A DNA stretch of 57,770 nt, taken from a virus (Duplodnaviria; Caudoviricetes). Within the stretch, counting starts at the first letter, position 1. Every line of letters starts with the position of its first letter. A model generated the notes under the pieces. That model searched no databases and was not told the origin of the DNA. It saw only the letters and a list, made by a program, of their open reading frames with translations. The position numbers and the translations under genes are program-made. Of this stretch, positions 1 to 57,770 are shown piece by piece. The stretch spans positions 1 to 57,770 of IMG/VR virus record IMGVR_UViG_3300030090_003001. One strand, written 5' to 3'.

Positions 1-200
1 TAGTGGTCTGGTATTGTAGTGTATTTTGCTGATGATACTAACTCATCCCTTAGTTTACCTAAGGCTTTTATTACTCGTTCCATAGCTCCTCCTAGTAAGT
101 CAAGGACACGCCACGCTGTCCAATTGATTGGTTATCGATTAATATTTCTCTTCTAAATAGTCTCTTTAAAAGAATGTTCATATAGGCAATATCACCTATT
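1..200. repeat. Terminal direct repeat, left copy (overlap that closes the circle)
   Basis: Identical to 57571-57770 except at positions 78, 101, 146 and 164. Confidence 0.97.
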
Positions 201-409
201 GAAAGCTCTGATATATCTTCTACTTCATTCCAGCACTCAGAAGACTCTGGGGTCTCATCAACTGGGCAGCTGATTAGAGTATATGTAGAGTGGGGAAAGT
301 CTTTAGGGGACATAGTATTTTCAGCAGACTCTATAGTAAAATAGGTCGCTGTTGGGATGTGCTGTATATATATCCATTTACTGTGTATTACAATTATCTT
401 AAATTCCAT
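92..409 (-). CDS. Hypothetical early protein
   Basis: ORF with AAGGAGCTAA RBS; lies in the minus-strand operon; differences in the repeat copy are synonymous. Confidence 0.8.
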   Translation of the reverse strand: MEFKIIVIHSKWIYIQHIPTATYFTIESAENTMSPKDFPHSTYTLISCPVDETPESSECWNEVEDISELSIGDIAYMNILLKRLFRREILIDNQSIGQRGVSLTY

Positions 410-433
410 CTTAGCTCCTTGGCCACTGGCCGG

Positions 434-880
434 TTATTTATTATGAATATGAATGCCATTCAAGTGGTCGCATTCGTGTTGTATTATTGTTGCTTCATAG
501 CCCTCAAATCTTTCAGTAATAAACATATCTCCATTATTGCTATTTCTGGCATTGATTTGATGCTCAACCTCTACCCAAGTATGCCTATCAACTTTATTAG
601 GCTTATTAGGGAAAGTCATACAGCCCTCAACAGTGCTGTAAGTTTCTTTAGATTTGGCGGTAATAGTAGGATTAATAAAGCTCTTCCAGACACCATTAAT
701 CTTAGCTACAAATACTCTTTTATTACCTCCAACTTGATTGTGGGCAAGTCCTATAGCATTCTTATACTTTGGCATCAAGCAAGTCATCTTTAGCTCTTTC
801 GCTATCTTAACACCATCAGTATAATAAATAGTCTCACACTTATTCTCTATTAGATGTGGTTTGTTGTGGATAAATTTCAT
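434..880 (-). CDS. def: Peptide deformylase (short phage type)
   Basis: Three PDF motifs: AIGLAHNQVG, VEGCMT, QHECDHLNG. Start moved to ATG 880, which forms an ATGA overlap with the upstream stop. Confidence 0.93.
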   Translation of the reverse strand: MKFIHNKPHLIENKCETIYYTDGVKIAKELKMTCLMPKYKNAIGLAHNQVGGNKRVFVAKINGVWKSFINPTITAKSKETYSTVEGCMTFPNKPNKVDRHTWVEVEHQINARNSNNGDMFITERFEGYEATIIQHECDHLNGIHIHNK

Positions 881-1320
881 ATATCTAACCCCCATCCTTG
901 AGTCACTAAAACTCTTCTGGCAGTTCTTTTTTTGATAATAGGTGGTTCTATCATACATTGACCAGAACAGTCCCAATCATTATCATCATAGGCACCTCTA
1001 TCAGTATCTTCTATGATATTTAATTTCTTTAATCTGTTTATAATCTGTCTATCAGATAATCCACCATCAAATACCCACCAGTTAGTACCACTTTCACCGC
1101 AGCTTTGACAATTGGCATCACAGTCACTCCAGTGGTCATAAGATGTTCCAGAATTGGTAACACCATTGCCATACTCATCACACTGTCTTTTTAATAGCAA
1201 TTGATAGTTGGTTACATCATCTTCTAGGCATTCTATTTTTCTTTTTAATTCATCAATCTCTTTAGTTTTATCTGCTGAGATTTTAGCAGTTTGGCTAATC
1301 TTTTTCATCATTTGTATCAT
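877..1320 (-). CDS. Hypothetical protein (coiled coil plus Cys/Trp-rich region)
   Basis: Tightly packed ORF, coupled to def. Confidence 0.75.
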   Translation of the reverse strand: MIQMMKKISQTAKISADKTKEIDELKRKIECLEDDVTNYQLLLKRQCDEYGNGVTNSGTSYDHWSDCDANCQSCGESGTNWWVFDGGLSDRQIINRLKKLNIIEDTDRGAYDDNDWDCSGQCMIEPPIIKKRTARRVLVTQGWGLDI

Positions 1321-1321
1321 C

Positions 1322-1618
1322 TTAAGCCCCTTGTCCAGTTGGTGGGAATAAAATACTCTCAGCCATAGCTACCATACTAACCGGTGCATAATAAGGTTTA
1401 TACTTTAGGTTAAGCTGGTCTATACATTCACTGAATGCTACTGATACATCTTGCTCTGTAAAGAAACCGCTACCATCACCCATTTTAGACTCTTTGTGAT
1501 ATGCTGCGGCATTAAATACAATACTCTCTACATTTGTCAAATTAGACATCTCATTAGGGATACATAGGTCAGTTATTAAATTCATACATTGAGTTACTAC
1601 TTCATCGATATTAAACAT
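1322..1618 (-). CDS. Hypothetical protein
   Basis: ORF with AAGGAGCTAA RBS. Confidence 0.75.
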   Translation of the reverse strand: MFNIDEVVTQCMNLITDLCIPNEMSNLTNVESIVFNAAAYHKESKMGDGSGFFTEQDVSVAFSECIDQLNLKYKPYYAPVSMVAMAESILFPPTGQGA

Positions 1619-1647
1619 TTTTTAGCTCCTTGGCCACTGGCCGGTAA

Positions 1648-1672
1648 GAGGGGACGCTTTGTGCATCCCCTC
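1648..1672 (-). terminator. GC-rich hairpin after ardC (weak terminator or mRNA stabiliser)
   Basis: GAGGGGATGC-ACAAA-GCGTCCCCTC; the G-U pair works only on the minus strand; U tract is short. Confidence 0.55.
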
Positions 1673-1688
1673 GATTATTATTAGTTAA

Positions 1689-2750
1689 TTAAGCACCTAG
1701 TATGTGCATCACTGCTCTTGATGACTCTCTTAAAGCTTGAGTTATCATCTTAGGGTCAGCTTTTAGTGTTTTGTTCCAGCTCTTGATGTATGCTTGAGTA
1801 TTCTTAACAGTAGATGAACAATCTAGGTTATGATACTGCATTAACATACAGCTGCCAGACTCTGCAACTAGCTCTTCTTTAGCATAGCTGTGGTCACCGA
1901 ACATATTTAGATTAACTACACCCTCTCTATTTAATCTATTTTTGTGTCCAGTAGAATGCACTAGCTCGTGGAACATAGTACTAGCAAAGTGAAACTGTCC
2001 AGTGCCATTGTATTTAGCTTTGTGTTGAGCTGCTGTAGGACAAGTCACTGAGTCTTGTGATGGGCTGTAAAAAGCTCTGTCACTCTTTATAATATTAACC
2101 TTAGGTGACTTCTTATATCCATCAAGCACAGATGCTACAACCTTTTCAGCTCCAGTGGTTCTATATTTAGTTTTCTTAACCTTAGGCTGAGGTAGCATAG
2201 TCTGAGCCACATTGTAAACATAATGCGTCTTACCTAATGCCCACCATTTTCTGAAATCCTCTTCAGTATGAGTACCAGCTTCGATAGCTTTTTTAAACAT
2301 TGCAGCGGTGAAATATTTACCAGTCTCACGCTCTCTGTAATTGATAGTCCAGAACTCAACTGGGTAACACTTCTGCTTTTCACCATCTTCTCTCTTCTTG
2401 ATGACATCATACCATTTAGACTTATTACCATCTTTATCTTCAAACCAAAACGCCTTACCCATTCTCTTCTTAGTAAGTCCCATTTTAGTTAAGATTTGGT
2501 TTAATGTTAACCATTCGTTATGCTCATAACCCTCAGATTGGGCTACAAATGAAAGGTATAAATTAGCACCTTGAAATGCTCTCTTGGTCAAGTGGTTTAT
2601 AGGTAACATACCACCGCCACCAGCCCAAGGCTTTTGCCACATTAATTCGCCCTTGTCTAAGCCGGCAAGTACTAGCTCTTGTACTTTCTTCTCTACTGCT
2701 GATAAATCGTTTTTTATTTCTGTTTTTTTAGCTTTAGTCATAGCTTTCAT
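1689..2750 (-). CDS. ardC: ArdC-family antirestriction protein (ssDNA-binding N domain plus zincin-like MPTase domain)
   Basis: WQKPW, PINHLTKRAFQGAN, WLTLNQ, VYNVAQT, RAFYSPSQD, HELVHSTGH, YAKEELVAE, AYIKSW match the ArdC/DUF1738 pattern. Confidence 0.92.
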   Translation of the reverse strand: MKAMTKAKKTEIKNDLSAVEKKVQELVLAGLDKGELMWQKPWAGGGGMLPINHLTKRAFQGANLYLSFVAQSEGYEHNEWLTLNQILTKMGLTKKRMGKAFWFEDKDGNKSKWYDVIKKREDGEKQKCYPVEFWTINYRERETGKYFTAAMFKKAIEAGTHTEEDFRKWWALGKTHYVYNVAQTMLPQPKVKKTKYRTTGAEKVVASVLDGYKKSPKVNIIKSDRAFYSPSQDSVTCPTAAQHKAKYNGTGQFHFASTMFHELVHSTGHKNRLNREGVVNLNMFGDHSYAKEELVAESGSCMLMQYHNLDCSSTVKNTQAYIKSWNKTLKADPKMITQALRESSRAVMHILGA

Positions 2751-2780
2751 AGCTCCTATTTTATTATTTATTTATGTTAA

Positions 2781-2975
2781 TTACTCATCGTGGTGGTTTT
2801 GGTCAAACCGCCCTTTTATTTTATTGGTTTCAGCTCGGAATTGATAGTCAGCTCCAAACTGTCTACAGTCATCTATAGACCAGTCTAACTTCTGCTTGTC
2901 TGTAGGTCTGTATTTAGGTCTGTTTTTTCTTATTTTACCCATTTGAATTGGGTCAGTTGAATAGCATATTGCCAT
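2781..2975 (-). CDS. Hypothetical protein, first ORF of the early operon
   Basis: AGGAGCTAAT RBS precedes the ATG. Confidence 0.65.
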   Translation of the reverse strand: MAICYSTDPIQMGKIRKNRPKYRPTDKQKLDWSIDDCRQFGADYQFRAETNKIKGRFDQNHHDE

Positions 2976-3015
2976 ATTAGCTCCTAGTTTATGTTATCAT
3001 TATTTATTACTCTAG

Positions 3016-3075
3016 CACCCAGTGCTGGGTTCGAACCAGCCAAGTTTTGATTCTCTCGTTCCAATATTACTGGGC
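3016..3075 (-). ncRNA. Truncated tRNA-like element (acceptor stem and T-arm; no canonical D and anticodon arms)
   Basis: GCCCAGT/ACTGGGT 7-bp acceptor; GCTGG-TTCGAAC-CCAGC T-arm; only 28 nt between them. Confidence 0.65.
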
Positions 3076-3089
3076 AACAATTATTATGG

Positions 3090-3450
3090 TTATTATCCTA
3101 AAGGGATGGAGCCGCCAAGCTCCTAACAGCCGGAAGTCAGCACTGTAAACTCTAGGCTAGTTATCCTAGATTACATTAAGGGGCAACTCACATTTATTGT
3201 ATCACTCAATTCTATTGTATGGTGATATTGTCTTATGCTACTGTCCCCACAGATACCGCTACTTGTCACTGTCCTTATTATCTGCCTTTCATCCACTGTA
3301 GGCTCTCACTCTGCTAGGAAGCGAGGTAATCAATTCTATTGTATGTTACCTCGGTCTAAGCACCTACTGCATTCAAGGTGGCACCACTGTCAGTCTCGTG
3401 GTGTTGGCCGCCGCTCAAAGCGTTATTTCAAAAAGCAATTATAATTAAGC
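3090..3450 (-). ncRNA. Structured non-coding leader or RNA: chain of about 10 hairpins
   Basis: Several perfect stems (CACCAC/GTGGTG, CACCT/AGGTG, CGAGGTAA/TTACCTCG, CAGATA/TATCTG, TATCAC/GTGATA, TCTAGG/CCTAGA, GGAGC/GCTCC); GC higher than flanks; no credible ORF. Confidence 0.55.
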
Positions 3451-3456
3451 TCCCTA

Positions 3457-3485
3457 ATATTAAAAATAATAAATGAATTAAACAA
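3457..3485 (-). promoter_or_regulatory. Candidate sigma70-type early promoter
   Basis: TTGTTT-N17-TAATAT on the minus strand, just upstream of the hairpin array. Confidence 0.45.
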
Positions 3486-3529
3486 GTACTATTTGTATTA
3501 TTTGTATCATTAATGTGTAGTTATAGAGG

Positions 3530-4180
3530 AGAACAGTATATAAAATAATTATATAATCAGACTGGCAGCACAGTGATATCAGAGTATATATAGTATATAA
3601 TAGCATATATATATGGTAGCAGCAGCACAGCAGCACAGCACTATATATAATATATATGTGGCCAAATGCGGGGCAAACATAATACTACTACAGTATATAT
3701 ATATAATACCTTATATGCCGGTGCTGTGAGGTATTGTAGGTACAGTGGGTACAGCAGCACAGTGGTGCTATGGTGTACTATAGGGTGTACAATGCATACC
3801 TTATATATAAAGTATTTGGATGAATGATAGCAAGCAAATGTATGTGGTGTTAAATAATGCTTGACAGTACCATATAAAATAAAGCTTGACACCACTTATA
3901 GGCCTATACTGGTGGTATCTGTGGCGGCACAGTGGCAGAACAGTGGCACACAGTGTATGCATAGGGGATAGGGGCAGCTTCCGAGGAGAAAAATTCGAGA
4001 TAAATCAAAGTTAACCCAATTCCGCAGCCAAAAAACAAGAATTGGGGGGCGGCTATAAAAACTATGGGTATGCATTATTTTGCCTATATTTTTAAAAGCT
4101 CACTATGGATATTAACAGTGTGGCTACACAGTGTAAGAATAAGAAAAAGAATAAGTATAAGTAAAGGAATAGGATACAGT
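3530..4180. repeat. Low-complexity divergent intergenic region with ACAGTG repeats (origin or pac candidate)
   Basis: ACAGTG at 3570, 3742, 3759, 3929, 3940, 3950, 4115, 4128; TA runs; AAG(A/T)NN-type hexamer run at 4135-4176. Confidence 0.7.
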
Positions 4181-4192
4181 ACTAGAATAGTG

Positions 4193-4221
4193 TTGTAAAA
4201 TTCTTTTTACTGAATTAAATT
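4193..4221 (+). promoter_or_regulatory. terS promoter with overlapping palindromic operator
   Basis: TTGTAA-N17-TAAATT; GTAAAA-N4-TTTTAC at 4195-4210. Confidence 0.55.
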
Positions 4222-4245
4222 AAAGTTAACGAAAAGGTATATTAT

Positions 4246-4971
4246 TTGGAAACTTACGAAGTTAAAGGAAAAGAGCATAAGGTATATAATGTATCAGAAG
4301 TTCCAGAGTACATACAGTACTTGGACGACTGGCGGGATGCTCGCAAAGGTGATTGGGTAAAGACAGACGATAGTAAGGTAATTCAAGTATTGCGTAGATA
4401 TAAAGCCGGTAGAGATGAACTTATGTTCACTGCAGCTGGGACTGTAAAAATAGCAAAAAAATCGACCCTACGGGGTATAAGGAAAGGGAATATATATTCT
4501 CTGAATGGCAAGAACTGGTATGATACCTTAAAGGATAGAAAGAATCCTACCAAGCTCGAAATAATGTTTGCTAAAAGACTTAAGTATGGCGAAGAACCAT
4601 ATAAGGCATATCTAGAAGTATATAACACAGATAATGTCACGGAGGCTAAAAAGAAAGCTGCTATACTTATCAAAACAAAAAGGATACAAAAGCTTATGGA
4701 TGAAGATTTAAAGGATGTATTTGCAGCTAAAGGCGTAGACCTAGACTATTTAATAGGTGCGTGCAAAGAAGTTGTAGATGGCGGCAAAAACGATTCAGAT
4801 AGATTAAAAGCACTTAATATGCTATGGGATGCGTTTGGTGTAGTTAAACAAAAACAAGTAACAGAGGTGAGAGGTGTATTCCAAGGATTCTCGCCAGAGG
4901 AGATAGAAGGTGTCCAAAGACAAGAAATTAAAGGGAATAATAACGATACCACAAAACTACTGGACAAGTAG
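4246..4971 (+). CDS. terS: Terminase small subunit (with extra N-terminal domain)
   Basis: Directly upstream of terL; TerS-like helical segment FAKRL..KAYLEVY..AKKKAAILIK..I; C-terminal DRLKALNML. Confidence 0.7.
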   Translation: METYEVKGKEHKVYNVSEVPEYIQYLDDWRDARKGDWVKTDDSKVIQVLRRYKAGRDELMFTAAGTVKIAKKSTLRGIRKGNIYSLNGKNWYDTLKDRKNPTKLEIMFAKRLKYGEEPYKAYLEVYNTDNVTEAKKKAAILIKTKRIQKLMDEDLKDVFAAKGVDLDYLIGACKEVVDGGKNDSDRLKALNMLWDAFGVVKQKQVTEVRGVFQGFSPEEIEGVQRQEIKGNNNDTTKLLDK

Positions 4972-5015
4972 CTATTCTAATCCACCAGTATATACTAAAG
5001 CAGAGGGTATATTAA

Positions 5016-6602
5016 ATGGAACAAAAGTTCAATGTGAATATAAACAGCCAGAATGTAAGCGCTGCGGAAGAAGCACTACTTCTAGCTAAAAATGATTTAA
5101 TAGCATTTGGTAAACTATTTCTACCAGATGATTTTATGCGTAGTGAAACACCTTTCTTTCATTACGAAATAGCAGATAAGATATTTGAAAAAGATAGCGA
5201 TGGGGTCTATAAACACCGCAATTTAGCCATTATTATGCCAAGGGGACACGGTAAGACGGTTTTAACAAAATGTGATATTATGCACGCATTTTTGTTTGCT
5301 AAAGAACCATTGTTCTATGGATGGGTCTCTGCAACTGCAAAGCTATCTACTGGAAATATGGATTATATAAAATACCATATGGAATTTAACGATAAAATCC
5401 AATATTACTTTGGACCACAAAAGGGGATGAAATGGACAGAAACAGATATAGAGCTAAAAAATGGATGTAAACTCATTAGTAAATCAAACATCTCGGGTAT
5501 TAGAGGGGGTGCAAAGCTACACAAAAGATATGACCTCATTGTACTTGACGACTTTGAAGACGAAAACAATACCATCACTCCAGAAAGTAGGGCGAAAAAC
5601 TCTAATATGGTTACTGCGGTTGTGCATCCCGCTCTTGAACCTCTTGACGGACGTCTTCGCATTAATGGTACTCCAGTTCATTTTGATAGCTTCATTAATA
5701 ATCTCATCATTAATTACGGGCGTGCGAAAGCTGATGGAAGTGATTTCTCGTGGGAATTGGTATTATATAAAGCGTTATTAGACAACGGAACAGCATTGTG
5801 GGATAGTTGGTTTGGAGTGGATAAACTAGAAGCAAAAAAGAAGTTTTATGCAGATTCTGGGCAACCTCAAAAGTATTGGCAAGAATATCATATGGAGGTT
5901 CAGTCTGCTGAGGATTCTATTTTTACACTAGCGCATATAAAATATTGGGATGGAAAGTACGAGTGGGATGAGCAAAATGAAATGGGAACTTTAAATATTG
6001 ATGGGAAAAAAGTTGCAGTTAACGTATATTGTGGTGTCGACCCAGCTACCGATTCGGAGCGGAGAGATAGTGATTTTAATGTTCTTGTTTATATAGCCAT
6101 AGATAAAGATGCAAACATATATGTCCTTGATTACATCAGAAATCGTGGTATCCCGGTGCTTGGAATCCCGGGTGAAAATAAGAAAGGTATAGTAGATTAT
6201 ATGTTTGATTATCAAAAGATATATCATCCTAAACTGCATACAATAGAAGACACTACAATGTCAAGACCAGTTTTTCAAGCACTGATATCCGAAATGCGAA
6301 GGAGAAACGATTTCTCTATACACTTTAAAGAAGAGAAGCCGGGAACCAGAATGAGCAAAAGAGATAGGATTCAAGAGGTATTGGGTCAAAGAATTATTAT
6401 AGGAAGTGTACATCTCAAAAAAGAAATGTATGACTTGCAGCACGAAATCACAACATTTGGGCCTAGAATGGGTCACGATGACACTATAGATGCATTAGCA
6501 TACGCTGTCAAATATGTAGTAACACCAAAAGAAGGTGAATATTCAGACGGTAGTTACAATAAAACTAAATATAAAAAACCTAAGTCTTGGGTTATTGCCT
6601 AA
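5016..6602 (+). CDS. terL: Terminase large subunit
   Basis: Walker A PRGHGKT, Walker B LIVLDDFE, GTP coupling motif, nuclease motifs GVDPA and HDDTIDALAY. Confidence 0.96.
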   Translation: MEQKFNVNINSQNVSAAEEALLLAKNDLIAFGKLFLPDDFMRSETPFFHYEIADKIFEKDSDGVYKHRNLAIIMPRGHGKTVLTKCDIMHAFLFAKEPLFYGWVSATAKLSTGNMDYIKYHMEFNDKIQYYFGPQKGMKWTETDIELKNGCKLISKSNISGIRGGAKLHKRYDLIVLDDFEDENNTITPESRAKNSNMVTAVVHPALEPLDGRLRINGTPVHFDSFINNLIINYGRAKADGSDFSWELVLYKALLDNGTALWDSWFGVDKLEAKKKFYADSGQPQKYWQEYHMEVQSAEDSIFTLAHIKYWDGKYEWDEQNEMGTLNIDGKKVAVNVYCGVDPATDSERRDSDFNVLVYIAIDKDANIYVLDYIRNRGIPVLGIPGENKKGIVDYMFDYQKIYHPKLHTIEDTTMSRPVFQALISEMRRRNDFSIHFKEEKPGTRMSKRDRIQEVLGQRIIIGSVHLKKEMYDLQHEITTFGPRMGHDDTIDALAYAVKYVVTPKEGEYSDGSYNKTKYKKPKSWVIA

Positions 6603-6638
6603 AATTTATTATATTATTATCTGTAATAAAGGACAAAT

Positions 6639-6770
6639 ATGGCTAAAAAAGTAAGTTGGATGTTTGGTGGCAAAAAGTACTACGGTACACTTATAAGAGA
6701 AACTAAAAAACATAAGTTTGCACGAACACATAACGGAAAAGTTAAAAAAATAGTCAAAAGGAAAAAATAA
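6639..6770 (+). CDS. Small basic protein (43 aa, not in ORF track)
   Basis: AAGGA RBS; MAKKVSWMFGGKKYYGTLIRET...; TAATG coupling to the next gene. Confidence 0.7.
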   Translation: MAKKVSWMFGGKKYYGTLIRETKKHKFARTHNGKVKKIVKRKK

Positions 6771-7063
6771 TGGCTGCAAAAACAAAAGATGCTAGATTAA
6801 AAAGAGCTGGTGTTTCTGGTTACAATAAACCTAAAAGAACTCCCGGACATAAAACAAAATCACATATAGTAGTTGCAAAAGTAGGAGACAAAATTAAAAC
6901 TATAAGATTTGGACAGCAAGGTGTTAAAACAGCTGGTAAGCCTAAAAAAGGTGAAGCTAAAAAACAAACAGCTAGAAGAAAATCATTTAAAGCAAGACAC
7001 GCTAAAAATATTAAAAAAGGAAAATTGTCCGCAGCATATTGGGCAGATAAGGTTAAGTGGTAA
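6770..7063 (+). CDS. Basic conserved hypothetical phage protein
   Basis: IRFGQQG...RRKSFKARH...SAAYWADKVKW pattern, which I recall from aquatic phage head modules. Confidence 0.8.
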   Translation: MAAKTKDARLKRAGVSGYNKPKRTPGHKTKSHIVVAKVGDKIKTIRFGQQGVKTAGKPKKGEAKKQTARRKSFKARHAKNIKKGKLSAAYWADKVKW

Positions 7064-9342
7064 TGGCAACTAAGAATAAAAGAGCTGAAGAAATACACAA
7101 TTTATTTTTAAGACTAAATGGTCAAAACAGACAATCTTGGGAAGCAGCAAATCAAAAAGGACACGATTATTTTTTAGATAATCAAATGTCAGCTGAAGAA
7201 GAAAAAGCTTTGTCTGACCAAGGTATGCCTACATTTACTATTAATAGGATAATCCCAATAGTAGAAATGTTGGTATTTTATGCTACAGCAAATGACCCTA
7301 GATGGCAAGCAGTTGGCGTTGAAGGTTCTGATTCTACAATGGCTGCAGTACATAACGATATAGCTGATTATATTTGGCATAGAAGTCACGGTAAATCAAT
7401 TATGCATCAAGTCGTACAAGACGCTTGCACAAAAGGTTTAGGTTATATGCAAGTTTATGTAGACCCTAATGATGACCAAGGGTTAGGTGAAGTAAAACTT
7501 AGATGTTTAGAACCTTTTGATGTTTTTGTTGACCCTCAATCTAGAGACCCTTTATTTAGAGATGCTGGGTTTATTATGATACAAAAAATTCTACCTAGAC
7601 AACAGCTTATTAATATAATACCAGAAGCTGAAAACAAAATTAAAAAAGCCAATTCTCAATATCCTAATCATATGAGCTTAACAGAAAAAGCAGCAAGTAA
7701 TGATTTTCAATATAAAGATATAAATGAAAACTTTAGCCCTCTTGGTGAAGATGAGTTAATGATTGATTATTATGAGTTGTACGAAAAGGTATCTTTAGAA
7801 TACTATAATGTGACTTACAGAATAGAGCCATCTGATGAAGAAATTGCTGTTATGGGAAGAGAAGCAGACCAAGCCTTAGTTGCACAAAGAAAAGAATTAG
7901 AAGTTAGCCTTAAAGAACAAATACTACAAATACAACAACAAGCTGAAGCTCAACAAATTATTCCAGAAAGAGCAGAGCTAGAAATAGCTAAAGCACAACA
8001 AACAATGGAGCAACAGTTAGAAGCAGCTAAAGAACAAATAAATCAAGAAATGATGGAAAAGGCTAGCGAAACTGTTAATAAGATTTTTACTAAAGAAGAA
8101 TTTAACATCCTTATGAAAGGTGAGTTGAAAAATAAAATTATTTCACAAGATAAGTTTTTTGAAAGTAAAATTAAGTTAACACTATGTATAGGTGACCAAT
8201 TAATATACGAACAATTTTTACCGGGAACAGATTACCCTATAGTGCCTTTTAACTACAAATGGACGGGAACACCTTACCCACTATCGGCAGTATCTCCTTT
8301 AGTAGGAAAGCAAATGGAGTTAAATAAGGCTCACCAATTAATGATACATAATGCATCTTTAGGTTCATCTTTAAGATGGATATATCAAGATGGTAGTGTG
8401 GATACTGATTATTGGGAAAAATTTGCCTCTGCTCCCGGTGCTTTATTACCAGTAAACAATGGTTATGAATATCCTAAAGAGGTTCAACCAGCACAACTGT
8501 CATCAGCCTTTGTTAATATGATTCAAATGGGTAAGGGCGATATGGAATATTTAGCTGGTATATATTCATCGCAGCAAGGAGATATGCAAGCTCAACACGA
8601 TACATATAAAGGTTTACTTGCAAACGATGAGTATGGAACTAGAAGAGTAAAGCAATGGGTAGAAGGTTATATTAAAATGGCTTTAGAACATTTAGGAAAT
8701 GTTGTTAAAGACTATGCTCAAGCTACCTATCAAATTCAAAAAGTATTTAGAATAGTGCAGCCAAATGCATTACAAGATGAAAAACAAACAGAAATAAATG
8801 TACCTATGTATAACGATTTTGGAGAGCAGATAGGTTTATTTAATGACTATGCCAACGCAAGATTTGATGTTAGAATTATTGCTGGTAACAGTTTGCCAGT
8901 TAACAGATGGGCATATTTAGGTGAGCTTAAAGAAATGTTACAATTAGGCGTTGTAGATGATTTGGCTGTATTAGCTGAAACAGATATTAAGAATAAAGAA
9001 AAAATTGCAGAAAGAAAATCATTATATTCTCAATTACAAGGTCAAATAGCAGACTTGGAGGAACAATTGAAAAATCAAACTGGTGCAGTAGAAACATTAG
9101 AAAGACAATTAGTACAAGCTGGAATTAAAGATAAAGTTAGACAAGTTGAACACGATATGCGTAAAAAACTTACAGATACAAGCGCTAGACTTAGAGGTGA
9201 TGCTGCAGTAAACAAAGCAAACCAAGACGCATATAATAGGCAGCTTAAAGAAGCTAACAAAAATCACGAAAAAGAACTATTGCAACAAAGAAAGACACAA
9301 ATGCAAAATAAACCTTTGGAAAATTCAGAGGAAAATAGTTAA
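7063..9342 (+). CDS. Portal protein (P22-like)
   Basis: TINRIIPIV, FDVFVDPQSRD, YPIVPF, FDVRIIAG motifs; C-terminal coiled coil; position after terL. Confidence 0.9.
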   Translation: MATKNKRAEEIHNLFLRLNGQNRQSWEAANQKGHDYFLDNQMSAEEEKALSDQGMPTFTINRIIPIVEMLVFYATANDPRWQAVGVEGSDSTMAAVHNDIADYIWHRSHGKSIMHQVVQDACTKGLGYMQVYVDPNDDQGLGEVKLRCLEPFDVFVDPQSRDPLFRDAGFIMIQKILPRQQLINIIPEAENKIKKANSQYPNHMSLTEKAASNDFQYKDINENFSPLGEDELMIDYYELYEKVSLEYYNVTYRIEPSDEEIAVMGREADQALVAQRKELEVSLKEQILQIQQQAEAQQIIPERAELEIAKAQQTMEQQLEAAKEQINQEMMEKASETVNKIFTKEEFNILMKGELKNKIISQDKFFESKIKLTLCIGDQLIYEQFLPGTDYPIVPFNYKWTGTPYPLSAVSPLVGKQMELNKAHQLMIHNASLGSSLRWIYQDGSVDTDYWEKFASAPGALLPVNNGYEYPKEVQPAQLSSAFVNMIQMGKGDMEYLAGIYSSQQGDMQAQHDTYKGLLANDEYGTRRVKQWVEGYIKMALEHLGNVVKDYAQATYQIQKVFRIVQPNALQDEKQTEINVPMYNDFGEQIGLFNDYANARFDVRIIAGNSLPVNRWAYLGELKEMLQLGVVDDLAVLAETDIKNKEKIAERKSLYSQLQGQIADLEEQLKNQTGAVETLERQLVQAGIKDKVRQVEHDMRKKLTDTSARLRGDAAVNKANQDAYNRQLKEANKNHEKELLQQRKTQMQNKPLENSEENS

Positions 9343-9380
9343 ATTAGAAGAATTATATTTTTAAACAAAGAGGAACAATA

Positions 9381-10322
9381 ATGGAAGAAACGACTGGCAA
9401 CTCAAACAATACTGAAGATAACAACTTCTTTGATGAAGTAGCTGATTCAGTAATGGATGACTCTGGTAATTTTTTTGATGATTTAGAAAAAGAAGTAAAT
9501 GGTGTTGTTTTTGATGACACCACGCAAGAAAATTCCAAAACGAATAAACAGAATGAGGTAACTCCCGAAGTGCAACAGACTATCGACCCCGGTACTGTTG
9601 TCAATGAGGACTCCGCTGTAAATGGTGGAATTGATTGGGATTCTGATACGAATCCATACAAGAAGAGATATAGTGACTCTTCTAGAGAAGCACAACAACT
9701 AAAAGCAAAAGTTGATGATTTAGGGCAATATGACGCAATTATTGATGTAATGAAAAAAGACCCAACATTAGTAGATAAAGTTAGAGACCATCTTCAAGGT
9801 GGTGGAAAACCTACAAGTGTTAAAGAAGCTTTTAAATTACCAGAAGATTTCGTTTTTGATGCTGACGAAGCATTAGGTAACCCTAATTCAGATTCTGCTA
9901 AAGTTTTTGATGCTTACATAGACAAAGCTGTACAGCAGCGTGTTGCACAAACAGAAGCTAGAGTTAATAATACTATAGCATCTGAAAACTCAAAAAGGCA
10001 AAATGCAGCTGAAGCAGAAGCTTGGAGAAAACAAAATAATATGAGCAAAGAAGATTTTGCTATTATGATGGATAAAGCTTCCCAACATACTATTAACTAT
10101 GATGACATTAATTTAATACTTAATGGCGCTGAAGTTAAAAAGAATGTAGCAAAAGGGACAAAAGCTAACATTAGAAAGCAAATGAATCAAGCTCGTAAAA
10201 ATGCTCCACCTACTGCAAGCGGAGTTGGCTCTATGGACACAAGTATGGATATAACTGAAGATGATAAAATCTTTAGTGCGTTGAAAAGTCTCGATAGTAC
10301 TGAAACTCTGTTTGACTCGTAG
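9381..10322 (+). CDS. Capsid scaffolding protein
   Basis: Acidic N-terminus, YKKRYSDSSREAQ, helical; sits between portal and MCP. Confidence 0.8.
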   Translation: MEETTGNSNNTEDNNFFDEVADSVMDDSGNFFDDLEKEVNGVVFDDTTQENSKTNKQNEVTPEVQQTIDPGTVVNEDSAVNGGIDWDSDTNPYKKRYSDSSREAQQLKAKVDDLGQYDAIIDVMKKDPTLVDKVRDHLQGGGKPTSVKEAFKLPEDFVFDADEALGNPNSDSAKVFDAYIDKAVQQRVAQTEARVNNTIASENSKRQNAAEAEAWRKQNNMSKEDFAIMMDKASQHTINYDDINLILNGAEVKKNVAKGTKANIRKQMNQARKNAPPTASGVGSMDTSMDITEDDKIFSALKSLDSTETLFDS

Positions 10323-10400
10323 ACATACATTACATATCGTCTATAAGTTAAGCAACTTAACATAAAACAAAACAGCCCTTAAAGGGCAAGGAGAGACGAT

Positions 10401-12008
10401 ATGTCCACATTATCATATAGTGGTCAAAGAAATCTAAGCAATGTAACTAATATTGATGGTGGTTCACCCAATACTGGTGAAATGCGTAGAAAATATAACT
10501 TTAGTGAAAAGTTCACAGAGTTATCAATTGACCAAACACCGTTTTTTAGATTAGTTTCTAAAATAGGTAAAAAACCAACCGATGACCCTCAATTCAAATA
10601 TACTGAAAAGAGACAATCTTGGCATAAAAGGTACGGATACTGTTTAGGTGATGGTTCTGCAACTGTTGTGACAAACATAGCAAGTGGTGGAACTGGAGCT
10701 TTAGCAGACGACCATACAGCAAATGCTGCAAAGTATTTGTATATGGCTACTGATTATGCATCACAAGGTAACATTCAAAACATAGTAGGCCAAACTGGCA
10801 AATCAATTGGTGCAGCTGGTACTAGACCAGAGTTCTACCTTAAAAAGCAAGTAATTAAAGTTAATTACTCAGCTACTGCGGGTGGAGAAATGGCTGGATA
10901 CGGTATGTTCCAAGTTGAAGAAGTTGTGCAAGGTTCTGTTTGTGCAGTCGCTGACGCTAGTTGTACAGTTGGTGATTTTAAAACAATAGCAGAATATGCT
11001 GCTTTATCATCACCAGACGCTACAAAATGGTACGAATGTTCAAGAATACTTGTGAGAGTTATCAATGAATTTCCAGCAACTGCATTCTTAACTACATATG
11101 ATGCTAATGGCGCTGAAATAGTTGCCGCATCATTAACTGGTGAAGATGGCGGAGTAGCTGGTGTTTCAATTTCAAACACTCTAGAAAATAGACGTTCATA
11201 CGTTGTAGGTACTAGTTATGAAGAAGGTTCAACTCTAATGGAAGAAAATTGGAGTGACCAGCCATACAGTACTGGATTTGGATATACTCAAATCTTTAGA
11301 ACTGAATTTGGTATGACTAATACTGCAAGAGCAACAGCTCTAAAATACGAGCCAAATGAATGGGCTAGATTATGGAGAGACAAGTTAGTAGAGCATAAAT
11401 ACGAAATAGAGCAAACTGCTTTATTTGGTAAAGCTGGTTCATACACTGGTGTAGGTGGTAGCACATACTACTCAACACAAGGTGCTGTGGATTATGTTCT
11501 TAATAACGGTAACTTGTTTAATATGAACTTAGACACTAAGAAGCAAGATGATTTCTTAGAGGATTTAAGCCAATTAATAGACCCTCGTTATAATAACTCA
11601 AAATCAATGATGTTCTTCTGCGATACAGCTACTTATAACTGGTTGCATAAAATGGGTGGATACTTCCAAAATAATTTGGAAATATCTCCAAACTATGCTG
11701 CTGATTTTTCAGTAACTGGTAAGAAGAAAGCATTTGGTATTGACTTTACTACTATCTCAACTGTATACGGTGACATTAATGTTGCTAGAAATATACACTT
11801 AGATGGAAGTGGTGTTAAAATACTAGGTGTTAATATGAGTTATGCAAAATGGAGACCTCTAATGGGTAACGGTATGAATAGAGACACATCAATTTATGTT
11901 GGTGTACAAGGTCTTGAAAATACTGGTACTGACAAAAGAGTCGATATGATACTAACAGAAGGCGGCTTCGAGTTTACAATGCCCGAATGTCACGCCTTAT
12001 GGAAATAG
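10401..12008 (+). CDS. Major capsid protein (HK97 fold, with large insertion)
   Basis: QTPFFRLVS, GYTQIFRT, KLVEHKYEIEQTALFG, FGIDFTTISTVYGDINV, DMILTEGGFE; strong RBS. Confidence 0.9.
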   Translation: MSTLSYSGQRNLSNVTNIDGGSPNTGEMRRKYNFSEKFTELSIDQTPFFRLVSKIGKKPTDDPQFKYTEKRQSWHKRYGYCLGDGSATVVTNIASGGTGALADDHTANAAKYLYMATDYASQGNIQNIVGQTGKSIGAAGTRPEFYLKKQVIKVNYSATAGGEMAGYGMFQVEEVVQGSVCAVADASCTVGDFKTIAEYAALSSPDATKWYECSRILVRVINEFPATAFLTTYDANGAEIVAASLTGEDGGVAGVSISNTLENRRSYVVGTSYEEGSTLMEENWSDQPYSTGFGYTQIFRTEFGMTNTARATALKYEPNEWARLWRDKLVEHKYEIEQTALFGKAGSYTGVGGSTYYSTQGAVDYVLNNGNLFNMNLDTKKQDDFLEDLSQLIDPRYNNSKSMMFFCDTATYNWLHKMGGYFQNNLEISPNYAADFSVTGKKKAFGIDFTTISTVYGDINVARNIHLDGSGVKILGVNMSYAKWRPLMGNGMNRDTSIYVGVQGLENTGTDKRVDMILTEGGFEFTMPECHALWK

Positions 12009-12017
12009 GGGGTAATT

Positions 12018-12248
12018 ATGGCTACTAAATACTGGATAGCAAACAACCCTAACGCTGAAGTAACAGATGCTCAATGCGTTGCACTTAAAGCTTTATCTAG
12101 CGCTGATTTATCAGAACTAGATGCATTAGCTAGTGCATTGCCTATGGCAGCTATAGCTGATTCAGACGCTACAACAGTAGGTGCATTGAAAGGTCATTTC
12201 AATGATTTATTGGCAAAGCTAAGAACAGCTGGTTTACTTTCATCGTAA
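12018..12248 (+). CDS. Head fibre/decoration protein
   Basis: C-terminal ADSDATTVGALKGHFNDLLAKLRTAGLL resembles the phage head-fibre motif. Confidence 0.7.
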   Translation: MATKYWIANNPNAEVTDAQCVALKALSSADLSELDALASALPMAAIADSDATTVGALKGHFNDLLAKLRTAGLLSS

Positions 12249-12270
12249 CCCTTAGTAAATAGTATGGCAA

Positions 12271-12309
12271 GTGGTCGACTTTGGTTCTCTGGTTCCTTAA
12301 GTCGGCCAC
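12271..12309 (+). terminator. Hairpin after the capsid genes (terminator or processing site)
   Basis: GTGGTCGACTT/AAGTCGGCCAC 11-bp stem; G-U pair works on the + strand. Confidence 0.55.
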
Positions 12310-12370
12310 AAAGCCTTTCACAATAACTGTTCCGCTCACGGTAACATAAACCTTAGGAAGGAAGAAAATT

Positions 12371-12733
12371 ATGGCTAGTAATTTAAGAAAATACACAGTC
12401 CAAGAAGCATTAAATGCCGCCTTAAATGATGGTGGTGATGCTCTTAAAATAGACGTAGACAACGTCACATTAAACGCTGATGAAATTAAAGTAGATTTAG
12501 ACCACGGAAATGATTCAGTACATATATACGGAGCTGACTCCGGAAACTCAGTTAGAAGTATACTTACACATACAGACGGTTCATTAATATTAAAAGCTGA
12601 TAGTGATATAGCGACTATGAAAGCTGACATAGCTTTAATGAAGGCAGATATAGATGCAATGAAAGCTACTACAGACAAACTTGACGCTTGTATCAATACT
12701 AGTACTAATAAACTAAATGTAAGTACATCGTAA
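12371..12733 (+). CDS. Hypothetical structural protein with heptad repeats
   Basis: MKADIA-type 7-aa repeats; AGGAAG RBS. Confidence 0.75.
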   Translation: MASNLRKYTVQEALNAALNDGGDALKIDVDNVTLNADEIKVDLDHGNDSVHIYGADSGNSVRSILTHTDGSLILKADSDIATMKADIALMKADIDAMKATTDKLDACINTSTNKLNVSTS

Positions 12734-12742
12734 GGGTAAAAT

Positions 12743-15064
12743 ATGCCAACTTTAGACGCACAAATAGAAGATGTGGTAGGCACAATACCCTCTGGAATTG
12801 ACACTGACACCTTATTAGCTGACGGATGTAAGGATATTATTAGAAGAATATCTTTAACAACACCAGAAGATTTATGGATGTTTACTACTAATAGTACAGT
12901 TCCAACTGCTGGATTGACTTTAGGTACATCAAAAATATATGATGTAACTAGAGATAATAAGCCTTGCACACCAATACAAGCTCAAAAAAGACATAGAGCA
13001 GCAGAATCAGATAGCATACATTATGCTACAGCAGAGTTTCCAGTTTATTATTTATTAAATGGTAAAGTATTTGTTTTACCTTCTCCCGGAACTACTGATG
13101 ATTATAGTGTTAGTTTGTTTGCAAGTTACGATAATGGGGCAAGAACTCAAATAACAACAACTGCAAATACATTTGCAAAAGGTGACTATATTACCATAGA
13201 GCAAGAGGACACTGAAAATCAAAATACATATTATGTAGGTCGCTACAGAATATATTATGTAATAGACAATACAAATTTTATAATAGATAGAAATTATGCA
13301 GCAGCGGCAACTACTGGATATACTTGCACGTTACCAACAGCTGCAGCAGATTATATACCTAACCATACCGTAGATGCAGATGACTCTGTAAATCCCGGTA
13401 TTATTAGTAATTTTCCACAAAACTATGTGCCACTGGTAGTATTATATGGGGCTATGGGTGTTCTTTTAAATAAGACTGCTGAATTACACGACTCGTTCCC
13501 ATCGCTTGTTCTCCCAGCAGCTCCTATAGTCCCAGATATTGATGTAGCTTCTGCTACTTTACCAACATATGAAGGTCCAGCATCATTTGTAACACCAGTA
13601 TCACCAAGCAATGTAGATATAGATTTTTCTGGCATTACTCCACCAGCTTATAGTGATATAGTATCACCTACAATGGAGTCTTTAAACTTTTCAGTAAGCA
13701 GCATAACAATAGATGCAGTACAGTTGAATGTTGAATTACCAGTAGCACCATCAATAGAAGATTTTAATAATGGAGAGGTTGATTTTTCTAGTATCGTTAG
13801 AGGTAAAGCTCCAGCTTATGTAAAGCCAGTTCTTACAATACCTCAATTTCCTAACATACCTAATTTAGAAAGCCCTCAACCTCCTCCAGTACCTAGTTTA
13901 CTAGCTTTTGATAGAGGAGCAATTACAGAGGCAAACAACAACATCCCTAATTACCCAGCACCAGTAATGCCACCTATAGACTTTGCGTCAGTAGATACTA
14001 GTATATTAGTAGATGAAGACCCAGAATTAGCTGGTGTAAAATTAAATAAAGTGCAATCACAAATAGCAGAATTTCAAGCACGTTCTGCAGATGCAATGAA
14101 TGTTTGGCAAGAAGAAATGTCTATTTATAAGGCAAAAATCGAACAAGCTGTGACAACAGCATCAAACACACTTTCTAGTGAAAATTCAGAAGTTCAAGCT
14201 ATGCTAACAAAATACCAAGCTGAACTAACATCTTATCAATCTGAGGCACAAGCAAAAGTATCTGATTGGACTAAAAATAATATAGAGCATAAATACACTA
14301 AATGGGTGGCTGAATGGCAAAATGCTTTAGGTCAATACCAATCTGAAATAACTAATGAATTAAACGTATTTCAAAAAGAAAATGCAGAATATCAAGCAGA
14401 AATGCAAAAAGCTATAACAGATTCGTCTAATAGATTGTCATCTGATAATAACAAAGCTAGCACAGCATTAAATAAGTATTCAGCAGAAGTAGCAGCCTAT
14501 CAAGCAAAAACGCAAGTAGCTGTTAATGAATGGCAGCAAAGAGTTGCACAAGTAGCATTACAAGAATTTACACAAAAAAGAGCAGATGAATTAGCAGAAT
14601 GGACAGCAATAAATTCTAATAAAATTCAACAATATGGAAGCGATATTACATCCTCAAAATCAAAATTTGATTCAGAATTTCAAATATATGCACAAAAGAT
14701 AAATCAAGCTATACAAACATATTCGGCAGAAACTGGGTATGATTTACAAAAATATCAAGCTGATGTACAAGCTGCATCTCAAGCTTTCACTACAGAAGCT
14801 CAAAAAAGAATAGAGGATTTTAAATCAAACTTAGAAAGATATAGTGCCGATATAGCAGCAGTAGGACAAAAAAATGCTGATAAACTTAATAAATACCAGC
14901 AAGAATTGTCTATGTATCAAGCTGAAAGTGGCAATGTAGTTAATAAATACAGTGCAAAAGTTCAGTCTAGCCAAGCAGAAATGCAATGGCTGTTAGACAG
15001 ATACGCTACTGTTAGTGCTAAATATGAAACTGGTTTCTTGGCACAACCTAAAAACGAACAATAA
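12743..15064 (+). CDS. Head-tail adaptor-like protein with long Pro-rich and helical-repeat extension
   Basis: N-terminal PVYYLLNGKVFVLPSP...FPQNYVPLVVLYGA adaptor pattern; YQAE/YSAE repeats in the C-terminal half. Confidence 0.6.
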   Translation: MPTLDAQIEDVVGTIPSGIDTDTLLADGCKDIIRRISLTTPEDLWMFTTNSTVPTAGLTLGTSKIYDVTRDNKPCTPIQAQKRHRAAESDSIHYATAEFPVYYLLNGKVFVLPSPGTTDDYSVSLFASYDNGARTQITTTANTFAKGDYITIEQEDTENQNTYYVGRYRIYYVIDNTNFIIDRNYAAAATTGYTCTLPTAAADYIPNHTVDADDSVNPGIISNFPQNYVPLVVLYGAMGVLLNKTAELHDSFPSLVLPAAPIVPDIDVASATLPTYEGPASFVTPVSPSNVDIDFSGITPPAYSDIVSPTMESLNFSVSSITIDAVQLNVELPVAPSIEDFNNGEVDFSSIVRGKAPAYVKPVLTIPQFPNIPNLESPQPPPVPSLLAFDRGAITEANNNIPNYPAPVMPPIDFASVDTSILVDEDPELAGVKLNKVQSQIAEFQARSADAMNVWQEEMSIYKAKIEQAVTTASNTLSSENSEVQAMLTKYQAELTSYQSEAQAKVSDWTKNNIEHKYTKWVAEWQNALGQYQSEITNELNVFQKENAEYQAEMQKAITDSSNRLSSDNNKASTALNKYSAEVAAYQAKTQVAVNEWQQRVAQVALQEFTQKRADELAEWTAINSNKIQQYGSDITSSKSKFDSEFQIYAQKINQAIQTYSAETGYDLQKYQADVQAASQAFTTEAQKRIEDFKSNLERYSADIAAVGQKNADKLNKYQQELSMYQAESGNVVNKYSAKVQSSQAEMQWLLDRYATVSAKYETGFLAQPKNEQ

Positions 15065-15088
15065 ACAAAATGTACAAAGGAGTAAAAA

Positions 15089-15514
15089 ATGGCAGATAGA
15101 TTAGATTATAAAGTTAGTGTAACTGCTGTAAAAGAGATTGCTGCCAGCGGTGAAAGTTTGGGGGCGTCTGTTTTATCTGCAGATATTAAAGGAAGTCTTG
15201 GTGGCGGCAATAGTAGCGGAACTTGGGCTGGTAATGATATAGCTGACTGGGCAGATGGTGTCCACACACATAAATCAAGTAATGGCGGCACAATAACAAC
15301 TGGAGCAAGTTGTAATGGTGTGTTTATCAAAAATACTGGATACAAAGTGTCAGATGGCACAGCATCAACATCGGTAGTTACATTAACAAGCAGTATAACA
15401 ATAGCATCTCTAAAGGCCGGTGAAGCAATATTTTTACCAAGTCCGGGCAATTTTACAATTACTTTATCAGATAGTTCAGATGCAGTTAAAGTAGAATACG
15501 CTATCTTTACTTAG
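15089..15514 (+). CDS. Hypothetical virion protein (beta-rich)
   Basis: AAGGAG RBS; G/S/T-rich. Confidence 0.75.
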   Translation: MADRLDYKVSVTAVKEIAASGESLGASVLSADIKGSLGGGNSSGTWAGNDIADWADGVHTHKSSNGGTITTGASCNGVFIKNTGYKVSDGTASTSVVTLTSSITIASLKAGEAIFLPSPGNFTITLSDSSDAVKVEYAIFT

Positions 15515-15522
15515 GAGAATAT

Positions 15523-15786
15523 ATGACAATAAAAGAGTTAATGGAATTAATAGGCGAAACTAGGTTTAACTTTGTTAAGAAAATGTTAGATGATGGTTTA
15601 AATGAAATACAACTTGTAACTAAAGAAAATATAACACAGTATACTACTAATTTAGTTGCGGATGAAGATGCATATAACTTACCATCAAATCTAGTTGAAG
15701 TTACAGATGTTAAAATTAAAGATGTTGATACTGACTATTTTATTCCAATACCAAGAGTAATAATAAAAGGTTATAGGGAGAAATAA
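15523..15786 (+). CDS. Adaptor-like protein, N-terminal half
   Basis: LDDGLNEI...NLVADEDAYNLPSNLVEVTDVKI. Confidence 0.55.
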   Translation: MTIKELMELIGETRFNFVKKMLDDGLNEIQLVTKENITQYTTNLVADEDAYNLPSNLVEVTDVKIKDVDTDYFIPIPRVIIKGYREK

Positions 15787-16202
15787 TGCCAATAATAGGT
15801 GGAACAGAAGTAAATAAACAGATAGACCAAAAGTATGCTTATTTTATTAGAGGTAGGCAACTTATTATAGTCCAATTTAAAGATGAGGTTAGTAAAGCTA
15901 ATAGTAGGGTAAATGAACCACATTATACAGCACCTAAAGAAAACATAACAAATGGATTAATGTTGGAATATACAGCTATTCCAGACACTTCAGAGCTATT
16001 ACAGTCATCAGATGTTATTCCAGTACACGACACATTAGCATTAGCATTAGTAGATTATTGCAAAGCACAATTATTAGACAGACCAGAAGATTTAAGGCAA
16101 CGTGAGCTGCATATGCAAAGATTTAGAGATAGGATAGCAAAATACACAGAAGCAAGAATAGGTGGATTAAAAAGAGTATTAGGAAATAACTTTTTGAGGT
16201 AA
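15786..16202 (+). CDS. Adaptor-like protein, C-terminal half
   Basis: YFIRGRQLII...LEYTAIP...SDVIPVHDTLALALVDYCKAQL. Confidence 0.55.
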   Translation: MPIIGGTEVNKQIDQKYAYFIRGRQLIIVQFKDEVSKANSRVNEPHYTAPKENITNGLMLEYTAIPDTSELLQSSDVIPVHDTLALALVDYCKAQLLDRPEDLRQRELHMQRFRDRIAKYTEARIGGLKRVLGNNFLR

Positions 16203-16206
16203 ATAT

Positions 16207-16638
16207 ATGGCAATATGGAATAATAGAATAGATTCAAGTGTAACATCGTGGGGCCAAAAAGCTGGCACATCTGGAGGTAGCAGTTTATTAGGAGATTTTG
16301 ACCAATCTGCTTATAATGAAGGGCAATACACATCATCTTCAGAAGCATCATCTGGTTTAGTAGGGACAAAGTACTTTCTACTAGATGACAAAGAGTTTAA
16401 TTTTGGAACAGACACAGATTTTAGAATAGCTTATAATTCAACTGATGAATTATTTGAATTTAAAAGTAGAATGTTTGACAATTCATACGATAATGGTTAT
16501 CAAGACAATGTGGCGTTAGCTATCACCAAAAAAGGGTACTTAAAATTAAGAGACCAAGGTACTATATCGCTACCAACAACATCGAACACTGGTCAAATAG
16601 CTTTTACAAATAACAAGATATTTATATCACTTAACTAA
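16207..16638 (+). CDS. Hypothetical tail/fibre-associated protein
   Basis: ORF in the structural block. Confidence 0.7.
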   Translation: MAIWNNRIDSSVTSWGQKAGTSGGSSLLGDFDQSAYNEGQYTSSSEASSGLVGTKYFLLDDKEFNFGTDTDFRIAYNSTDELFEFKSRMFDNSYDNGYQDNVALAITKKGYLKLRDQGTISLPTTSNTGQIAFTNNKIFISLN

Positions 16639-16649
16639 AGGAGAATAAA

Positions 16650-17675
16650 ATGGCTCAATGGAAACAGATAATAACGGAGGCGAATAAAGTTACCGACTTG
16701 ACTGCGCCCACTTCTGATTTTTCAATGAACTCTAACAAAATTACCAATGTAACTGACCCAGCTGCTGACCAAGATGCAGCTACAAAAAAATATGTTGACG
16801 ATAATGTTAGTTCATTGGATACAGAAGCAATTCAAGACATAGTAGGAGCTATGTTTAGTGGCAATACAGAAACAAACATATCAGCTACTTACGAAGATGG
16901 TGACGGTACTATTGATTTAGTAGGAGAAATTGGTGCTACTGATATAGCTGGTTTTAAAACAGAAGAACAAATACAAGACATAGTTGGTGCTATGTTTTCA
17001 TCTAATACTGAAACAAGAATTTCAGCAACCTATCAAGATGGAGATGGAACTATAGATTTAGTCGTAGATGATATGACTGCTAACACTCAATTAACTACTG
17101 AAGAAGTTCAAGATATTGTTGGTGGAATGTTCTCTAGTAATACTGAAACAAATTGTACAGTATCATATCAAGATAGTGATGGAACAATTGATGTTGTTGT
17201 TAGCAATAATGATGTATCTGTTGCTAATCTTAAATCAGCATTAGCTGGCCCATTTGGCTCAAATCAAGTAACAATTGGTAGTAGTAATGATGTAGTAACT
17301 ATAGGGCAAAACTTGATTGTAACTGGAGACTTACAAGTATCTGGTTCTATGATAACAACAAGTACAGAAACACTAGAAATTGCTGATAATACAATGATAT
17401 TAAATTCAGATAAATCTGGAAGTGCTGATGTAGATGCTGGTATTATAGTAGAAAGAGGTGATGATGGTGACAACGCTTTACTCTTTTGGGACGAAGGTGT
17501 TGACAGATGGAAAGTTGGAACTAATGACAATGCTAATTTAACAACAACACCTACTATTACAGCAGATGTTGGATTAATAGAAATAAGCGGCTCATACACT
17601 AATAATAGTACTGCAGTTCCAATAGGACATTTACAATATCACAATGGCTCTTTGTATGTAAGAGTTGAAGATTAG
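16650..17675 (+). CDS. Fibre protein with three internal repeats
   Basis: KITNVTDPAADQDAATKKYVD fibre motif; 3 copies of TE.(I/V)QDIVG.MFS.NTET...Y.D.DGTID.V. Confidence 0.75.
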   Translation: MAQWKQIITEANKVTDLTAPTSDFSMNSNKITNVTDPAADQDAATKKYVDDNVSSLDTEAIQDIVGAMFSGNTETNISATYEDGDGTIDLVGEIGATDIAGFKTEEQIQDIVGAMFSSNTETRISATYQDGDGTIDLVVDDMTANTQLTTEEVQDIVGGMFSSNTETNCTVSYQDSDGTIDVVVSNNDVSVANLKSALAGPFGSNQVTIGSSNDVVTIGQNLIVTGDLQVSGSMITTSTETLEIADNTMILNSDKSGSADVDAGIIVERGDDGDNALLFWDEGVDRWKVGTNDNANLTTTPTITADVGLIEISGSYTNNSTAVPIGHLQYHNGSLYVRVED

Positions 17676-17863
17676 TGAGTAGGTTTGTAAAGACCTCTGA
17701 CAATCAAAATGAAACTAAGTGGAACATTCGTGATACTGAGTTCTTATTACGTTTGATAATGTCTTCAAAAATAGATGGGGCAGACATAGAACAAGCATCA
17801 AGCGTTTTAAGTAAAATAAAAGACATACATAAACAAATAGTAGGTACAGAAGTAAATGGCTAA
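17675..17863 (+). CDS. Small hypothetical protein (possible fibre chaperone)
   Basis: Coupled to both neighbours. Confidence 0.6.
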   Translation: MSRFVKTSDNQNETKWNIRDTEFLLRLIMSSKIDGADIEQASSVLSKIKDIHKQIVGTEVNG

Positions 17864-18842
17864 TTGGAAAAAGATATTTAAAGATGGAGAAGATTTAGTT
17901 ATAACTGGTGCTGTCGGTGGTACTAGAAAAATAAATGCTTCATATACAAATGCTGTTGGCAGCACTGGTGCAAATCTACAAATAGATGCTGGTGGTGGTC
18001 ACATTAACGATGGTGAATTAAGATTAGGTGCAAACAATACAAATAAAATTGTAGCTACTCCTTTAGTTGAATATGCATCTAATCTCACTTTTAATGATGA
18101 AAAACAGTTAATATCTAAAAAGTATGCAGATGAGTTAGTAGAAAATACTACAACAGCAAATACAAGTTCTGGCGCAATACCGCAAACTGATAAGTTATTA
18201 ATTTATAGAACTGACGAAACTGGTCAAAAATCTATGGAAATTGACCACTTTTTTGAAGAATATACTAATATTAACGAAAGCACTGTTAGAGATAGAACTT
18301 TTAAATTAAACGGTAATGCCCTTTTGCAAGCGCCTAATCATTGGCAAATTAATGAAGTTGCCCACAGAGTTAATGCATCATCATTAAATGCTTATTATGG
18401 TGTAGATACTTCTGGAACTGCTACTAAAATATCTACTATAACTGGCACAACAGACACAACTGCATATTGGTGGCAATTAGATAGAGCTAGTACTTTAATA
18501 GGGAAAAAATCACATTTAAACAACATAAGAGTAGTTAGCTCTAATAGTGGAACATCTGCTAATTACGATGTAGATGTTTGGAAAGTAAGCGCTGCTGCTT
18601 TAGACAGTTCTTTAGCAACAAGTGCTATAATGACTATTGAGCATATTCATAATTGGGCTGAAACACCAACAGCAGCAAGTAAAATGATTCAAAGATTACA
18701 TACACCATCTAGTGATGTTCTTTTTGAGGCTGGTGATAGGCTTATGGTAACTATACAAAGAACAAGTAGCCCAGCAGTAGCAAACCCGGGAAGATATTTA
18801 TATTATGGATACACAGCAAGTTTTACGGAATATATGGGATAA
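17856..18842 (+). CDS. Fibre/spike-like structural protein
   Basis: N-terminus MANWKKI parallels MAQWKQI of 16650; beta-rich C-terminus. Confidence 0.65.
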   Translation: MANWKKIFKDGEDLVITGAVGGTRKINASYTNAVGSTGANLQIDAGGGHINDGELRLGANNTNKIVATPLVEYASNLTFNDEKQLISKKYADELVENTTTANTSSGAIPQTDKLLIYRTDETGQKSMEIDHFFEEYTNINESTVRDRTFKLNGNALLQAPNHWQINEVAHRVNASSLNAYYGVDTSGTATKISTITGTTDTTAYWWQLDRASTLIGKKSHLNNIRVVSSNSGTSANYDVDVWKVSAAALDSSLATSAIMTIEHIHNWAETPTAASKMIQRLHTPSSDVLFEAGDRLMVTIQRTSSPAVANPGRYLYYGYTASFTEYMG

Positions 18843-18851
18843 GGAAATGAA

Positions 18852-19325
18852 ATGGCAAATTTAGATAAATTAGATTGGACAATAGATTCAGATAAACAAG
18901 CAAAATTAGACAAAGGTGAGTATGTTGAAGATTTGACATCTGTAAATCCAGAAATACTATTGTTATATACAAAATTAAATGAATCATTAGATAAGTCAAA
19001 TGTGCATATTTCAGATATAGCTAGTATGAAATCAGATATATCTTCTAATAATGCTAAAACTGGTATTACTACAACTCAAGCAGACGCTATAACTGCAAAT
19101 ACTGCTAAAACGGGCATAACTACCACGCAATCAACACAACTTTCAAATTTAAATGCGGGAAGAGCATCAAGTGTAGCCACTAATATAAAAAATGTAACCG
19201 CACAAATTACACAAATAGTAAATGTAAATGCAAAAACGGGTGCTGCAACATTAAATAGCACTATACTTTTATCAAATGGTACTAGATATACATTATCACA
19301 AACACTAACAAAGGTTAGCAAATAA
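18852..19325 (+). CDS. Fibre-like protein with NAKTGITTTQ repeat
   Basis: Two N(N/T)AKTGITTTQ repeats. Confidence 0.65.
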   Translation: MANLDKLDWTIDSDKQAKLDKGEYVEDLTSVNPEILLLYTKLNESLDKSNVHISDIASMKSDISSNNAKTGITTTQADAITANTAKTGITTTQSTQLSNLNAGRASSVATNIKNVTAQITQIVNVNAKTGAATLNSTILLSNGTRYTLSQTLTKVSK

Positions 19326-19486
19326 TGGCTAAAACAAAAATTGATTGGGAATATTTACAAAGTTTAAATTCATTAAATAGAAAATATGAAATGAAAAGAA
19401 TTGCAGATAAGATTAAGAAGGAAAAAGAAGAAGAAGAAAAAATGAAACTTAAAAAAACAACAGTATGGAGGGAACCAGATGTATAA
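19325..19486 (+). CDS. Small charged protein (53 aa, not in ORF track)
   Basis: TAATG coupling; MAKTKIDWEYLQ...; overlaps the endolysin start. Confidence 0.55.
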   Translation: MAKTKIDWEYLQSLNSLNRKYEMKRIADKIKKEKEEEEKMKLKKTTVWREPDV

Positions 19487-19871
19487 ATTCGGAAAAAGAA
19501 GCAGAGAGGCATTGGCAACTTGTCACCCAGATTTACAAAAAGTATTGAATGAGGTGATTAAGTATGTTGATTGCTCTGTATTGGAAGGACATAGAAGTGC
19601 TGAAAGACAAGATAAATTATTTGAAGAAGGTAAAACTAAAGTTAAATATCCAAACGGTCGTCATAATGCTAGTCCAAGTAGGGCTGTTGATGTTACTCCT
19701 TATCCTATTGATTGGGATGATAGAGAGCGTCAAACATTATTTGCCGGATTTGTTTTAGGTATTGCCCGCCAGATGGGAGTAAAACTAAGATGGGGAGGAG
19801 ATTGGGATATGGATTTTCAAGTTGTTGATAATCGATTCGATGATTTTCCTCATTTTGAGATAAGGAAATAA
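19479..19871 (+). CDS. Endolysin, M15 family L-Ala-D-Glu-type peptidase
   Basis: EGHRS..RQ, GRHN..SRAVDV, LRWGGDW, DFPHFE. Confidence 0.92.
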   Translation: MYKFGKRSREALATCHPDLQKVLNEVIKYVDCSVLEGHRSAERQDKLFEEGKTKVKYPNGRHNASPSRAVDVTPYPIDWDDRERQTLFAGFVLGIARQMGVKLRWGGDWDMDFQVVDNRFDDFPHFEIRK

Positions 19872-19872
19872 A

Positions 19873-20064
19873 ATGAAAGAAGCAGTAGTAGACTCTCTTA
19901 AAACAGTTAGCGTTAGTTCTGGTGGCGTATTTGTAACTTGGATAGAATGGTTGCCAATCACTGTAAGAATTGCAGTAGGAATAGCAACTATATCTTACCT
20001 TTATTACAAGATATTAAACGAGAAACTAACATATGAAGAAAAAAAAGCAACCAAAAAAAGCTAA
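19873..20064 (+). CDS. Holin-like membrane protein
   Basis: Hydrophobic segment plus basic C-terminus, adjacent to the endolysin. Confidence 0.55.
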   Translation: MKEAVVDSLKTVSVSSGGVFVTWIEWLPITVRIAVGIATISYLYYKILNEKLTYEEKKATKKS

Positions 20065-20830
20065 TTTAGTTAAAAGAGCAATAGTAACGCCGGACAAACA
20101 TTTTCCCTACGAAGATAAACCGGCAATAAAAGCGTTATGCAAAGCTATAGAATTTGTTAAACCAGAAATTTATATTGATTTAGGTGATATAGGTGAATGG
20201 GAGCATTTCTCAGCTTGGAAATATAAAAGAAAAAAGAAACCACCATTAGAGCATATGATACCAGACTTAGAGACTGATATTATAGATGTTAATCGTGGGT
20301 TTGACCAAATAGACGAAGCTTTAGATAAAGCTGGTTGCAAAGACAAATATATAACCGAAGGCAATCACGATAACTGGTTAAATATGTTTGTAGAATCACA
20401 TCCATATGTCTCAAAATATAAGTTTGCAATAGCTTGTAAATTAAAAGAAAGAGGTTATAATTATTATCCCTTCGGAAAACATTTAAAAATTGGTAAATTA
20501 TACTATTATCACGGTCATCAGTATGGGGGTCAATACCACACTGCTAACCACTTAAGAAAATTAGGCTGCAATGTTATGTATGGCCATTGGCACGATTTAC
20601 AGCATATGACTGCGACTCATATGGATGGGCCAAAAGCAGCTTGGAGCATAGGATGCTTAAAAGATATGTCTCCACAGTCTAATGAATGGTTATCAAATAG
20701 GAGAATAAACTGGGCGCACGCTTTTGCAATAGTTGAATATTACGACAGAGGTAACTTTACAGTTAATGTAGTTCAAATAATCAACGGTAAATGCTCATTA
20801 TGGGGACATCTAATAGATGGGAATAAATAA
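20033..20830 (+). CDS. Calcineurin-like metallophosphoesterase
   Basis: PDKH, LGD, EGNHD, HGH, GHWH motifs. Confidence 0.9.
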   Translation: MKKKKQPKKANLVKRAIVTPDKHFPYEDKPAIKALCKAIEFVKPEIYIDLGDIGEWEHFSAWKYKRKKKPPLEHMIPDLETDIIDVNRGFDQIDEALDKAGCKDKYITEGNHDNWLNMFVESHPYVSKYKFAIACKLKERGYNYYPFGKHLKIGKLYYYHGHQYGGQYHTANHLRKLGCNVMYGHWHDLQHMTATHMDGPKAAWSIGCLKDMSPQSNEWLSNRRINWAHAFAIVEYYDRGNFTVNVVQIINGKCSLWGHLIDGNK

Positions 20831-20844
20831 ACATATGAGGAAAA

Positions 20845-21213
20845 ATGGAAGAAGAAATACAAAAACTTATAGGCGAATATGGCTGGATGTTTGCAGCTGG
20901 TGCCGCAGTTTTGTTCTTTCGTTCTGCAATAGAGGGTGTTGTCGAAGGTTTAAAGGTATTTTTAGGAAATGATTTAAATACCGATGATGTTGTAACTATT
21001 AATGACAGACCAGCTAGAGTTGTGCGAGTAGGAATATTTAAAACTATATTCTTTATTTACAACATAGGCTGCGCAAATGGAAAACCTTATGTTAAAGGCG
21101 GAAGTAAAATGGCAATACAGAATGATAAATTAAAAGAGTATATAATAGAAAAACCACTACCTATGTTAGATTTGACTAAATGGGAGACAGAATGTGAAAA
21201 AGAGGAAGAGTAA
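20845..21213 (+). CDS. Minimal MscS-like membrane protein
   Basis: TM helix, then FRSAIEGVVEGL..FL...LNTDDVVTINDRPARVVRVGIFKT, resembling MscS TM3b and the beta domain. Confidence 0.6.
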   Translation: MEEEIQKLIGEYGWMFAAGAAVLFFRSAIEGVVEGLKVFLGNDLNTDDVVTINDRPARVVRVGIFKTIFFIYNIGCANGKPYVKGGSKMAIQNDKLKEYIIEKPLPMLDLTKWETECEKEEE

Positions 21214-21389
21214 TGGTACAAGCGTTATTAGTTAAATTAGTATTTAAAAAAATTATGGAAGCAATTGAAAAAGCTGATGATAAGCGTATTGCAAGTAATC
21301 ACGAAAAAAGAATTAAAAAATTAGAAAAAATGGCACATCCTAAAAGAGATATAATATGTAAGGGATGCAAAGATAAAGGTTCTAAATAA
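21213..21389 (+). CDS. Small hypothetical protein (not in ORF track)
   Basis: TAATG coupling at both ends; MVQALLVKLVFKK...CKGC. Confidence 0.65.
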   Translation: MVQALLVKLVFKKIMEAIEKADDKRIASNHEKRIKKLEKMAHPKRDIICKGCKDKGSK

Positions 21390-21613
21390 TGGGTCTTCAA
21401 AACGCAACAGTACAAGAAAGAGCTGCATTAAGAAGGTCTAAAAGACGTTCTAATAGCCCAGAATATAATGAAAATGAAAGACTTAGACATATAGAGCAAA
21501 GATTAGTACAGATTGAACAAAGAATTAAAAAAATTGAAGATAAAATTGTCAAAGTAGCAGCAGTTACAAAAGATAGATTTGGCAAGCAAGTAATAATAAC
21601 TACTAAAAAATAA
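21389..21613 (+). CDS. Hypothetical coiled-coil protein
   Basis: Coupled ORF. Confidence 0.65.
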   Translation: MGLQNATVQERAALRRSKRRSNSPEYNENERLRHIEQRLVQIEQRIKKIEDKIVKVAAVTKDRFGKQVIITTKK

Positions 21614-21628
21614 CAAAGGAGAAATCAA

Positions 21629-22036
21629 ATGGCAAATATGTATGCCAAGAAAAAAGGCAGCAAAACTAAACTGTCTGCGGCTGGCAAAAAACAAAAATCG
21701 ATTGATAAATTAGCTAAAAAAAGAAATGCAGCAGCTAAAAAAGCTAAAACAAGAAAGACTAAATTAGGTCGTTCTTTAGCTGCAAGAAAACAAGCAAGAT
21801 TACAAAACAAAATAAACAAAAAAAGTGGCGTTAAAAAGAAAACAACTGCTAAAAAAATAACAGCAAAGAATAAAAAGAACGCTTCTTTTAAAAAGGCTTC
21901 AGCAGCAGCGAAGAAAAGTGGAACATCTATAAGCGCATTAGTAGCTAAAAGAAAAACACTTAAAAAAGGCTCTGCAGCATACAAAAAAGTTCAAAATCAA
22001 ATAAACAAACACTACGGTGTTAAAAAAAGACACTAG
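21629..22036 (+). CDS. Histone H1-like Lys/Ala-rich basic protein
   Basis: K/A-dominated sequence with a single acidic residue; AAGGAG RBS. Confidence 0.75.
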   Translation: MANMYAKKKGSKTKLSAAGKKQKSIDKLAKKRNAAAKKAKTRKTKLGRSLAARKQARLQNKINKKSGVKKKTTAKKITAKNKKNASFKKASAAAKKSGTSISALVAKRKTLKKGSAAYKKVQNQINKHYGVKKRH

Positions 22037-22044
22037 GAGGTAAA

Positions 22045-22218
22045 ATGAAACAACTTATAGCAGATTACATCTTTAATGATGAAATGAAAGATAAAATCAT
22101 AGATGCTTTAAATGAAAATATTGATATTCCAATTATAAGTGAAAAAACGGAAGAAAAAATATTAACAGCTATTTATGATTCTGTAGAAGAAGTTATCAAG
22201 GCTAAAATCTTAGAATAA
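22045..22218 (+). CDS. Small acidic protein (57 aa, not in ORF track)
   Basis: AGGAGG RBS; MKQLIADYIFND...NIDIPIISEKTEEKI; TAATG coupling. Confidence 0.75.
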   Translation: MKQLIADYIFNDEMKDKIIDALNENIDIPIISEKTEEKILTAIYDSVEEVIKAKILE

Positions 22219-25133
22219 TGCCGAAACAAGTTCAAATATTAAAAGAGTTTGATGGCGGATTAAATTCATTCGCTGGGACTCGTGATATATCTGATAAGGA
22301 ATGCTCTTCTGTTAACGGATTTAAAGTTCGTAAAATAGGAGAGCTACTTCCCTTAGGTGGATTTATTGCAATAGGCGATACAATTATAGATGATATTGCT
22401 GACCAACTTAATGGTAGTGCTGACGTTAGATTTGATAATGGAGCTGCAGTATTTGAGTTTACTGCTGACCACACAAGAGACAATACAGAAGCTTCAGATA
22501 GATGGTTAATATTTGTAGATAAAAATGATGGTAAGGTTTTTATACACGCTCAATCTAGCTCCCCAAAAGCTTGGGAGTTTTTAGACCCAGATAATATATC
22601 TGAATTTAAAGGAATTGATGGGATTTTATGTAATTCTGGTAATATGACTGCTTACGATGGAAGAGAAGCATCCTATTATTTTGTAGATGGTAAATTAAGA
22701 ATATGTGACCCTAATTATAATAATGCTACTTATATTGGTGACCAGTCAAGTTCGCACGGTGCTTCATCTTTATGGTTTGGACACATTAATAAAGGATTCT
22801 TAGCTAATACAGTGCCAGTAAATCATTGGCATTGTTTGCCCGCAGCAGTTCCTAAGCCTATAGTAGGTTCTGGAAATGCCACTAATTTTTATGAAACACC
22901 TACCTTTGATACTGGAGCTGGTGGCCCAGATGTAAATCCGGGGCAATTTGGTTTAAATATTAATATACAAAGAGATAAAGGTGATGGCACTTTACAATTT
23001 CAAGGAAGAAAACTATATATAACATACACAATAGATGGTGTTCAAGAAACATTACCGGTTCCTCTGACAACTATAACAGATGCAAACCTACCATCAGCAC
23101 CTACTAATAGTAGTTTAGGGTATGAACAATTAACTTCACAAGCAGTCCCATTTGGTCAAGAAAATATACCTCTAGTTAATGATGTAAGAACTCTATCTGG
23201 CAGTGAAAAAGCGTGGGATACTGCCGGTACAGTGACAGTAACTGATGCAGTTGGTTTAACGCAAACTTTAATGTATACAGCTATAGTAGATGGAACATCT
23301 GGATTAAATAACAATGGTGCTTCAACATTAGCTGGAGTAACTGGTTGGGTAGATAACGGGGCTTGTTCTATAAATAATGTTGTAGATAGTATACAATTAA
23401 CTAATCCGGGTTCTGGGTATGGAACAACACCTCCAACGGTAACTATTAGTGGCGGCAGCCCAGATACAAATGCAACTGCAGTAGCAGTTTTAGATAATGG
23501 TGCTGTTGATTATATAACTGTAACAAACCCGGGTGATGGATTTGAAAGTGTTCCAACAGTTACTATATCTGGCGGTGCTACAGCTATTGCAACTATAACT
23601 GGAACATTAGCATCTGAAAATTATTGCGTACAAAGCGGTGGTACTTGGGATGAATCAAATTTAGCGTCTGGCAGCACAGTAACTTTTGATGCTCCCGGAG
23701 AAATAGAGCAAAAAGATGAAAATTTAGGAGTATCATTTACTTTAACAATTAAACCTCACGATTGGGTTGATGCGAATAATTGGGGTACAACATTATTAGA
23801 CCCTAAAGAAGGCGGAAACAGAATAACGCACGTTAATATATATTCTAATAAATATGAAGATGATTTAGCAACTATCCCACAATCTGAAGATATGGCTTTT
23901 ATGTGTTCTTTTGATTTAGAAAATGGATTTAAAAAACCAGATGGTACATTTACAGCTTGGGTAACAGATAGTTCATTAGCTTCTGGAACACATAATGACC
24001 AAAAATCAACATTTACATCTTTTATAGGTTCTTTGTTAGATGATAATTACCAAACAAGAACTGGAATGTTTCCAGACACTAACTCAACAGATATAAGATG
24101 GTTAGATGCTGTTGTAGTCAATAGAAGAGTTTATGCTGGTAATGTTATGTGTAAAGACGAAACTGGTAGCTATAAAGCATTTCCAGACAAAGTTTTAAAA
24201 TCCATTCCTAACTCATTTGACTCATTTCCATTGTATGATTCTTTAGATGTAGTAGTTGATGATGGTGATGAAATAACTGGTTTAGAAAGCTGGGGTGGTA
24301 AATTATTGCAATTTAAAAAACAAGCTATGTATTTAATAGATATAACTTCTGAACCAGAATTTTTAGCTGCTACTTTTAAATATCGAGGCATACCAACAAA
24401 AAATGCTAAAGCTAAGACAGATGAAGGAGTTGCATTCGCTAATGCTAATGGAGTATTTATGTTTAATGGAGAGTCAATGTCAAGACTAAGTAAAGGTAAA
24501 ATAGACACTGATTGGCAATCATTTTATGATGAAAATATTATTATGGGTTTTGAGCCTAAAAATCAATGCGTTATAATATCGAACAATACAGACACTTTTT
24601 TCGTATATGATATGATGACTAAGTCTTGGACTAAAGGTGATGGAAATAGGCATTTAAACGCTAATAAATCTAACTTTGTGATATATAATGACGAATTAGT
24701 ACAAGGTGGAGTGCAAAGTGATGGTTCAGTTAAATTTTACAAATATTCTGAAGACTACGCAACAACTATGGGTGCTAATGGCGTAACAGACCAATGGACA
24801 TCAAAAGAAATAGATTTTGGTAATCCTACTAACGATTCTTTTGTTTATAATATTAAACTAACATATAAAGCAACTGCTGAAACTGGAGTTGAGGTTTTAT
24901 TTGTATCTAATGATGGAACTGGCGAAACTACACATAATACAAGTATGTCAAATGGTACAGTATTGCCTACAGCTAGTAATGGTAATAATACAATAGAAAT
25001 AAAAGCAACTGATGGTGTTATAAAATGTAAAACATTTAAAATAATAATAAGGGAGGCAGCTAACGATACTATACACGACTCTTTTGTTATTACGGATATG
25101 GCAGTAATATATAGAGATAAAAGGATTAGGTAA
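22218..25133 (+). CDS. Tail nozzle/stabilisation protein (P22 gp10 / T7 gp12-like)
   Basis: EFDGGLNS N-terminus; beta-propeller-like DGDEITGLESWGGKLLQFK; WTSKEIDFG C-terminal motif. Confidence 0.75.
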   Translation: MPKQVQILKEFDGGLNSFAGTRDISDKECSSVNGFKVRKIGELLPLGGFIAIGDTIIDDIADQLNGSADVRFDNGAAVFEFTADHTRDNTEASDRWLIFVDKNDGKVFIHAQSSSPKAWEFLDPDNISEFKGIDGILCNSGNMTAYDGREASYYFVDGKLRICDPNYNNATYIGDQSSSHGASSLWFGHINKGFLANTVPVNHWHCLPAAVPKPIVGSGNATNFYETPTFDTGAGGPDVNPGQFGLNINIQRDKGDGTLQFQGRKLYITYTIDGVQETLPVPLTTITDANLPSAPTNSSLGYEQLTSQAVPFGQENIPLVNDVRTLSGSEKAWDTAGTVTVTDAVGLTQTLMYTAIVDGTSGLNNNGASTLAGVTGWVDNGACSINNVVDSIQLTNPGSGYGTTPPTVTISGGSPDTNATAVAVLDNGAVDYITVTNPGDGFESVPTVTISGGATAIATITGTLASENYCVQSGGTWDESNLASGSTVTFDAPGEIEQKDENLGVSFTLTIKPHDWVDANNWGTTLLDPKEGGNRITHVNIYSNKYEDDLATIPQSEDMAFMCSFDLENGFKKPDGTFTAWVTDSSLASGTHNDQKSTFTSFIGSLLDDNYQTRTGMFPDTNSTDIRWLDAVVVNRRVYAGNVMCKDETGSYKAFPDKVLKSIPNSFDSFPLYDSLDVVVDDGDEITGLESWGGKLLQFKKQAMYLIDITSEPEFLAATFKYRGIPTKNAKAKTDEGVAFANANGVFMFNGESMSRLSKGKIDTDWQSFYDENIIMGFEPKNQCVIISNNTDTFFVYDMMTKSWTKGDGNRHLNANKSNFVIYNDELVQGGVQSDGSVKFYKYSEDYATTMGANGVTDQWTSKEIDFGNPTNDSFVYNIKLTYKATAETGVEVLFVSNDGTGETTHNTSMSNGTVLPTASNGNNTIEIKATDGVIKCKTFKIIIREAANDTIHDSFVITDMAVIYRDKRIR

Positions 25134-28100
25134 TGCCAATATCACAACCTAAGATATTGTTTAAAGATGGTTTGCCTCAAGCCAATCAAGGTTATGAAGG
25201 GGAAATGAGAGTTGGTCGTGCAAATGGTCAACTTCATCTATTTGTAAGAACTAAAAACGAATGGCATTCTGTACCATTTACTAGCGAGTTAGGAAAAACA
25301 TTAGCTAGTGAAGTTACAGCTATAACGCTTAAAGAAACCCAAATAAATCAACAGACTATATCTAATATTATATGTGATACTATAAAGGTCAATAATAATT
25401 TACAAGATTCATCTGGAAATCCAATAGATTCAGCTACATTAGTAGCACATCCAAGTGACGCAACACAAGCTCATTCAGACTACCTTAAAAACACAACTGC
25501 AGAGCAATTAGACGGAGCCTTAATTATAACTGGAGGTTCTTCCTTAGCGGCTTCAGCAGAACATATCCTTAAATCAGTTAGCTCTATGTCAAGTACTAAT
25601 GTATTTTTTGTAGGCAATCCAGATTATAGTTCTGGAGGAGGCAATCCTTATGCTAAGAAAAGTGGTTTCTATGTATCTCCGGGTAATTTAGAAGGAATAT
25701 TCCATATAGGCACAACTAGTGGTCAAGACTTTGTTTTAGATGACTCCGGTTTATTAAAAGTTGAAGACATTACTGTAACTGATGATATTACATTAAGCGG
25801 CAATCTTATACACGGGTCTACAGATGTTTTATATTCACAAAATAACAGCATACGATTACTAGTAGATGAAATAAGTACAGATGGCGGCAACACTTGGGGG
25901 GAATTATATCCAGCACAACAACCAACAGATACTAATAGAATAGCATTTTCTGGGGGCAATCCAGCTACATCTGGCAACCCAATACAAGCAGATTTAGTAA
26001 GTAATTCAGTAACAAATACATATCTTTCAATGAATGTAGACCAAGATGTAGGGACAACTAATACACCGCAGTTTGAAAGATTAGGTATAGGTATTGCTGC
26101 TGACGGAACTATTGATGTTAACATAAGTTCAACAGACCCAAAAGTGCAGTTTAAAGATGAAACAAACAATAGTACTGCATCTATAGGTTTAACTTCTGGA
26201 ACATTAAATTTAAACACGCCTACAGCTATATCTACAACAGACAACAAATCAGTAGGTAGCGAAACATTTACACCGGGATATACTGGAACTGGTTACCAAA
26301 TTACACAGCTAGGTAGTGACAAATATAGAATTGAATGTGAAGAATTAACAGTTCGTGGACAAATGAATGTTTATGAAATGGTGATTAATCAAATAAGAGC
26401 TACTAATGGTTCTTTATTTGTTACCTCTTCAGCTGTAATAGATTCCATTGAAACAGTTAATACAGATTATGTAAAAATAACTTTTGATTCTAAAGATGCG
26501 GATTATCATCCATTTGCTGATGATGATATATGCATTTATCAGACTTGGGATACTAATGGAAACAATGCAGTTAGATATTTTATAAAAGTAACAGACCACG
26601 ATGTTTACGATAATAATCAACTTAAAGGTCAAGTATATAATACAACTGGCGACCTACAAACTGGAAATGATGTTGATACTGCTGTTGGTAACATAAGTGC
26701 TGGTAAAGCTTTATGTAGAATAGGTAATTCATCTGATAGCGCAAGACAAGGTGGAGTATACTTAACGTCAGATGATAGTGGCGCTCCATTTGTAAGTGTA
26801 TGGGATGATATAACAGCTCCAAACCAGTGGGGAACAGCCGATAAAGAAAAAGCAAGATTTGGTAATATAGGAGGCATATCATACAATGGAAGCTCTATAC
26901 CCGCTAACACTTATGGCTTATATGCTGAAAATGTACATTTAACGGGTAAAATTACAGCAACTGAGGGTTATATAGGAAGTGTAGCAGCTGGTTGGGCTAT
27001 AGACCAATATGGTATTATAAATTCAAGCGGAAATGCAGATAATAGAATTGCTATAGGAACTGGTAATCACAACAATTCAGATACTCCATTTTATGTAGAT
27101 GGTGCTGGTAAATTTAGTTTAAAAGACAAACTAGTGTGGGATGGAAGCAATTTATCAATAACTGGTTCAGTAACCTTACCTAATAATGAAGAAGTAGTTG
27201 GCCCCGGTATGACTTGGAGAGGTGCTTGGAATGAGAATACAACATATGCAAAATATGATGCGGTAAGTTATGATGATGGTAACGGAGTTAGGTCTTGGAT
27301 TTCAGAAGACAATAACAATACAAACAATATACCTAGCACTACATCTAATGACTGGGATTTATTAGCAGATGCTGGTACTGATGGAACAGATGGTCAAGAT
27401 GGAACGTCTGGTAATGATGGAAATCCCGGAGACTATATAAAATACGCTTATGCTACACAAGCAACTCAACCATCTGCCCCTACATTTGGTGGAACTTATG
27501 ATAGCCCTACTGTATCTGGTAGTGGTTGGTCTTTTAATATGTCTGCCCCGTCAAATGGTACTTTTGTATGGGTTTCTGAGACTACATATGATTACACAAG
27601 CGGAGCATCACCAACTACTGGTTCAACTCCTATACAGCTATCGGGTAATGATGGAACAGATGGACAAGACGGTACAGATGGCCAAGATGGCGCTGATGGT
27701 GCTAACGGTCAAGACGGAGCTGATGGAGCTAATGGTCAAGATGGTGCTGACGGACAAGATGGTGCTGATGGACAAGATGGAATTGATGGGCAAGATGGTG
27801 TAGACGGTGTTGATGGTAAGGATGGTGAAGCATTAACGTGGAGGTATAATAACTGGATTAACTTAGCAGCTTCTGCTGGTAGGTGGATGACACAAAATCA
27901 AGATGGCAATTATCATCAATTAGATGTAGGACAAAATGGTACTATAATAATTAACAGAGAAGATGCTGACGGGAATAGACACGATAATAGTTTAGCAGCT
28001 ATGAGAACTGGAGATAGATTTCAAATAACTTTGATAGAAGGTTCACAAAGTGGTTCTTTTGGTTTATATGAAGTAACCGGAGCATCAACTGCTGTAATGA

Positions 28101-31100
28101 TGCGATATGAAATACCAGTAAAAACTATTACAGCTAGTGGTAGTAATTGGGCATCAACAGATGATATGTTAATAAAAATTAATATAGGTAGCCAAGGAAC
28201 TGCTGGAATAGATGGAATAGACGGAACTCCCGGAGCAGATGGGCAAGATGGCCAAGATGGAGCAGATGGTGCAGATGGTGCGCCGGGCGCAGATGGGCAA
28301 GATGGACAAGACGGAGCGCCGGGTACAGACGGACAAGACGGAACAGATGGTATTGACGGACAAGATGGCGCTGATGGTGCGGATGGAGCTGACGGAGCTG
28401 ATGCTCCAACAATTATTTGGAAAGATAAATATAATGACAGTACAGCTGGTCGATTTGGAATAGGATGCTTAGATGCAAGTAATAACGTAATTACTAACTT
28501 TGCTAATATATCTGGCACTGGTTCTGTAATGGTAAACACTATAGATGCTGATGGTGTAGACCACGAATTATATTTAAGCACACTTATTACTAATCATAGA
28601 GGTATAATAAGAAAACAAACATCTTTTGTAGAGTTTAAACTAACATCAGATGTAATTTTAACTGGAACTGGTTCTGATAGAAAAGCACAATTTTCTGTGT
28701 CTTATGAAAATGGTGCTAGTACTATTGCTGCAGATGAAATAGCTACAATAAATTGCACAATATCTGGAAAAGATGGCATTGATGGACAAGATGGGACAGA
28801 TGGAGTTGATGGGGTTGATGGTGTAGATGGGCAAGATGGAACAGATGGTATAGATGGAACGGATGGGCAAAACGGAGCAGATGGTACTAATGGTGCTGAT
28901 GGAGCAGATGCACAATTTTTTTCTGTGTCATACGAAGCAGTTACAGTAAGCTTTAACAATTCTTCTGGAAGTCCAGTTTTACAACCATCTGGTAGCGCAC
29001 AAGACATATCATTAACATCAAGAAGACAAAACATTACAAGCAATGTTACTCACACTATATACTCAGATTCAAGTTATAGCAATATACACTCTAGTGTTGT
29101 TTTTGGTAATGGTTCAGCTACTCAGACTAGTCTTGATGTATTTATAGATGTTTCTTCTTGGACGCCAAGTAGTGTAGGGGAAACAATTTATATTAAATCA
29201 GTTTGTGGTTCATTTGAAGATAGACAATCTATAACTGCTTTATATAGCGGTGCAGATGGAAATGATGGCGTTGATGGACAAGATGGTATAGATGGTGAAC
29301 ACGGTCAAGACGGTACAGATGGTGCAGACGGAGAAGACGGGGCATCATTAATACTAACAAATGAAAATCACTCAGAAATAGCTGATGGTGCTACTAATAA
29401 TTTAAGTTTTGCTGCTAAACAAATAGGAGAGGCTACATTATATTTTGGAGCAACTCCTTATACTCAAACAACTTTTGGTGACAGTAACTGGACTAACGCA
29501 ACAATTACAATTTTGGGAACAACTTATTCTGCCAGAACAACAAGTCAAAACGGATTATCTGTATATGTAACAACTAATGACTCTACGACTGCAAAAATAA
29601 TAATATTTGCTAGCAATTGGAATACTGCTGCTGAAACTTTTGACATATCAGCTTACAAACCATCTGGAGAAGAATACAAAAAAACATTAACCATAGTAAG
29701 ACAAGTATCTGGTGAAGATGGTAATGATGGAAATGATGGTAGTGATGGCCAATATACAAAATATGCTTATAAAAATGCTACAACACAACCAAGTACTCCT
29801 ACTTTTTTAGGAACGTATAGCAACCCATCGCCACCAACTGGCTGGTCGTTTACACCAACAGCTCCTAGCCCTAATGAATATGTATGGGTTTCACAAGCTG
29901 TATATTTGCCAGCTGGGCCACAAACAGCATCAGACCCTATTCAATTTACACCAGACGATGTAGCGCAAGCTGGATTAAATGGTTTGTTGACTTGGCAAAG
30001 TATGTTAACTGAGCCGGGGTCATTTGTTGTTAATAACATCCACACAAATTTTACACCTAATGGAAACATATATGCTACTAACAACATAAACTCGCTATTT
30101 GGGCAAGAGCATTTAAACATAAGTTGGGCAACGGGTGTTCAGCAAGGCAATATGATTCTTTTTTCAAAAGACAGCAGTACTTATAATGAAATGACATTAG
30201 GTGGTGATAATCAAAATATGGCAAGCAATTCTCCATATATATTTTCACTATATTATAAAAGCATTTCAGCATTATGGACTAATAGCAAAATAAAATTAGG
30301 ATTAAAAACCGCAACCGGCGCACATTGGGTTTCTGATTCAATAACTATATTAGGTGCAAATACTAATTGGACAAGAATATCTGGAGTTATAGATGTTCCA
30401 GTTTCTGGTTCAGAACAATTTGTTCCATTTATATGGATTGACGAAGGTGACTCTGAAGACAATAACTCTTTTATTGGAACAGCTTTTGCAATAGACGGGT
30501 TAATGCTTGAAAGAAAAATTGGTGATAACAATGAACCAAGTCCATTTCATACTGGTATATCTTCAATGGGAGGAGACGCTACATTAGATTCTTTAGTAGA
30601 TGCTGAACCACCATCGGGAGGTGGTTTTCATTTTGACTCAACACATTTAGGTTTTTATAAAGATAGTAGTTGGACAACCTATATGGACAATCAAGGTGAT
30701 TTCTTTTTAAAGGGACAAACTAATGCTGATGTTGATACTGCTCTTTCATTTGATGGTTCAACTGGTGACCTTACAGTATCTGGTAAATTAAAGTTAGGTG
30801 ATACTTTATATCAAAACGTGAGTTTAACAGTTGGCTCAAACAATACTATACCTAATTCAACACAATGCACAAAATTATCAATAGATGCAAAAAATTATTT
30901 AGTAAGTGATAATACGCTTGTTTTTGACACTTATTCAAACAGCAATTTAAGTGATGGTTTAGTTTTAATAGTTTTAGATGGACAAACAGATGAATTAGAA
31001 ATCAGACACAAAATGATATATGATACAACGTCTGCTAATAATGGTGTTACAATACAACAATCTTCACAAGCTTTAATAGACCATATAGATGGAACAACCA

Positions 31101-33703
31101 ATTTATCAGATGGAGCGCAATTAAGAAATGCAGATATAGTTATTGTTTTAGGTTATCGTGAATGGGACACATTGTTTAATAATGGGCAGACATATGTTAA
31201 CTATGGAATTGATGAAGCATTATATTCTATCGGCGCAGCAGCTGCAGATATATATCCACACCATCTAAATGGCTTTAATAATAATGATGAAGTTTTATTA
31301 ATAGTAGGTAAAAAAGGATTAGGCAAAAATAATGGTTATTCTATAAGAAAATCATCAACACATACAGAACCAGTTGATTTTCAGTTTTCTGTATATGATG
31401 GTACTATTAGTGTGGGATTATCTTCTAGCGGTACAGTTATTACGGGTAATCAAATACAAAGTGGAAAAATAGTTTCTAATAATGTAGATGAAACAGTTTC
31501 TAATACACATTATATATCACAAGGAACTAAAATTGATTTAGACGCTGGTACAATACAAACTAAAAACTTTGCTATTGATGCAAATGGAAATGCTAGGTTT
31601 AAAGGAGAAATAGAAGCTCTTAGTGGTAATATAGGCGGAGCATTGACGTTAGGTGCCGGAAATATGAAAATAGGTGGCTGGAGTGATAATTCAGTAGCCT
31701 ATATTGGTATAAGTGTAGATAACAATAATTACTGGTATGATTCTGGAGATTTTATAGTAGGTAATGGTACTAGTTATATTGGATACAATTCTTCATTAGA
31801 TGAAGTAACAGTAAAAGCAGATAAAATTGATATAGGTAGCACGACAGTTACTAACGAAGACACATTAATAGATGCTATTAATAACGCTGGTACAAACACT
31901 AGAATATCTGGAGACCACATAGAAATTAATGGAAATACAGTATTTACAAGTGGTTTTCAAACTGGTGATAAAATTATATTTTTATGGAACGGTGGAGGTG
32001 TAATACCAGACAACCCATACTATGGGTATTCTGAACCTAATTTTGATTTTCAGCACGGAAGTGAAGCGGCTACTGTTTATTACACTGATGCTAATGCAGA
32101 AATGGGATACAACAATAGTTCTGGAGGTTTTGTTAGTAGGGCTTTAAGAGCTGGAACTGCATCTGGGGATTCAACAATAGGTTGGACATTTGGGGATGAA
32201 TCGAATAACCAATATTCAGATACACATTCAAACAATGGGATGTATCCTTACGACCCAACAAAATTATACAAAATGACAATAAGAGTAAGAAGGTATGCTG
32301 GCTCATCTTCAGAAGCTTTAACATATGCTGGTGTTGCTATGTATGCATCAAATGGTTCTCAATTAGATAGGGATGGAGATTATCAAACAAATGGAAATGG
32401 AGATTTTAATCACGCTCCAGTTGTGTTAGATGGGCAGATAGTTGGCTCTCAATTTGTTACTTATACTGGTTATTTTAGTGGAATTACTGGAACAAATAAT
32501 GGTAGTGACATAAAACAATCTAATACACAGACGCAACCATCTCCTTTAGCGCAAGGATGCACACAATTTAAACCATACATAATTTGCAATTTTGGCTCAG
32601 TTAGCGCAAGAACATCAATTGATTATATATCTATAATTGAGATGGGTGGCGGAGGAAACACTGTAATTGATGGAGATAGAATAGTAACTGGTACAATTGG
32701 TGCTGAAAGAATAGATGTAAATTCGATATTTGCTGTTGATGCTAACATTACTAATGTTTTAACAATGGGTTCTGGCAATGAACAAAAAGTTATAATAGGT
32801 AATGATTTAAGTATAGCTGCTGGCGATATGGACAATGAAGATATTGTTATAGGTAAAATAGCAGCTGGAAACAGCTCTTGGACATCTTCAAATGCTAATA
32901 GTGGATTAACATACAGTGTAAATGGCCCAGCTATTATTATACCAAAAGGCGAAGGTGATTTTACTTTTATGGGAACTCAAGGCCTAATGAAAAATGCAAA
33001 TCAATATATGGCTTGTTTTATGCAAACCCCAGTAGTAGGATGGAAAACAAATGTTACTCAACACGATACTTCCGTATTTAATATGTCATCTTTAGGTTGG
33101 CCAAACTTATATGCACCAATTTGTTCTTTAGATGTACCTTTTAGCTATATGCCTAATACAATGCCCACAACTACTGAGTTTGATATTGTTTGGACTTTTA
33201 TGCCTACTACTATTTGGTACTCTTTTGGAAACGCTGATGAGGCGATAGTTAATGTTAATATGCCACAAACAACTTCTTTGTCAGAAGGTAACTTTTTTGA
33301 TGGTACACAATGTTTTATACATAATGGAAGCACTTGGGATTTAGGTAACAGTGTAAATACGCAAACTGAAATTTACGATACTAATAAAATTGTTGACATA
33401 TGGACTACCGCACAAGAAAGCACTACTACAATGTTGTCGCACGGGTTTATTCCAGCGGGAACAAACATTACTAATTTATACTTTTTGTCTGCAAGGTATG
33501 TTATAAATAATAATGATGACGCAGATTATTCTGGCAACTACAGTACAGAAGCAGAAGCATTTTGGAAAGCTGGATATAATGGTGGCATAGGAGGGCTGCT
33601 ATCATTTTATATAGCTGACCAACAAGTCCCAGATTATGGTACCAACTTAGCTGGTGGTTCGCCATCTATAGGAAATGCTAGCAGTGGAAATCAAGGTAAT
33701 TAA
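25133..33703 (+). CDS. Giant tail fibre/receptor-binding protein with collagen-like repeats
   Basis: LTVRGQMNVYEMVINQIRATNG fibre motif; six G-X-D collagen tracts; WRGAW...WDLLA carbohydrate-binding-like module; beta-sandwich domains. Confidence 0.85.
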   Translation: MPISQPKILFKDGLPQANQGYEGEMRVGRANGQLHLFVRTKNEWHSVPFTSELGKTLASEVTAITLKETQINQQTISNIICDTIKVNNNLQDSSGNPIDSATLVAHPSDATQAHSDYLKNTTAEQLDGALIITGGSSLAASAEHILKSVSSMSSTNVFFVGNPDYSSGGGNPYAKKSGFYVSPGNLEGIFHIGTTSGQDFVLDDSGLLKVEDITVTDDITLSGNLIHGSTDVLYSQNNSIRLLVDEISTDGGNTWGELYPAQQPTDTNRIAFSGGNPATSGNPIQADLVSNSVTNTYLSMNVDQDVGTTNTPQFERLGIGIAADGTIDVNISSTDPKVQFKDETNNSTASIGLTSGTLNLNTPTAISTTDNKSVGSETFTPGYTGTGYQITQLGSDKYRIECEELTVRGQMNVYEMVINQIRATNGSLFVTSSAVIDSIETVNTDYVKITFDSKDADYHPFADDDICIYQTWDTNGNNAVRYFIKVTDHDVYDNNQLKGQVYNTTGDLQTGNDVDTAVGNISAGKALCRIGNSSDSARQGGVYLTSDDSGAPFVSVWDDITAPNQWGTADKEKARFGNIGGISYNGSSIPANTYGLYAENVHLTGKITATEGYIGSVAAGWAIDQYGIINSSGNADNRIAIGTGNHNNSDTPFYVDGAGKFSLKDKLVWDGSNLSITGSVTLPNNEEVVGPGMTWRGAWNENTTYAKYDAVSYDDGNGVRSWISEDNNNTNNIPSTTSNDWDLLADAGTDGTDGQDGTSGNDGNPGDYIKYAYATQATQPSAPTFGGTYDSPTVSGSGWSFNMSAPSNGTFVWVSETTYDYTSGASPTTGSTPIQLSGNDGTDGQDGTDGQDGADGANGQDGADGANGQDGADGQDGADGQDGIDGQDGVDGVDGKDGEALTWRYNNWINLAASAGRWMTQNQDGNYHQLDVGQNGTIIINREDADGNRHDNSLAAMRTGDRFQITLIEGSQSGSFGLYEVTGASTAVMMRYEIPVKTITASGSNWASTDDMLIKINIGSQGTAGIDGIDGTPGADGQDGQDGADGADGAPGADGQDGQDGAPGTDGQDGTDGIDGQDGADGADGADGADAPTIIWKDKYNDSTAGRFGIGCLDASNNVITNFANISGTGSVMVNTIDADGVDHELYLSTLITNHRGIIRKQTSFVEFKLTSDVILTGTGSDRKAQFSVSYENGASTIAADEIATINCTISGKDGIDGQDGTDGVDGVDGVDGQDGTDGIDGTDGQNGADGTNGADGADAQFFSVSYEAVTVSFNNSSGSPVLQPSGSAQDISLTSRRQNITSNVTHTIYSDSSYSNIHSSVVFGNGSATQTSLDVFIDVSSWTPSSVGETIYIKSVCGSFEDRQSITALYSGADGNDGVDGQDGIDGEHGQDGTDGADGEDGASLILTNENHSEIADGATNNLSFAAKQIGEATLYFGATPYTQTTFGDSNWTNATITILGTTYSARTTSQNGLSVYVTTNDSTTAKIIIFASNWNTAAETFDISAYKPSGEEYKKTLTIVRQVSGEDGNDGNDGSDGQYTKYAYKNATTQPSTPTFLGTYSNPSPPTGWSFTPTAPSPNEYVWVSQAVYLPAGPQTASDPIQFTPDDVAQAGLNGLLTWQSMLTEPGSFVVNNIHTNFTPNGNIYATNNINSLFGQEHLNISWATGVQQGNMILFSKDSSTYNEMTLGGDNQNMASNSPYIFSLYYKSISALWTNSKIKLGLKTATGAHWVSDSITILGANTNWTRISGVIDVPVSGSEQFVPFIWIDEGDSEDNNSFIGTAFAIDGLMLERKIGDNNEPSPFHTGISSMGGDATLDSLVDAEPPSGGGFHFDSTHLGFYKDSSWTTYMDNQGDFFLKGQTNADVDTALSFDGSTGDLTVSGKLKLGDTLYQNVSLTVGSNNTIPNSTQCTKLSIDAKNYLVSDNTLVFDTYSNSNLSDGLVLIVLDGQTDELEIRHKMIYDTTSANNGVTIQQSSQALIDHIDGTTNLSDGAQLRNADIVIVLGYREWDTLFNNGQTYVNYGIDEALYSIGAAAADIYPHHLNGFNNNDEVLLIVGKKGLGKNNGYSIRKSSTHTEPVDFQFSVYDGTISVGLSSSGTVITGNQIQSGKIVSNNVDETVSNTHYISQGTKIDLDAGTIQTKNFAIDANGNARFKGEIEALSGNIGGALTLGAGNMKIGGWSDNSVAYIGISVDNNNYWYDSGDFIVGNGTSYIGYNSSLDEVTVKADKIDIGSTTVTNEDTLIDAINNAGTNTRISGDHIEINGNTVFTSGFQTGDKIIFLWNGGGVIPDNPYYGYSEPNFDFQHGSEAATVYYTDANAEMGYNNSSGGFVSRALRAGTASGDSTIGWTFGDESNNQYSDTHSNNGMYPYDPTKLYKMTIRVRRYAGSSSEALTYAGVAMYASNGSQLDRDGDYQTNGNGDFNHAPVVLDGQIVGSQFVTYTGYFSGITGTNNGSDIKQSNTQTQPSPLAQGCTQFKPYIICNFGSVSARTSIDYISIIEMGGGGNTVIDGDRIVTGTIGAERIDVNSIFAVDANITNVLTMGSGNEQKVIIGNDLSIAAGDMDNEDIVIGKIAAGNSSWTSSNANSGLTYSVNGPAIIIPKGEGDFTFMGTQGLMKNANQYMACFMQTPVVGWKTNVTQHDTSVFNMSSLGWPNLYAPICSLDVPFSYMPNTMPTTTEFDIVWTFMPTTIWYSFGNADEAIVNVNMPQTTSLSEGNFFDGTQCFIHNGSTWDLGNSVNTQTEIYDTNKIVDIWTTAQESTTTMLSHGFIPAGTNITNLYFLSARYVINNNDDADYSGNYSTEAEAFWKAGYNGGIGGLLSFYIADQQVPDYGTNLAGGSPSIGNASSGNQGN

Positions 33704-33717
33704 AAAAAGGAAAAATT

Positions 33718-33843
33718 ATGACAATAGAAGTTTCAAATAATGACAAGAAAAAGTTTTTTCAAAAAAAAGAAATAACTGTAATAGAAAATTTAAAGGTTGC
33801 AACTAAACCGACAAAATTGCCAAAACCGGTACTTAAGAAATAG
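33718..33843 (+). CDS. Small basic protein (41 aa, not in ORF track)
   Basis: AAGGA RBS; MTIEVSNNDKKK... Confidence 0.45.
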   Translation: MTIEVSNNDKKKFFQKKEITVIENLKVATKPTKLPKPVLKK

Positions 33844-33936
33844 TATTGATATATTTATGTAAGTTTTTTTATATTATATATAGCAAAAAAGGTTAAATAT
33901 AAGTATATTTTACATAATTTATAAAGGAGAATATAA

Positions 33937-34119
33937 GTGGAACTTAAAAAATATGAAGAAATGTTAGAAAACTTAACTAAACAAGAAATCGAAGTTAAGG
34001 CTACATTTACTAAAATACAAGGTGCTAAAGAAGTAGTTTCAGCTTTAATAGAAGAAGCTAAAGCAACTCAAGAAACACCTAAGGTAAAAAAGGATTTAAA
34101 AGTAAAAAAAGGAAAATAA
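33937..34119 (+). CDS. Small coiled-coil protein (possible fibre assembly chaperone)
   Basis: AAGGAG RBS; GTG start; KIQGAKEVV motif; follows the fibre gene. Confidence 0.65.
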   Translation: MELKKYEEMLENLTKQEIEVKATFTKIQGAKEVVSALIEEAKATQETPKVKKDLKVKKGK

Positions 34120-35400
34120 ATGCCCGATGAGTTCGAATATACTGGGCCAGATTTAATATCTGGTTCTGAACTTCCTTCTGCTGCTGGTAAAGAATACGAG
34201 TATGAAGATGGATATTATCTTGAAATGCTAAAAGCTCAACTTGAGGCAATGAAAAATCAATTTGAAAAGCATCAAGAAGAGCAAGAAGAAGATGGTATAT
34301 TAGGAACTAAAAATATGGAAACTCTAAACTCTATTCTCACAATTAGAGGAGCTACAGAAAGTTTTAGAGATTCATATGTAAGAAAGAAAATTCAAATGCA
34401 AGGTGGTTTTCATACTATGGAAGACCCTTCTGCTCCGGGTTCTGGGAAAACTATTGATGGTTCAGATGCTAAGTGGACATTTAAAAAAGGCAACACATTA
34501 AGTAAAGCTGCAGAAATTGGCTTAGGTTGGAGTAGAGGTATAGAAGCGGTTGATGGACAAGAATTAATAGCTAGTGATAACAATAATAAATCTACAAATA
34601 CAGCTGAATCAACATATAATCCAGATAAAAAATTATTATCTTATGCAACTAATCCTAATACTGGAGAGCAAGATGCTTATTATACAGAAGGTGGAGTAGT
34701 TCATTGGAAGAGTGAGTTTGGAAAAACAACAGAGGATGTAAGTGGGTTTGTTGATGATAACGTAGATATAGCAGATAATTCGTCATCGGAAACATCCAGT
34801 GAAAATATTAGTGTAGATGACTCAGATAATATTGTACCTAATGGAACATTAGCTGATAATAACAATTTATATCAAGAAGATACACAAAGCTCTGATTTTG
34901 CATCTAATGATAATCGTGATGCAGAAAAAGAACGAATACAATCTTATATAGATAAAGATTGGGCGCCAGAACAAGATATGGATAAAGACTTATACGAAAG
35001 TATGGGCGGAAAATATGAGCCAAAGGGTGGTTGGGCAACAAACGAAACAACTGAAACTGTAAAAAATGATGCAGACAATAACTTTGCCTCTTTATTAAAC
35101 AAAGAAATCAAGGGATATGAAATAGAAGGTTTAAATAAAGATTTTAAAAACAATTTTTCAACTATTGAAACCGACAATACAAGAGTTGTAGTAAATGACC
35201 AATTAAATAATATTGAGCAAAATAAATTTATATCAAACCCAGAAAAGCTTTTCACAGACAGACTAGATATTAATCAACTTCAAGATGGAAGTTTTACATT
35301 AAATTATGGGGCTTCTGACCAAATAACATTTGCAGACCAAGATTCATTAAACACATTTATTGTAGGAAATAACTTAACTAATTTTAGTAGTAACTTTTAA
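34120..35400 (+). CDS. Acidic putative internal virion protein
   Basis: First of the coupled ORFs leading to the giant protein. Confidence 0.65.
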   Translation: MPDEFEYTGPDLISGSELPSAAGKEYEYEDGYYLEMLKAQLEAMKNQFEKHQEEQEEDGILGTKNMETLNSILTIRGATESFRDSYVRKKIQMQGGFHTMEDPSAPGSGKTIDGSDAKWTFKKGNTLSKAAEIGLGWSRGIEAVDGQELIASDNNNKSTNTAESTYNPDKKLLSYATNPNTGEQDAYYTEGGVVHWKSEFGKTTEDVSGFVDDNVDIADNSSSETSSENISVDDSDNIVPNGTLADNNNLYQEDTQSSDFASNDNRDAEKERIQSYIDKDWAPEQDMDKDLYESMGGKYEPKGGWATNETTETVKNDADNNFASLLNKEIKGYEIEGLNKDFKNNFSTIETDNTRVVVNDQLNNIEQNKFISNPEKLFTDRLDINQLQDGSFTLNYGASDQITFADQDSLNTFIVGNNLTNFSSNF

Positions 35401-35402
35401 TT

Positions 35403-36215
35403 ATGGGCGAATACAGAGATAAAGAGAGTCTTTTTAAAGACGAAAAAAGCAAGGTAGGAAAAAATCCTATAGAAGTTAGTGATAGCGCTAAAATGGCTAA
35501 TATGGAAGATGATAAAAATCCTTTAGCTGAAGGGCTTAAATTAGGTAAACCTTTAGTAAAAGGGTACCAAACTTTAGGTAAAGTGCAAAACTTGCAAAAT
35601 TTAGCAGATAGAGGCTTTGGAGAAGGCAATCAAGCTTATGAAAGTGTTGCTAAAGGCTCTAAAAGTAAAGCGCAGCACGAATTAGAAACTGTAAGCGCTC
35701 AAGCAAGCACAGTATCAACTGGTGGCGATTTAGCTGAAGAAGGTATTAAGCAAGGAATAACCAAAGTTGGTGTTCCTTTAATTATGAAAGGTACTGGTAA
35801 TGTAAGTCACGCAGTTAAAGCAACAAAAGCAGCAAATACAATAGGTAAAGTAGCTGGTGTTGCTGGTGATGTAGCAGCAGTAGCGTCTATTGGCTCTACA
35901 GTTGCAGATTTAAAACACGAAGGTTTAAGAGAAGGTTTTGTAGCGAAGGAAACCAAACAAGCACAAGCCTTAGATGCCACGTCAGCTGCGGTTGGTGTTG
36001 GTGGCAGTATTGCTGGTATGGCCGGTGCAAGCGCTGGAGGTATAGGTGCAGCAATGGCGGCTGGTGGAACAGCTTTAGCTGGTGGTGCTGGAATTGGAGC
36101 TAGCGTTTTAGCAGCTGGTGCAGCATTAGGCCCAGTAGGATGGGCAGCTTTAGGTTTAATGGGAGCAGCAGCCATTATGAAGAAAAAAGGTGGCGACAAA
36201 TATAGATTGAGGTAA
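35403..36215 (+). CDS. Putative ejection protein with Gly/Ala-zipper hydrophobic C-terminus
   Basis: GGIGAAMAAGG...ALGPVGWAALGLMGAA. Confidence 0.65.
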   Translation: MGEYRDKESLFKDEKSKVGKNPIEVSDSAKMANMEDDKNPLAEGLKLGKPLVKGYQTLGKVQNLQNLADRGFGEGNQAYESVAKGSKSKAQHELETVSAQASTVSTGGDLAEEGIKQGITKVGVPLIMKGTGNVSHAVKATKAANTIGKVAGVAGDVAAVASIGSTVADLKHEGLREGFVAKETKQAQALDATSAAVGVGGSIAGMAGASAGGIGAAMAAGGTALAGGAGIGASVLAAGAALGPVGWAALGLMGAAAIMKKKGGDKYRLR

Positions 36216-36593
36216 ATGAAATTTACTAAAGAAATTAAGCGTTTTATGGAACCAATAAGCGCAATACAACCAGAGGACATAAAGATTTTTGAAGAGGCTA
36301 CTAAAGATATGCCTTTTTCGTTATCTGAAATACTAAAAAGAAACGATATAATGTCTTTAGTCTTTGATAGAGGATTCGTATCCTTTAAAGTTAAAAATAA
36401 TGAATGCATTGTATATGCTTATTATGTGTCAAAGAAATCCAAAATATCTTCAAAAGAACATAGAAAAGCGTTTTATGATTTTTTAAAATATAATGGGTGT
36501 AAATCTATGAGAGCTTACACTCACACCCCACCTAAGGTTTGGAAAAACTGGGGGTTTAAATTGCAAAGATATGAAATAGTGAGAAAATTATGA
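36216..36593 (+). CDS. GNAT-like protein (T7 gp13-like position)
   Basis: GFVSF..CIVYAYYV...FLKYNGCKSM...WGFK, located among ejection genes. Confidence 0.5.
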   Translation: MKFTKEIKRFMEPISAIQPEDIKIFEEATKDMPFSLSEILKRNDIMSLVFDRGFVSFKVKNNECIVYAYYVSKKSKISSKEHRKAFYDFLKYNGCKSMRAYTHTPPKVWKNWGFKLQRYEIVRKL

Positions 36594-37510
36594 AAATATA
36601 CACATTAGTTGAATTTAAATGGGACGAAAAGTCTGGCAAAATGGTTGAGACTCACTCTGAGTCATACGACTATGATGGCGATTTAGCTTTATGTGGTGGT
36701 GGCGGTGAAGCAGATAGAAGAGCATTTGACAATAGGGCGCAAGATGCTGCAGTTGATACATTAAATTTATTAGAGAATCAATACTCTAATTCAGCTGACC
36801 CTAGCAATAGTTTCTTTGCGCAAGAAATAGATAGATTAGGACAAGAAACAGCGGCAAAAAAATCAGAATCAGAAGATAGATACAATTTAAAGGTTGGTCA
36901 AGCTCAAGATAGTTATGATTTTCAAAAGCAAAAAGGTATAATGAGCTACCAACAACAAATTGCAAAAACTGGACAACAATTAAAAGAAGCTAACAACGAA
37001 GGTATTAGGCAAGCTACAGAAGCACGTCAAGGAGCGAGCGATGAGTCTTACGGAGCTTTAACAAAATTAGCAAACACTGGTTTAGCTGGAGCTGGCGGTA
37101 GAGCAAGAAAAACATTAGCTGCAAGAAAATCAGCTGGTGTAGATAAAGTAGCTGCTGGGTTAGCTCGAGAAAAACAACAAATTAGAGACAGTTTAGCAGA
37201 AGCAGAAACTGTTAAAAATGTAAATTTATCTGAACAAGCTGTTGGTATGCAGCAAGCAAAAGACAGTGCAGATTTAGCAATGAGTCAAGAGCGTTCAGAA
37301 TTAGAAAGAAATATGCAAACACAAACAAGCAAATTATTACAAGAACAAAGTGCTGCTTTAGATAAAATAAGATTAGAGGCAACACAAATAGTTTCATCAA
37401 CTACTAGTGGTTTTGCAGATTCAAGGTCAGAGTGGGATGATGCTAAATGGGACCCAGTAAATGAACCATTTGATGAAATTGATGAAGAATTTGGAATAAG
37501 GCAAGGATAA
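36590..37510 (+). CDS. Putative ejection/internal virion protein
   Basis: MKIYT..W..SESYDYDGDLALCGGGG leader followed by Q/A-rich helices. Confidence 0.7.
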   Translation: MKIYTLVEFKWDEKSGKMVETHSESYDYDGDLALCGGGGEADRRAFDNRAQDAAVDTLNLLENQYSNSADPSNSFFAQEIDRLGQETAAKKSESEDRYNLKVGQAQDSYDFQKQKGIMSYQQQIAKTGQQLKEANNEGIRQATEARQGASDESYGALTKLANTGLAGAGGRARKTLAARKSAGVDKVAAGLAREKQQIRDSLAEAETVKNVNLSEQAVGMQQAKDSADLAMSQERSELERNMQTQTSKLLQEQSAALDKIRLEATQIVSSTTSGFADSRSEWDDAKWDPVNEPFDEIDEEFGIRQG

Positions 37511-37511
37511 T

Positions 37512-39089
37512 ATGAGCAGAATAGATTGGAGAGGAGTATCAATGGCGTTAGCGCAATTAAAAGAAATTGCGGAGCCTAATCGTTTAGAGTTAATGGAGCA
37601 AGAATATCTTTTTAGGGCAACAGAAAAAAAGAAAGATAGGTTGTTTGAGAACTCAGAAATATTATTTAAGCAGCTTAACTCAGATTATAGTCAAAATCAA
37701 AAGCTGTTACTTGCAAAGCAAAATGAAATTACTGAAATGAACGCAGATGCTGAGAATCTTCTTAAAAACAAATTTTCGAATACAACTGGAAACTTATATG
37801 ATGCGTTTAAAGAATTAGATTTATCTGTAATTGACGGGTTAACGACTGCTAATAATATGATTGAAGACAAAGTAAACAATCAATTAGCCTCATTAACAGA
37901 AATGAGTAATTTATATTCTAATATGACATTTGGTAAACAGCTAAGAGAGTCTGAAGGTAATATTAAAGAAACCTATTTACTTGACGATAATGGCAATGCT
38001 CTTTTAGACCAAGACCAATATGTTTTAGATTCAGAAGGAAATGTTACAGAAGAATTAAATCCTAATTACGGAAAACCTATAAAATATGGCTGGGATGTAG
38101 ATGAGAGTGGATACATTAATCCTAATGAGCTAGAACAAGGCTTAGACCAAACAATAAAATGGTTAGAGGCAAATGGCCAATCAACTACTGGTATAAGAGA
38201 AGGTTACTGGTCTGGTTATCAAGGTGACAGTAAACGTAATCAAGCTGAAGTTAGTTATGAAACTAGCGTCTTGAATTTAGGTGATAAAAAATTAGACTTA
38301 CTTAATGGTGGGTATTTATCAGAAGACGATACATCGCTATATAAAGCAGAAGTTAAAGCTATGACAGAAGCTGGATATAGTTTAGACTTTTCTAAGTTTG
38401 TGGCATCAGAAGATTCTGGTGGAGCAGATGAGTATATTGAGGCAATGCAATATAAAAGACTAGTTCAAGAGTTAAATGACTACAAAAATAAACAAGGAAC
38501 AATGTATGATTTTGTTGTAGCAACATACGGTTCTGATGGTTCTGATTTAGGCGAAAGCGAACAAGACAAAGATATAAGAACTCGTATAGGTAATTATGTT
38601 GAAGGCAGAACTAAAGAAGCTGGAGATATATTAGATAAACTTATAATGAATGATGCTAAACACTATATTGTTGATTTACCCTCATATGCAAATATAGCTG
38701 GCTTTGAAGATAGTTCATTACAAAACTTTAGAACTGCTGGTGAAGAGGATACAGCACATACAGAAAACTATTTAAATAAATGGGACGCAATGATAGAGTT
38801 TGGCTTTACTGAAAAATTCTATAAAGAAATTATGGAAAAAAGCTATGTTGGAGACCCTCAAAAAGATGTATATTTAGGATTTATGCTTAAAAAAGAGTTT
38901 GAATTTTTATTTGATAATATGGATAGTTATGCTAAAGGAACTTTACCTCAGAATAAAAAAGAACGATTTGATAAAGCATTAATAGGGTTTAACCAAAGAT
39001 TCCCAGAGCATTTCAAAGAAAGAAGAGCTGAAATAATTGATATTATTAAAGAAAAATCACCTCAAGTCTATGGAACTATCACCCAATAA
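37512..39089 (+). CDS. Putative ejection/internal virion protein
   Basis: Helical protein directly before the giant ORF. Confidence 0.65.
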   Translation: MSRIDWRGVSMALAQLKEIAEPNRLELMEQEYLFRATEKKKDRLFENSEILFKQLNSDYSQNQKLLLAKQNEITEMNADAENLLKNKFSNTTGNLYDAFKELDLSVIDGLTTANNMIEDKVNNQLASLTEMSNLYSNMTFGKQLRESEGNIKETYLLDDNGNALLDQDQYVLDSEGNVTEELNPNYGKPIKYGWDVDESGYINPNELEQGLDQTIKWLEANGQSTTGIREGYWSGYQGDSKRNQAEVSYETSVLNLGDKKLDLLNGGYLSEDDTSLYKAEVKAMTEAGYSLDFSKFVASEDSGGADEYIEAMQYKRLVQELNDYKNKQGTMYDFVVATYGSDGSDLGESEQDKDIRTRIGNYVEGRTKEAGDILDKLIMNDAKHYIVDLPSYANIAGFEDSSLQNFRTAGEEDTAHTENYLNKWDAMIEFGFTEKFYKEIMEKSYVGDPQKDVYLGFMLKKEFEFLFDNMDSYAKGTLPQNKKERFDKALIGFNQRFPEHFKERRAEIIDIIKEKSPQVYGTITQ

Positions 39090-39101
39090 ACGGAGCATAT
39101 A

Positions 39102-42100
39102 ATGGCAGATATTTGGGATGAATTAGGACAAATCGAAAATCAAGACGAGCTTGACACACGAGCTGCGCAGATTAAAAAAGACCAAGAAATCCAACAAAGA
39201 AACATAAGAAATATGAACGCTAAACAAGTTATTGAACAGCGTGAAAATATGCTTAAAGCCAAAGAAGCACAAAAAGAGCTTGATGGTGATGTTTGGGAGG
39301 TTTTACCAGAGCAGTCAAAAATTGAGCAAATGCGTAAAGATAGAGCTGAAAGTGAAGCTCAGAAAAACTTTATGACAGATATGGCTGTAGATATGGCTTT
39401 TAATGAGCCGGGAGCTATCGATTTAGACAAAGTTATGAGTCTTACCGGTGTTCCTATTACTTCGAAAAGAATGATGGATATAGGGCGTCCTAAGAGTGCA
39501 ACATTTGGGATAATGTCAGACACTGATATAGATGAAGATAGGTTTAACTCTCAACAAAGAAATGAAATCTATGAGAATCTATATTATAATCGTATAAACC
39601 AAGAAGGTTCCCAAGATTCTACAATTCCTTTATATACTGGATATGCAGCTGATGGAAGCACTATAGAAGAGTCTCAAGCTAGAGATAGAATGAAAGCTGT
39701 TCAAGAAGCAGATAAGCAAGAAGACAACCTTTTTAAATATGTAGATTTTGCATCACAAACAGAAAGAGAAATACCATACTTTGAATTATTCAAAGAGTTT
39801 CCACAAATATACAACTTACCGTACATAAAACAATTTGAAACACAAGATACAAATAATGGGACTATTTCGCCAAGCGTAGCTAAATTTTTAGATGGAAGTG
39901 GTATGGTTGATTTGTCTGATACTACACTTTCAGATTTTATGGAAAACAATCCATACTTAGAAAATGAGACTATAGAAGGCTATAGAAGTAGGATGAAAGA
40001 AAAATATAACCTTAGTGGCAATAAAGTTTTAAAAGACAATCCTTATTATGGATGGAAACCAGAAGATGTGTTTCAAGATTTTGCCCAATGGCTTACAACT
40101 ACATCTCCAGATTCTAAAAATTATGGTGATATGAGCCAAGATGATATAACAAATGATATGTATACCCGAGCTGAAATGCCACCAGAAGGCCAAAGAGACC
40201 AATTCTTTTTAGAGAATTATAGATTAGGTGGGCAAGCGTTTAGATTAGACGACAAGAGAGATATAATAGCTAATTACGGTAAAATTGCATACGAAGAATG
40301 GGCAGCAATGGTTGAAGATGAAGACCTTGCTTATGAAGATTTTAATCCTTATAGACAAAAACTATCTGCTGGTGACAATTGGTATCCATATATGACTGAA
40401 GACCAGCATACATTGTGGGAAGGTGTTAAAAAAGGGTTTGGTCACAAATATGGAACAGCAGATGATAGGATGTTAAATTCAGTGCATAGATTAGTTGGCC
40501 TTGGAACTGAAAAAGCTGGGCAATTAGTAGGTGTAATGAATAGTTGGAGCGATTATTTAGAAAAAGCATTTGAAGGTGAAATTAGGCAAGAAGACTTTTT
40601 AGGAGCATCTGCAGAATGGCTTCAAAAAACTGGATTTAATATTAAAACTGGACAAACAATGTTACCAGAAGGTGAAACATTTGAGGGTTACAATGTGTTA
40701 AATGACGGACAACAATCTGGTTTTAAAAACTTTGTAGATTCAATTCCCGGATTAGCTATAGACTTATTTTTATTAAAAGGAATGGGTTCAAAGGTTGGTG
40801 CAGCCTCATTACCTATTTGGGTTGCAACACACAGAGGTGCTGAAGCAATTGAAAAAGGTAGAAATGAAATTTTAGATGAAAATACTGGCGAAGTTATAGG
40901 CCAATCTTTATCAACAGATTCTGGTGATATATTACTATCTACGGTAAAAGGTGGCGCTGAAGGTTATACTTACCACTTAATATTTAAAGGCACTAGTATG
41001 ATACAAAGTGGTGCTGGAAGAGCAATGACTGGCGGAACAATATTTGGTGGCCCAGCTATGTACAAAGCTTTAAAAGATGAGTATGATAATGACCCAACTA
41101 CTAAAGGAGACTTTGGTGAAGCTTATTCTAATTTTCTATTTGGTGGGGTTATGTCATATTTTGCTAGAGGTAATAAATATACAGAGCTAGCGCCTTGGCA
41201 AGCTAAACTAATGAGGGCATTTTTAAAACCTCAAGTTGGAAGAGGTAGATTTAGAATACCCTTATCTGAATCAGAAAAATTAGCAATAAATGCATATACA
41301 AATGGAACTGTAAAAGAAGTTCCGGGCTATGGTAAAGTTAAAGTTTTTTATGATAAAAAATCTGGACAAGCTGCTTTTCAAAGTAAAGATGGAGATTGGT
41401 TTCTTTTTACTAAAGGCGGTAAACCAGTTAAAACTTCAGAGCCAGAATTTGGCGAATATTTTAATAGGTCTATATTAACAGAAAAAGGATTTCAAAAATG
41501 GATGGAATCTTTATCTAAAAAAGAAGTTGCTAATATAATTAACGGTAAAGTCCCGGGTATACCAGTTACATTAAAAGATAAAATTGTAATGAAATTGATG
41601 CAAAGATTTAATATGCCTAAGAATTTTGAAATGGTTAAATGGGCTGCTGGAAAAGGAAGAGGAGGAGTAAAAGCTACTAGTGTTCCATATAAAGCTCAAG
41701 CACCAAGTGGTTCTAATATAGTCCCAACTGGTACAAACCAAAAAGTAACAAGCAGCACTACAACAACAGCTTCTCCAGCTGCAGCAGCTGCATCAAGCAA
41801 TATTTCTACCAAGAAAAACACCTCCTCCACACAAACAACATCGTCCTTAGGTGATACTAATAAGACTCCAGATATACAACGCATAACATCATCCGTAATT
41901 TCCCTTCAAAAGACGCCTAGTCAAAAAGTTTATGATGATACTGTTACTCAAATCAACGAAGTAAAATCTGAACTAGATGCTGGTTATATCTTTAAAAATG
42001 GAAAAATGGTACCAATTTCTAAGGGCGATGCTGTAAAAGTAAGACAAAGATTAATAGAGTTAGAAGCAGAAGCTAAAAAAGCTGTAACTGCAGCCAATAA

Positions 42101-45100
42101 ACGTAAAACACCTTTAAAAACACCAGAACAAATAAAATTTGATAATAGTGTTGTTAACCTTAAAGCACCTATTAATCCTAAAACAAACAAGCCTTATATA
42201 GCTTATAACAAACCTATTAAAAATGTTGATGCAGCAATTAAAAGATACGAAGCTGTACAAAAAGATAGGGTAGCCTTACAAGCAAAAAGGGATGGCTTAC
42301 CTAAAACAACTAAAACTTATACAAATTTAGACAACAAAATAACGCAGCTTAATAAATATAGTGATGGGCTTAAAAATGTTATAAATGAAGGAAACCCTTC
42401 GTATTTTAAAAATAAAGCTGCAGCATTAGCTCCAAAACCTACAACTACAGTTGCTCCAAAAGCAGCGCAAACTAAAGGAACACCTAGTAGGGTTGACACC
42501 GAGTTGCCAAATTTAATAAACAAAAGATATGGGAAAAACACTAAGGCTTTAAATGAAAGATTAGAAAGAGATTACGGTGTTGATGATGTTAAAGCACTAA
42601 CAAAAGAACAAAAGACTGATTTACACTCTAATTTAACTGTAGAAGAAATAACTAGAGAAATGGGTGGATTAGAAGCTGGAATGATGGGTATTACACCTCA
42701 AAATATGAAGTTATTAAGAAGAGGTATAATAGATGCTGGTAAATTCACTTATGACAATTTACCCAAATCTATGCAAAAACAAGCCGACAAACTAGGAGTA
42801 ACTACTGAAAACTTTAAACAACAATTTCGTGACTGGACTAAAGACCCTAATAAAGCACCACAAAAAACTAAAGCTTTTTTTAAGAAAGTATGGAAACAAT
42901 TCAAGAATTGGTGGAAAAAAGGGAAAGAGGGATTAAAGGAATATTTAAAAAATCCTAAAATTGGAATGAGTGTAGAAATGGTTGGAAAAGATGGAAAACC
43001 ATTATCTATTAAAGACCAAGCAAAAGCAATGAGAGGTGGAGATAAAAGAGGTGTAGTTAAATCTAAAGCACCTTTTGTTAAAACCAGAACAGCTGAAGGT
43101 ATGAACAAAAGAATACCGCAATCAAAAAGAGCTACTGGTATAACAACACCAAACAAAACTGAAACTGGTGAATCATTTGCAATAACAAAATCTTCTGGCA
43201 GAGGCAGAAAACAAACAATACCACAGCCAGAATTAGATAAAATGCTTGTAGAATCTTTAGCGGAAGCAAACACAAAAGGTATACCATCATCTATTAAAGC
43301 TCCTACAACTAAAGAAGTTGAAACATTTACAGCTGGTAAAAATGAAGATAGGTTTTGGTATGAGCTTTCTACAGATGCTTTTAATAATAAAGTTAGGCTT
43401 GACAATAAAAGCGACAAAAGTAAATTGCACGGTCTAGTTTCTGCAACTAGCGTTAATGAAAAACCTTTTCCAAATTTAGTTAAGGCAATAAGTACCTTAT
43501 CTGAGCATATGCAAGGCTCTCCTATAAACACATCATTAATAGACCCTAAACCTATAACAGATGTATTAAGAGGTGAATCTTTTGAAACACCAAAAATAGG
43601 AAACTTTCAACAAACATTTGATTATATAGCTGGTATAACTGGTCAAAAACCTCTTACTGTAAATGATAGACAAGTAGCAGCAAGGTATGGAATTAAACCA
43701 TCTGACTTAGCTACAAACGCATCTTTATATGAAGCAATATCTTTAAATGAAATTAAAATGGCTGAACGTCTAAATAAAGACTTAAAACCCGGAGAAGAAC
43801 CTTGGACTGAATATCAACTGCAAGCAGCAAGTTGGACAAACACAAGATATGATAAAGGTGTTTCACAAATTGGAGATAATTATGCTCAAGGAATGGAAAC
43901 TTTATTTAACGTATTAGAAAGTAATGGAATTAAGCTACCTAAAGACCCTAGTACTGGACAAAGATATTTAGATACAGAAACTTTACTAAACCCTAATGTA
44001 CCTAAAATTCTGAGTCCAGCTGGGTACAAATATAAAAAAGCTTTAAAAGGTAATATAGAATTTGCAACAAACAATACTATAGAGGGCAAATTGGCTCAAG
44101 ATAATTTTAGTGAAATTGCTAAAGCTTTAGGATTTACAATTGATATAAACCAAGCTAAACAATTAACAAAGATGCAAGAAGCTTATATTGCTACATATAA
44201 AAGAGCTTTAAGAGCTTTAGGGCAACAACCTAAATACAAACCATCTGTTTTAAATAGAATGATAGATGCTATAGTTGGAAAAAGATTTAAACTTTCAAGA
44301 GTTACATATGATACTGGTGGTTGGGCTGGAGTAGTTAACCAAAACATTACATTCCCTTTAGCTGAGTCACAATCAACTGGTAGAGCTTCATTGGAATTAA
44401 ATGACATACAAACAGAAGGATTGCTGTCAATATTAGGAAAATTTGCTGGACAAGATGCTGGTGGAGCTTCTAGATTTAAAAGACTTATAGGCCCAGATGC
44501 TTGGAATAAAGCAGAGTCTTTTCAAATGTTTACACCAGAAAAAGGAATATCTATACAAAAAGAACAAATGCTTTTAGGTGCTATCAAATCTAAAACTGGT
44601 CAAAGTTTAGGGTTTAATAAACAAGAGCTACCAAATGGAACTTTGTTTTCTTTCCATCCAGACGGAAAACTTCCATCCCCAGACAAATTAGAGGCTGCCG
44701 GACTACAAATTTTTGACGAAGGAGTTAACTTAATACCAACTACATATAAAAGTGTATTAGCTGTTGATAAAGAATACAATACAAATATAAGGAGGATGAA
44801 AAATGCCATCGCAGAAGAACTTGCCATCGGAGTTAGAGACAAACTCATCGATGGAACAACAAAACCCCCAAGAGTTGGACTCATCAGTACAGCAATCAAA
44901 GGGAAAAAACCAATCGAAAACTACATCAAAGACATCAAGGCCAGACCCAGAAAGCTTATTGAAGGAGCTAGGTCTAGATACAAATCCAGAATGGACATTC
45001 TCGATGATGCAATCAAAGATTACAAAGTAATTACTAAACAATTAGATAAAGAGTTAGGCGTTTTAAATAAACAAATGGAAGGCCCTTTATCTAAAATAAA

Positions 45101-48100
45101 TGGAAGAAAACTTAATAAGTACGAGGAAATACTTTCTGATGGGTTTGAAGCTGGATTTATGGGTTTCACACCGCAGAATATGAAACTATTAAAACAAGCT
45201 CTTATAGACACATCAACTTTCCTATATAGAGATTTACCTAAGCATTTACAGAAACTTGGCAAAACACTTGGTATAGGAGCTAAAAACTTTAAAAAAGCAT
45301 TAGATAAATTTATGCATTATTTTGGGCCAGTTACGGTAGGAAAGAGAGTCATACCAAAAGCATACAATAAGCTTAAGAATTTTTGGAAGCAAGTTTATAG
45401 TTCTATGAAAACTTGGTGGGGAAGCAACAAAGATAGAGTTGTGGGTGATATACAAAGAGTTAAAGATGCTAGAAGAAAGAATTTATCACAAAAAGATTTA
45501 GCTTATAAAACTCAAAAACAATTAGCTAGAGCAAAAGTTATTGAGGGAAGTTTAATAAAGTCTGGAAGAACTACAGCTAAACAATTAGCAGTACTTAAGA
45601 AAGAATTGCTAGGCGTAAGCAGTTTAGGAGACTTAAACAAAAAAGGTAAACCTACAGACCCAGAGGCAGATAACAAAATTGCTGGATATATAAGAATGTT
45701 AAGAAGATTTGAAAATAGAAATAGGGGTGTTGATATGTCTAAGCTAATTCCAGCGGCAGACCAATACCCAACTCCTACAACTAGAAGCCCTAAAGAACAT
45801 CTGCAAATAGAAATGGGCAATTTAGCTGTAAGAAGGACTGTTCTTAACCACAGAACTTTTGAGTTAACAGACAAAGGCTTAATTGCAGACGCAGACCAAA
45901 GAGCGCCTCTTGGTAAGATAAGACAAGGTGCTTATGCTAGATTTGTTAGAAATATGGGAAATACAGAAGATTTTGCAGATTTAATACAGCAAAAAACTGG
46001 CGCTCCAGTATATGATGCTTATGAAGATGTTAGAATAGCAGTTGGTAACACTGAAGGTTATATAGACCAACATATGCGTCCTTTAATAGAAATAATAAAA
46101 AGAGCTACTGGACAAATAGATTTAGATAAAGCTATGCCATTATCATCAAGAGTTAAAATACATAGAGCTGGTAAAGGTGACCCAGATGCTTTAGCTGACT
46201 TAACGCAACTAGAACAAGATTTATTAAATCATATACAAGGTTATTATAATGACCCAGTAACACAAAAGATTTTTAAATTAAATCGTTTTATGAATTGGTA
46301 TAACAAGTCTGGAGAATCAAACAAGGGTTTGCCGGGCGTTGATAAAAAAGATTTATTAAACCTTAAGGCAATATATGAGGCACAAGGAAATGCTGCATTA
46401 ATAGCTGCATTAGATGATGTTAAAGGCTTGGTTATAGAAAAAAATTATATGCCAGATTTTTCTGAAGCTATAGACTATAACAATTCATCACAAATGTACA
46501 ATCTTAATATTGGCAAACAAACTTTAAAACCAAAAGATAGTAATGCAGATATGAATAAAGATGCTATAAAGGCTTTTATTAGAAAGGTAAGAGCAGATGC
46601 CAAAATATTTTATATGGATGAACCTATTACAAGGTTAGCTAATATAGTAAACACTGGATTACCAGCTGAAGTTTCAAACGATATGCTGCTATCAATAGAT
46701 TCTATGAACAGACCATTAGATACTAGCTCAATGGCAGAAATGAGTTCTAAGTGGGTTGGCCACGTTATGAAAGCTGCTTTAACTCTTCCATCTAAATGGG
46801 GTAGAAACCTTTTTCAGAGACTAACATTATTACCTTACACAAGTGGTGTTAATATGCCTAAAATGCTAGGCTCTATGATGAGAAATACATTCTTTCCTAA
46901 AAAAATAGGTGGAATACCTATGCCAAAAGGTGGAAAAATAGATATTTATAGACCGGGTCGTGGAAGCTTAAATGTAACTAAATCCTCTGATTATATGAAT
47001 GCTCCATCTTGGAAAACTAATCATTTTAATTCAATGGTATCAGCAAATACTAGCTTGGCAGATGATTTTTTAATGTCGACTCATATGCCTATTATAGACA
47101 AGCTTCCTTTTGGTATGAATAAAGCTTTTAGAGGTCTTATAGATACTTATAAATGGACTGATGCTAGTAATAGGTGGGCTATATTTAATCCTATGGTTGA
47201 TGATATATTAAAAACATTAGAAACCGCATCTAAAACTGGCAAAGATTTTAATTCTATAAAAAACAAATTGTATTGGAATAAAGTAGGTGACTATGAAAGT
47301 TTAAAAGATATTTTAAGACCAGAAATACAAATGGCTCTAAATGGCGATGTTGCAGCACAAAGATATGTTGCTTTAAGAATAGCAGAACATATGAGTGGGC
47401 CAGCTGTTAACTGGAGATATAATGCAATGGATAGGTCAATACACGAACAATCTGGAACATTTGGTAGAGGAGTGTTTAGAGCAACAACATACCCAGTTAG
47501 ATTAATAGCACAAGTTGCTAAAGATGCTTGGAAAGTTTATAGAGGTGCTTATAGAGGTAATATGAGCGAAATGTGGGGTGGTCTAAAAGGTGTTATGGGA
47601 AGACTGGCTATTATGTGGGGAATAGAAAAAACATTAAACTATATATATGGCTCCAAACCAAGTGGTGGCGGATGGGGCTATGATTTTATTAGTGATGTTC
47701 TAGGATTTGAGGTCGGAGGACTTGCATTTGCTGGTGCAGATTGGCTGTATGGAACGAAGCCAGCTGTCGGTAAACTGGGAGAAGCTTGGTCTGCATATAT
47801 AGATGGTGATGAAAAATATGGAGATGAGCTTATGGCTAGGGCAGCACAAATGTTAGCAGCTCACACTGATGGAGTATCAAAACAAACAGTTGTATTTTAT
47901 AGGTTTATAACTTGGCAAATGGAAAATGCCTTAGGCGTTAAAAAAGTCTCTCCATTAAGAGACCTTGTAGATGTTTGGCTTAATGAATATGACCCAGAAG
48001 AAATAGATAGGACTACAACACAAATGGTTCAACACGGTTTTACTGGTGCTGGATATGACCCAGAGATTGAGGATGATGGCAAAAGATGGATAGATGAATT

Positions 48101-48137
48101 TGAAAAGATGCCCCCATTACAATTAAACCCTTACTAA
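39102..48137 (+). CDS. Giant (3011 aa) polyvalent ejection/internal virion protein
   Basis: Last large late gene; acidic N-terminus, Gly-rich hydrophobic segments, basic middle with enzyme-like domains, helical C-terminus. Confidence 0.8.
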   Translation: MADIWDELGQIENQDELDTRAAQIKKDQEIQQRNIRNMNAKQVIEQRENMLKAKEAQKELDGDVWEVLPEQSKIEQMRKDRAESEAQKNFMTDMAVDMAFNEPGAIDLDKVMSLTGVPITSKRMMDIGRPKSATFGIMSDTDIDEDRFNSQQRNEIYENLYYNRINQEGSQDSTIPLYTGYAADGSTIEESQARDRMKAVQEADKQEDNLFKYVDFASQTEREIPYFELFKEFPQIYNLPYIKQFETQDTNNGTISPSVAKFLDGSGMVDLSDTTLSDFMENNPYLENETIEGYRSRMKEKYNLSGNKVLKDNPYYGWKPEDVFQDFAQWLTTTSPDSKNYGDMSQDDITNDMYTRAEMPPEGQRDQFFLENYRLGGQAFRLDDKRDIIANYGKIAYEEWAAMVEDEDLAYEDFNPYRQKLSAGDNWYPYMTEDQHTLWEGVKKGFGHKYGTADDRMLNSVHRLVGLGTEKAGQLVGVMNSWSDYLEKAFEGEIRQEDFLGASAEWLQKTGFNIKTGQTMLPEGETFEGYNVLNDGQQSGFKNFVDSIPGLAIDLFLLKGMGSKVGAASLPIWVATHRGAEAIEKGRNEILDENTGEVIGQSLSTDSGDILLSTVKGGAEGYTYHLIFKGTSMIQSGAGRAMTGGTIFGGPAMYKALKDEYDNDPTTKGDFGEAYSNFLFGGVMSYFARGNKYTELAPWQAKLMRAFLKPQVGRGRFRIPLSESEKLAINAYTNGTVKEVPGYGKVKVFYDKKSGQAAFQSKDGDWFLFTKGGKPVKTSEPEFGEYFNRSILTEKGFQKWMESLSKKEVANIINGKVPGIPVTLKDKIVMKLMQRFNMPKNFEMVKWAAGKGRGGVKATSVPYKAQAPSGSNIVPTGTNQKVTSSTTTTASPAAAAASSNISTKKNTSSTQTTSSLGDTNKTPDIQRITSSVISLQKTPSQKVYDDTVTQINEVKSELDAGYIFKNGKMVPISKGDAVKVRQRLIELEAEAKKAVTAANKRKTPLKTPEQIKFDNSVVNLKAPINPKTNKPYIAYNKPIKNVDAAIKRYEAVQKDRVALQAKRDGLPKTTKTYTNLDNKITQLNKYSDGLKNVINEGNPSYFKNKAAALAPKPTTTVAPKAAQTKGTPSRVDTELPNLINKRYGKNTKALNERLERDYGVDDVKALTKEQKTDLHSNLTVEEITREMGGLEAGMMGITPQNMKLLRRGIIDAGKFTYDNLPKSMQKQADKLGVTTENFKQQFRDWTKDPNKAPQKTKAFFKKVWKQFKNWWKKGKEGLKEYLKNPKIGMSVEMVGKDGKPLSIKDQAKAMRGGDKRGVVKSKAPFVKTRTAEGMNKRIPQSKRATGITTPNKTETGESFAITKSSGRGRKQTIPQPELDKMLVESLAEANTKGIPSSIKAPTTKEVETFTAGKNEDRFWYELSTDAFNNKVRLDNKSDKSKLHGLVSATSVNEKPFPNLVKAISTLSEHMQGSPINTSLIDPKPITDVLRGESFETPKIGNFQQTFDYIAGITGQKPLTVNDRQVAARYGIKPSDLATNASLYEAISLNEIKMAERLNKDLKPGEEPWTEYQLQAASWTNTRYDKGVSQIGDNYAQGMETLFNVLESNGIKLPKDPSTGQRYLDTETLLNPNVPKILSPAGYKYKKALKGNIEFATNNTIEGKLAQDNFSEIAKALGFTIDINQAKQLTKMQEAYIATYKRALRALGQQPKYKPSVLNRMIDAIVGKRFKLSRVTYDTGGWAGVVNQNITFPLAESQSTGRASLELNDIQTEGLLSILGKFAGQDAGGASRFKRLIGPDAWNKAESFQMFTPEKGISIQKEQMLLGAIKSKTGQSLGFNKQELPNGTLFSFHPDGKLPSPDKLEAAGLQIFDEGVNLIPTTYKSVLAVDKEYNTNIRRMKNAIAEELAIGVRDKLIDGTTKPPRVGLISTAIKGKKPIENYIKDIKARPRKLIEGARSRYKSRMDILDDAIKDYKVITKQLDKELGVLNKQMEGPLSKINGRKLNKYEEILSDGFEAGFMGFTPQNMKLLKQALIDTSTFLYRDLPKHLQKLGKTLGIGAKNFKKALDKFMHYFGPVTVGKRVIPKAYNKLKNFWKQVYSSMKTWWGSNKDRVVGDIQRVKDARRKNLSQKDLAYKTQKQLARAKVIEGSLIKSGRTTAKQLAVLKKELLGVSSLGDLNKKGKPTDPEADNKIAGYIRMLRRFENRNRGVDMSKLIPAADQYPTPTTRSPKEHLQIEMGNLAVRRTVLNHRTFELTDKGLIADADQRAPLGKIRQGAYARFVRNMGNTEDFADLIQQKTGAPVYDAYEDVRIAVGNTEGYIDQHMRPLIEIIKRATGQIDLDKAMPLSSRVKIHRAGKGDPDALADLTQLEQDLLNHIQGYYNDPVTQKIFKLNRFMNWYNKSGESNKGLPGVDKKDLLNLKAIYEAQGNAALIAALDDVKGLVIEKNYMPDFSEAIDYNNSSQMYNLNIGKQTLKPKDSNADMNKDAIKAFIRKVRADAKIFYMDEPITRLANIVNTGLPAEVSNDMLLSIDSMNRPLDTSSMAEMSSKWVGHVMKAALTLPSKWGRNLFQRLTLLPYTSGVNMPKMLGSMMRNTFFPKKIGGIPMPKGGKIDIYRPGRGSLNVTKSSDYMNAPSWKTNHFNSMVSANTSLADDFLMSTHMPIIDKLPFGMNKAFRGLIDTYKWTDASNRWAIFNPMVDDILKTLETASKTGKDFNSIKNKLYWNKVGDYESLKDILRPEIQMALNGDVAAQRYVALRIAEHMSGPAVNWRYNAMDRSIHEQSGTFGRGVFRATTYPVRLIAQVAKDAWKVYRGAYRGNMSEMWGGLKGVMGRLAIMWGIEKTLNYIYGSKPSGGGWGYDFISDVLGFEVGGLAFAGADWLYGTKPAVGKLGEAWSAYIDGDEKYGDELMARAAQMLAAHTDGVSKQTVVFYRFITWQMENALGVKKVSPLRDLVDVWLNEYDPEEIDRTTTQMVQHGFTGAGYDPEIEDDGKRWIDEFEKMPPLQLNPY
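44803..45030 (+). CDS. Nested out-of-frame gene (75 aa) inside the giant protein gene
   Basis: TAAGGAGG at 44788-44795, 7 nt before the ATG; host-frame codon usage is locally distorted. Confidence 0.6.
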   Translation: MPSQKNLPSELETNSSMEQQNPQELDSSVQQSKGKNQSKTTSKTSRPDPESLLKELGLDTNPEWTFSMMQSKITK

Positions 48138-48172
48138 CCACATATATAAATATCATCATAGAGGAGAAAACA

Positions 48173-48271
48173 ATGGAATTATTTTCAAACATACCAAATT
48201 GGTTTATATACTTATCAATGTTTTTAATTGGGGCAACTATATGGTATTATATAGTTAAATGGTTGTTCTAA
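48173..48271 (+). CDS. 32-aa single-pass membrane peptide (not in ORF track)
   Basis: GAGGAG RBS; MELFSNIPNWFIYLSMFLIGATIWYYIVKWLF. Confidence 0.65.
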   Translation: MELFSNIPNWFIYLSMFLIGATIWYYIVKWLF

Positions 48272-48276
48272 ATTGT

Positions 48277-48322
48277 GCCTTGAGGGGGGAGGGTGACCAA
48301 CCGCTCCACCATCCCCAAGGGC
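48277..48322 (-). terminator. GC-rich hairpin where late and early blocks converge
   Basis: CCTTGGGG...CCTCAAGG outer stem and GGAG/CTCC inner stem on the minus strand. Confidence 0.5.
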
Positions 48323-48367
48323 TTCGCTCTACTGATATTCGGAGCTAAAAGAATATCGATGTAGAGT

Positions 48368-48760
48368 TTAATCTTCTTCGTCTGGTTCTGGTATCCGTAT
48401 TTCCCAAGTTACTGCAGCCCAGCGAATAATTCTATCTATATAGTCTCTAAACTCGTAAACATTTAGCTTACTTGTAGATTCTACTTTAAATTCATTTTTT
48501 AAAATTTCGTGCATCTCATCTTTAGTGTGACCAATTAAAGGGTCTGTGCTTATTAAAACGCCTATAACAACTTTCCAATAATAATTATTTTGAAAGTGTG
48601 TTCTAGAACATACCTCTGAAACAGTAAGCTCAACTTCTCCGCTTAGTGTGCTTAAAAACTCATTAAACGAGTCTCTATTAGATAACCTAAGGACATTAGT
48701 CTTTTTATTAATAAAGCCCCTAAAAGACTTGGTTTTGACTTTCATATCATCATTTAGCAT
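48368..48760 (-). CDS. NinB/Orf-like recombination accessory protein
   Basis: RTHFQNNYYW, HEILK, STSKLN..EFRDYIDRI, IPEP. Confidence 0.75.
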   Translation of the reverse strand: MLNDDMKVKTKSFRGFINKKTNVLRLSNRDSFNEFLSTLSGEVELTVSEVCSRTHFQNNYYWKVVIGVLISTDPLIGHTKDEMHEILKNEFKVESTSKLNVYEFRDYIDRIIRWAAVTWEIRIPEPDEED

Positions 48761-49151
48761 TTATTTTGTCCCCCAACTTTAAATCAATATAGCCTACAAA
48801 CTTTTTAACTAAATCTCTTCTTTCAAAGTGTGTGGTTGCTTCTATTAATTTCCATTCCCATTTAAAATCATAACCAACATTATAAAGTCTGTTGATATTA
48901 AAAAGATATATGTACCCATCCATCCTAACTGCATATATAAACATCTTATTTACGAGCTGTGAATATAATAAGTTATAGCTAAACTTTTCAAATTCTATCA
49001 TAGTGTCATTGTAAAAGCTATTTCTATCTTTAATTTCAACAATCATATTGCTGTTTTCTGCATCAAATCTATTATACTGGTAATCATCCCATACCAGACC
49101 AATACCATACTGGTTTAGTCTGTTTAAAATCTCTTCTTCATTTGGTTTCAT
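48750..49151 (-). CDS. PD-(D/E)XK nuclease-like protein
   Basis: RFDAE..IVEIKDR. Confidence 0.6.
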   Translation of the reverse strand: MKPNEEEILNRLNQYGIGLVWDDYQYNRFDAENSNMIVEIKDRNSFYNDTMIEFEKFSYNLLYSQLVNKMFIYAVRMDGYIYLFNINRLYNVGYDFKWEWKLIEATTHFERRDLVKKFVGYIDLKLGDKINAK

Positions 49152-49246
49152 TTAGCTCCTTAGGTTTTTTAGGCAATAGTGTGGTTTGATTTTATGTCCG
49201 CTGCACCATCCACTGAGCAAGGACTGCTCCTATTGCCTAAAGTAGT

Positions 49247-49537
49247 TTATAGAACATACCAGTCACGAATAAGCATAAAGGCTTCTCTCCAAAGGTTTAT
49301 ATTATACTTTTCTTGAAATTTGGTTGTTCCGATTGAATGTCTTTCTGTGTGATGAATGCGACATAAGGGAACTGTGCTGAAGTCAATTAAACTACCAGTA
49401 TGAGTTCCCTTATTTTTTCGCCCACCCATACCTCGTGCTTGTAGGTGGTCAGCGTCAACTGAACTTTCATTACAAACTAAGCAAGGATGTGACCTTACAA
49501 AAGACAAATATTCTTTGGTCTCTTTTTTTAAATCCAC
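49247..49537 (-). CDS. DUF968-like / HNH-type Zn-finger nuclease
   Basis: YLSFVRSHPCLVC, DADHL, GMGG, VPLCRIHHTERH. Confidence 0.8.
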   Translation of the reverse strand: MDLKKETKEYLSFVRSHPCLVCNESSVDADHLQARGMGGRKNKGTHTGSLIDFSTVPLCRIHHTERHSIGTTKFQEKYNINLWREAFMLIRDWYVL

Positions 49538-49734
49538 TAATTCTCGCCTTCAGTTATTATAAAGTCTTTTATAACATCAGAAAGCTCTAATTGGTTTTGC
49601 TGCAAGATGCACACAACATCGGCGCAGCCAAGTCTATAAGCTTCTGCTTCAAGCCTTGTATCGAATGGTCGTAGTGGTAAAGGCTCTTTAGAACCTTTTA
49701 ACATACCAGACCAGCTAACTAAGAATTTGCTCAT
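49537..49734 (-). CDS. Hypothetical protein
   Basis: Coupled ORF. Confidence 0.65.
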   Translation of the reverse strand: MSKFLVSWSGMLKGSKEPLPLRPFDTRLEAEAYRLGCADVVCILQQNQLELSDVIKDFIITEGEN

Positions 49735-49932
49735 CTAGCCTCCTTTTTCACACTGTCTACATTTATTAATAACACTGTAGGTGGTCATTAAGTGCTTTGC
49801 CCTATCAGCGTTGGGTGTAAAATATACACCACATTTTTTACATTCAAAAGCCATATCTTTTAAACGCATAGGTTCTCCTTTTTTGATTCTCTGTTCTCTA
49901 AAGTATTTTCTTATTTTTTCTTCTGGATTCAT
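49735..49932 (-). CDS. Small Zn-ribbon protein
   Basis: CKKC...CRQC. Confidence 0.65.
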   Translation of the reverse strand: MNPEEKIRKYFREQRIKKGEPMRLKDMAFECKKCGVYFTPNADRAKHLMTTYSVINKCRQCEKGG

Positions 49933-49990
49933 TTAATCCTTTAGGGCGACTTTTCCGACTGAGGGAAATCACTAAGCTTCAAATAAAACC

Positions 49991-50131
49991 TCAAAGCCGC
50001 CCATTAGGTCTTTCTTGTAAATATGCCATTAACATTTGGTGCAGCCACCAACACTTACCATCTGCAGTGGCTTTATTAATCCTTTCAACTTTTTTATTCC
50101 ACTGCTTTTTGTTATAATCTTTACTTGGCAT
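49991..50131 (-). CDS. Small hypothetical protein
   Basis: Likely start MPSKDYN after the AGGAGGAGCTA RBS. Confidence 0.5.
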   Translation of the reverse strand: MPSKDYNKKQWNKKVERINKATADGKCWWLHQMLMAYLQERPNGRL

Positions 50132-50300
50132 TATAGCTCCTCCTATAAGTCTCATAAATAGTGCGGCAAGATGCACAAGTATCTTGATAGTTGATATGAC
50201 CAATTGGACATTTAAATGGAAGAACTTTATCTAAAGGCGTTTCTATCTTTCTATTTATATCAGAGACTTTTAAAGCTCCTCCGTAATTTTTTACACCCAT
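50121..50300 (-). CDS. Small Cys/His protein
   Basis: CPIGH...CASC; start MGVKNY coupled to the rusA stop. Confidence 0.55.
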   Translation of the reverse strand: MGVKNYGGALKVSDINRKIETPLDKVLPFKCPIGHINYQDTCASCRTIYETYRRSYNAK

Positions 50301-50716
50301 TATAATTCCTCCTCTAAACAAAAACTTATTTCAGTCCTTGGTTTTTTACTATACAGTTTTCTTGCTACAATTCCAACTATAACACAATCGTCTTCCCATA
50401 AAACATTAGTACAAGCATCCATTGTAAGCTTTATTAAGTTATCTATATCCGGCTTGACATTGTGATACTCTGGTGCATCTTTTTTTAATAAATGAGAAAA
50501 TTTACCAGTTCTAAAGTGTTTTTTGGGTCTGGGCATATGATATGTCAAAAAAAGAACAATGTTGCCTTTTAAGGGCTTTTTCTTCCATTTTACACCTACT
50601 TCTTTTGCAAACGCTTTCTTATCTTTTGAACTTGGGTCATACACCCTAACAAACTTCCCAATATGCCTATGACGCTTTTGAGCTTCTGGGTTACCATTAA
50701 TAATAATGTCCTTCAT
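50300..50716 (-). CDS. rusA: RusA Holliday junction resolvase
   Basis: KPDIDNLIKLTMDAC..WEDD..IV...RKLYS..PRT. Confidence 0.92.
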   Translation of the reverse strand: MKDIIINGNPEAQKRHRHIGKFVRVYDPSSKDKKAFAKEVGVKWKKKPLKGNIVLFLTYHMPRPKKHFRTGKFSHLLKKDAPEYHNVKPDIDNLIKLTMDACTNVLWEDDCVIVGIVARKLYSKKPRTEISFCLEEEL

Positions 50717-50718
50717 AT

Positions 50719-50880
50719 CTATATCGATGGTAAGTCCTCCAGCCCATCTAGCATAGCCGCTTCTTCTTCTAACTTTTTTTGATGGGCTTTAGCTTCTTTT
50801 CTATCTAAAAACACTTTTTTGTCTCCAGTGATAAATATATGTCTTAACTCGTGAGTCATTGGAAATACGTCTTTTCTCAT
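50719..50880 (-). CDS. Small hypothetical protein (not in ORF track)
   Basis: GGAGGT RBS; MRKDVFPM...FITGDKKVFLDRKEA. Confidence 0.6.
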   Translation of the reverse strand: MRKDVFPMTHELRHIFITGDKKVFLDRKEAKAHQKKLEEEAAMLDGLEDLPSI

Positions 50881-50903
50881 TACTTAATTTACCTCCATTT
50901 TAA

Positions 50904-51626
50904 TTATTTTGCAAGATTGGCAGCAGCAGTACATATCTCAGAATAGTTGCAATATTTGCCACATTCCCATTTATATACTGGAACTTTACCAACCATTTCT
51001 GGTGGTTCTTCTGTTAAGTCCTTACTATGAACCATAACCTCAGCCCAATAAGCTTCAGCTTGTTTCATTGCTGAAAGAGGAACTTTTTGCTCATACATTT
51101 CTGATGTATCTTTATTGTAATACACAAGAGCTAAATATTCCACACTGTCACACAAACCATTTTCTATAGCCATTAAGCCATAGGTGGCAACTTGCATTTC
51201 ATAATTTGGTGCTGTTGAAGTACCTTTTTTAATACCTCTATATTTAAAAGCCTTAGATGTCTTCCAGTCATACACAGCAGCCTTACCATCTTCAACTATC
51301 ATAAAGTCTAGATGGCCGCCAACATTCATCTTTTTAGATTTTAGTAAAAGCTCTTGATAGTAATTGATTGACATATCACCAGCTAAAGCATCGTTCATTA
51401 CTTTCTCTAATTCATTACCCACAATTGTGCCTAATCTCATAAGTCTTAATGAATCTACATCTGTAGGTTTTTTGTCAGCACCATTTACCTTAAAATAATG
51501 TTTTCTCATACACAGACCAGCTGAACTTGCGTCCATTTTGTCTGAGTTATCTTTAGCTCTCTCTATCTGATTTTCAGCATCTTTTTTAATCAAATAGTTA
51601 TTGTAAATCTCTATTGGATTTATCAT
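50904..51626 (-). CDS. Cas4/RecB-like PD-(D/E)XK exonuclease
   Basis: ASSAGLCMR, GHLD, YDWKT, QVATY, C-terminal C..YC.Y..IC; start moved to MINPIE after AAGGAG. Confidence 0.85.
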   Translation of the reverse strand: MINPIEIYNNYLIKKDAENQIERAKDNSDKMDASSAGLCMRKHYFKVNGADKKPTDVDSLRLMRLGTIVGNELEKVMNDALAGDMSINYYQELLLKSKKMNVGGHLDFMIVEDGKAAVYDWKTSKAFKYRGIKKGTSTAPNYEMQVATYGLMAIENGLCDSVEYLALVYYNKDTSEMYEQKVPLSAMKQAEAYWAEVMVHSKDLTEEPPEMVGKVPVYKWECGKYCNYSEICTAAANLAK

Positions 51627-51792
51627 TATGGTCTCCTTATTTAGGTTAATTTTTAGAGCGAGGTATCCTCTGCGCAGAAGATACCCCACTCAAAGCAAGG
51701 TGGCAATTTGCGCTCTGGTTCTGCAGATAAGATTAATGAAAGCTTTGAAGGTTACCCTAAAAGGGGCTTCATTACAATCATTATTCTACCAT

Positions 51793-51999
51793 CTAACCTT
51801 GCTCGTTAAATTCAGTCAGAGGGTCTCTGCCTACGAACTCATTATAGTCTTTAACCTTTTCAGCTACAAGGCTATCGCTGCAATCATTGATTGTTGCGGT
51901 TCTGCTTTGTACTATAAAAGGTGCTGGTGCAAAATACAATCTACACCCACTATGTTCTAAGAATCGTAGTAACGTATCTATTTCAAGACGCTTTTCCAT
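51793..51999 (-). CDS. Hypothetical protein
   Basis: GAGGA RBS; overlaps the end of the initiator gene. Confidence 0.55.
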   Translation of the reverse strand: MEKRLEIDTLLRFLEHSGCRLYFAPAPFIVQSRTATINDCSDSLVAEKVKDYNEFVGRDPLTEFNEQG

Positions 52000-52813
52000 C
52001 CGATGTTTCCTCGTTAGTTATTTTTCTGCGATTACCAAAGTTCTTAACAAAGTTTGTAAACTCCGCTGGAACCTCATATTCGCCACGTTTTCTAGCTTCT
52101 TCAACTTCTCTATCTCGCTGTTTAGCTTCTTTTTCTTCTCTCTCCCTATTCATCCTTTTTCTAACCTCATCAGTCTTAGGGGTAAACTCGCTTTTTAGCC
52201 AGTTTCTAAAAGCTGCTCGATAGTCTTTATACCTCTTCCCATTAGCTTGTAAATAATCAGTAAATTTCTGAAACTCTACTTTAACATCTACACTCATATT
52301 AAGAAGCTGTAATTCATCTAGATACTTATCATCTATACTCTTAAGAGATTTAGTATCTTCTTTAACTACTTTTACTTTATCTTTAACTTTATCTTTATCT
52401 TTTACTTGCACAGTGGTTGCCACAGTGGCATCACCCTCATCTAATGATTGTGCAGTATCAAAATCAGACTGTTCAATTACGCCATAACTAATTAGTTTCT
52501 TAACACACTTAGTTATCATAGGACTCTTTTTTTCCATATATTGTAATCCATATTGGAAATCCATAAAGTCCTTTATATACATTACTTTTTCGTGATTAGT
52601 TTCTATTAGTTGACGCTTTATTGAATCTGGTGCAGAGGTTAACTCTACACCAGTCAATATTGAACATAGTCTCCAGTTGACATTCCATAGACCACACTCA
52701 TCACAAGAATCGAGTAAATAAAGCCACACTATTTTATCTTGAAGAGGTAAGGAAAGAAACCATTCTTTCTCCCACTTTTTAGTATCAGTAAATCTCTTCT
52801 TACAGTGTTGCAT
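51983..52813 (-). CDS. Phage replication initiator (replisome-organiser type)
   Basis: KRFTDT.KW...WF..L...K..WLYLLD.CD..G.W winged-helix-type N-terminus; KDKDK linker; YKDYRAAFRNWL C-terminus; start at MQHC after AGGAGG. Confidence 0.8.
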   Translation of the reverse strand: MQHCKKRFTDTKKWEKEWFLSLPLQDKIVWLYLLDSCDECGLWNVNWRLCSILTGVELTSAPDSIKRQLIETNHEKVMYIKDFMDFQYGLQYMEKKSPMITKCVKKLISYGVIEQSDFDTAQSLDEGDATVATTVQVKDKDKVKDKVKVVKEDTKSLKSIDDKYLDELQLLNMSVDVKVEFQKFTDYLQANGKRYKDYRAAFRNWLKSEFTPKTDEVRKRMNREREEKEAKQRDREVEEARKRGEYEVPAEFTNFVKNFGNRRKITNEETSDGKAS

Positions 52814-52823
52814 ATTTATCCTC

Positions 52824-53264
52824 CTATTCTGGTATTGGGTTATAGTTATCTTCAAGTTTCTTAATCCTAGCTTCTAAATCATCAAGTCTGCTGCTAGAAT
52901 TATCTTGAGCTGTATCATTTAAAAAGTCTGGTACAGCCGGTGGTTGCTCTTGAAGTGCTTCTGGTAACTCCATAGATTCTACACTTTTACCACTTTGTAT
53001 ATCATCCATAGATTTTCCATTCACAGTAAAGAATATAATGTTATTGCCATTTATATCCTCTTTAGATTGTTTAGCGATAGTAACTCTGTCTCCAGCTTTG
53101 ACATTACTTGCCATTATTAGAGCATTTAGAGCTGGTGTTGCATAAAACACATCATCCGGCTCCACACCCCACATATACTGGGTACCATATTTACCATCAA
53201 CGGACTTACCGTCATCATACTTAAGAACAACTGTTCTTGGGTCATCGAAACGCAATATTGCCAT
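52824..53264 (-). CDS. Single-stranded DNA-binding protein-like
   Basis: GKYGTQY beta-rich OB-like core with acidic tail; follows the recombinase. Confidence 0.55.
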   Translation of the reverse strand: MAILRFDDPRTVVLKYDDGKSVDGKYGTQYMWGVEPDDVFYATPALNALIMASNVKAGDRVTIAKQSKEDINGNNIIFFTVNGKSMDDIQSGKSVESMELPEALQEQPPAVPDFLNDTAQDNSSSRLDDLEARIKKLEDNYNPIPE

Positions 53265-54055
53265 TATTTATCTCCTTTATCTGTTAGGCCTTTAACTCTC
53301 TCATACCACTGCTCAACTACAGCAATTGGCGTACTATCATTCACAGCTTCAGTAAACTTAGCTATAGCTGCTTGATTTTCTTTATTAAAGACTGGGTTGC
53401 TTTTTTGTTCATTTAAGAACCTAAGCATCATATCTTTATCGTCTCTGGCAGCAACATCATCAAGAACCTCAGTCATTATATTACCTAACTGGGTATTACT
53501 AATACCATCCTTAGGTTTTATTTCGTGATGTGGTGTTGTTTCATTAATCATAGCCTTAGGTTTAGCTTTAGGCTTAGGTTTGGCTGCCGCCTTTTTAGTT
53601 TCTTTTGGCTTATCCTCCTCTAAAGGTGGAATATCCTCACCAGCAAATATGTAATGACCTAATCCTAGAAGTGCAAAACATTTAGTCATACATCTCATTT
53701 TTGCTGTATTTATTTGAGTAGATGATGGGCTAACAACAGCCTTATGGGTGTTATCCATAACTGGCAGCCACATAGTCCTATGTACATCATCTATTTTAAC
53801 TGTACACTCAACTTGACAAGTTCTATTCTCATACATAAGAATATCTGTCATCTCTTCGGTATTTTCGCTAACTGCATACTGAGTGAAATTCACTTGCATT
53901 TGAGGGTAATGTTTCATCATAATTCCCCAAGCCCAAGCCCAAGATAAGTATGTAGCTTGAAAACCACCTTTACTACCTCTTTTTTCTGTATGCTCGTTAA
54001 CATCATATTGGGATAGCGTTTCCCACACTGATTTATAAGTAATAGATTTACTCAT
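53264..54055 (-). CDS. Sak3/DUF1071 single-strand annealing recombinase
   Basis: YLSWAWAW, MWLPVMD, INTAKMRCMTKCFALLGLGHYIFAGEDIP. Confidence 0.9.
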   Translation of the reverse strand: MSKSITYKSVWETLSQYDVNEHTEKRGSKGGFQATYLSWAWAWGIMMKHYPQMQVNFTQYAVSENTEEMTDILMYENRTCQVECTVKIDDVHRTMWLPVMDNTHKAVVSPSSTQINTAKMRCMTKCFALLGLGHYIFAGEDIPPLEEDKPKETKKAAAKPKPKAKPKAMINETTPHHEIKPKDGISNTQLGNIMTEVLDDVAARDDKDMMLRFLNEQKSNPVFNKENQAAIAKFTEAVNDSTPIAVVEQWYERVKGLTDKGDK

Positions 54056-54233
54056 ACTGGTCTCCTTGTTTATTTAGTATATTAGTTATATCACTCTCAA
54101 ACCACTCTGGCGGTACTCTGTCTCCAGAGAGTATAAGAGAGAGATAGGTGTCTGAGATGCTTAGTCTTTTAGCTAACCAACTCTGTTTTATACCATTCTT
54201 GACGAGATACTGTTTTATTTTATCTGTGTCCAT
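54048..54233 (-). CDS. Cro/XRE-type HTH regulator
   Basis: IKQYL..NGIKQSWLAKRLSISDTYLSLILSGDR. Confidence 0.88.
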   Translation of the reverse strand: MDTDKIKQYLVKNGIKQSWLAKRLSISDTYLSLILSGDRVPPEWFESDITNILNKQGDQYE

Positions 54234-54239
54234 ACCCTT

Positions 54240-54268
54240 AAATTACTAATGTAAAATATATTTTACAA
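54240..54268 (-). promoter_or_regulatory. Promoter of the cro-like gene with palindromic operator
   Basis: TTGTAA-N17-TAATTT; perfect palindrome TGTAAAATATATTTTACA at 54250-54267; ATG 6 nt after the -10. Confidence 0.7.
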
Positions 54269-54310
54269 GTTAAGAGTTCTAAAGAATGATATTGTTTCTT
54301 ATATTTATCT

Positions 54311-54541
54311 ATGACAAAAGGCAAGAAAATATACACTCTTGAAATAGTTTATAACGATAAGACTAATGAAATTGTGTCCATATATGAAAACATAGAAAAA
54401 GTAGATAATTCAAATGTTATATATGATAACTTGGGCGAGATTGAAGAATCTACAAACCTACCTCTTGTTATATTATCTGACTTCATCGATGATGAATATA
54501 TGGAATTAATCTCAGACTGTACTGTTATTGGCTTTTCTTAG
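54311..54541 (+). CDS. Small acidic protein divergent from the cro-like gene
   Basis: Only + strand ORF filling a gap in the early block; TTCTAA-N17-TATATT immediately upstream. Confidence 0.65.
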   Translation: MTKGKKIYTLEIVYNDKTNEIVSIYENIEKVDNSNVIYDNLGEIEESTNLPLVILSDFIDDEYMELISDCTVIGFS

Positions 54542-54689
54542 AAGCTGATATAGTAGCTTGCATCATAGTAATTACCGCATCTTTTACACTCCTAAAACCT
54601 TGTGTATATATTGCAGCTTTAAAATGAGTATAAAGCTCCCTATCAATACCTCTTATGTTGATGTTGGTTTTATCTCCATTCTCCATCAT
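54525..54689 (-). CDS. Ribbon-helix-helix regulator
   Basis: TNINIRGIDRELYTHFKAA...SVKDAVI; GGAGG RBS before MMENG. Confidence 0.7.
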   Translation of the reverse strand: MMENGDKTNINIRGIDRELYTHFKAAIYTQGFRSVKDAVITMMQATISASKKSQ

Positions 54690-54915
54690 CACCCTCCTTT
54701 TCTGTAATAGGTGTATCATCTGGGTATTCACCTCCCATAAGGCAGCCGCTCATAACAACTTTAGTGCGAACCTTTACATCTTTTATATTATCAACAATAT
54801 CATCCCAGTTAAGAGTTGAGCCGCAAGGTAGCAGCTCATTCTCTTGAAAGTATTGTTTATAGGTTATTGTAACTCCAGATGCACCATTTGTTTTTGGTTT
54901 TACGAGTATTATCAT
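54670..54915 (-). CDS. Hypothetical protein
   Basis: Coupled ORF. Confidence 0.6.
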   Translation of the reverse strand: MIILVKPKTNGASGVTITYKQYFQENELLPCGSTLNWDDIVDNIKDVKVRTKVVMSGCLMGGEYPDDTPITEKEGDDGEWR

Positions 54916-55214
54916 TATGCTACCACCTTAGCTTTTACAGACTTAGATTGGTGATACCTTTTTTCCCATAACAGACAGTTAACTCCATCATCATTTGGAT
55001 TCATACTATATATACCAAGTTTAGAGTTAGGCTTATAGTTGGTCTCTATTATATAACCTAAGTCTCTAAAACACTTAATTACCGCTGATAATCTAGTAGT
55101 GTTGAAATTAATAAAAGCATCAACGCTTGTAAGCGAATTGCCATTTAATAAGTGCTTTAGTATTTTTGTTGATTTACTATTTGGATTGTGATGTGCTTTT
55201 GTTCCTCTTTTCAT
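54915..55214 (-). CDS. Winged-HTH phage protein
   Basis: ILKHLLNGNSLTSVDAF...TRLSAVI..FR..GY.I. Confidence 0.8.
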   Translation of the reverse strand: MKRGTKAHHNPNSKSTKILKHLLNGNSLTSVDAFINFNTTRLSAVIKCFRDLGYIIETNYKPNSKLGIYSMNPNDDGVNCLLWEKRYHQSKSVKAKVVA

Positions 55215-55218
55215 AAGG

Positions 55219-55536
55219 CTATTTCTCCTTGTTGTTATTATTAATGTTAATTACTTTTTCTGATTGCTCTATTACTGGTTTAAGATACTCTACCATTGTC
55301 CAGAGTAAAGAATCCCACGAAGCTCCTATTGATGCATCAAACCTTTTATTAAAAAGCTCAATGATGTCAGTTTTTTGTTTGAGTGTGAGTTTCTTATTAT
55401 AACCCTTGAAATGCGTATCTCTATGATTTACCAACAGCCACTCAGCATCTTTACAACAAAATGTAGTGGCTATTGATATACTCTCTGATGCCTTGAAATT
55501 TTCTTTCAAGTACTTTATAACTGCATCCCTTTTCAT
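55219..55536 (-). CDS. Hypothetical protein
   Basis: ORF in the operon. Confidence 0.65.
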   Translation of the reverse strand: MKRDAVIKYLKENFKASESISIATTFCCKDAEWLLVNHRDTHFKGYNKKLTLKQKTDIIELFNKRFDASIGASWDSLLWTMVEYLKPVIEQSEKVININNNNKEK

Positions 55537-55682
55537 TAAGACAAGACCATTGTTATAGCCATCTTAAGAAGCATTATTAATATAGTCACTCCTATGATGT
55601 TTATTGACACCAGAGCAAACCATTGTATGCAAGTTATAGCTTTTGTTTTAAACGACATTCTATTTGGAAATATTAGACTCAT
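55536..55682 (-). CDS. Small membrane protein (not in ORF track)
   Basis: AAGGAG RBS; WFALVSINIIGVTILIMLL; coupled at both ends. Confidence 0.6.
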   Translation of the reverse strand: MSLIFPNRMSFKTKAITCIQWFALVSINIIGVTILIMLLKMAITMVLS

Positions 55683-55846
55683 TTGTTCTCCTTGTTTAAG
55701 TGATTAGTATAGTAGTCATATGCATCTATATTACTACCTTTTACGAAGTCCCAATCAGACATTGATGGGATGTTGTCGTGGTCAAACCCTTGTGCGTATC
55801 CATAAGAGTCTAACCAGTCTTCTGCTGCGTCTTTCATTCTACCCAT
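55679..55846 (-). CDS. Small acidic protein (not in ORF track)
   Basis: AGGAGG RBS; MGRMKDAAEDWLDSYG... Confidence 0.6.
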   Translation of the reverse strand: MGRMKDAAEDWLDSYGYAQGFDHDNIPSMSDWDFVKGSNIDAYDYYTNHLNKENK

Positions 55847-56360
55847 TGCTAACCTCCTTTAACCAGCTACCTCTTATACTCTCACCGCTCCAGCTCAACC
55901 CTTTTTGAAACTCTTGAGTGGCATCCCAAGGATAATCAAAATTATCAATACAGTTACCATAAGGGGTGTCTCCATATTTTTTCATAATTTTAACATCCTC
56001 ATCATACTCTTCTTTAGTAGCTTCCTTAAAAGTACAATGCCAGTTGTGGCCATCCATCCAGCCCCAATCTTCGTGCTTCTGCTCTTCTGATATTTCATAT
56101 ATATGTCTAGTGCCGCCAACATAAAATGTTTTGCCATCAGCATAAAACATAAACTCAACATCGCAAGCCCACCTACCTTCGCTTTGATATTCACGCCACA
56201 CCTTAGTCTTGTTTGCTTGAATCTTGTGTGCCATTCCTTTATCTAAAGCTCTGTCAGAGTATTTGTTTGCAATGCCATTAAAGAAAGCATCAAGCACCTC
56301 TTCCATAGTTTCTCTATTACTATCTGGTTGACAAGTTATGTCTTGAGATTCTAAAGCCAT
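55839..56360 (-). CDS. Hypothetical early protein
   Basis: GGAGG RBS; coupled. Confidence 0.75.
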   Translation of the reverse strand: MALESQDITCQPDSNRETMEEVLDAFFNGIANKYSDRALDKGMAHKIQANKTKVWREYQSEGRWACDVEFMFYADGKTFYVGGTRHIYEISEEQKHEDWGWMDGHNWHCTFKEATKEEYDEDVKIMKKYGDTPYGNCIDNFDYPWDATQEFQKGLSWSGESIRGSWLKEVSNG

Positions 56361-57454
56361 TATGCTACCTCCTCTTCTTCTTTATTATATAGCTCTTGTA
56401 AGTTGATTCCTCTTCTCCACTTCATAAGGTTTTTACTTAACTCAACCTTACCAAGCGAGCAGTTGTTCTTTAACCCATATACATCACTGTTACATAGGTT
56501 AAGCAGCCAAATCACACCACCTTGGGCATAAGATTCAGCGACATCATCCATTGAATCAAAGAAGTTGCTAATACCATTGGTGCTAACATTAAATTGACTG
56601 TTAACACTAGACCTTAGCTTTTCTTCATATTTTCTTTGATGCTCATCCATCCAAGTACCAACAGTCCTTAATATAGCTTTGATTAAATCCCAGTAAGTAC
56701 TCTCTTCATTAATTCCGCAAGTCTTAAGCATACTCTTAGCTCTGTTTGCAGTCCTACTGTCGTGTCTATTATCTGCTGGGAAACTATACTCATAAGACCT
56801 TCCCTCACATAATAAACTTCTACAAGCTATAGGATAGAATAAAGACAGAATGGTATCTAAGTCATCTACAAGTTTCTCTAGGTGTGTCTTTTCAGTATCT
56901 ACAGCCCAGTAATCAGCCAAGTCTCTTTTAGCAAACCATTTTATATTAGTTTTCTGTAAAATGACTGGATTGATTATGCTTTCTATAGAGTTGTTACAAG
57001 TCGCTAAAGCTTTGGCAGCAGCAACCCTTAAGTCTCTTAAGATAGTAAACATAGATGGCTTTTTATCTTTATAAGAAGACTCAATATCGTGGGCTAGTAG
57101 CTCACCAACCTTTTTCCAAGTAGCTCTATCTATTTCGTGGTTCTTGTCGCTCACTAGCTTAGATTGCTTTTTAAGTAGCTTCTTGCCAGACTTTATTCTA
57201 CTTTGTATCTCTTGGTCTTCCCATCCATACTTAACACCATCTCTTACCACATCATCTAATTTGTATTGCTCTGGTGATGTAACTTTATTGTGAAATGTTG
57301 CTAGTATGTCTCCAGTAGTCTCATCAGAGTCATACCCAGTGCTTATAGTCATAGCACACACAGCGAACTTATCAAATATTTGTCTGTATGTACTACATCT
57401 TCCATAACTTATTTTTTCATCAAACCATTCTGGTTCATATGTATTATTTTCCAT
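56360..57454 (-). CDS. Hypothetical early protein
   Basis: 364-aa ORF; AAGGAGCTA RBS. Confidence 0.8.
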   Translation of the reverse strand: MENNTYEPEWFDEKISYGRCSTYRQIFDKFAVCAMTISTGYDSDETTGDILATFHNKVTSPEQYKLDDVVRDGVKYGWEDQEIQSRIKSGKKLLKKQSKLVSDKNHEIDRATWKKVGELLAHDIESSYKDKKPSMFTILRDLRVAAAKALATCNNSIESIINPVILQKTNIKWFAKRDLADYWAVDTEKTHLEKLVDDLDTILSLFYPIACRSLLCEGRSYEYSFPADNRHDSRTANRAKSMLKTCGINEESTYWDLIKAILRTVGTWMDEHQRKYEEKLRSSVNSQFNVSTNGISNFFDSMDDVAESYAQGGVIWLLNLCNSDVYGLKNNCSLGKVELSKNLMKWRRGINLQELYNKEEEEVA

Positions 57455-57653
57455 TGTTTTCTAGCTCCTTTACTAATTGATTAATAGTGTCATTTACTGC
57501 ATCAGCTACTGTGTCTAATACCTCTACTTTGGCGTGAGCAACAGCTCGTTCTAAAGCTCCGCCGCCATCGTAGTGGTCTGGTATTGTAGTGTATTTTGCT
57601 GATGATACTAACTCATCCCTTAGTTTACCTAAGGCTTTTATTACTCGCTCCAT
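57444..57653 (-). CDS. Hypothetical early protein (start also present at 83 in the left repeat copy)
   Basis: AGGAGGAGCT RBS; spans the repeat. Confidence 0.7.
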   Translation of the reverse strand: MERVIKALGKLRDELVSSAKYTTIPDHYDGGGALERAVAHAKVEVLDTVADAVNDTINQLVKELENNGK

Positions 57654-57770
57654 AGCTCCTCCTAGTAAGTTAAGGACACGCCACGCTGTCCAATTGATTG
57701 GTTATCGATTAATATCTCTCTTCTAAATAGTCTTTTTAAAAGAATGTTCATATAGGCAATATCACCTATT
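57571..57770. repeat. Terminal direct repeat, right copy
   Basis: 196/200 identical to 1-200. Confidence 0.97.

What the first reader, a model, noticed from the sequence alone, without database searches (positions are those of the whole stretch)
44788..45030. Hidden overprinted gene at the end of the effector cassette
Seen: a perfect TAAGGAGG, built from tandem AGG-AGG Arg codons where the genome prefers AGA, lies 7 nt before a +1-frame ATG opening 75 codons. Across this span the host frame shifts to C-ending codons (gcc atc, ctc atc, tac atc, gac atc), as expected under dual coding. The product is a disordered S/Q-rich N half plus DPESLLKELGLDTNPEWTF. Inference: an independently translated immunity protein or chaperone that neutralises the payload in the producing cell and travels with it inside the repeat-bounded cassette, i.e. 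an effector-immunity pair nested in one virion gene.
Basis: partly seen in the sequence, partly recalled or inferred. Interest (0 to 1): 0.75.

Follow-up and report, generated by a model that had tools for sequence, protein, structure and literature searches.

The report
Conserved hidden gene inside phage giant protein
A small second gene, read one base out of step, is hidden inside a giant virion-protein gene of this marine phage; related phages keep it at the same spot, so it is very likely real, but what it does is unknown.

Summary
TAAGGAGG (44788-44795) lies 7 nt before a +1-frame ATG (44803) that opens 75 codons inside the 3011-aa gene 39102..48137.

ORF length alone is unremarkable. But given the host amino acids and the phage's codon usage, the chance that this +1 frame is open is 2e-8. 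None of the 18 host NTN codons ends in a purine, against 36 of 57 other codons, and the flanks are normal.

Comparative evidence is decisive. The host module has distant homologues (25-31% identity) in 80 IMG/VR loci. All 76 that reach the site carry a +1 ORF there (47-133 codons open; 56 distinct peptides, 29 clusters). Each has an ATG and most have a Shine-Dalgarno-like motif. All share a core motif like the window's LKELGLD...FS.

Host synonymous divergence roughly halves inside the ORF (0.27-0.33 against 0.58-0.60 in the flanks). In 7 of 8 locus pairs it is the minimum along the gene.

This is a conserved overprinted gene of a new small-protein family with no Pfam, PHROG or PDB match. Members are hydrophilic, mostly basic and free of cysteine.

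Only the strict linkage to the module is shown.

The parts
39102..48137 (+). Host gene: 3011-aa giant virion-module protein of the polyvalent type. It has no Pfam or PHROG family of its own.
   Evidence: ORF. No family found. Homologues carry LPD38 or ART-PolyVal domains elsewhere in the chain. It sits at the end of the structural gene block of a podovirus-like genome with an SU10-type capsid protein and a P22-type portal.
43059..45116 (+). Conserved module of about 690 aa (host aa ~1320-2005) that carries the nested gene in its C-terminal helical part.
   Evidence: 178 library proteins match at E <= 0.001, and many alignments span query 20-705. The AlphaFold2 model with 30 sequences has pLDDT 88.2 and pTM 0.85. 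The overlapped host residues (model 601-676) are helices with block pLDDT 87-98.
44788..44795 (+). Shine-Dalgarno sequence TAAGGAGG of the nested gene, made of host codons (AT)A AGG AGG.
   Evidence: It is the longest SD match before any start in the window. It is unpaired in the local RNA fold, -6.5 kcal/mol for 81 nt, z +0.87. SD-like motifs lie at the same spacing of 5-9 nt in 35 of 43 homologous starts.
44797..44799 (+). TGA in the +1 frame, one codon before the nested ATG. It closes the +1 frame upstream.
   Evidence: A +1 stop 0-1 codon before the ATG recurs in many homologues, which leaves almost no room for entry by frameshift.
44803..45030 (+). Nested +1-frame gene: 75 codons plus TAA. 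Product 8.4 kDa, pI 5.3, GRAVY -1.29, no Cys.
   Evidence: P(open) is 2e-8. 0 of 18 NTN host codons end in a purine, against 36 of 57 others, Fisher p 7.5e-7, and both flanks are normal. It aligns with the ORFs of 76 of 76 homologous loci.
44944..45003 (+). Part of the nested gene that encodes the family's core motif (residues 48-67, DPESLLKELGLDTNPEWTFS).
   Evidence: It aligns with LSxxE(L/Q)(K/R)ELGL(D/N)xxxEL(V/I)IS and variants in alignments A5 and A6. This is the best-predicted part of the AlphaFold2 model, pLDDT 72-87 with helix 49-55. It overlaps the host block KLIEGARSRYKSRMD, which is identical in the 73%-identical fragment P0157.
42666..42880 (+). First copy of the repeated linker motif (host aa 1189 onward, G-L-E-A-G-M-M-G-I-T-P-Q-N-M-K-L-L...). 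The end coordinate is approximate.
   Evidence: Read by eye. A blastp self-comparison at E <= 1e-3 did not report it.
45141..45355 (+). Second copy of the repeated linker motif (host aa 2014 onward). It starts 37 codons after the nested stop. The end coordinate is approximate.

Best explanation
44803..45030 is a real protein-coding gene overprinted in the +1 frame of the giant virion-protein gene. It is old, and it belongs to a previously unannotated family of small proteins found wherever this ~690-aa module occurs. It is expressed from the same late mRNA as the host gene. Ribosomes bind the internal Shine-Dalgarno sequence (TAAGGAGG in the window) and start at the ATG 7 nt downstream. This is independent of the ribosomes that read the host frame (inferred from sequence, not shown). 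The product is a 47-104-aa hydrophilic peptide without cysteine. It has one conserved ~20-residue core (a short helix, then G-L, then an extended hydrophobic-Ser stretch). It also has a low-complexity S/K/T/P/Q-rich arm on the N- or the C-side of the core. Because the gene lies inside the module's own coding sequence, recombination cannot separate it from the module. My best guess for function is a module-specific partner that docks through the core motif, as an assembly or packaging adaptor, a regulator or an inhibitor of the module. That step is inference only. The 0.87 is for a real, translated, conserved overlapping gene; I put the partner role at about 0.5.
For: (1) In the window, P(+1 open | host amino acids, codon usage) is 2e-8. 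The family-wise expectation is 2.4e-6 for frame +1.
(2) The codon shift is frame-specific. 0 of 18 NTN codons end in a purine, against 36 of 57 other codons. The flanks give 11 of 21 and 12 of 22. So it is not a general composition patch.
(3) Beyond stop avoidance, C replaces T at host third positions: 25 C seen against 7.0 +/- 2.4 expected given an open frame. That puts Ser/Pro/Thr/Ala rather than hydrophobic residues in the +1 product. The five other long +1 runs come from T3-rich hosts, read as hydrophobic junk, and have at most a 5-nt SD-like match before an internal start.
(4) Among about 27 out-of-frame internal SD+start sites in the window, downstream ORFs are mostly 24 codons or fewer; this one has 75.
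(5) Conservation: 80 homologous loci at 25-31% host identity, of which 4 stop short of the site. All 76 others have a +1 ORF at the site: 30 by host-frame alignment, each with at least 52 codons open; 19 by profile; 27 by position. There are 56 distinct peptides in 29 clusters at 60% identity, and locus GC runs from 0.34 to 0.65.
(6) Controls at the 31 aligned sequences: the +2 frame at the site has a median run of 24. The +1 frame at upstream points has median 28, with 23% reaching 50. In the 14 low-GC sequences the values are median 17 and 9%.
(7) All 43 distinct starts checked are ATG. SD-like motifs of 4 nt or more precede 35 of 43, against 14.4% of 5006 control ATGs. For 5 nt or more it is 22 of 43 against 4.9%.
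(8) Host-frame synonymous divergence, pooled over six lineage pairs: 0.575 in the 60 codons upstream, 0.266 and 0.333 in the two halves of the ORF, 0.596 in the 60 codons downstream. Non-synonymous divergence stays at 0.19-0.26. In 7 of 8 pairs no same-size window elsewhere in the gene is as low (0 of 728-1719 windows).
(9) A profile of the peptides hits 76 of 6567 ORFs on both strands of the loci. All 76 are the nested ORF, one per locus (partly circular, because 42 of them trained the profile).
(10) Negative control: the window's other low-prior +1 ORF, in the terminase gene, has 6-11 +1 stops at the homologous place in six distant homologues.
Against: There is no direct evidence of translation: no RNA run was listed and no proteomics exist.
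No DNA of a close relative could be read. The only 73%-identical relative is a 108-aa protein fragment, P0157. Its host-frame identity is lower in the overlap (70%; 62% in the first 52 codons) than in the 32 residues after it (81%). The variable arm can absorb this, but it is not what strong dual constraint predicts.
In one pair (L005-L006) pS and pN fall together, so a recent exchange of that segment would also fit. In one pair (L008-L011) the dip is not the minimum; 9.7% of windows are as low.
Part of the peptide-motif conservation must follow from the conserved host motif A-R-x-R-Y.
The 76 loci are not independent lineages (29 clusters).
No gene caller has called this ORF or any homologue in the 5.8-billion-protein collection.
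Confidence: 0.87

Rival explanations
1. One reading: the nested protein is an immunity protein, or a dedicated chaperone. It binds and neutralises the module (a toxic payload) in the producing cell, making an effector-immunity pair nested in one gene.
For: Strict co-occurrence with the module in 76 of 76 loci, in stand-alone ~770-1150-aa proteins as well as in giant proteins. A far stronger SD than the host gene's own GGAG could give an excess of the small protein. Homologous proteins carry effector domains such as ART-PolyVal.
Against: Nothing shows the module is toxic. It has no Pfam, PHROG or PDB sequence match. Its best fold matches are weak: 8-oxoguanine glycosylase Z 9.0 and DUF2419 Z 7.4, both under the tool's caution line for helical folds. 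The product is largely disordered and usually basic (35 of 43 have pI above 9). From my own knowledge, typical immunity proteins are folded domains. The conserved core changes little while the host module diverges to 25% identity.
Confidence: 0.12
2. The +1 frame is not translated. The synonymous constraint and the open frame reflect an RNA- or DNA-level element, such as a structure or a regulatory site.
For: The 271-nt stretch folds somewhat better than shuffles (z -2.39; 4 of 200 shuffles fold as well). Synonymous constraint by itself does not say what is constrained.
Against: An RNA element does not need an open frame, an ATG at a fixed column (43 of 43), an SD 5-9 nt upstream (35 of 43), or purine avoidance confined to NTN codons. 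The frame stays open across GC 0.34-0.65 and 29 peptide clusters. The constraint ends at the ORF's ends. No Rfam search was run.
Confidence: 0.05
3. Programmed +1 frameshift: host-frame ribosomes slip at AAA AAU, pushed by the SD 3 nt upstream as in RF2. This would make a truncated host protein with a 76-residue alternative tail.
For: In the window the SD ends 3 nt before AAA (44799-44801), and AAA-A allows re-pairing in +1. From my own knowledge, the same 3-nt spacing is used in prfB.
Against: The A-site codon AAU is the common Asn codon (72%), so no pause is expected. A +1 stop lies one codon upstream, so only one codon is available for slipping. Homologues keep the ATG and the SD-to-ATG spacing but not an A-run (for example ...aataataaATG and ...gtgaagaATG). 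The shift would cut the host module inside a confidently predicted helix.
Confidence: 0.03
4. Chance ORF beside a chance SD, in a patch of odd codon usage (for example a patch of foreign origin).
For: ORF length alone is ordinary (P = 0.22). C3-rich patches open the +1 frame automatically. A second patch of odd codon usage exists in the terminase gene.
Against: Purine-ending codons are as common as usual, except where they would make a +1 stop. A relative at about 94% nucleotide identity shares the stretch without indels (X7 contig 44658-45023, 22 differences, 0 gaps). The conservation and constraint in distant homologues also argue against it.
Confidence: 0.01

Closest known systems
Rz/Rz1-type embedded spanin genes of phage lambda and relatives (recalled, not tested against any sequence here; a phage annotation guide, PMC8785237, appeared only in the listing)
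   Same: A small gene lies wholly inside a larger phage gene in the +1 frame, has its own SD and start, is conserved together with its host gene, and the two products are functionally linked.
   Different: Rz1 is a lipoprotein with a signal peptide and a lipobox Cys. The 43 nested peptides here contain no Cys at all and no hydrophobic leader. The host is a virion or head-module protein, not a lysis protein.
Overprinted accessory genes of viruses, and single-genome randomisation tests for them (Schlub et al. 2018, PMC6188560, abstract read; Pavesi 2021 review, PMC8227390, abstract start seen in listing)
   Same: A new frame laid over an older gene. The new product is hydrophilic and predicted disordered. 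It is detectable by synonymous-codon randomisation and by reduced synonymous change.
   Different: Most documented cases are in small RNA or ssDNA viruses and are confined to narrow clades. This one sits in large dsDNA tailed-phage genomes and is kept across host-protein divergence down to 25% identity.
Polyvalent proteins of phages and conjugative elements (Iyer et al. 2017, PMC5512222; abstract and passages found by term search read, supplements not seen)
   Same: The host gene is a giant multi-module protein in a virion gene block. Homologues of its module are fused to LPD38 or ART-PolyVal domains. Modules shuffle between architectures.
   Different: The paper's main text has no occurrence of 'overlapping' or 'frameshift'. 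The module matches none of the Pfam families, LPD families included, at E <= 0.01. Whether it is one of the paper's LPDs listed only in supplements could not be checked.
Effector-immunity pairs of polymorphic toxin systems, including phage MuF toxins (recalled)
   Same: A small partner gene is inseparably linked to an exchangeable module of a large delivered protein.
   Different: Known immunity genes lie downstream, not inside the effector's coding sequence. Neither toxicity nor binding is shown here.
RF2 (prfB) programmed +1 frameshift (recalled)
   Same: An SD-like element 3 nt before a codon that can re-pair in +1 (window only).
   Different: No slow or stop codon in the A site and no conserved slippery site. 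A conserved ATG with initiation-type spacing is present instead.

Membership tests
Out-of-frame embedded (overprinted) protein-coding gene | Alternative frame open beyond what the host amino acids and codon usage allow | tested here: met
   P = 2e-8 locally, and an expected 2.4e-6 such windows over all genes. 0 of 18 NTN codons end in a purine, against 36 of 57 others.
Out-of-frame embedded (overprinted) protein-coding gene | Own start codon with a ribosome-binding site | tested here: met
   TAAGGAGG, 7 nt, then ATG, unpaired locally. Real genes of the window use AAGGAG-type SDs. ATG in 43 of 43 homologues and an SD-like motif in 35 of 43, against 14.4% of controls.
Out-of-frame embedded (overprinted) protein-coding gene | ORF conserved at the homologous site in relatives | tested here: met
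   76 of 76 loci that reach the site (80 fetched, 4 cut short).
Out-of-frame embedded (overprinted) protein-coding gene | Reduced synonymous change in the host frame, bounded by the ORF | tested here: met
   Pooled pS is 0.27-0.33 inside and 0.58-0.60 in the flanks. It is the gene-wide minimum in 7 of 8 pairs. Pairwise Nei-Gojobori counts were used, not a tree-based test.
Out-of-frame embedded (overprinted) protein-coding gene | Product detected (Ribo-seq or proteomics) | not testable with these tools
   No RNA run was listed for the stretch. No cultured relative is present in GenBank phages.
Effector-immunity pair | The module is toxic or enzymatically active against cell components | tested here: inconclusive
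   No family or PDB sequence match. Only weak fold resemblance of model residues 100-294 to an 8-oxoguanine DNA glycosylase (Z 9.0, rmsd 3.5, 167 aligned) and DUF2419 (Z 7.4).
Effector-immunity pair | The small protein binds and neutralises the effector | not testable with these tools
   This needs a binding or activity assay. The one complex prediction gave no verdict and is listed under Tried and rejected.
Effector-immunity pair | Tight genetic linkage of the partner to the exchangeable module | tested here: met
   Present in every module copy examined, stand-alone or fused.
Embedded o-spanin (Rz1-like) | Lipoprotein signal with lipobox cysteine (feature recalled) | tested here: not met
   0 Cys in 43 distinct peptides. 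All are hydrophilic, with maximum GRAVY -0.53.
RF2-type programmed +1 frameshift | Slippery P-site codon followed by a stop or rare A-site codon, conserved in relatives (features recalled) | tested here: not met
   The A-site codon AAU makes up 72% of Asn codons. The sequence before the ATG differs between homologues.
Helix-turn-helix DNA-binding domains (excisionase or HTH_17-like; the resemblance of ...EEAxxLGIPRxTSVIS... is my recollection) | Profile match to an HTH family | tested here: inconclusive
   No HTH family among the Pfam matches of 43 members at E <= 10. No PDB sequence match apart from one chance-level row (E 0.27). The peptides are short and hmmscan filters drop weak hits, so absence is not proof.
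Polyvalent protein (host gene) | Giant multi-domain protein in a virion gene block that combines modules found in other architectures | tested here: met
   3011 aa at the end of the structural block. The module occurs in proteins of 228-4098 aa. LPD38 or ART-PolyVal is present in 3 of 7 homologues scanned. The host protein itself has no recognised effector domain.

The most novel reading that the evidence does not exclude
The nested peptide is an obligate partner of the module, encoded inside the module so that domain shuffling can never separate the pair. It could be an inhibitor or immunity factor, or an adaptor that loads the module into the capsid. That would be a 'self-contained' effector-partner cassette kept in at least 30 diverged phage lineages. 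It would also be the first overlapping-gene family tied to polyvalent or head-internal proteins.
Probability: 0.35. Interest if true: 0.85.

Novelty: new member of a known kind. Interest (0 to 1): 0.72.

Why it matters
Out-of-frame embedded genes are known in tailed phages mainly from lysis cassettes, and annotation pipelines do not call them. Here a single-genome signal leads to a whole family. It comprises 56 distinct small proteins in 76 uncultured phage contigs, plus the window's own. None is present as a called protein in a 5.8-billion-protein collection.

The family sits inside a widespread but unannotated head or polyvalent-protein module. The module can stand alone between terminase and portal, or be fused into 2000-4000-aa proteins. 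That gives a concrete handle on the function of both proteins.

It is also a clean case for studying how two frames coexist. The host segment is a confidently predicted helix, while the new frame gives a short motif plus a disordered arm.

It shows too that hidden genes can ride inside shuffled modules of injected phage proteins. That matters for annotation and for any engineering that recodes such genes synonymously.

Tried and rejected
- Close relatives, DNA searches that found nothing: blastn and tblastn against GenBank phages (one search failed on length and was resent shorter). IMG/VR scans with single-sequence or two-sequence queries. My own degenerate patterns. The GTDB genome scan.
- The metagenome scan found only a near-identical copy, L002, with 1 difference in 801 nt.
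- Cluster mates P0002-P0006 differ from the host protein at 3-4 of 3011 residues, none in the overlap.
- No homologue of the nested peptide is in that collection.
- Sequencing runs: no RNA holder was listed. Contigs of four marine runs were laid. One X7 contig covers 44658-45023 with 22 differences and no gaps, and one X11 contig covers 44730-44925 with 1 difference.
- Complex prediction of the nested peptide with the module: no verdict, score 0.00, so it counts neither for nor against binding.
- Fold searches of the module: Foldseek against PDB gave nothing at E <= 0.001. The wide VIA search gave only helical-bundle rows and weak glycosylase or DUF2419 rows.
- Family searches of the nested peptides that found no credible match: Pfam, PHROGs, PDB profiles and the ESM Atlas.
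- A jackhmmer run from one peptide reached only 16 loci. It was replaced by position-based and profile-based counts.
- The antisense ORFs 44757..45041 and 44600..44899 were considered as the selected frame and rejected. Avoiding ATA (0 of 11 Ile codons) removes no stop in either antisense frame, and their products are Phe/Cys-rich.
- A promoter and terminator scan of 44300-45400 showed nothing above shuffles.
- Supplementary files of PMC5512222, which list all LPD domains, could not be seen.
- Literature: five full-text searches listed no report of a gene nested in a polyvalent or head-module protein. This is an absence in those listings only.
Full report
**What is there.** The window is a complete 57,770-bp IMG/VR virus record. 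It has 34-39% GC and no tRNA. It carries an SU10-type major capsid protein and a P22-type portal, and its near-identical copies occur in marine metagenomes. Gene 39102..48137 encodes a 3011-aa protein with no Pfam or PHROG family. At 44788-44795 lies TAAGGAGG, the only copy on the + strand. Seven bases later comes ATG 44803 in the +1 frame, opening 75 codons up to TAA 45028-45030. A +1 TGA lies one codon before the ATG. AGA is 72% and AGG 15% of Arg codons. Ile in the overlap is ATC 9 and ATT 2 of 11, where the genome uses ATC 6% and ATA 59%. All three CTC codons of the gene lie here.

**Is it more than chance? Single-genome tests.** Length alone is not. The 76-codon open run is only the sixth longest +1 run in the window's genes. 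Synonymous shuffling gives P = 0.22 for a run that long somewhere in the host gene.

The place, however, is one where an open +1 frame is very unlikely. An exact calculation from the host amino acids and the genome's codon usage gives P(open) = 2e-8. Summed over all 13,279 windows of the genes, the expected number of open windows with so low a prior is 2.4e-6 for frame +1 and 2.8e-5 for frame +2. Four of the six long +1 runs have priors of 10^-0.2 to 10^-2.5. They come from T3-rich host codons, read as hydrophobic junk, and none has more than a 5-nt SD-like match before an internal start.

The codon shift is also frame-specific. None of the 18 NTN host codons ends in a purine, although 17 are followed by a purine and would then form TAA, TAG or TGA in +1. 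By contrast, 36 of the 57 other codons end in a purine (Fisher p 7.5e-7). The 76 codons on either side give 11 of 21 and 12 of 22. A general composition patch would not spare only the dangerous codons.

Beyond stop avoidance, C replaces T at third positions. There are 25 C where 7.0 +/- 2.4 are expected, and 14 T where 33.7 are expected, given an open frame. This is the strongest C3 patch and the strongest codon-usage outlier (z -4.84) of the whole window. In the +1 frame, C at that position gives Ser/Pro/Thr/Ala and T gives hydrophobic residues.

The phage's ordinary genes use AAGGAG-type SDs. Among about 27 out-of-frame internal SD+start sites, the ORFs that follow are mostly 24 codons or fewer. 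The start region is unstructured.

**Close relatives gave little.** Five cluster mates differ at 3-4 residues, none in the overlap, and L002 is near-identical DNA. A 108-aa fragment, P0157, is 73% identical and begins at the same Met1899. Its host-frame identity is 70% in the overlap, 62% in the first 52 codons, and 81% in the 32 residues after it. The block KLIEGARSRYKSRMD, which overlies the nested core motif, is unchanged. Its DNA could not be obtained. A marine contig at about 94% identity covers the ORF without indels, but its differences were not listed.

**Distant homologues decide the matter.** An exhaustive search with host residues 1301-2500 found 178 proteins at E <= 0.001. A profile of the ~690-aa module (alignment A4) then fetched 80 IMG/VR loci at 25-31% identity. 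Four of them end before the site.

In all 76 others the +1 frame carries an ORF at the homologous place.
- 30 were placed by host-frame alignment. There the open run is at least 52 codons in 31 of 31 sequences, counting the window, with median 68.
- 19 were placed by a peptide profile, with 18 of those 19 hits in frame +1 inside the longest ORF. For all 43 loci the profile hit, the count is 42 of 43.
- 27 were placed by position.
- All 76 are listed.

Controls were run on the 31 aligned sequences. The +2 frame at the site has a median run of 24. The +1 frame at 152 upstream points has median 28, with 23% reaching 50. In the 14 low-GC sequences the values are median 17 and 9%. The peptides number 56 distinct sequences in 29 clusters at 60% identity, from loci of 0.34-0.65 GC.

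All 43 distinct starts I checked are ATG. An SD-like motif of 4 nt or more lies 4-11 nt upstream in 35 of 43, against 14.4% of 5006 other ATGs in the same loci. For 5 nt or more it is 22 of 43 against 4.9%.

As a negative control I used the window's other low-prior +1 ORF (5461..5778, in the terminase gene). It has 6-11 +1 stops at the homologous place in six terminase homologues of about 22% identity.

**Synonymous constraint.** I ran Nei-Gojobori counts on 12 locus pairs and a sliding-window comparison on 8 of them. In 7 of those 8 pairs, no same-size window elsewhere in the host gene (0 of 728-1719) has synonymous divergence as low as the overlap. Examples are 0.21 against a median of 0.58 for L008-L025, and 0.13 against 0.73 for L034-L051. 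Non-synonymous divergence there is ordinary in most pairs.

The exceptions are L008-L011, where 9.7% of windows are as low, and L005-L006, where pS and pN fall together. Three of the 12 pairs were near saturation and uninformative.

Pooled over six lineage pairs, pS is 0.575 in the 60 codons upstream, 0.266 and 0.333 in the two halves of the ORF, and 0.596 in the 60 codons downstream. pN stays at 0.19-0.26. The constraint therefore begins and ends with the ORF and covers the low-complexity arm as well as the motif.

**The host segment is not a spacer.** An AlphaFold2 model of host residues 1301-2010 has pLDDT 88.2 and pTM 0.85. The overlapped residues (model 601-676) are helices with block pLDDT 87-98.

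The module has no Pfam, PHROG or PDB sequence match, either in the window or in five stand-alone homologues of 770-1147 aa. It has no match in 50,697 GenBank phage records. Three of seven longer homologues carry LPD38 or ART-PolyVal domains, which ties the family to the polyvalent proteins of Iyer et al. 2017 (PMC5512222, passages read). In L028 and L078 the stand-alone gene lies between terminase and a portal-type gene.

**The product.** The 43 distinct peptides aligned (A6) are 47-104 aa, median 58. Their median GRAVY is -0.99. 35 of 43 have pI above 9, and there are no Cys. They are rich in S, K, P, T and Q. The window's member is one of four with pI below 7 (pI 5.3).

All share a core of about 20 residues. 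Examples are LSKKELKELGLDRGSELIIS, KVSAQEFLKITGLPRSTSTIS, and the window's ESLLKELGLDTNPEWTFS. The low-complexity arm lies either before the core, as in the window, or after it.

AlphaFold2 with 21 sequences gives low confidence for residues 1-40, pLDDT 72-87 for residues 41-75, and one helix at 49-55.

No known family matches. To me the core looks like the helix-turn-helix of excisionase-type proteins, and the arms recall SPKK-like basic tails. These are recollections that no search supported.

**Mechanism and rivals.** Shown:
- a conserved open frame;
- a conserved ATG;
- an SD at initiation spacing;
- frame-specific codon choice;
- synonymous constraint bounded by the ORF.

Inferred: internal initiation on the late mRNA of the host gene, giving a small protein that acts together with the module in which it is locked.

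The immunity or chaperone idea remains possible (about 0.12 for immunity proper), but it has no support beyond linkage. An untranslated RNA element (0.05) does not explain the ATG, the SD or the open frame. An RF2-like +1 frameshift (0.03) fits the window's spacing but not the homologues. Chance is excluded by the comparative data.

**Novelty.** Embedded +1-frame genes are a known kind in phages (Rz/Rz1, recalled). This is a new family in a new setting. Five full-text searches listed no report of it. The polyvalent-protein paper's main text does not contain 'overlapping' or 'frameshift'. Its supplements, which list all uncharacterised domains, could not be seen.

Noticed in passing
window 5461..5778 (+), inside gene 5016..6602: A second +1-frame ORF of 106 codons that is open against a very low prior (3e-9 for the run; 10^-5.5 to 10^-7.2 per 77-codon window). 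It coincides with the window's second strongest codon-usage outlier (z -4.57). The ATG is the second codon of the run, there is no clear SD, and the product has a hydrophobic C-terminal half. The host gene is terminase-like (Terminase_6C, E 1.2e-4, just under Pfam's cut-off). It is not conserved in six terminase homologues of about 22% identity, which have 6-11 +1 stops.
   Followed up: partly
window 19564..19758 (+), inside gene 19479..19871: A +1-frame ORF of 64 codons preceded by GAGGTGAT, 5 nt before the ATG. It is the second longest ORF after an out-of-frame internal SD. The product ends in a membrane-helix-like stretch. The host gene has a weak Peptidase_M15_4 match (E 0.0034, below cut-off). 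The prior for being open is only 0.004, so chance is not excluded.
   Followed up: partly
window 44757..45041 (-) and 44600..44899 (-): Two antisense ORFs (94 and 99 aa) overlap the nested gene. The first is in register with the host codons and is open because Leu is CTY and no Ser is TCA. The products are Phe/Cys-rich. I read them as by-products of the codon choices made for the +1 frame.
   Followed up: partly
window 42666-42880 and 45141-45355 (host aa 1189 and 2014 onward): A repeated linker-like motif (G-x-E-A-G-x-M-G-x-T-P-Q-N-M-K-L-L ... N-F-K ... W-K) brackets the module. It was seen by eye and was not reported by a blastp self-comparison at E <= 1e-3.
   Followed up: partly
window 43300-43880 approx. 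(model residues 100-294 of host aa 1301-2010): The N-terminal part of the module weakly resembles an 8-oxoguanine DNA glycosylase (3n0u_A, Z 9.0, rmsd 3.5, 167 aligned) and the queuine-salvage enzyme DUF2419 (Z 7.4 and 6.8). This is under the tool's caution line for helical folds. A nearly invariant ...L-S-T-N-D-R-Q-V-A... stretch stands out in alignment A4.
   Followed up: no
P0157 (ENA fragment, 108 aa) against window 44796: The only 73%-identical relative was called as a gene starting exactly at host Met1899, directly after the SD, on a 718-nt contig. The gene call may have been drawn there by the SD, or the host frame may be broken upstream in that contig. This could not be checked without the DNA.
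   Followed up: no
L028 395..6418 and L078 216..6047: Stand-alone versions of the module (770 and 1024 aa) sit between terminase genes and a following gene (SU10-type portal in L078; the 750-aa L028 gene had no Pfam match). This is a head-morphogenesis position, unlike the window, where the module is fused into a 3011-aa protein at the end of the structural block.
   Followed up: partly
window 25133..33703 (+): A 2856-aa protein with collagen triple-helix repeats (Pfam Collagen, E 3.3e-30) and tail-fibre PHROGs. Its Gly-X-Y coding makes the longest chance +1 runs of the window, 120 and 80 codons.
   Followed up: no
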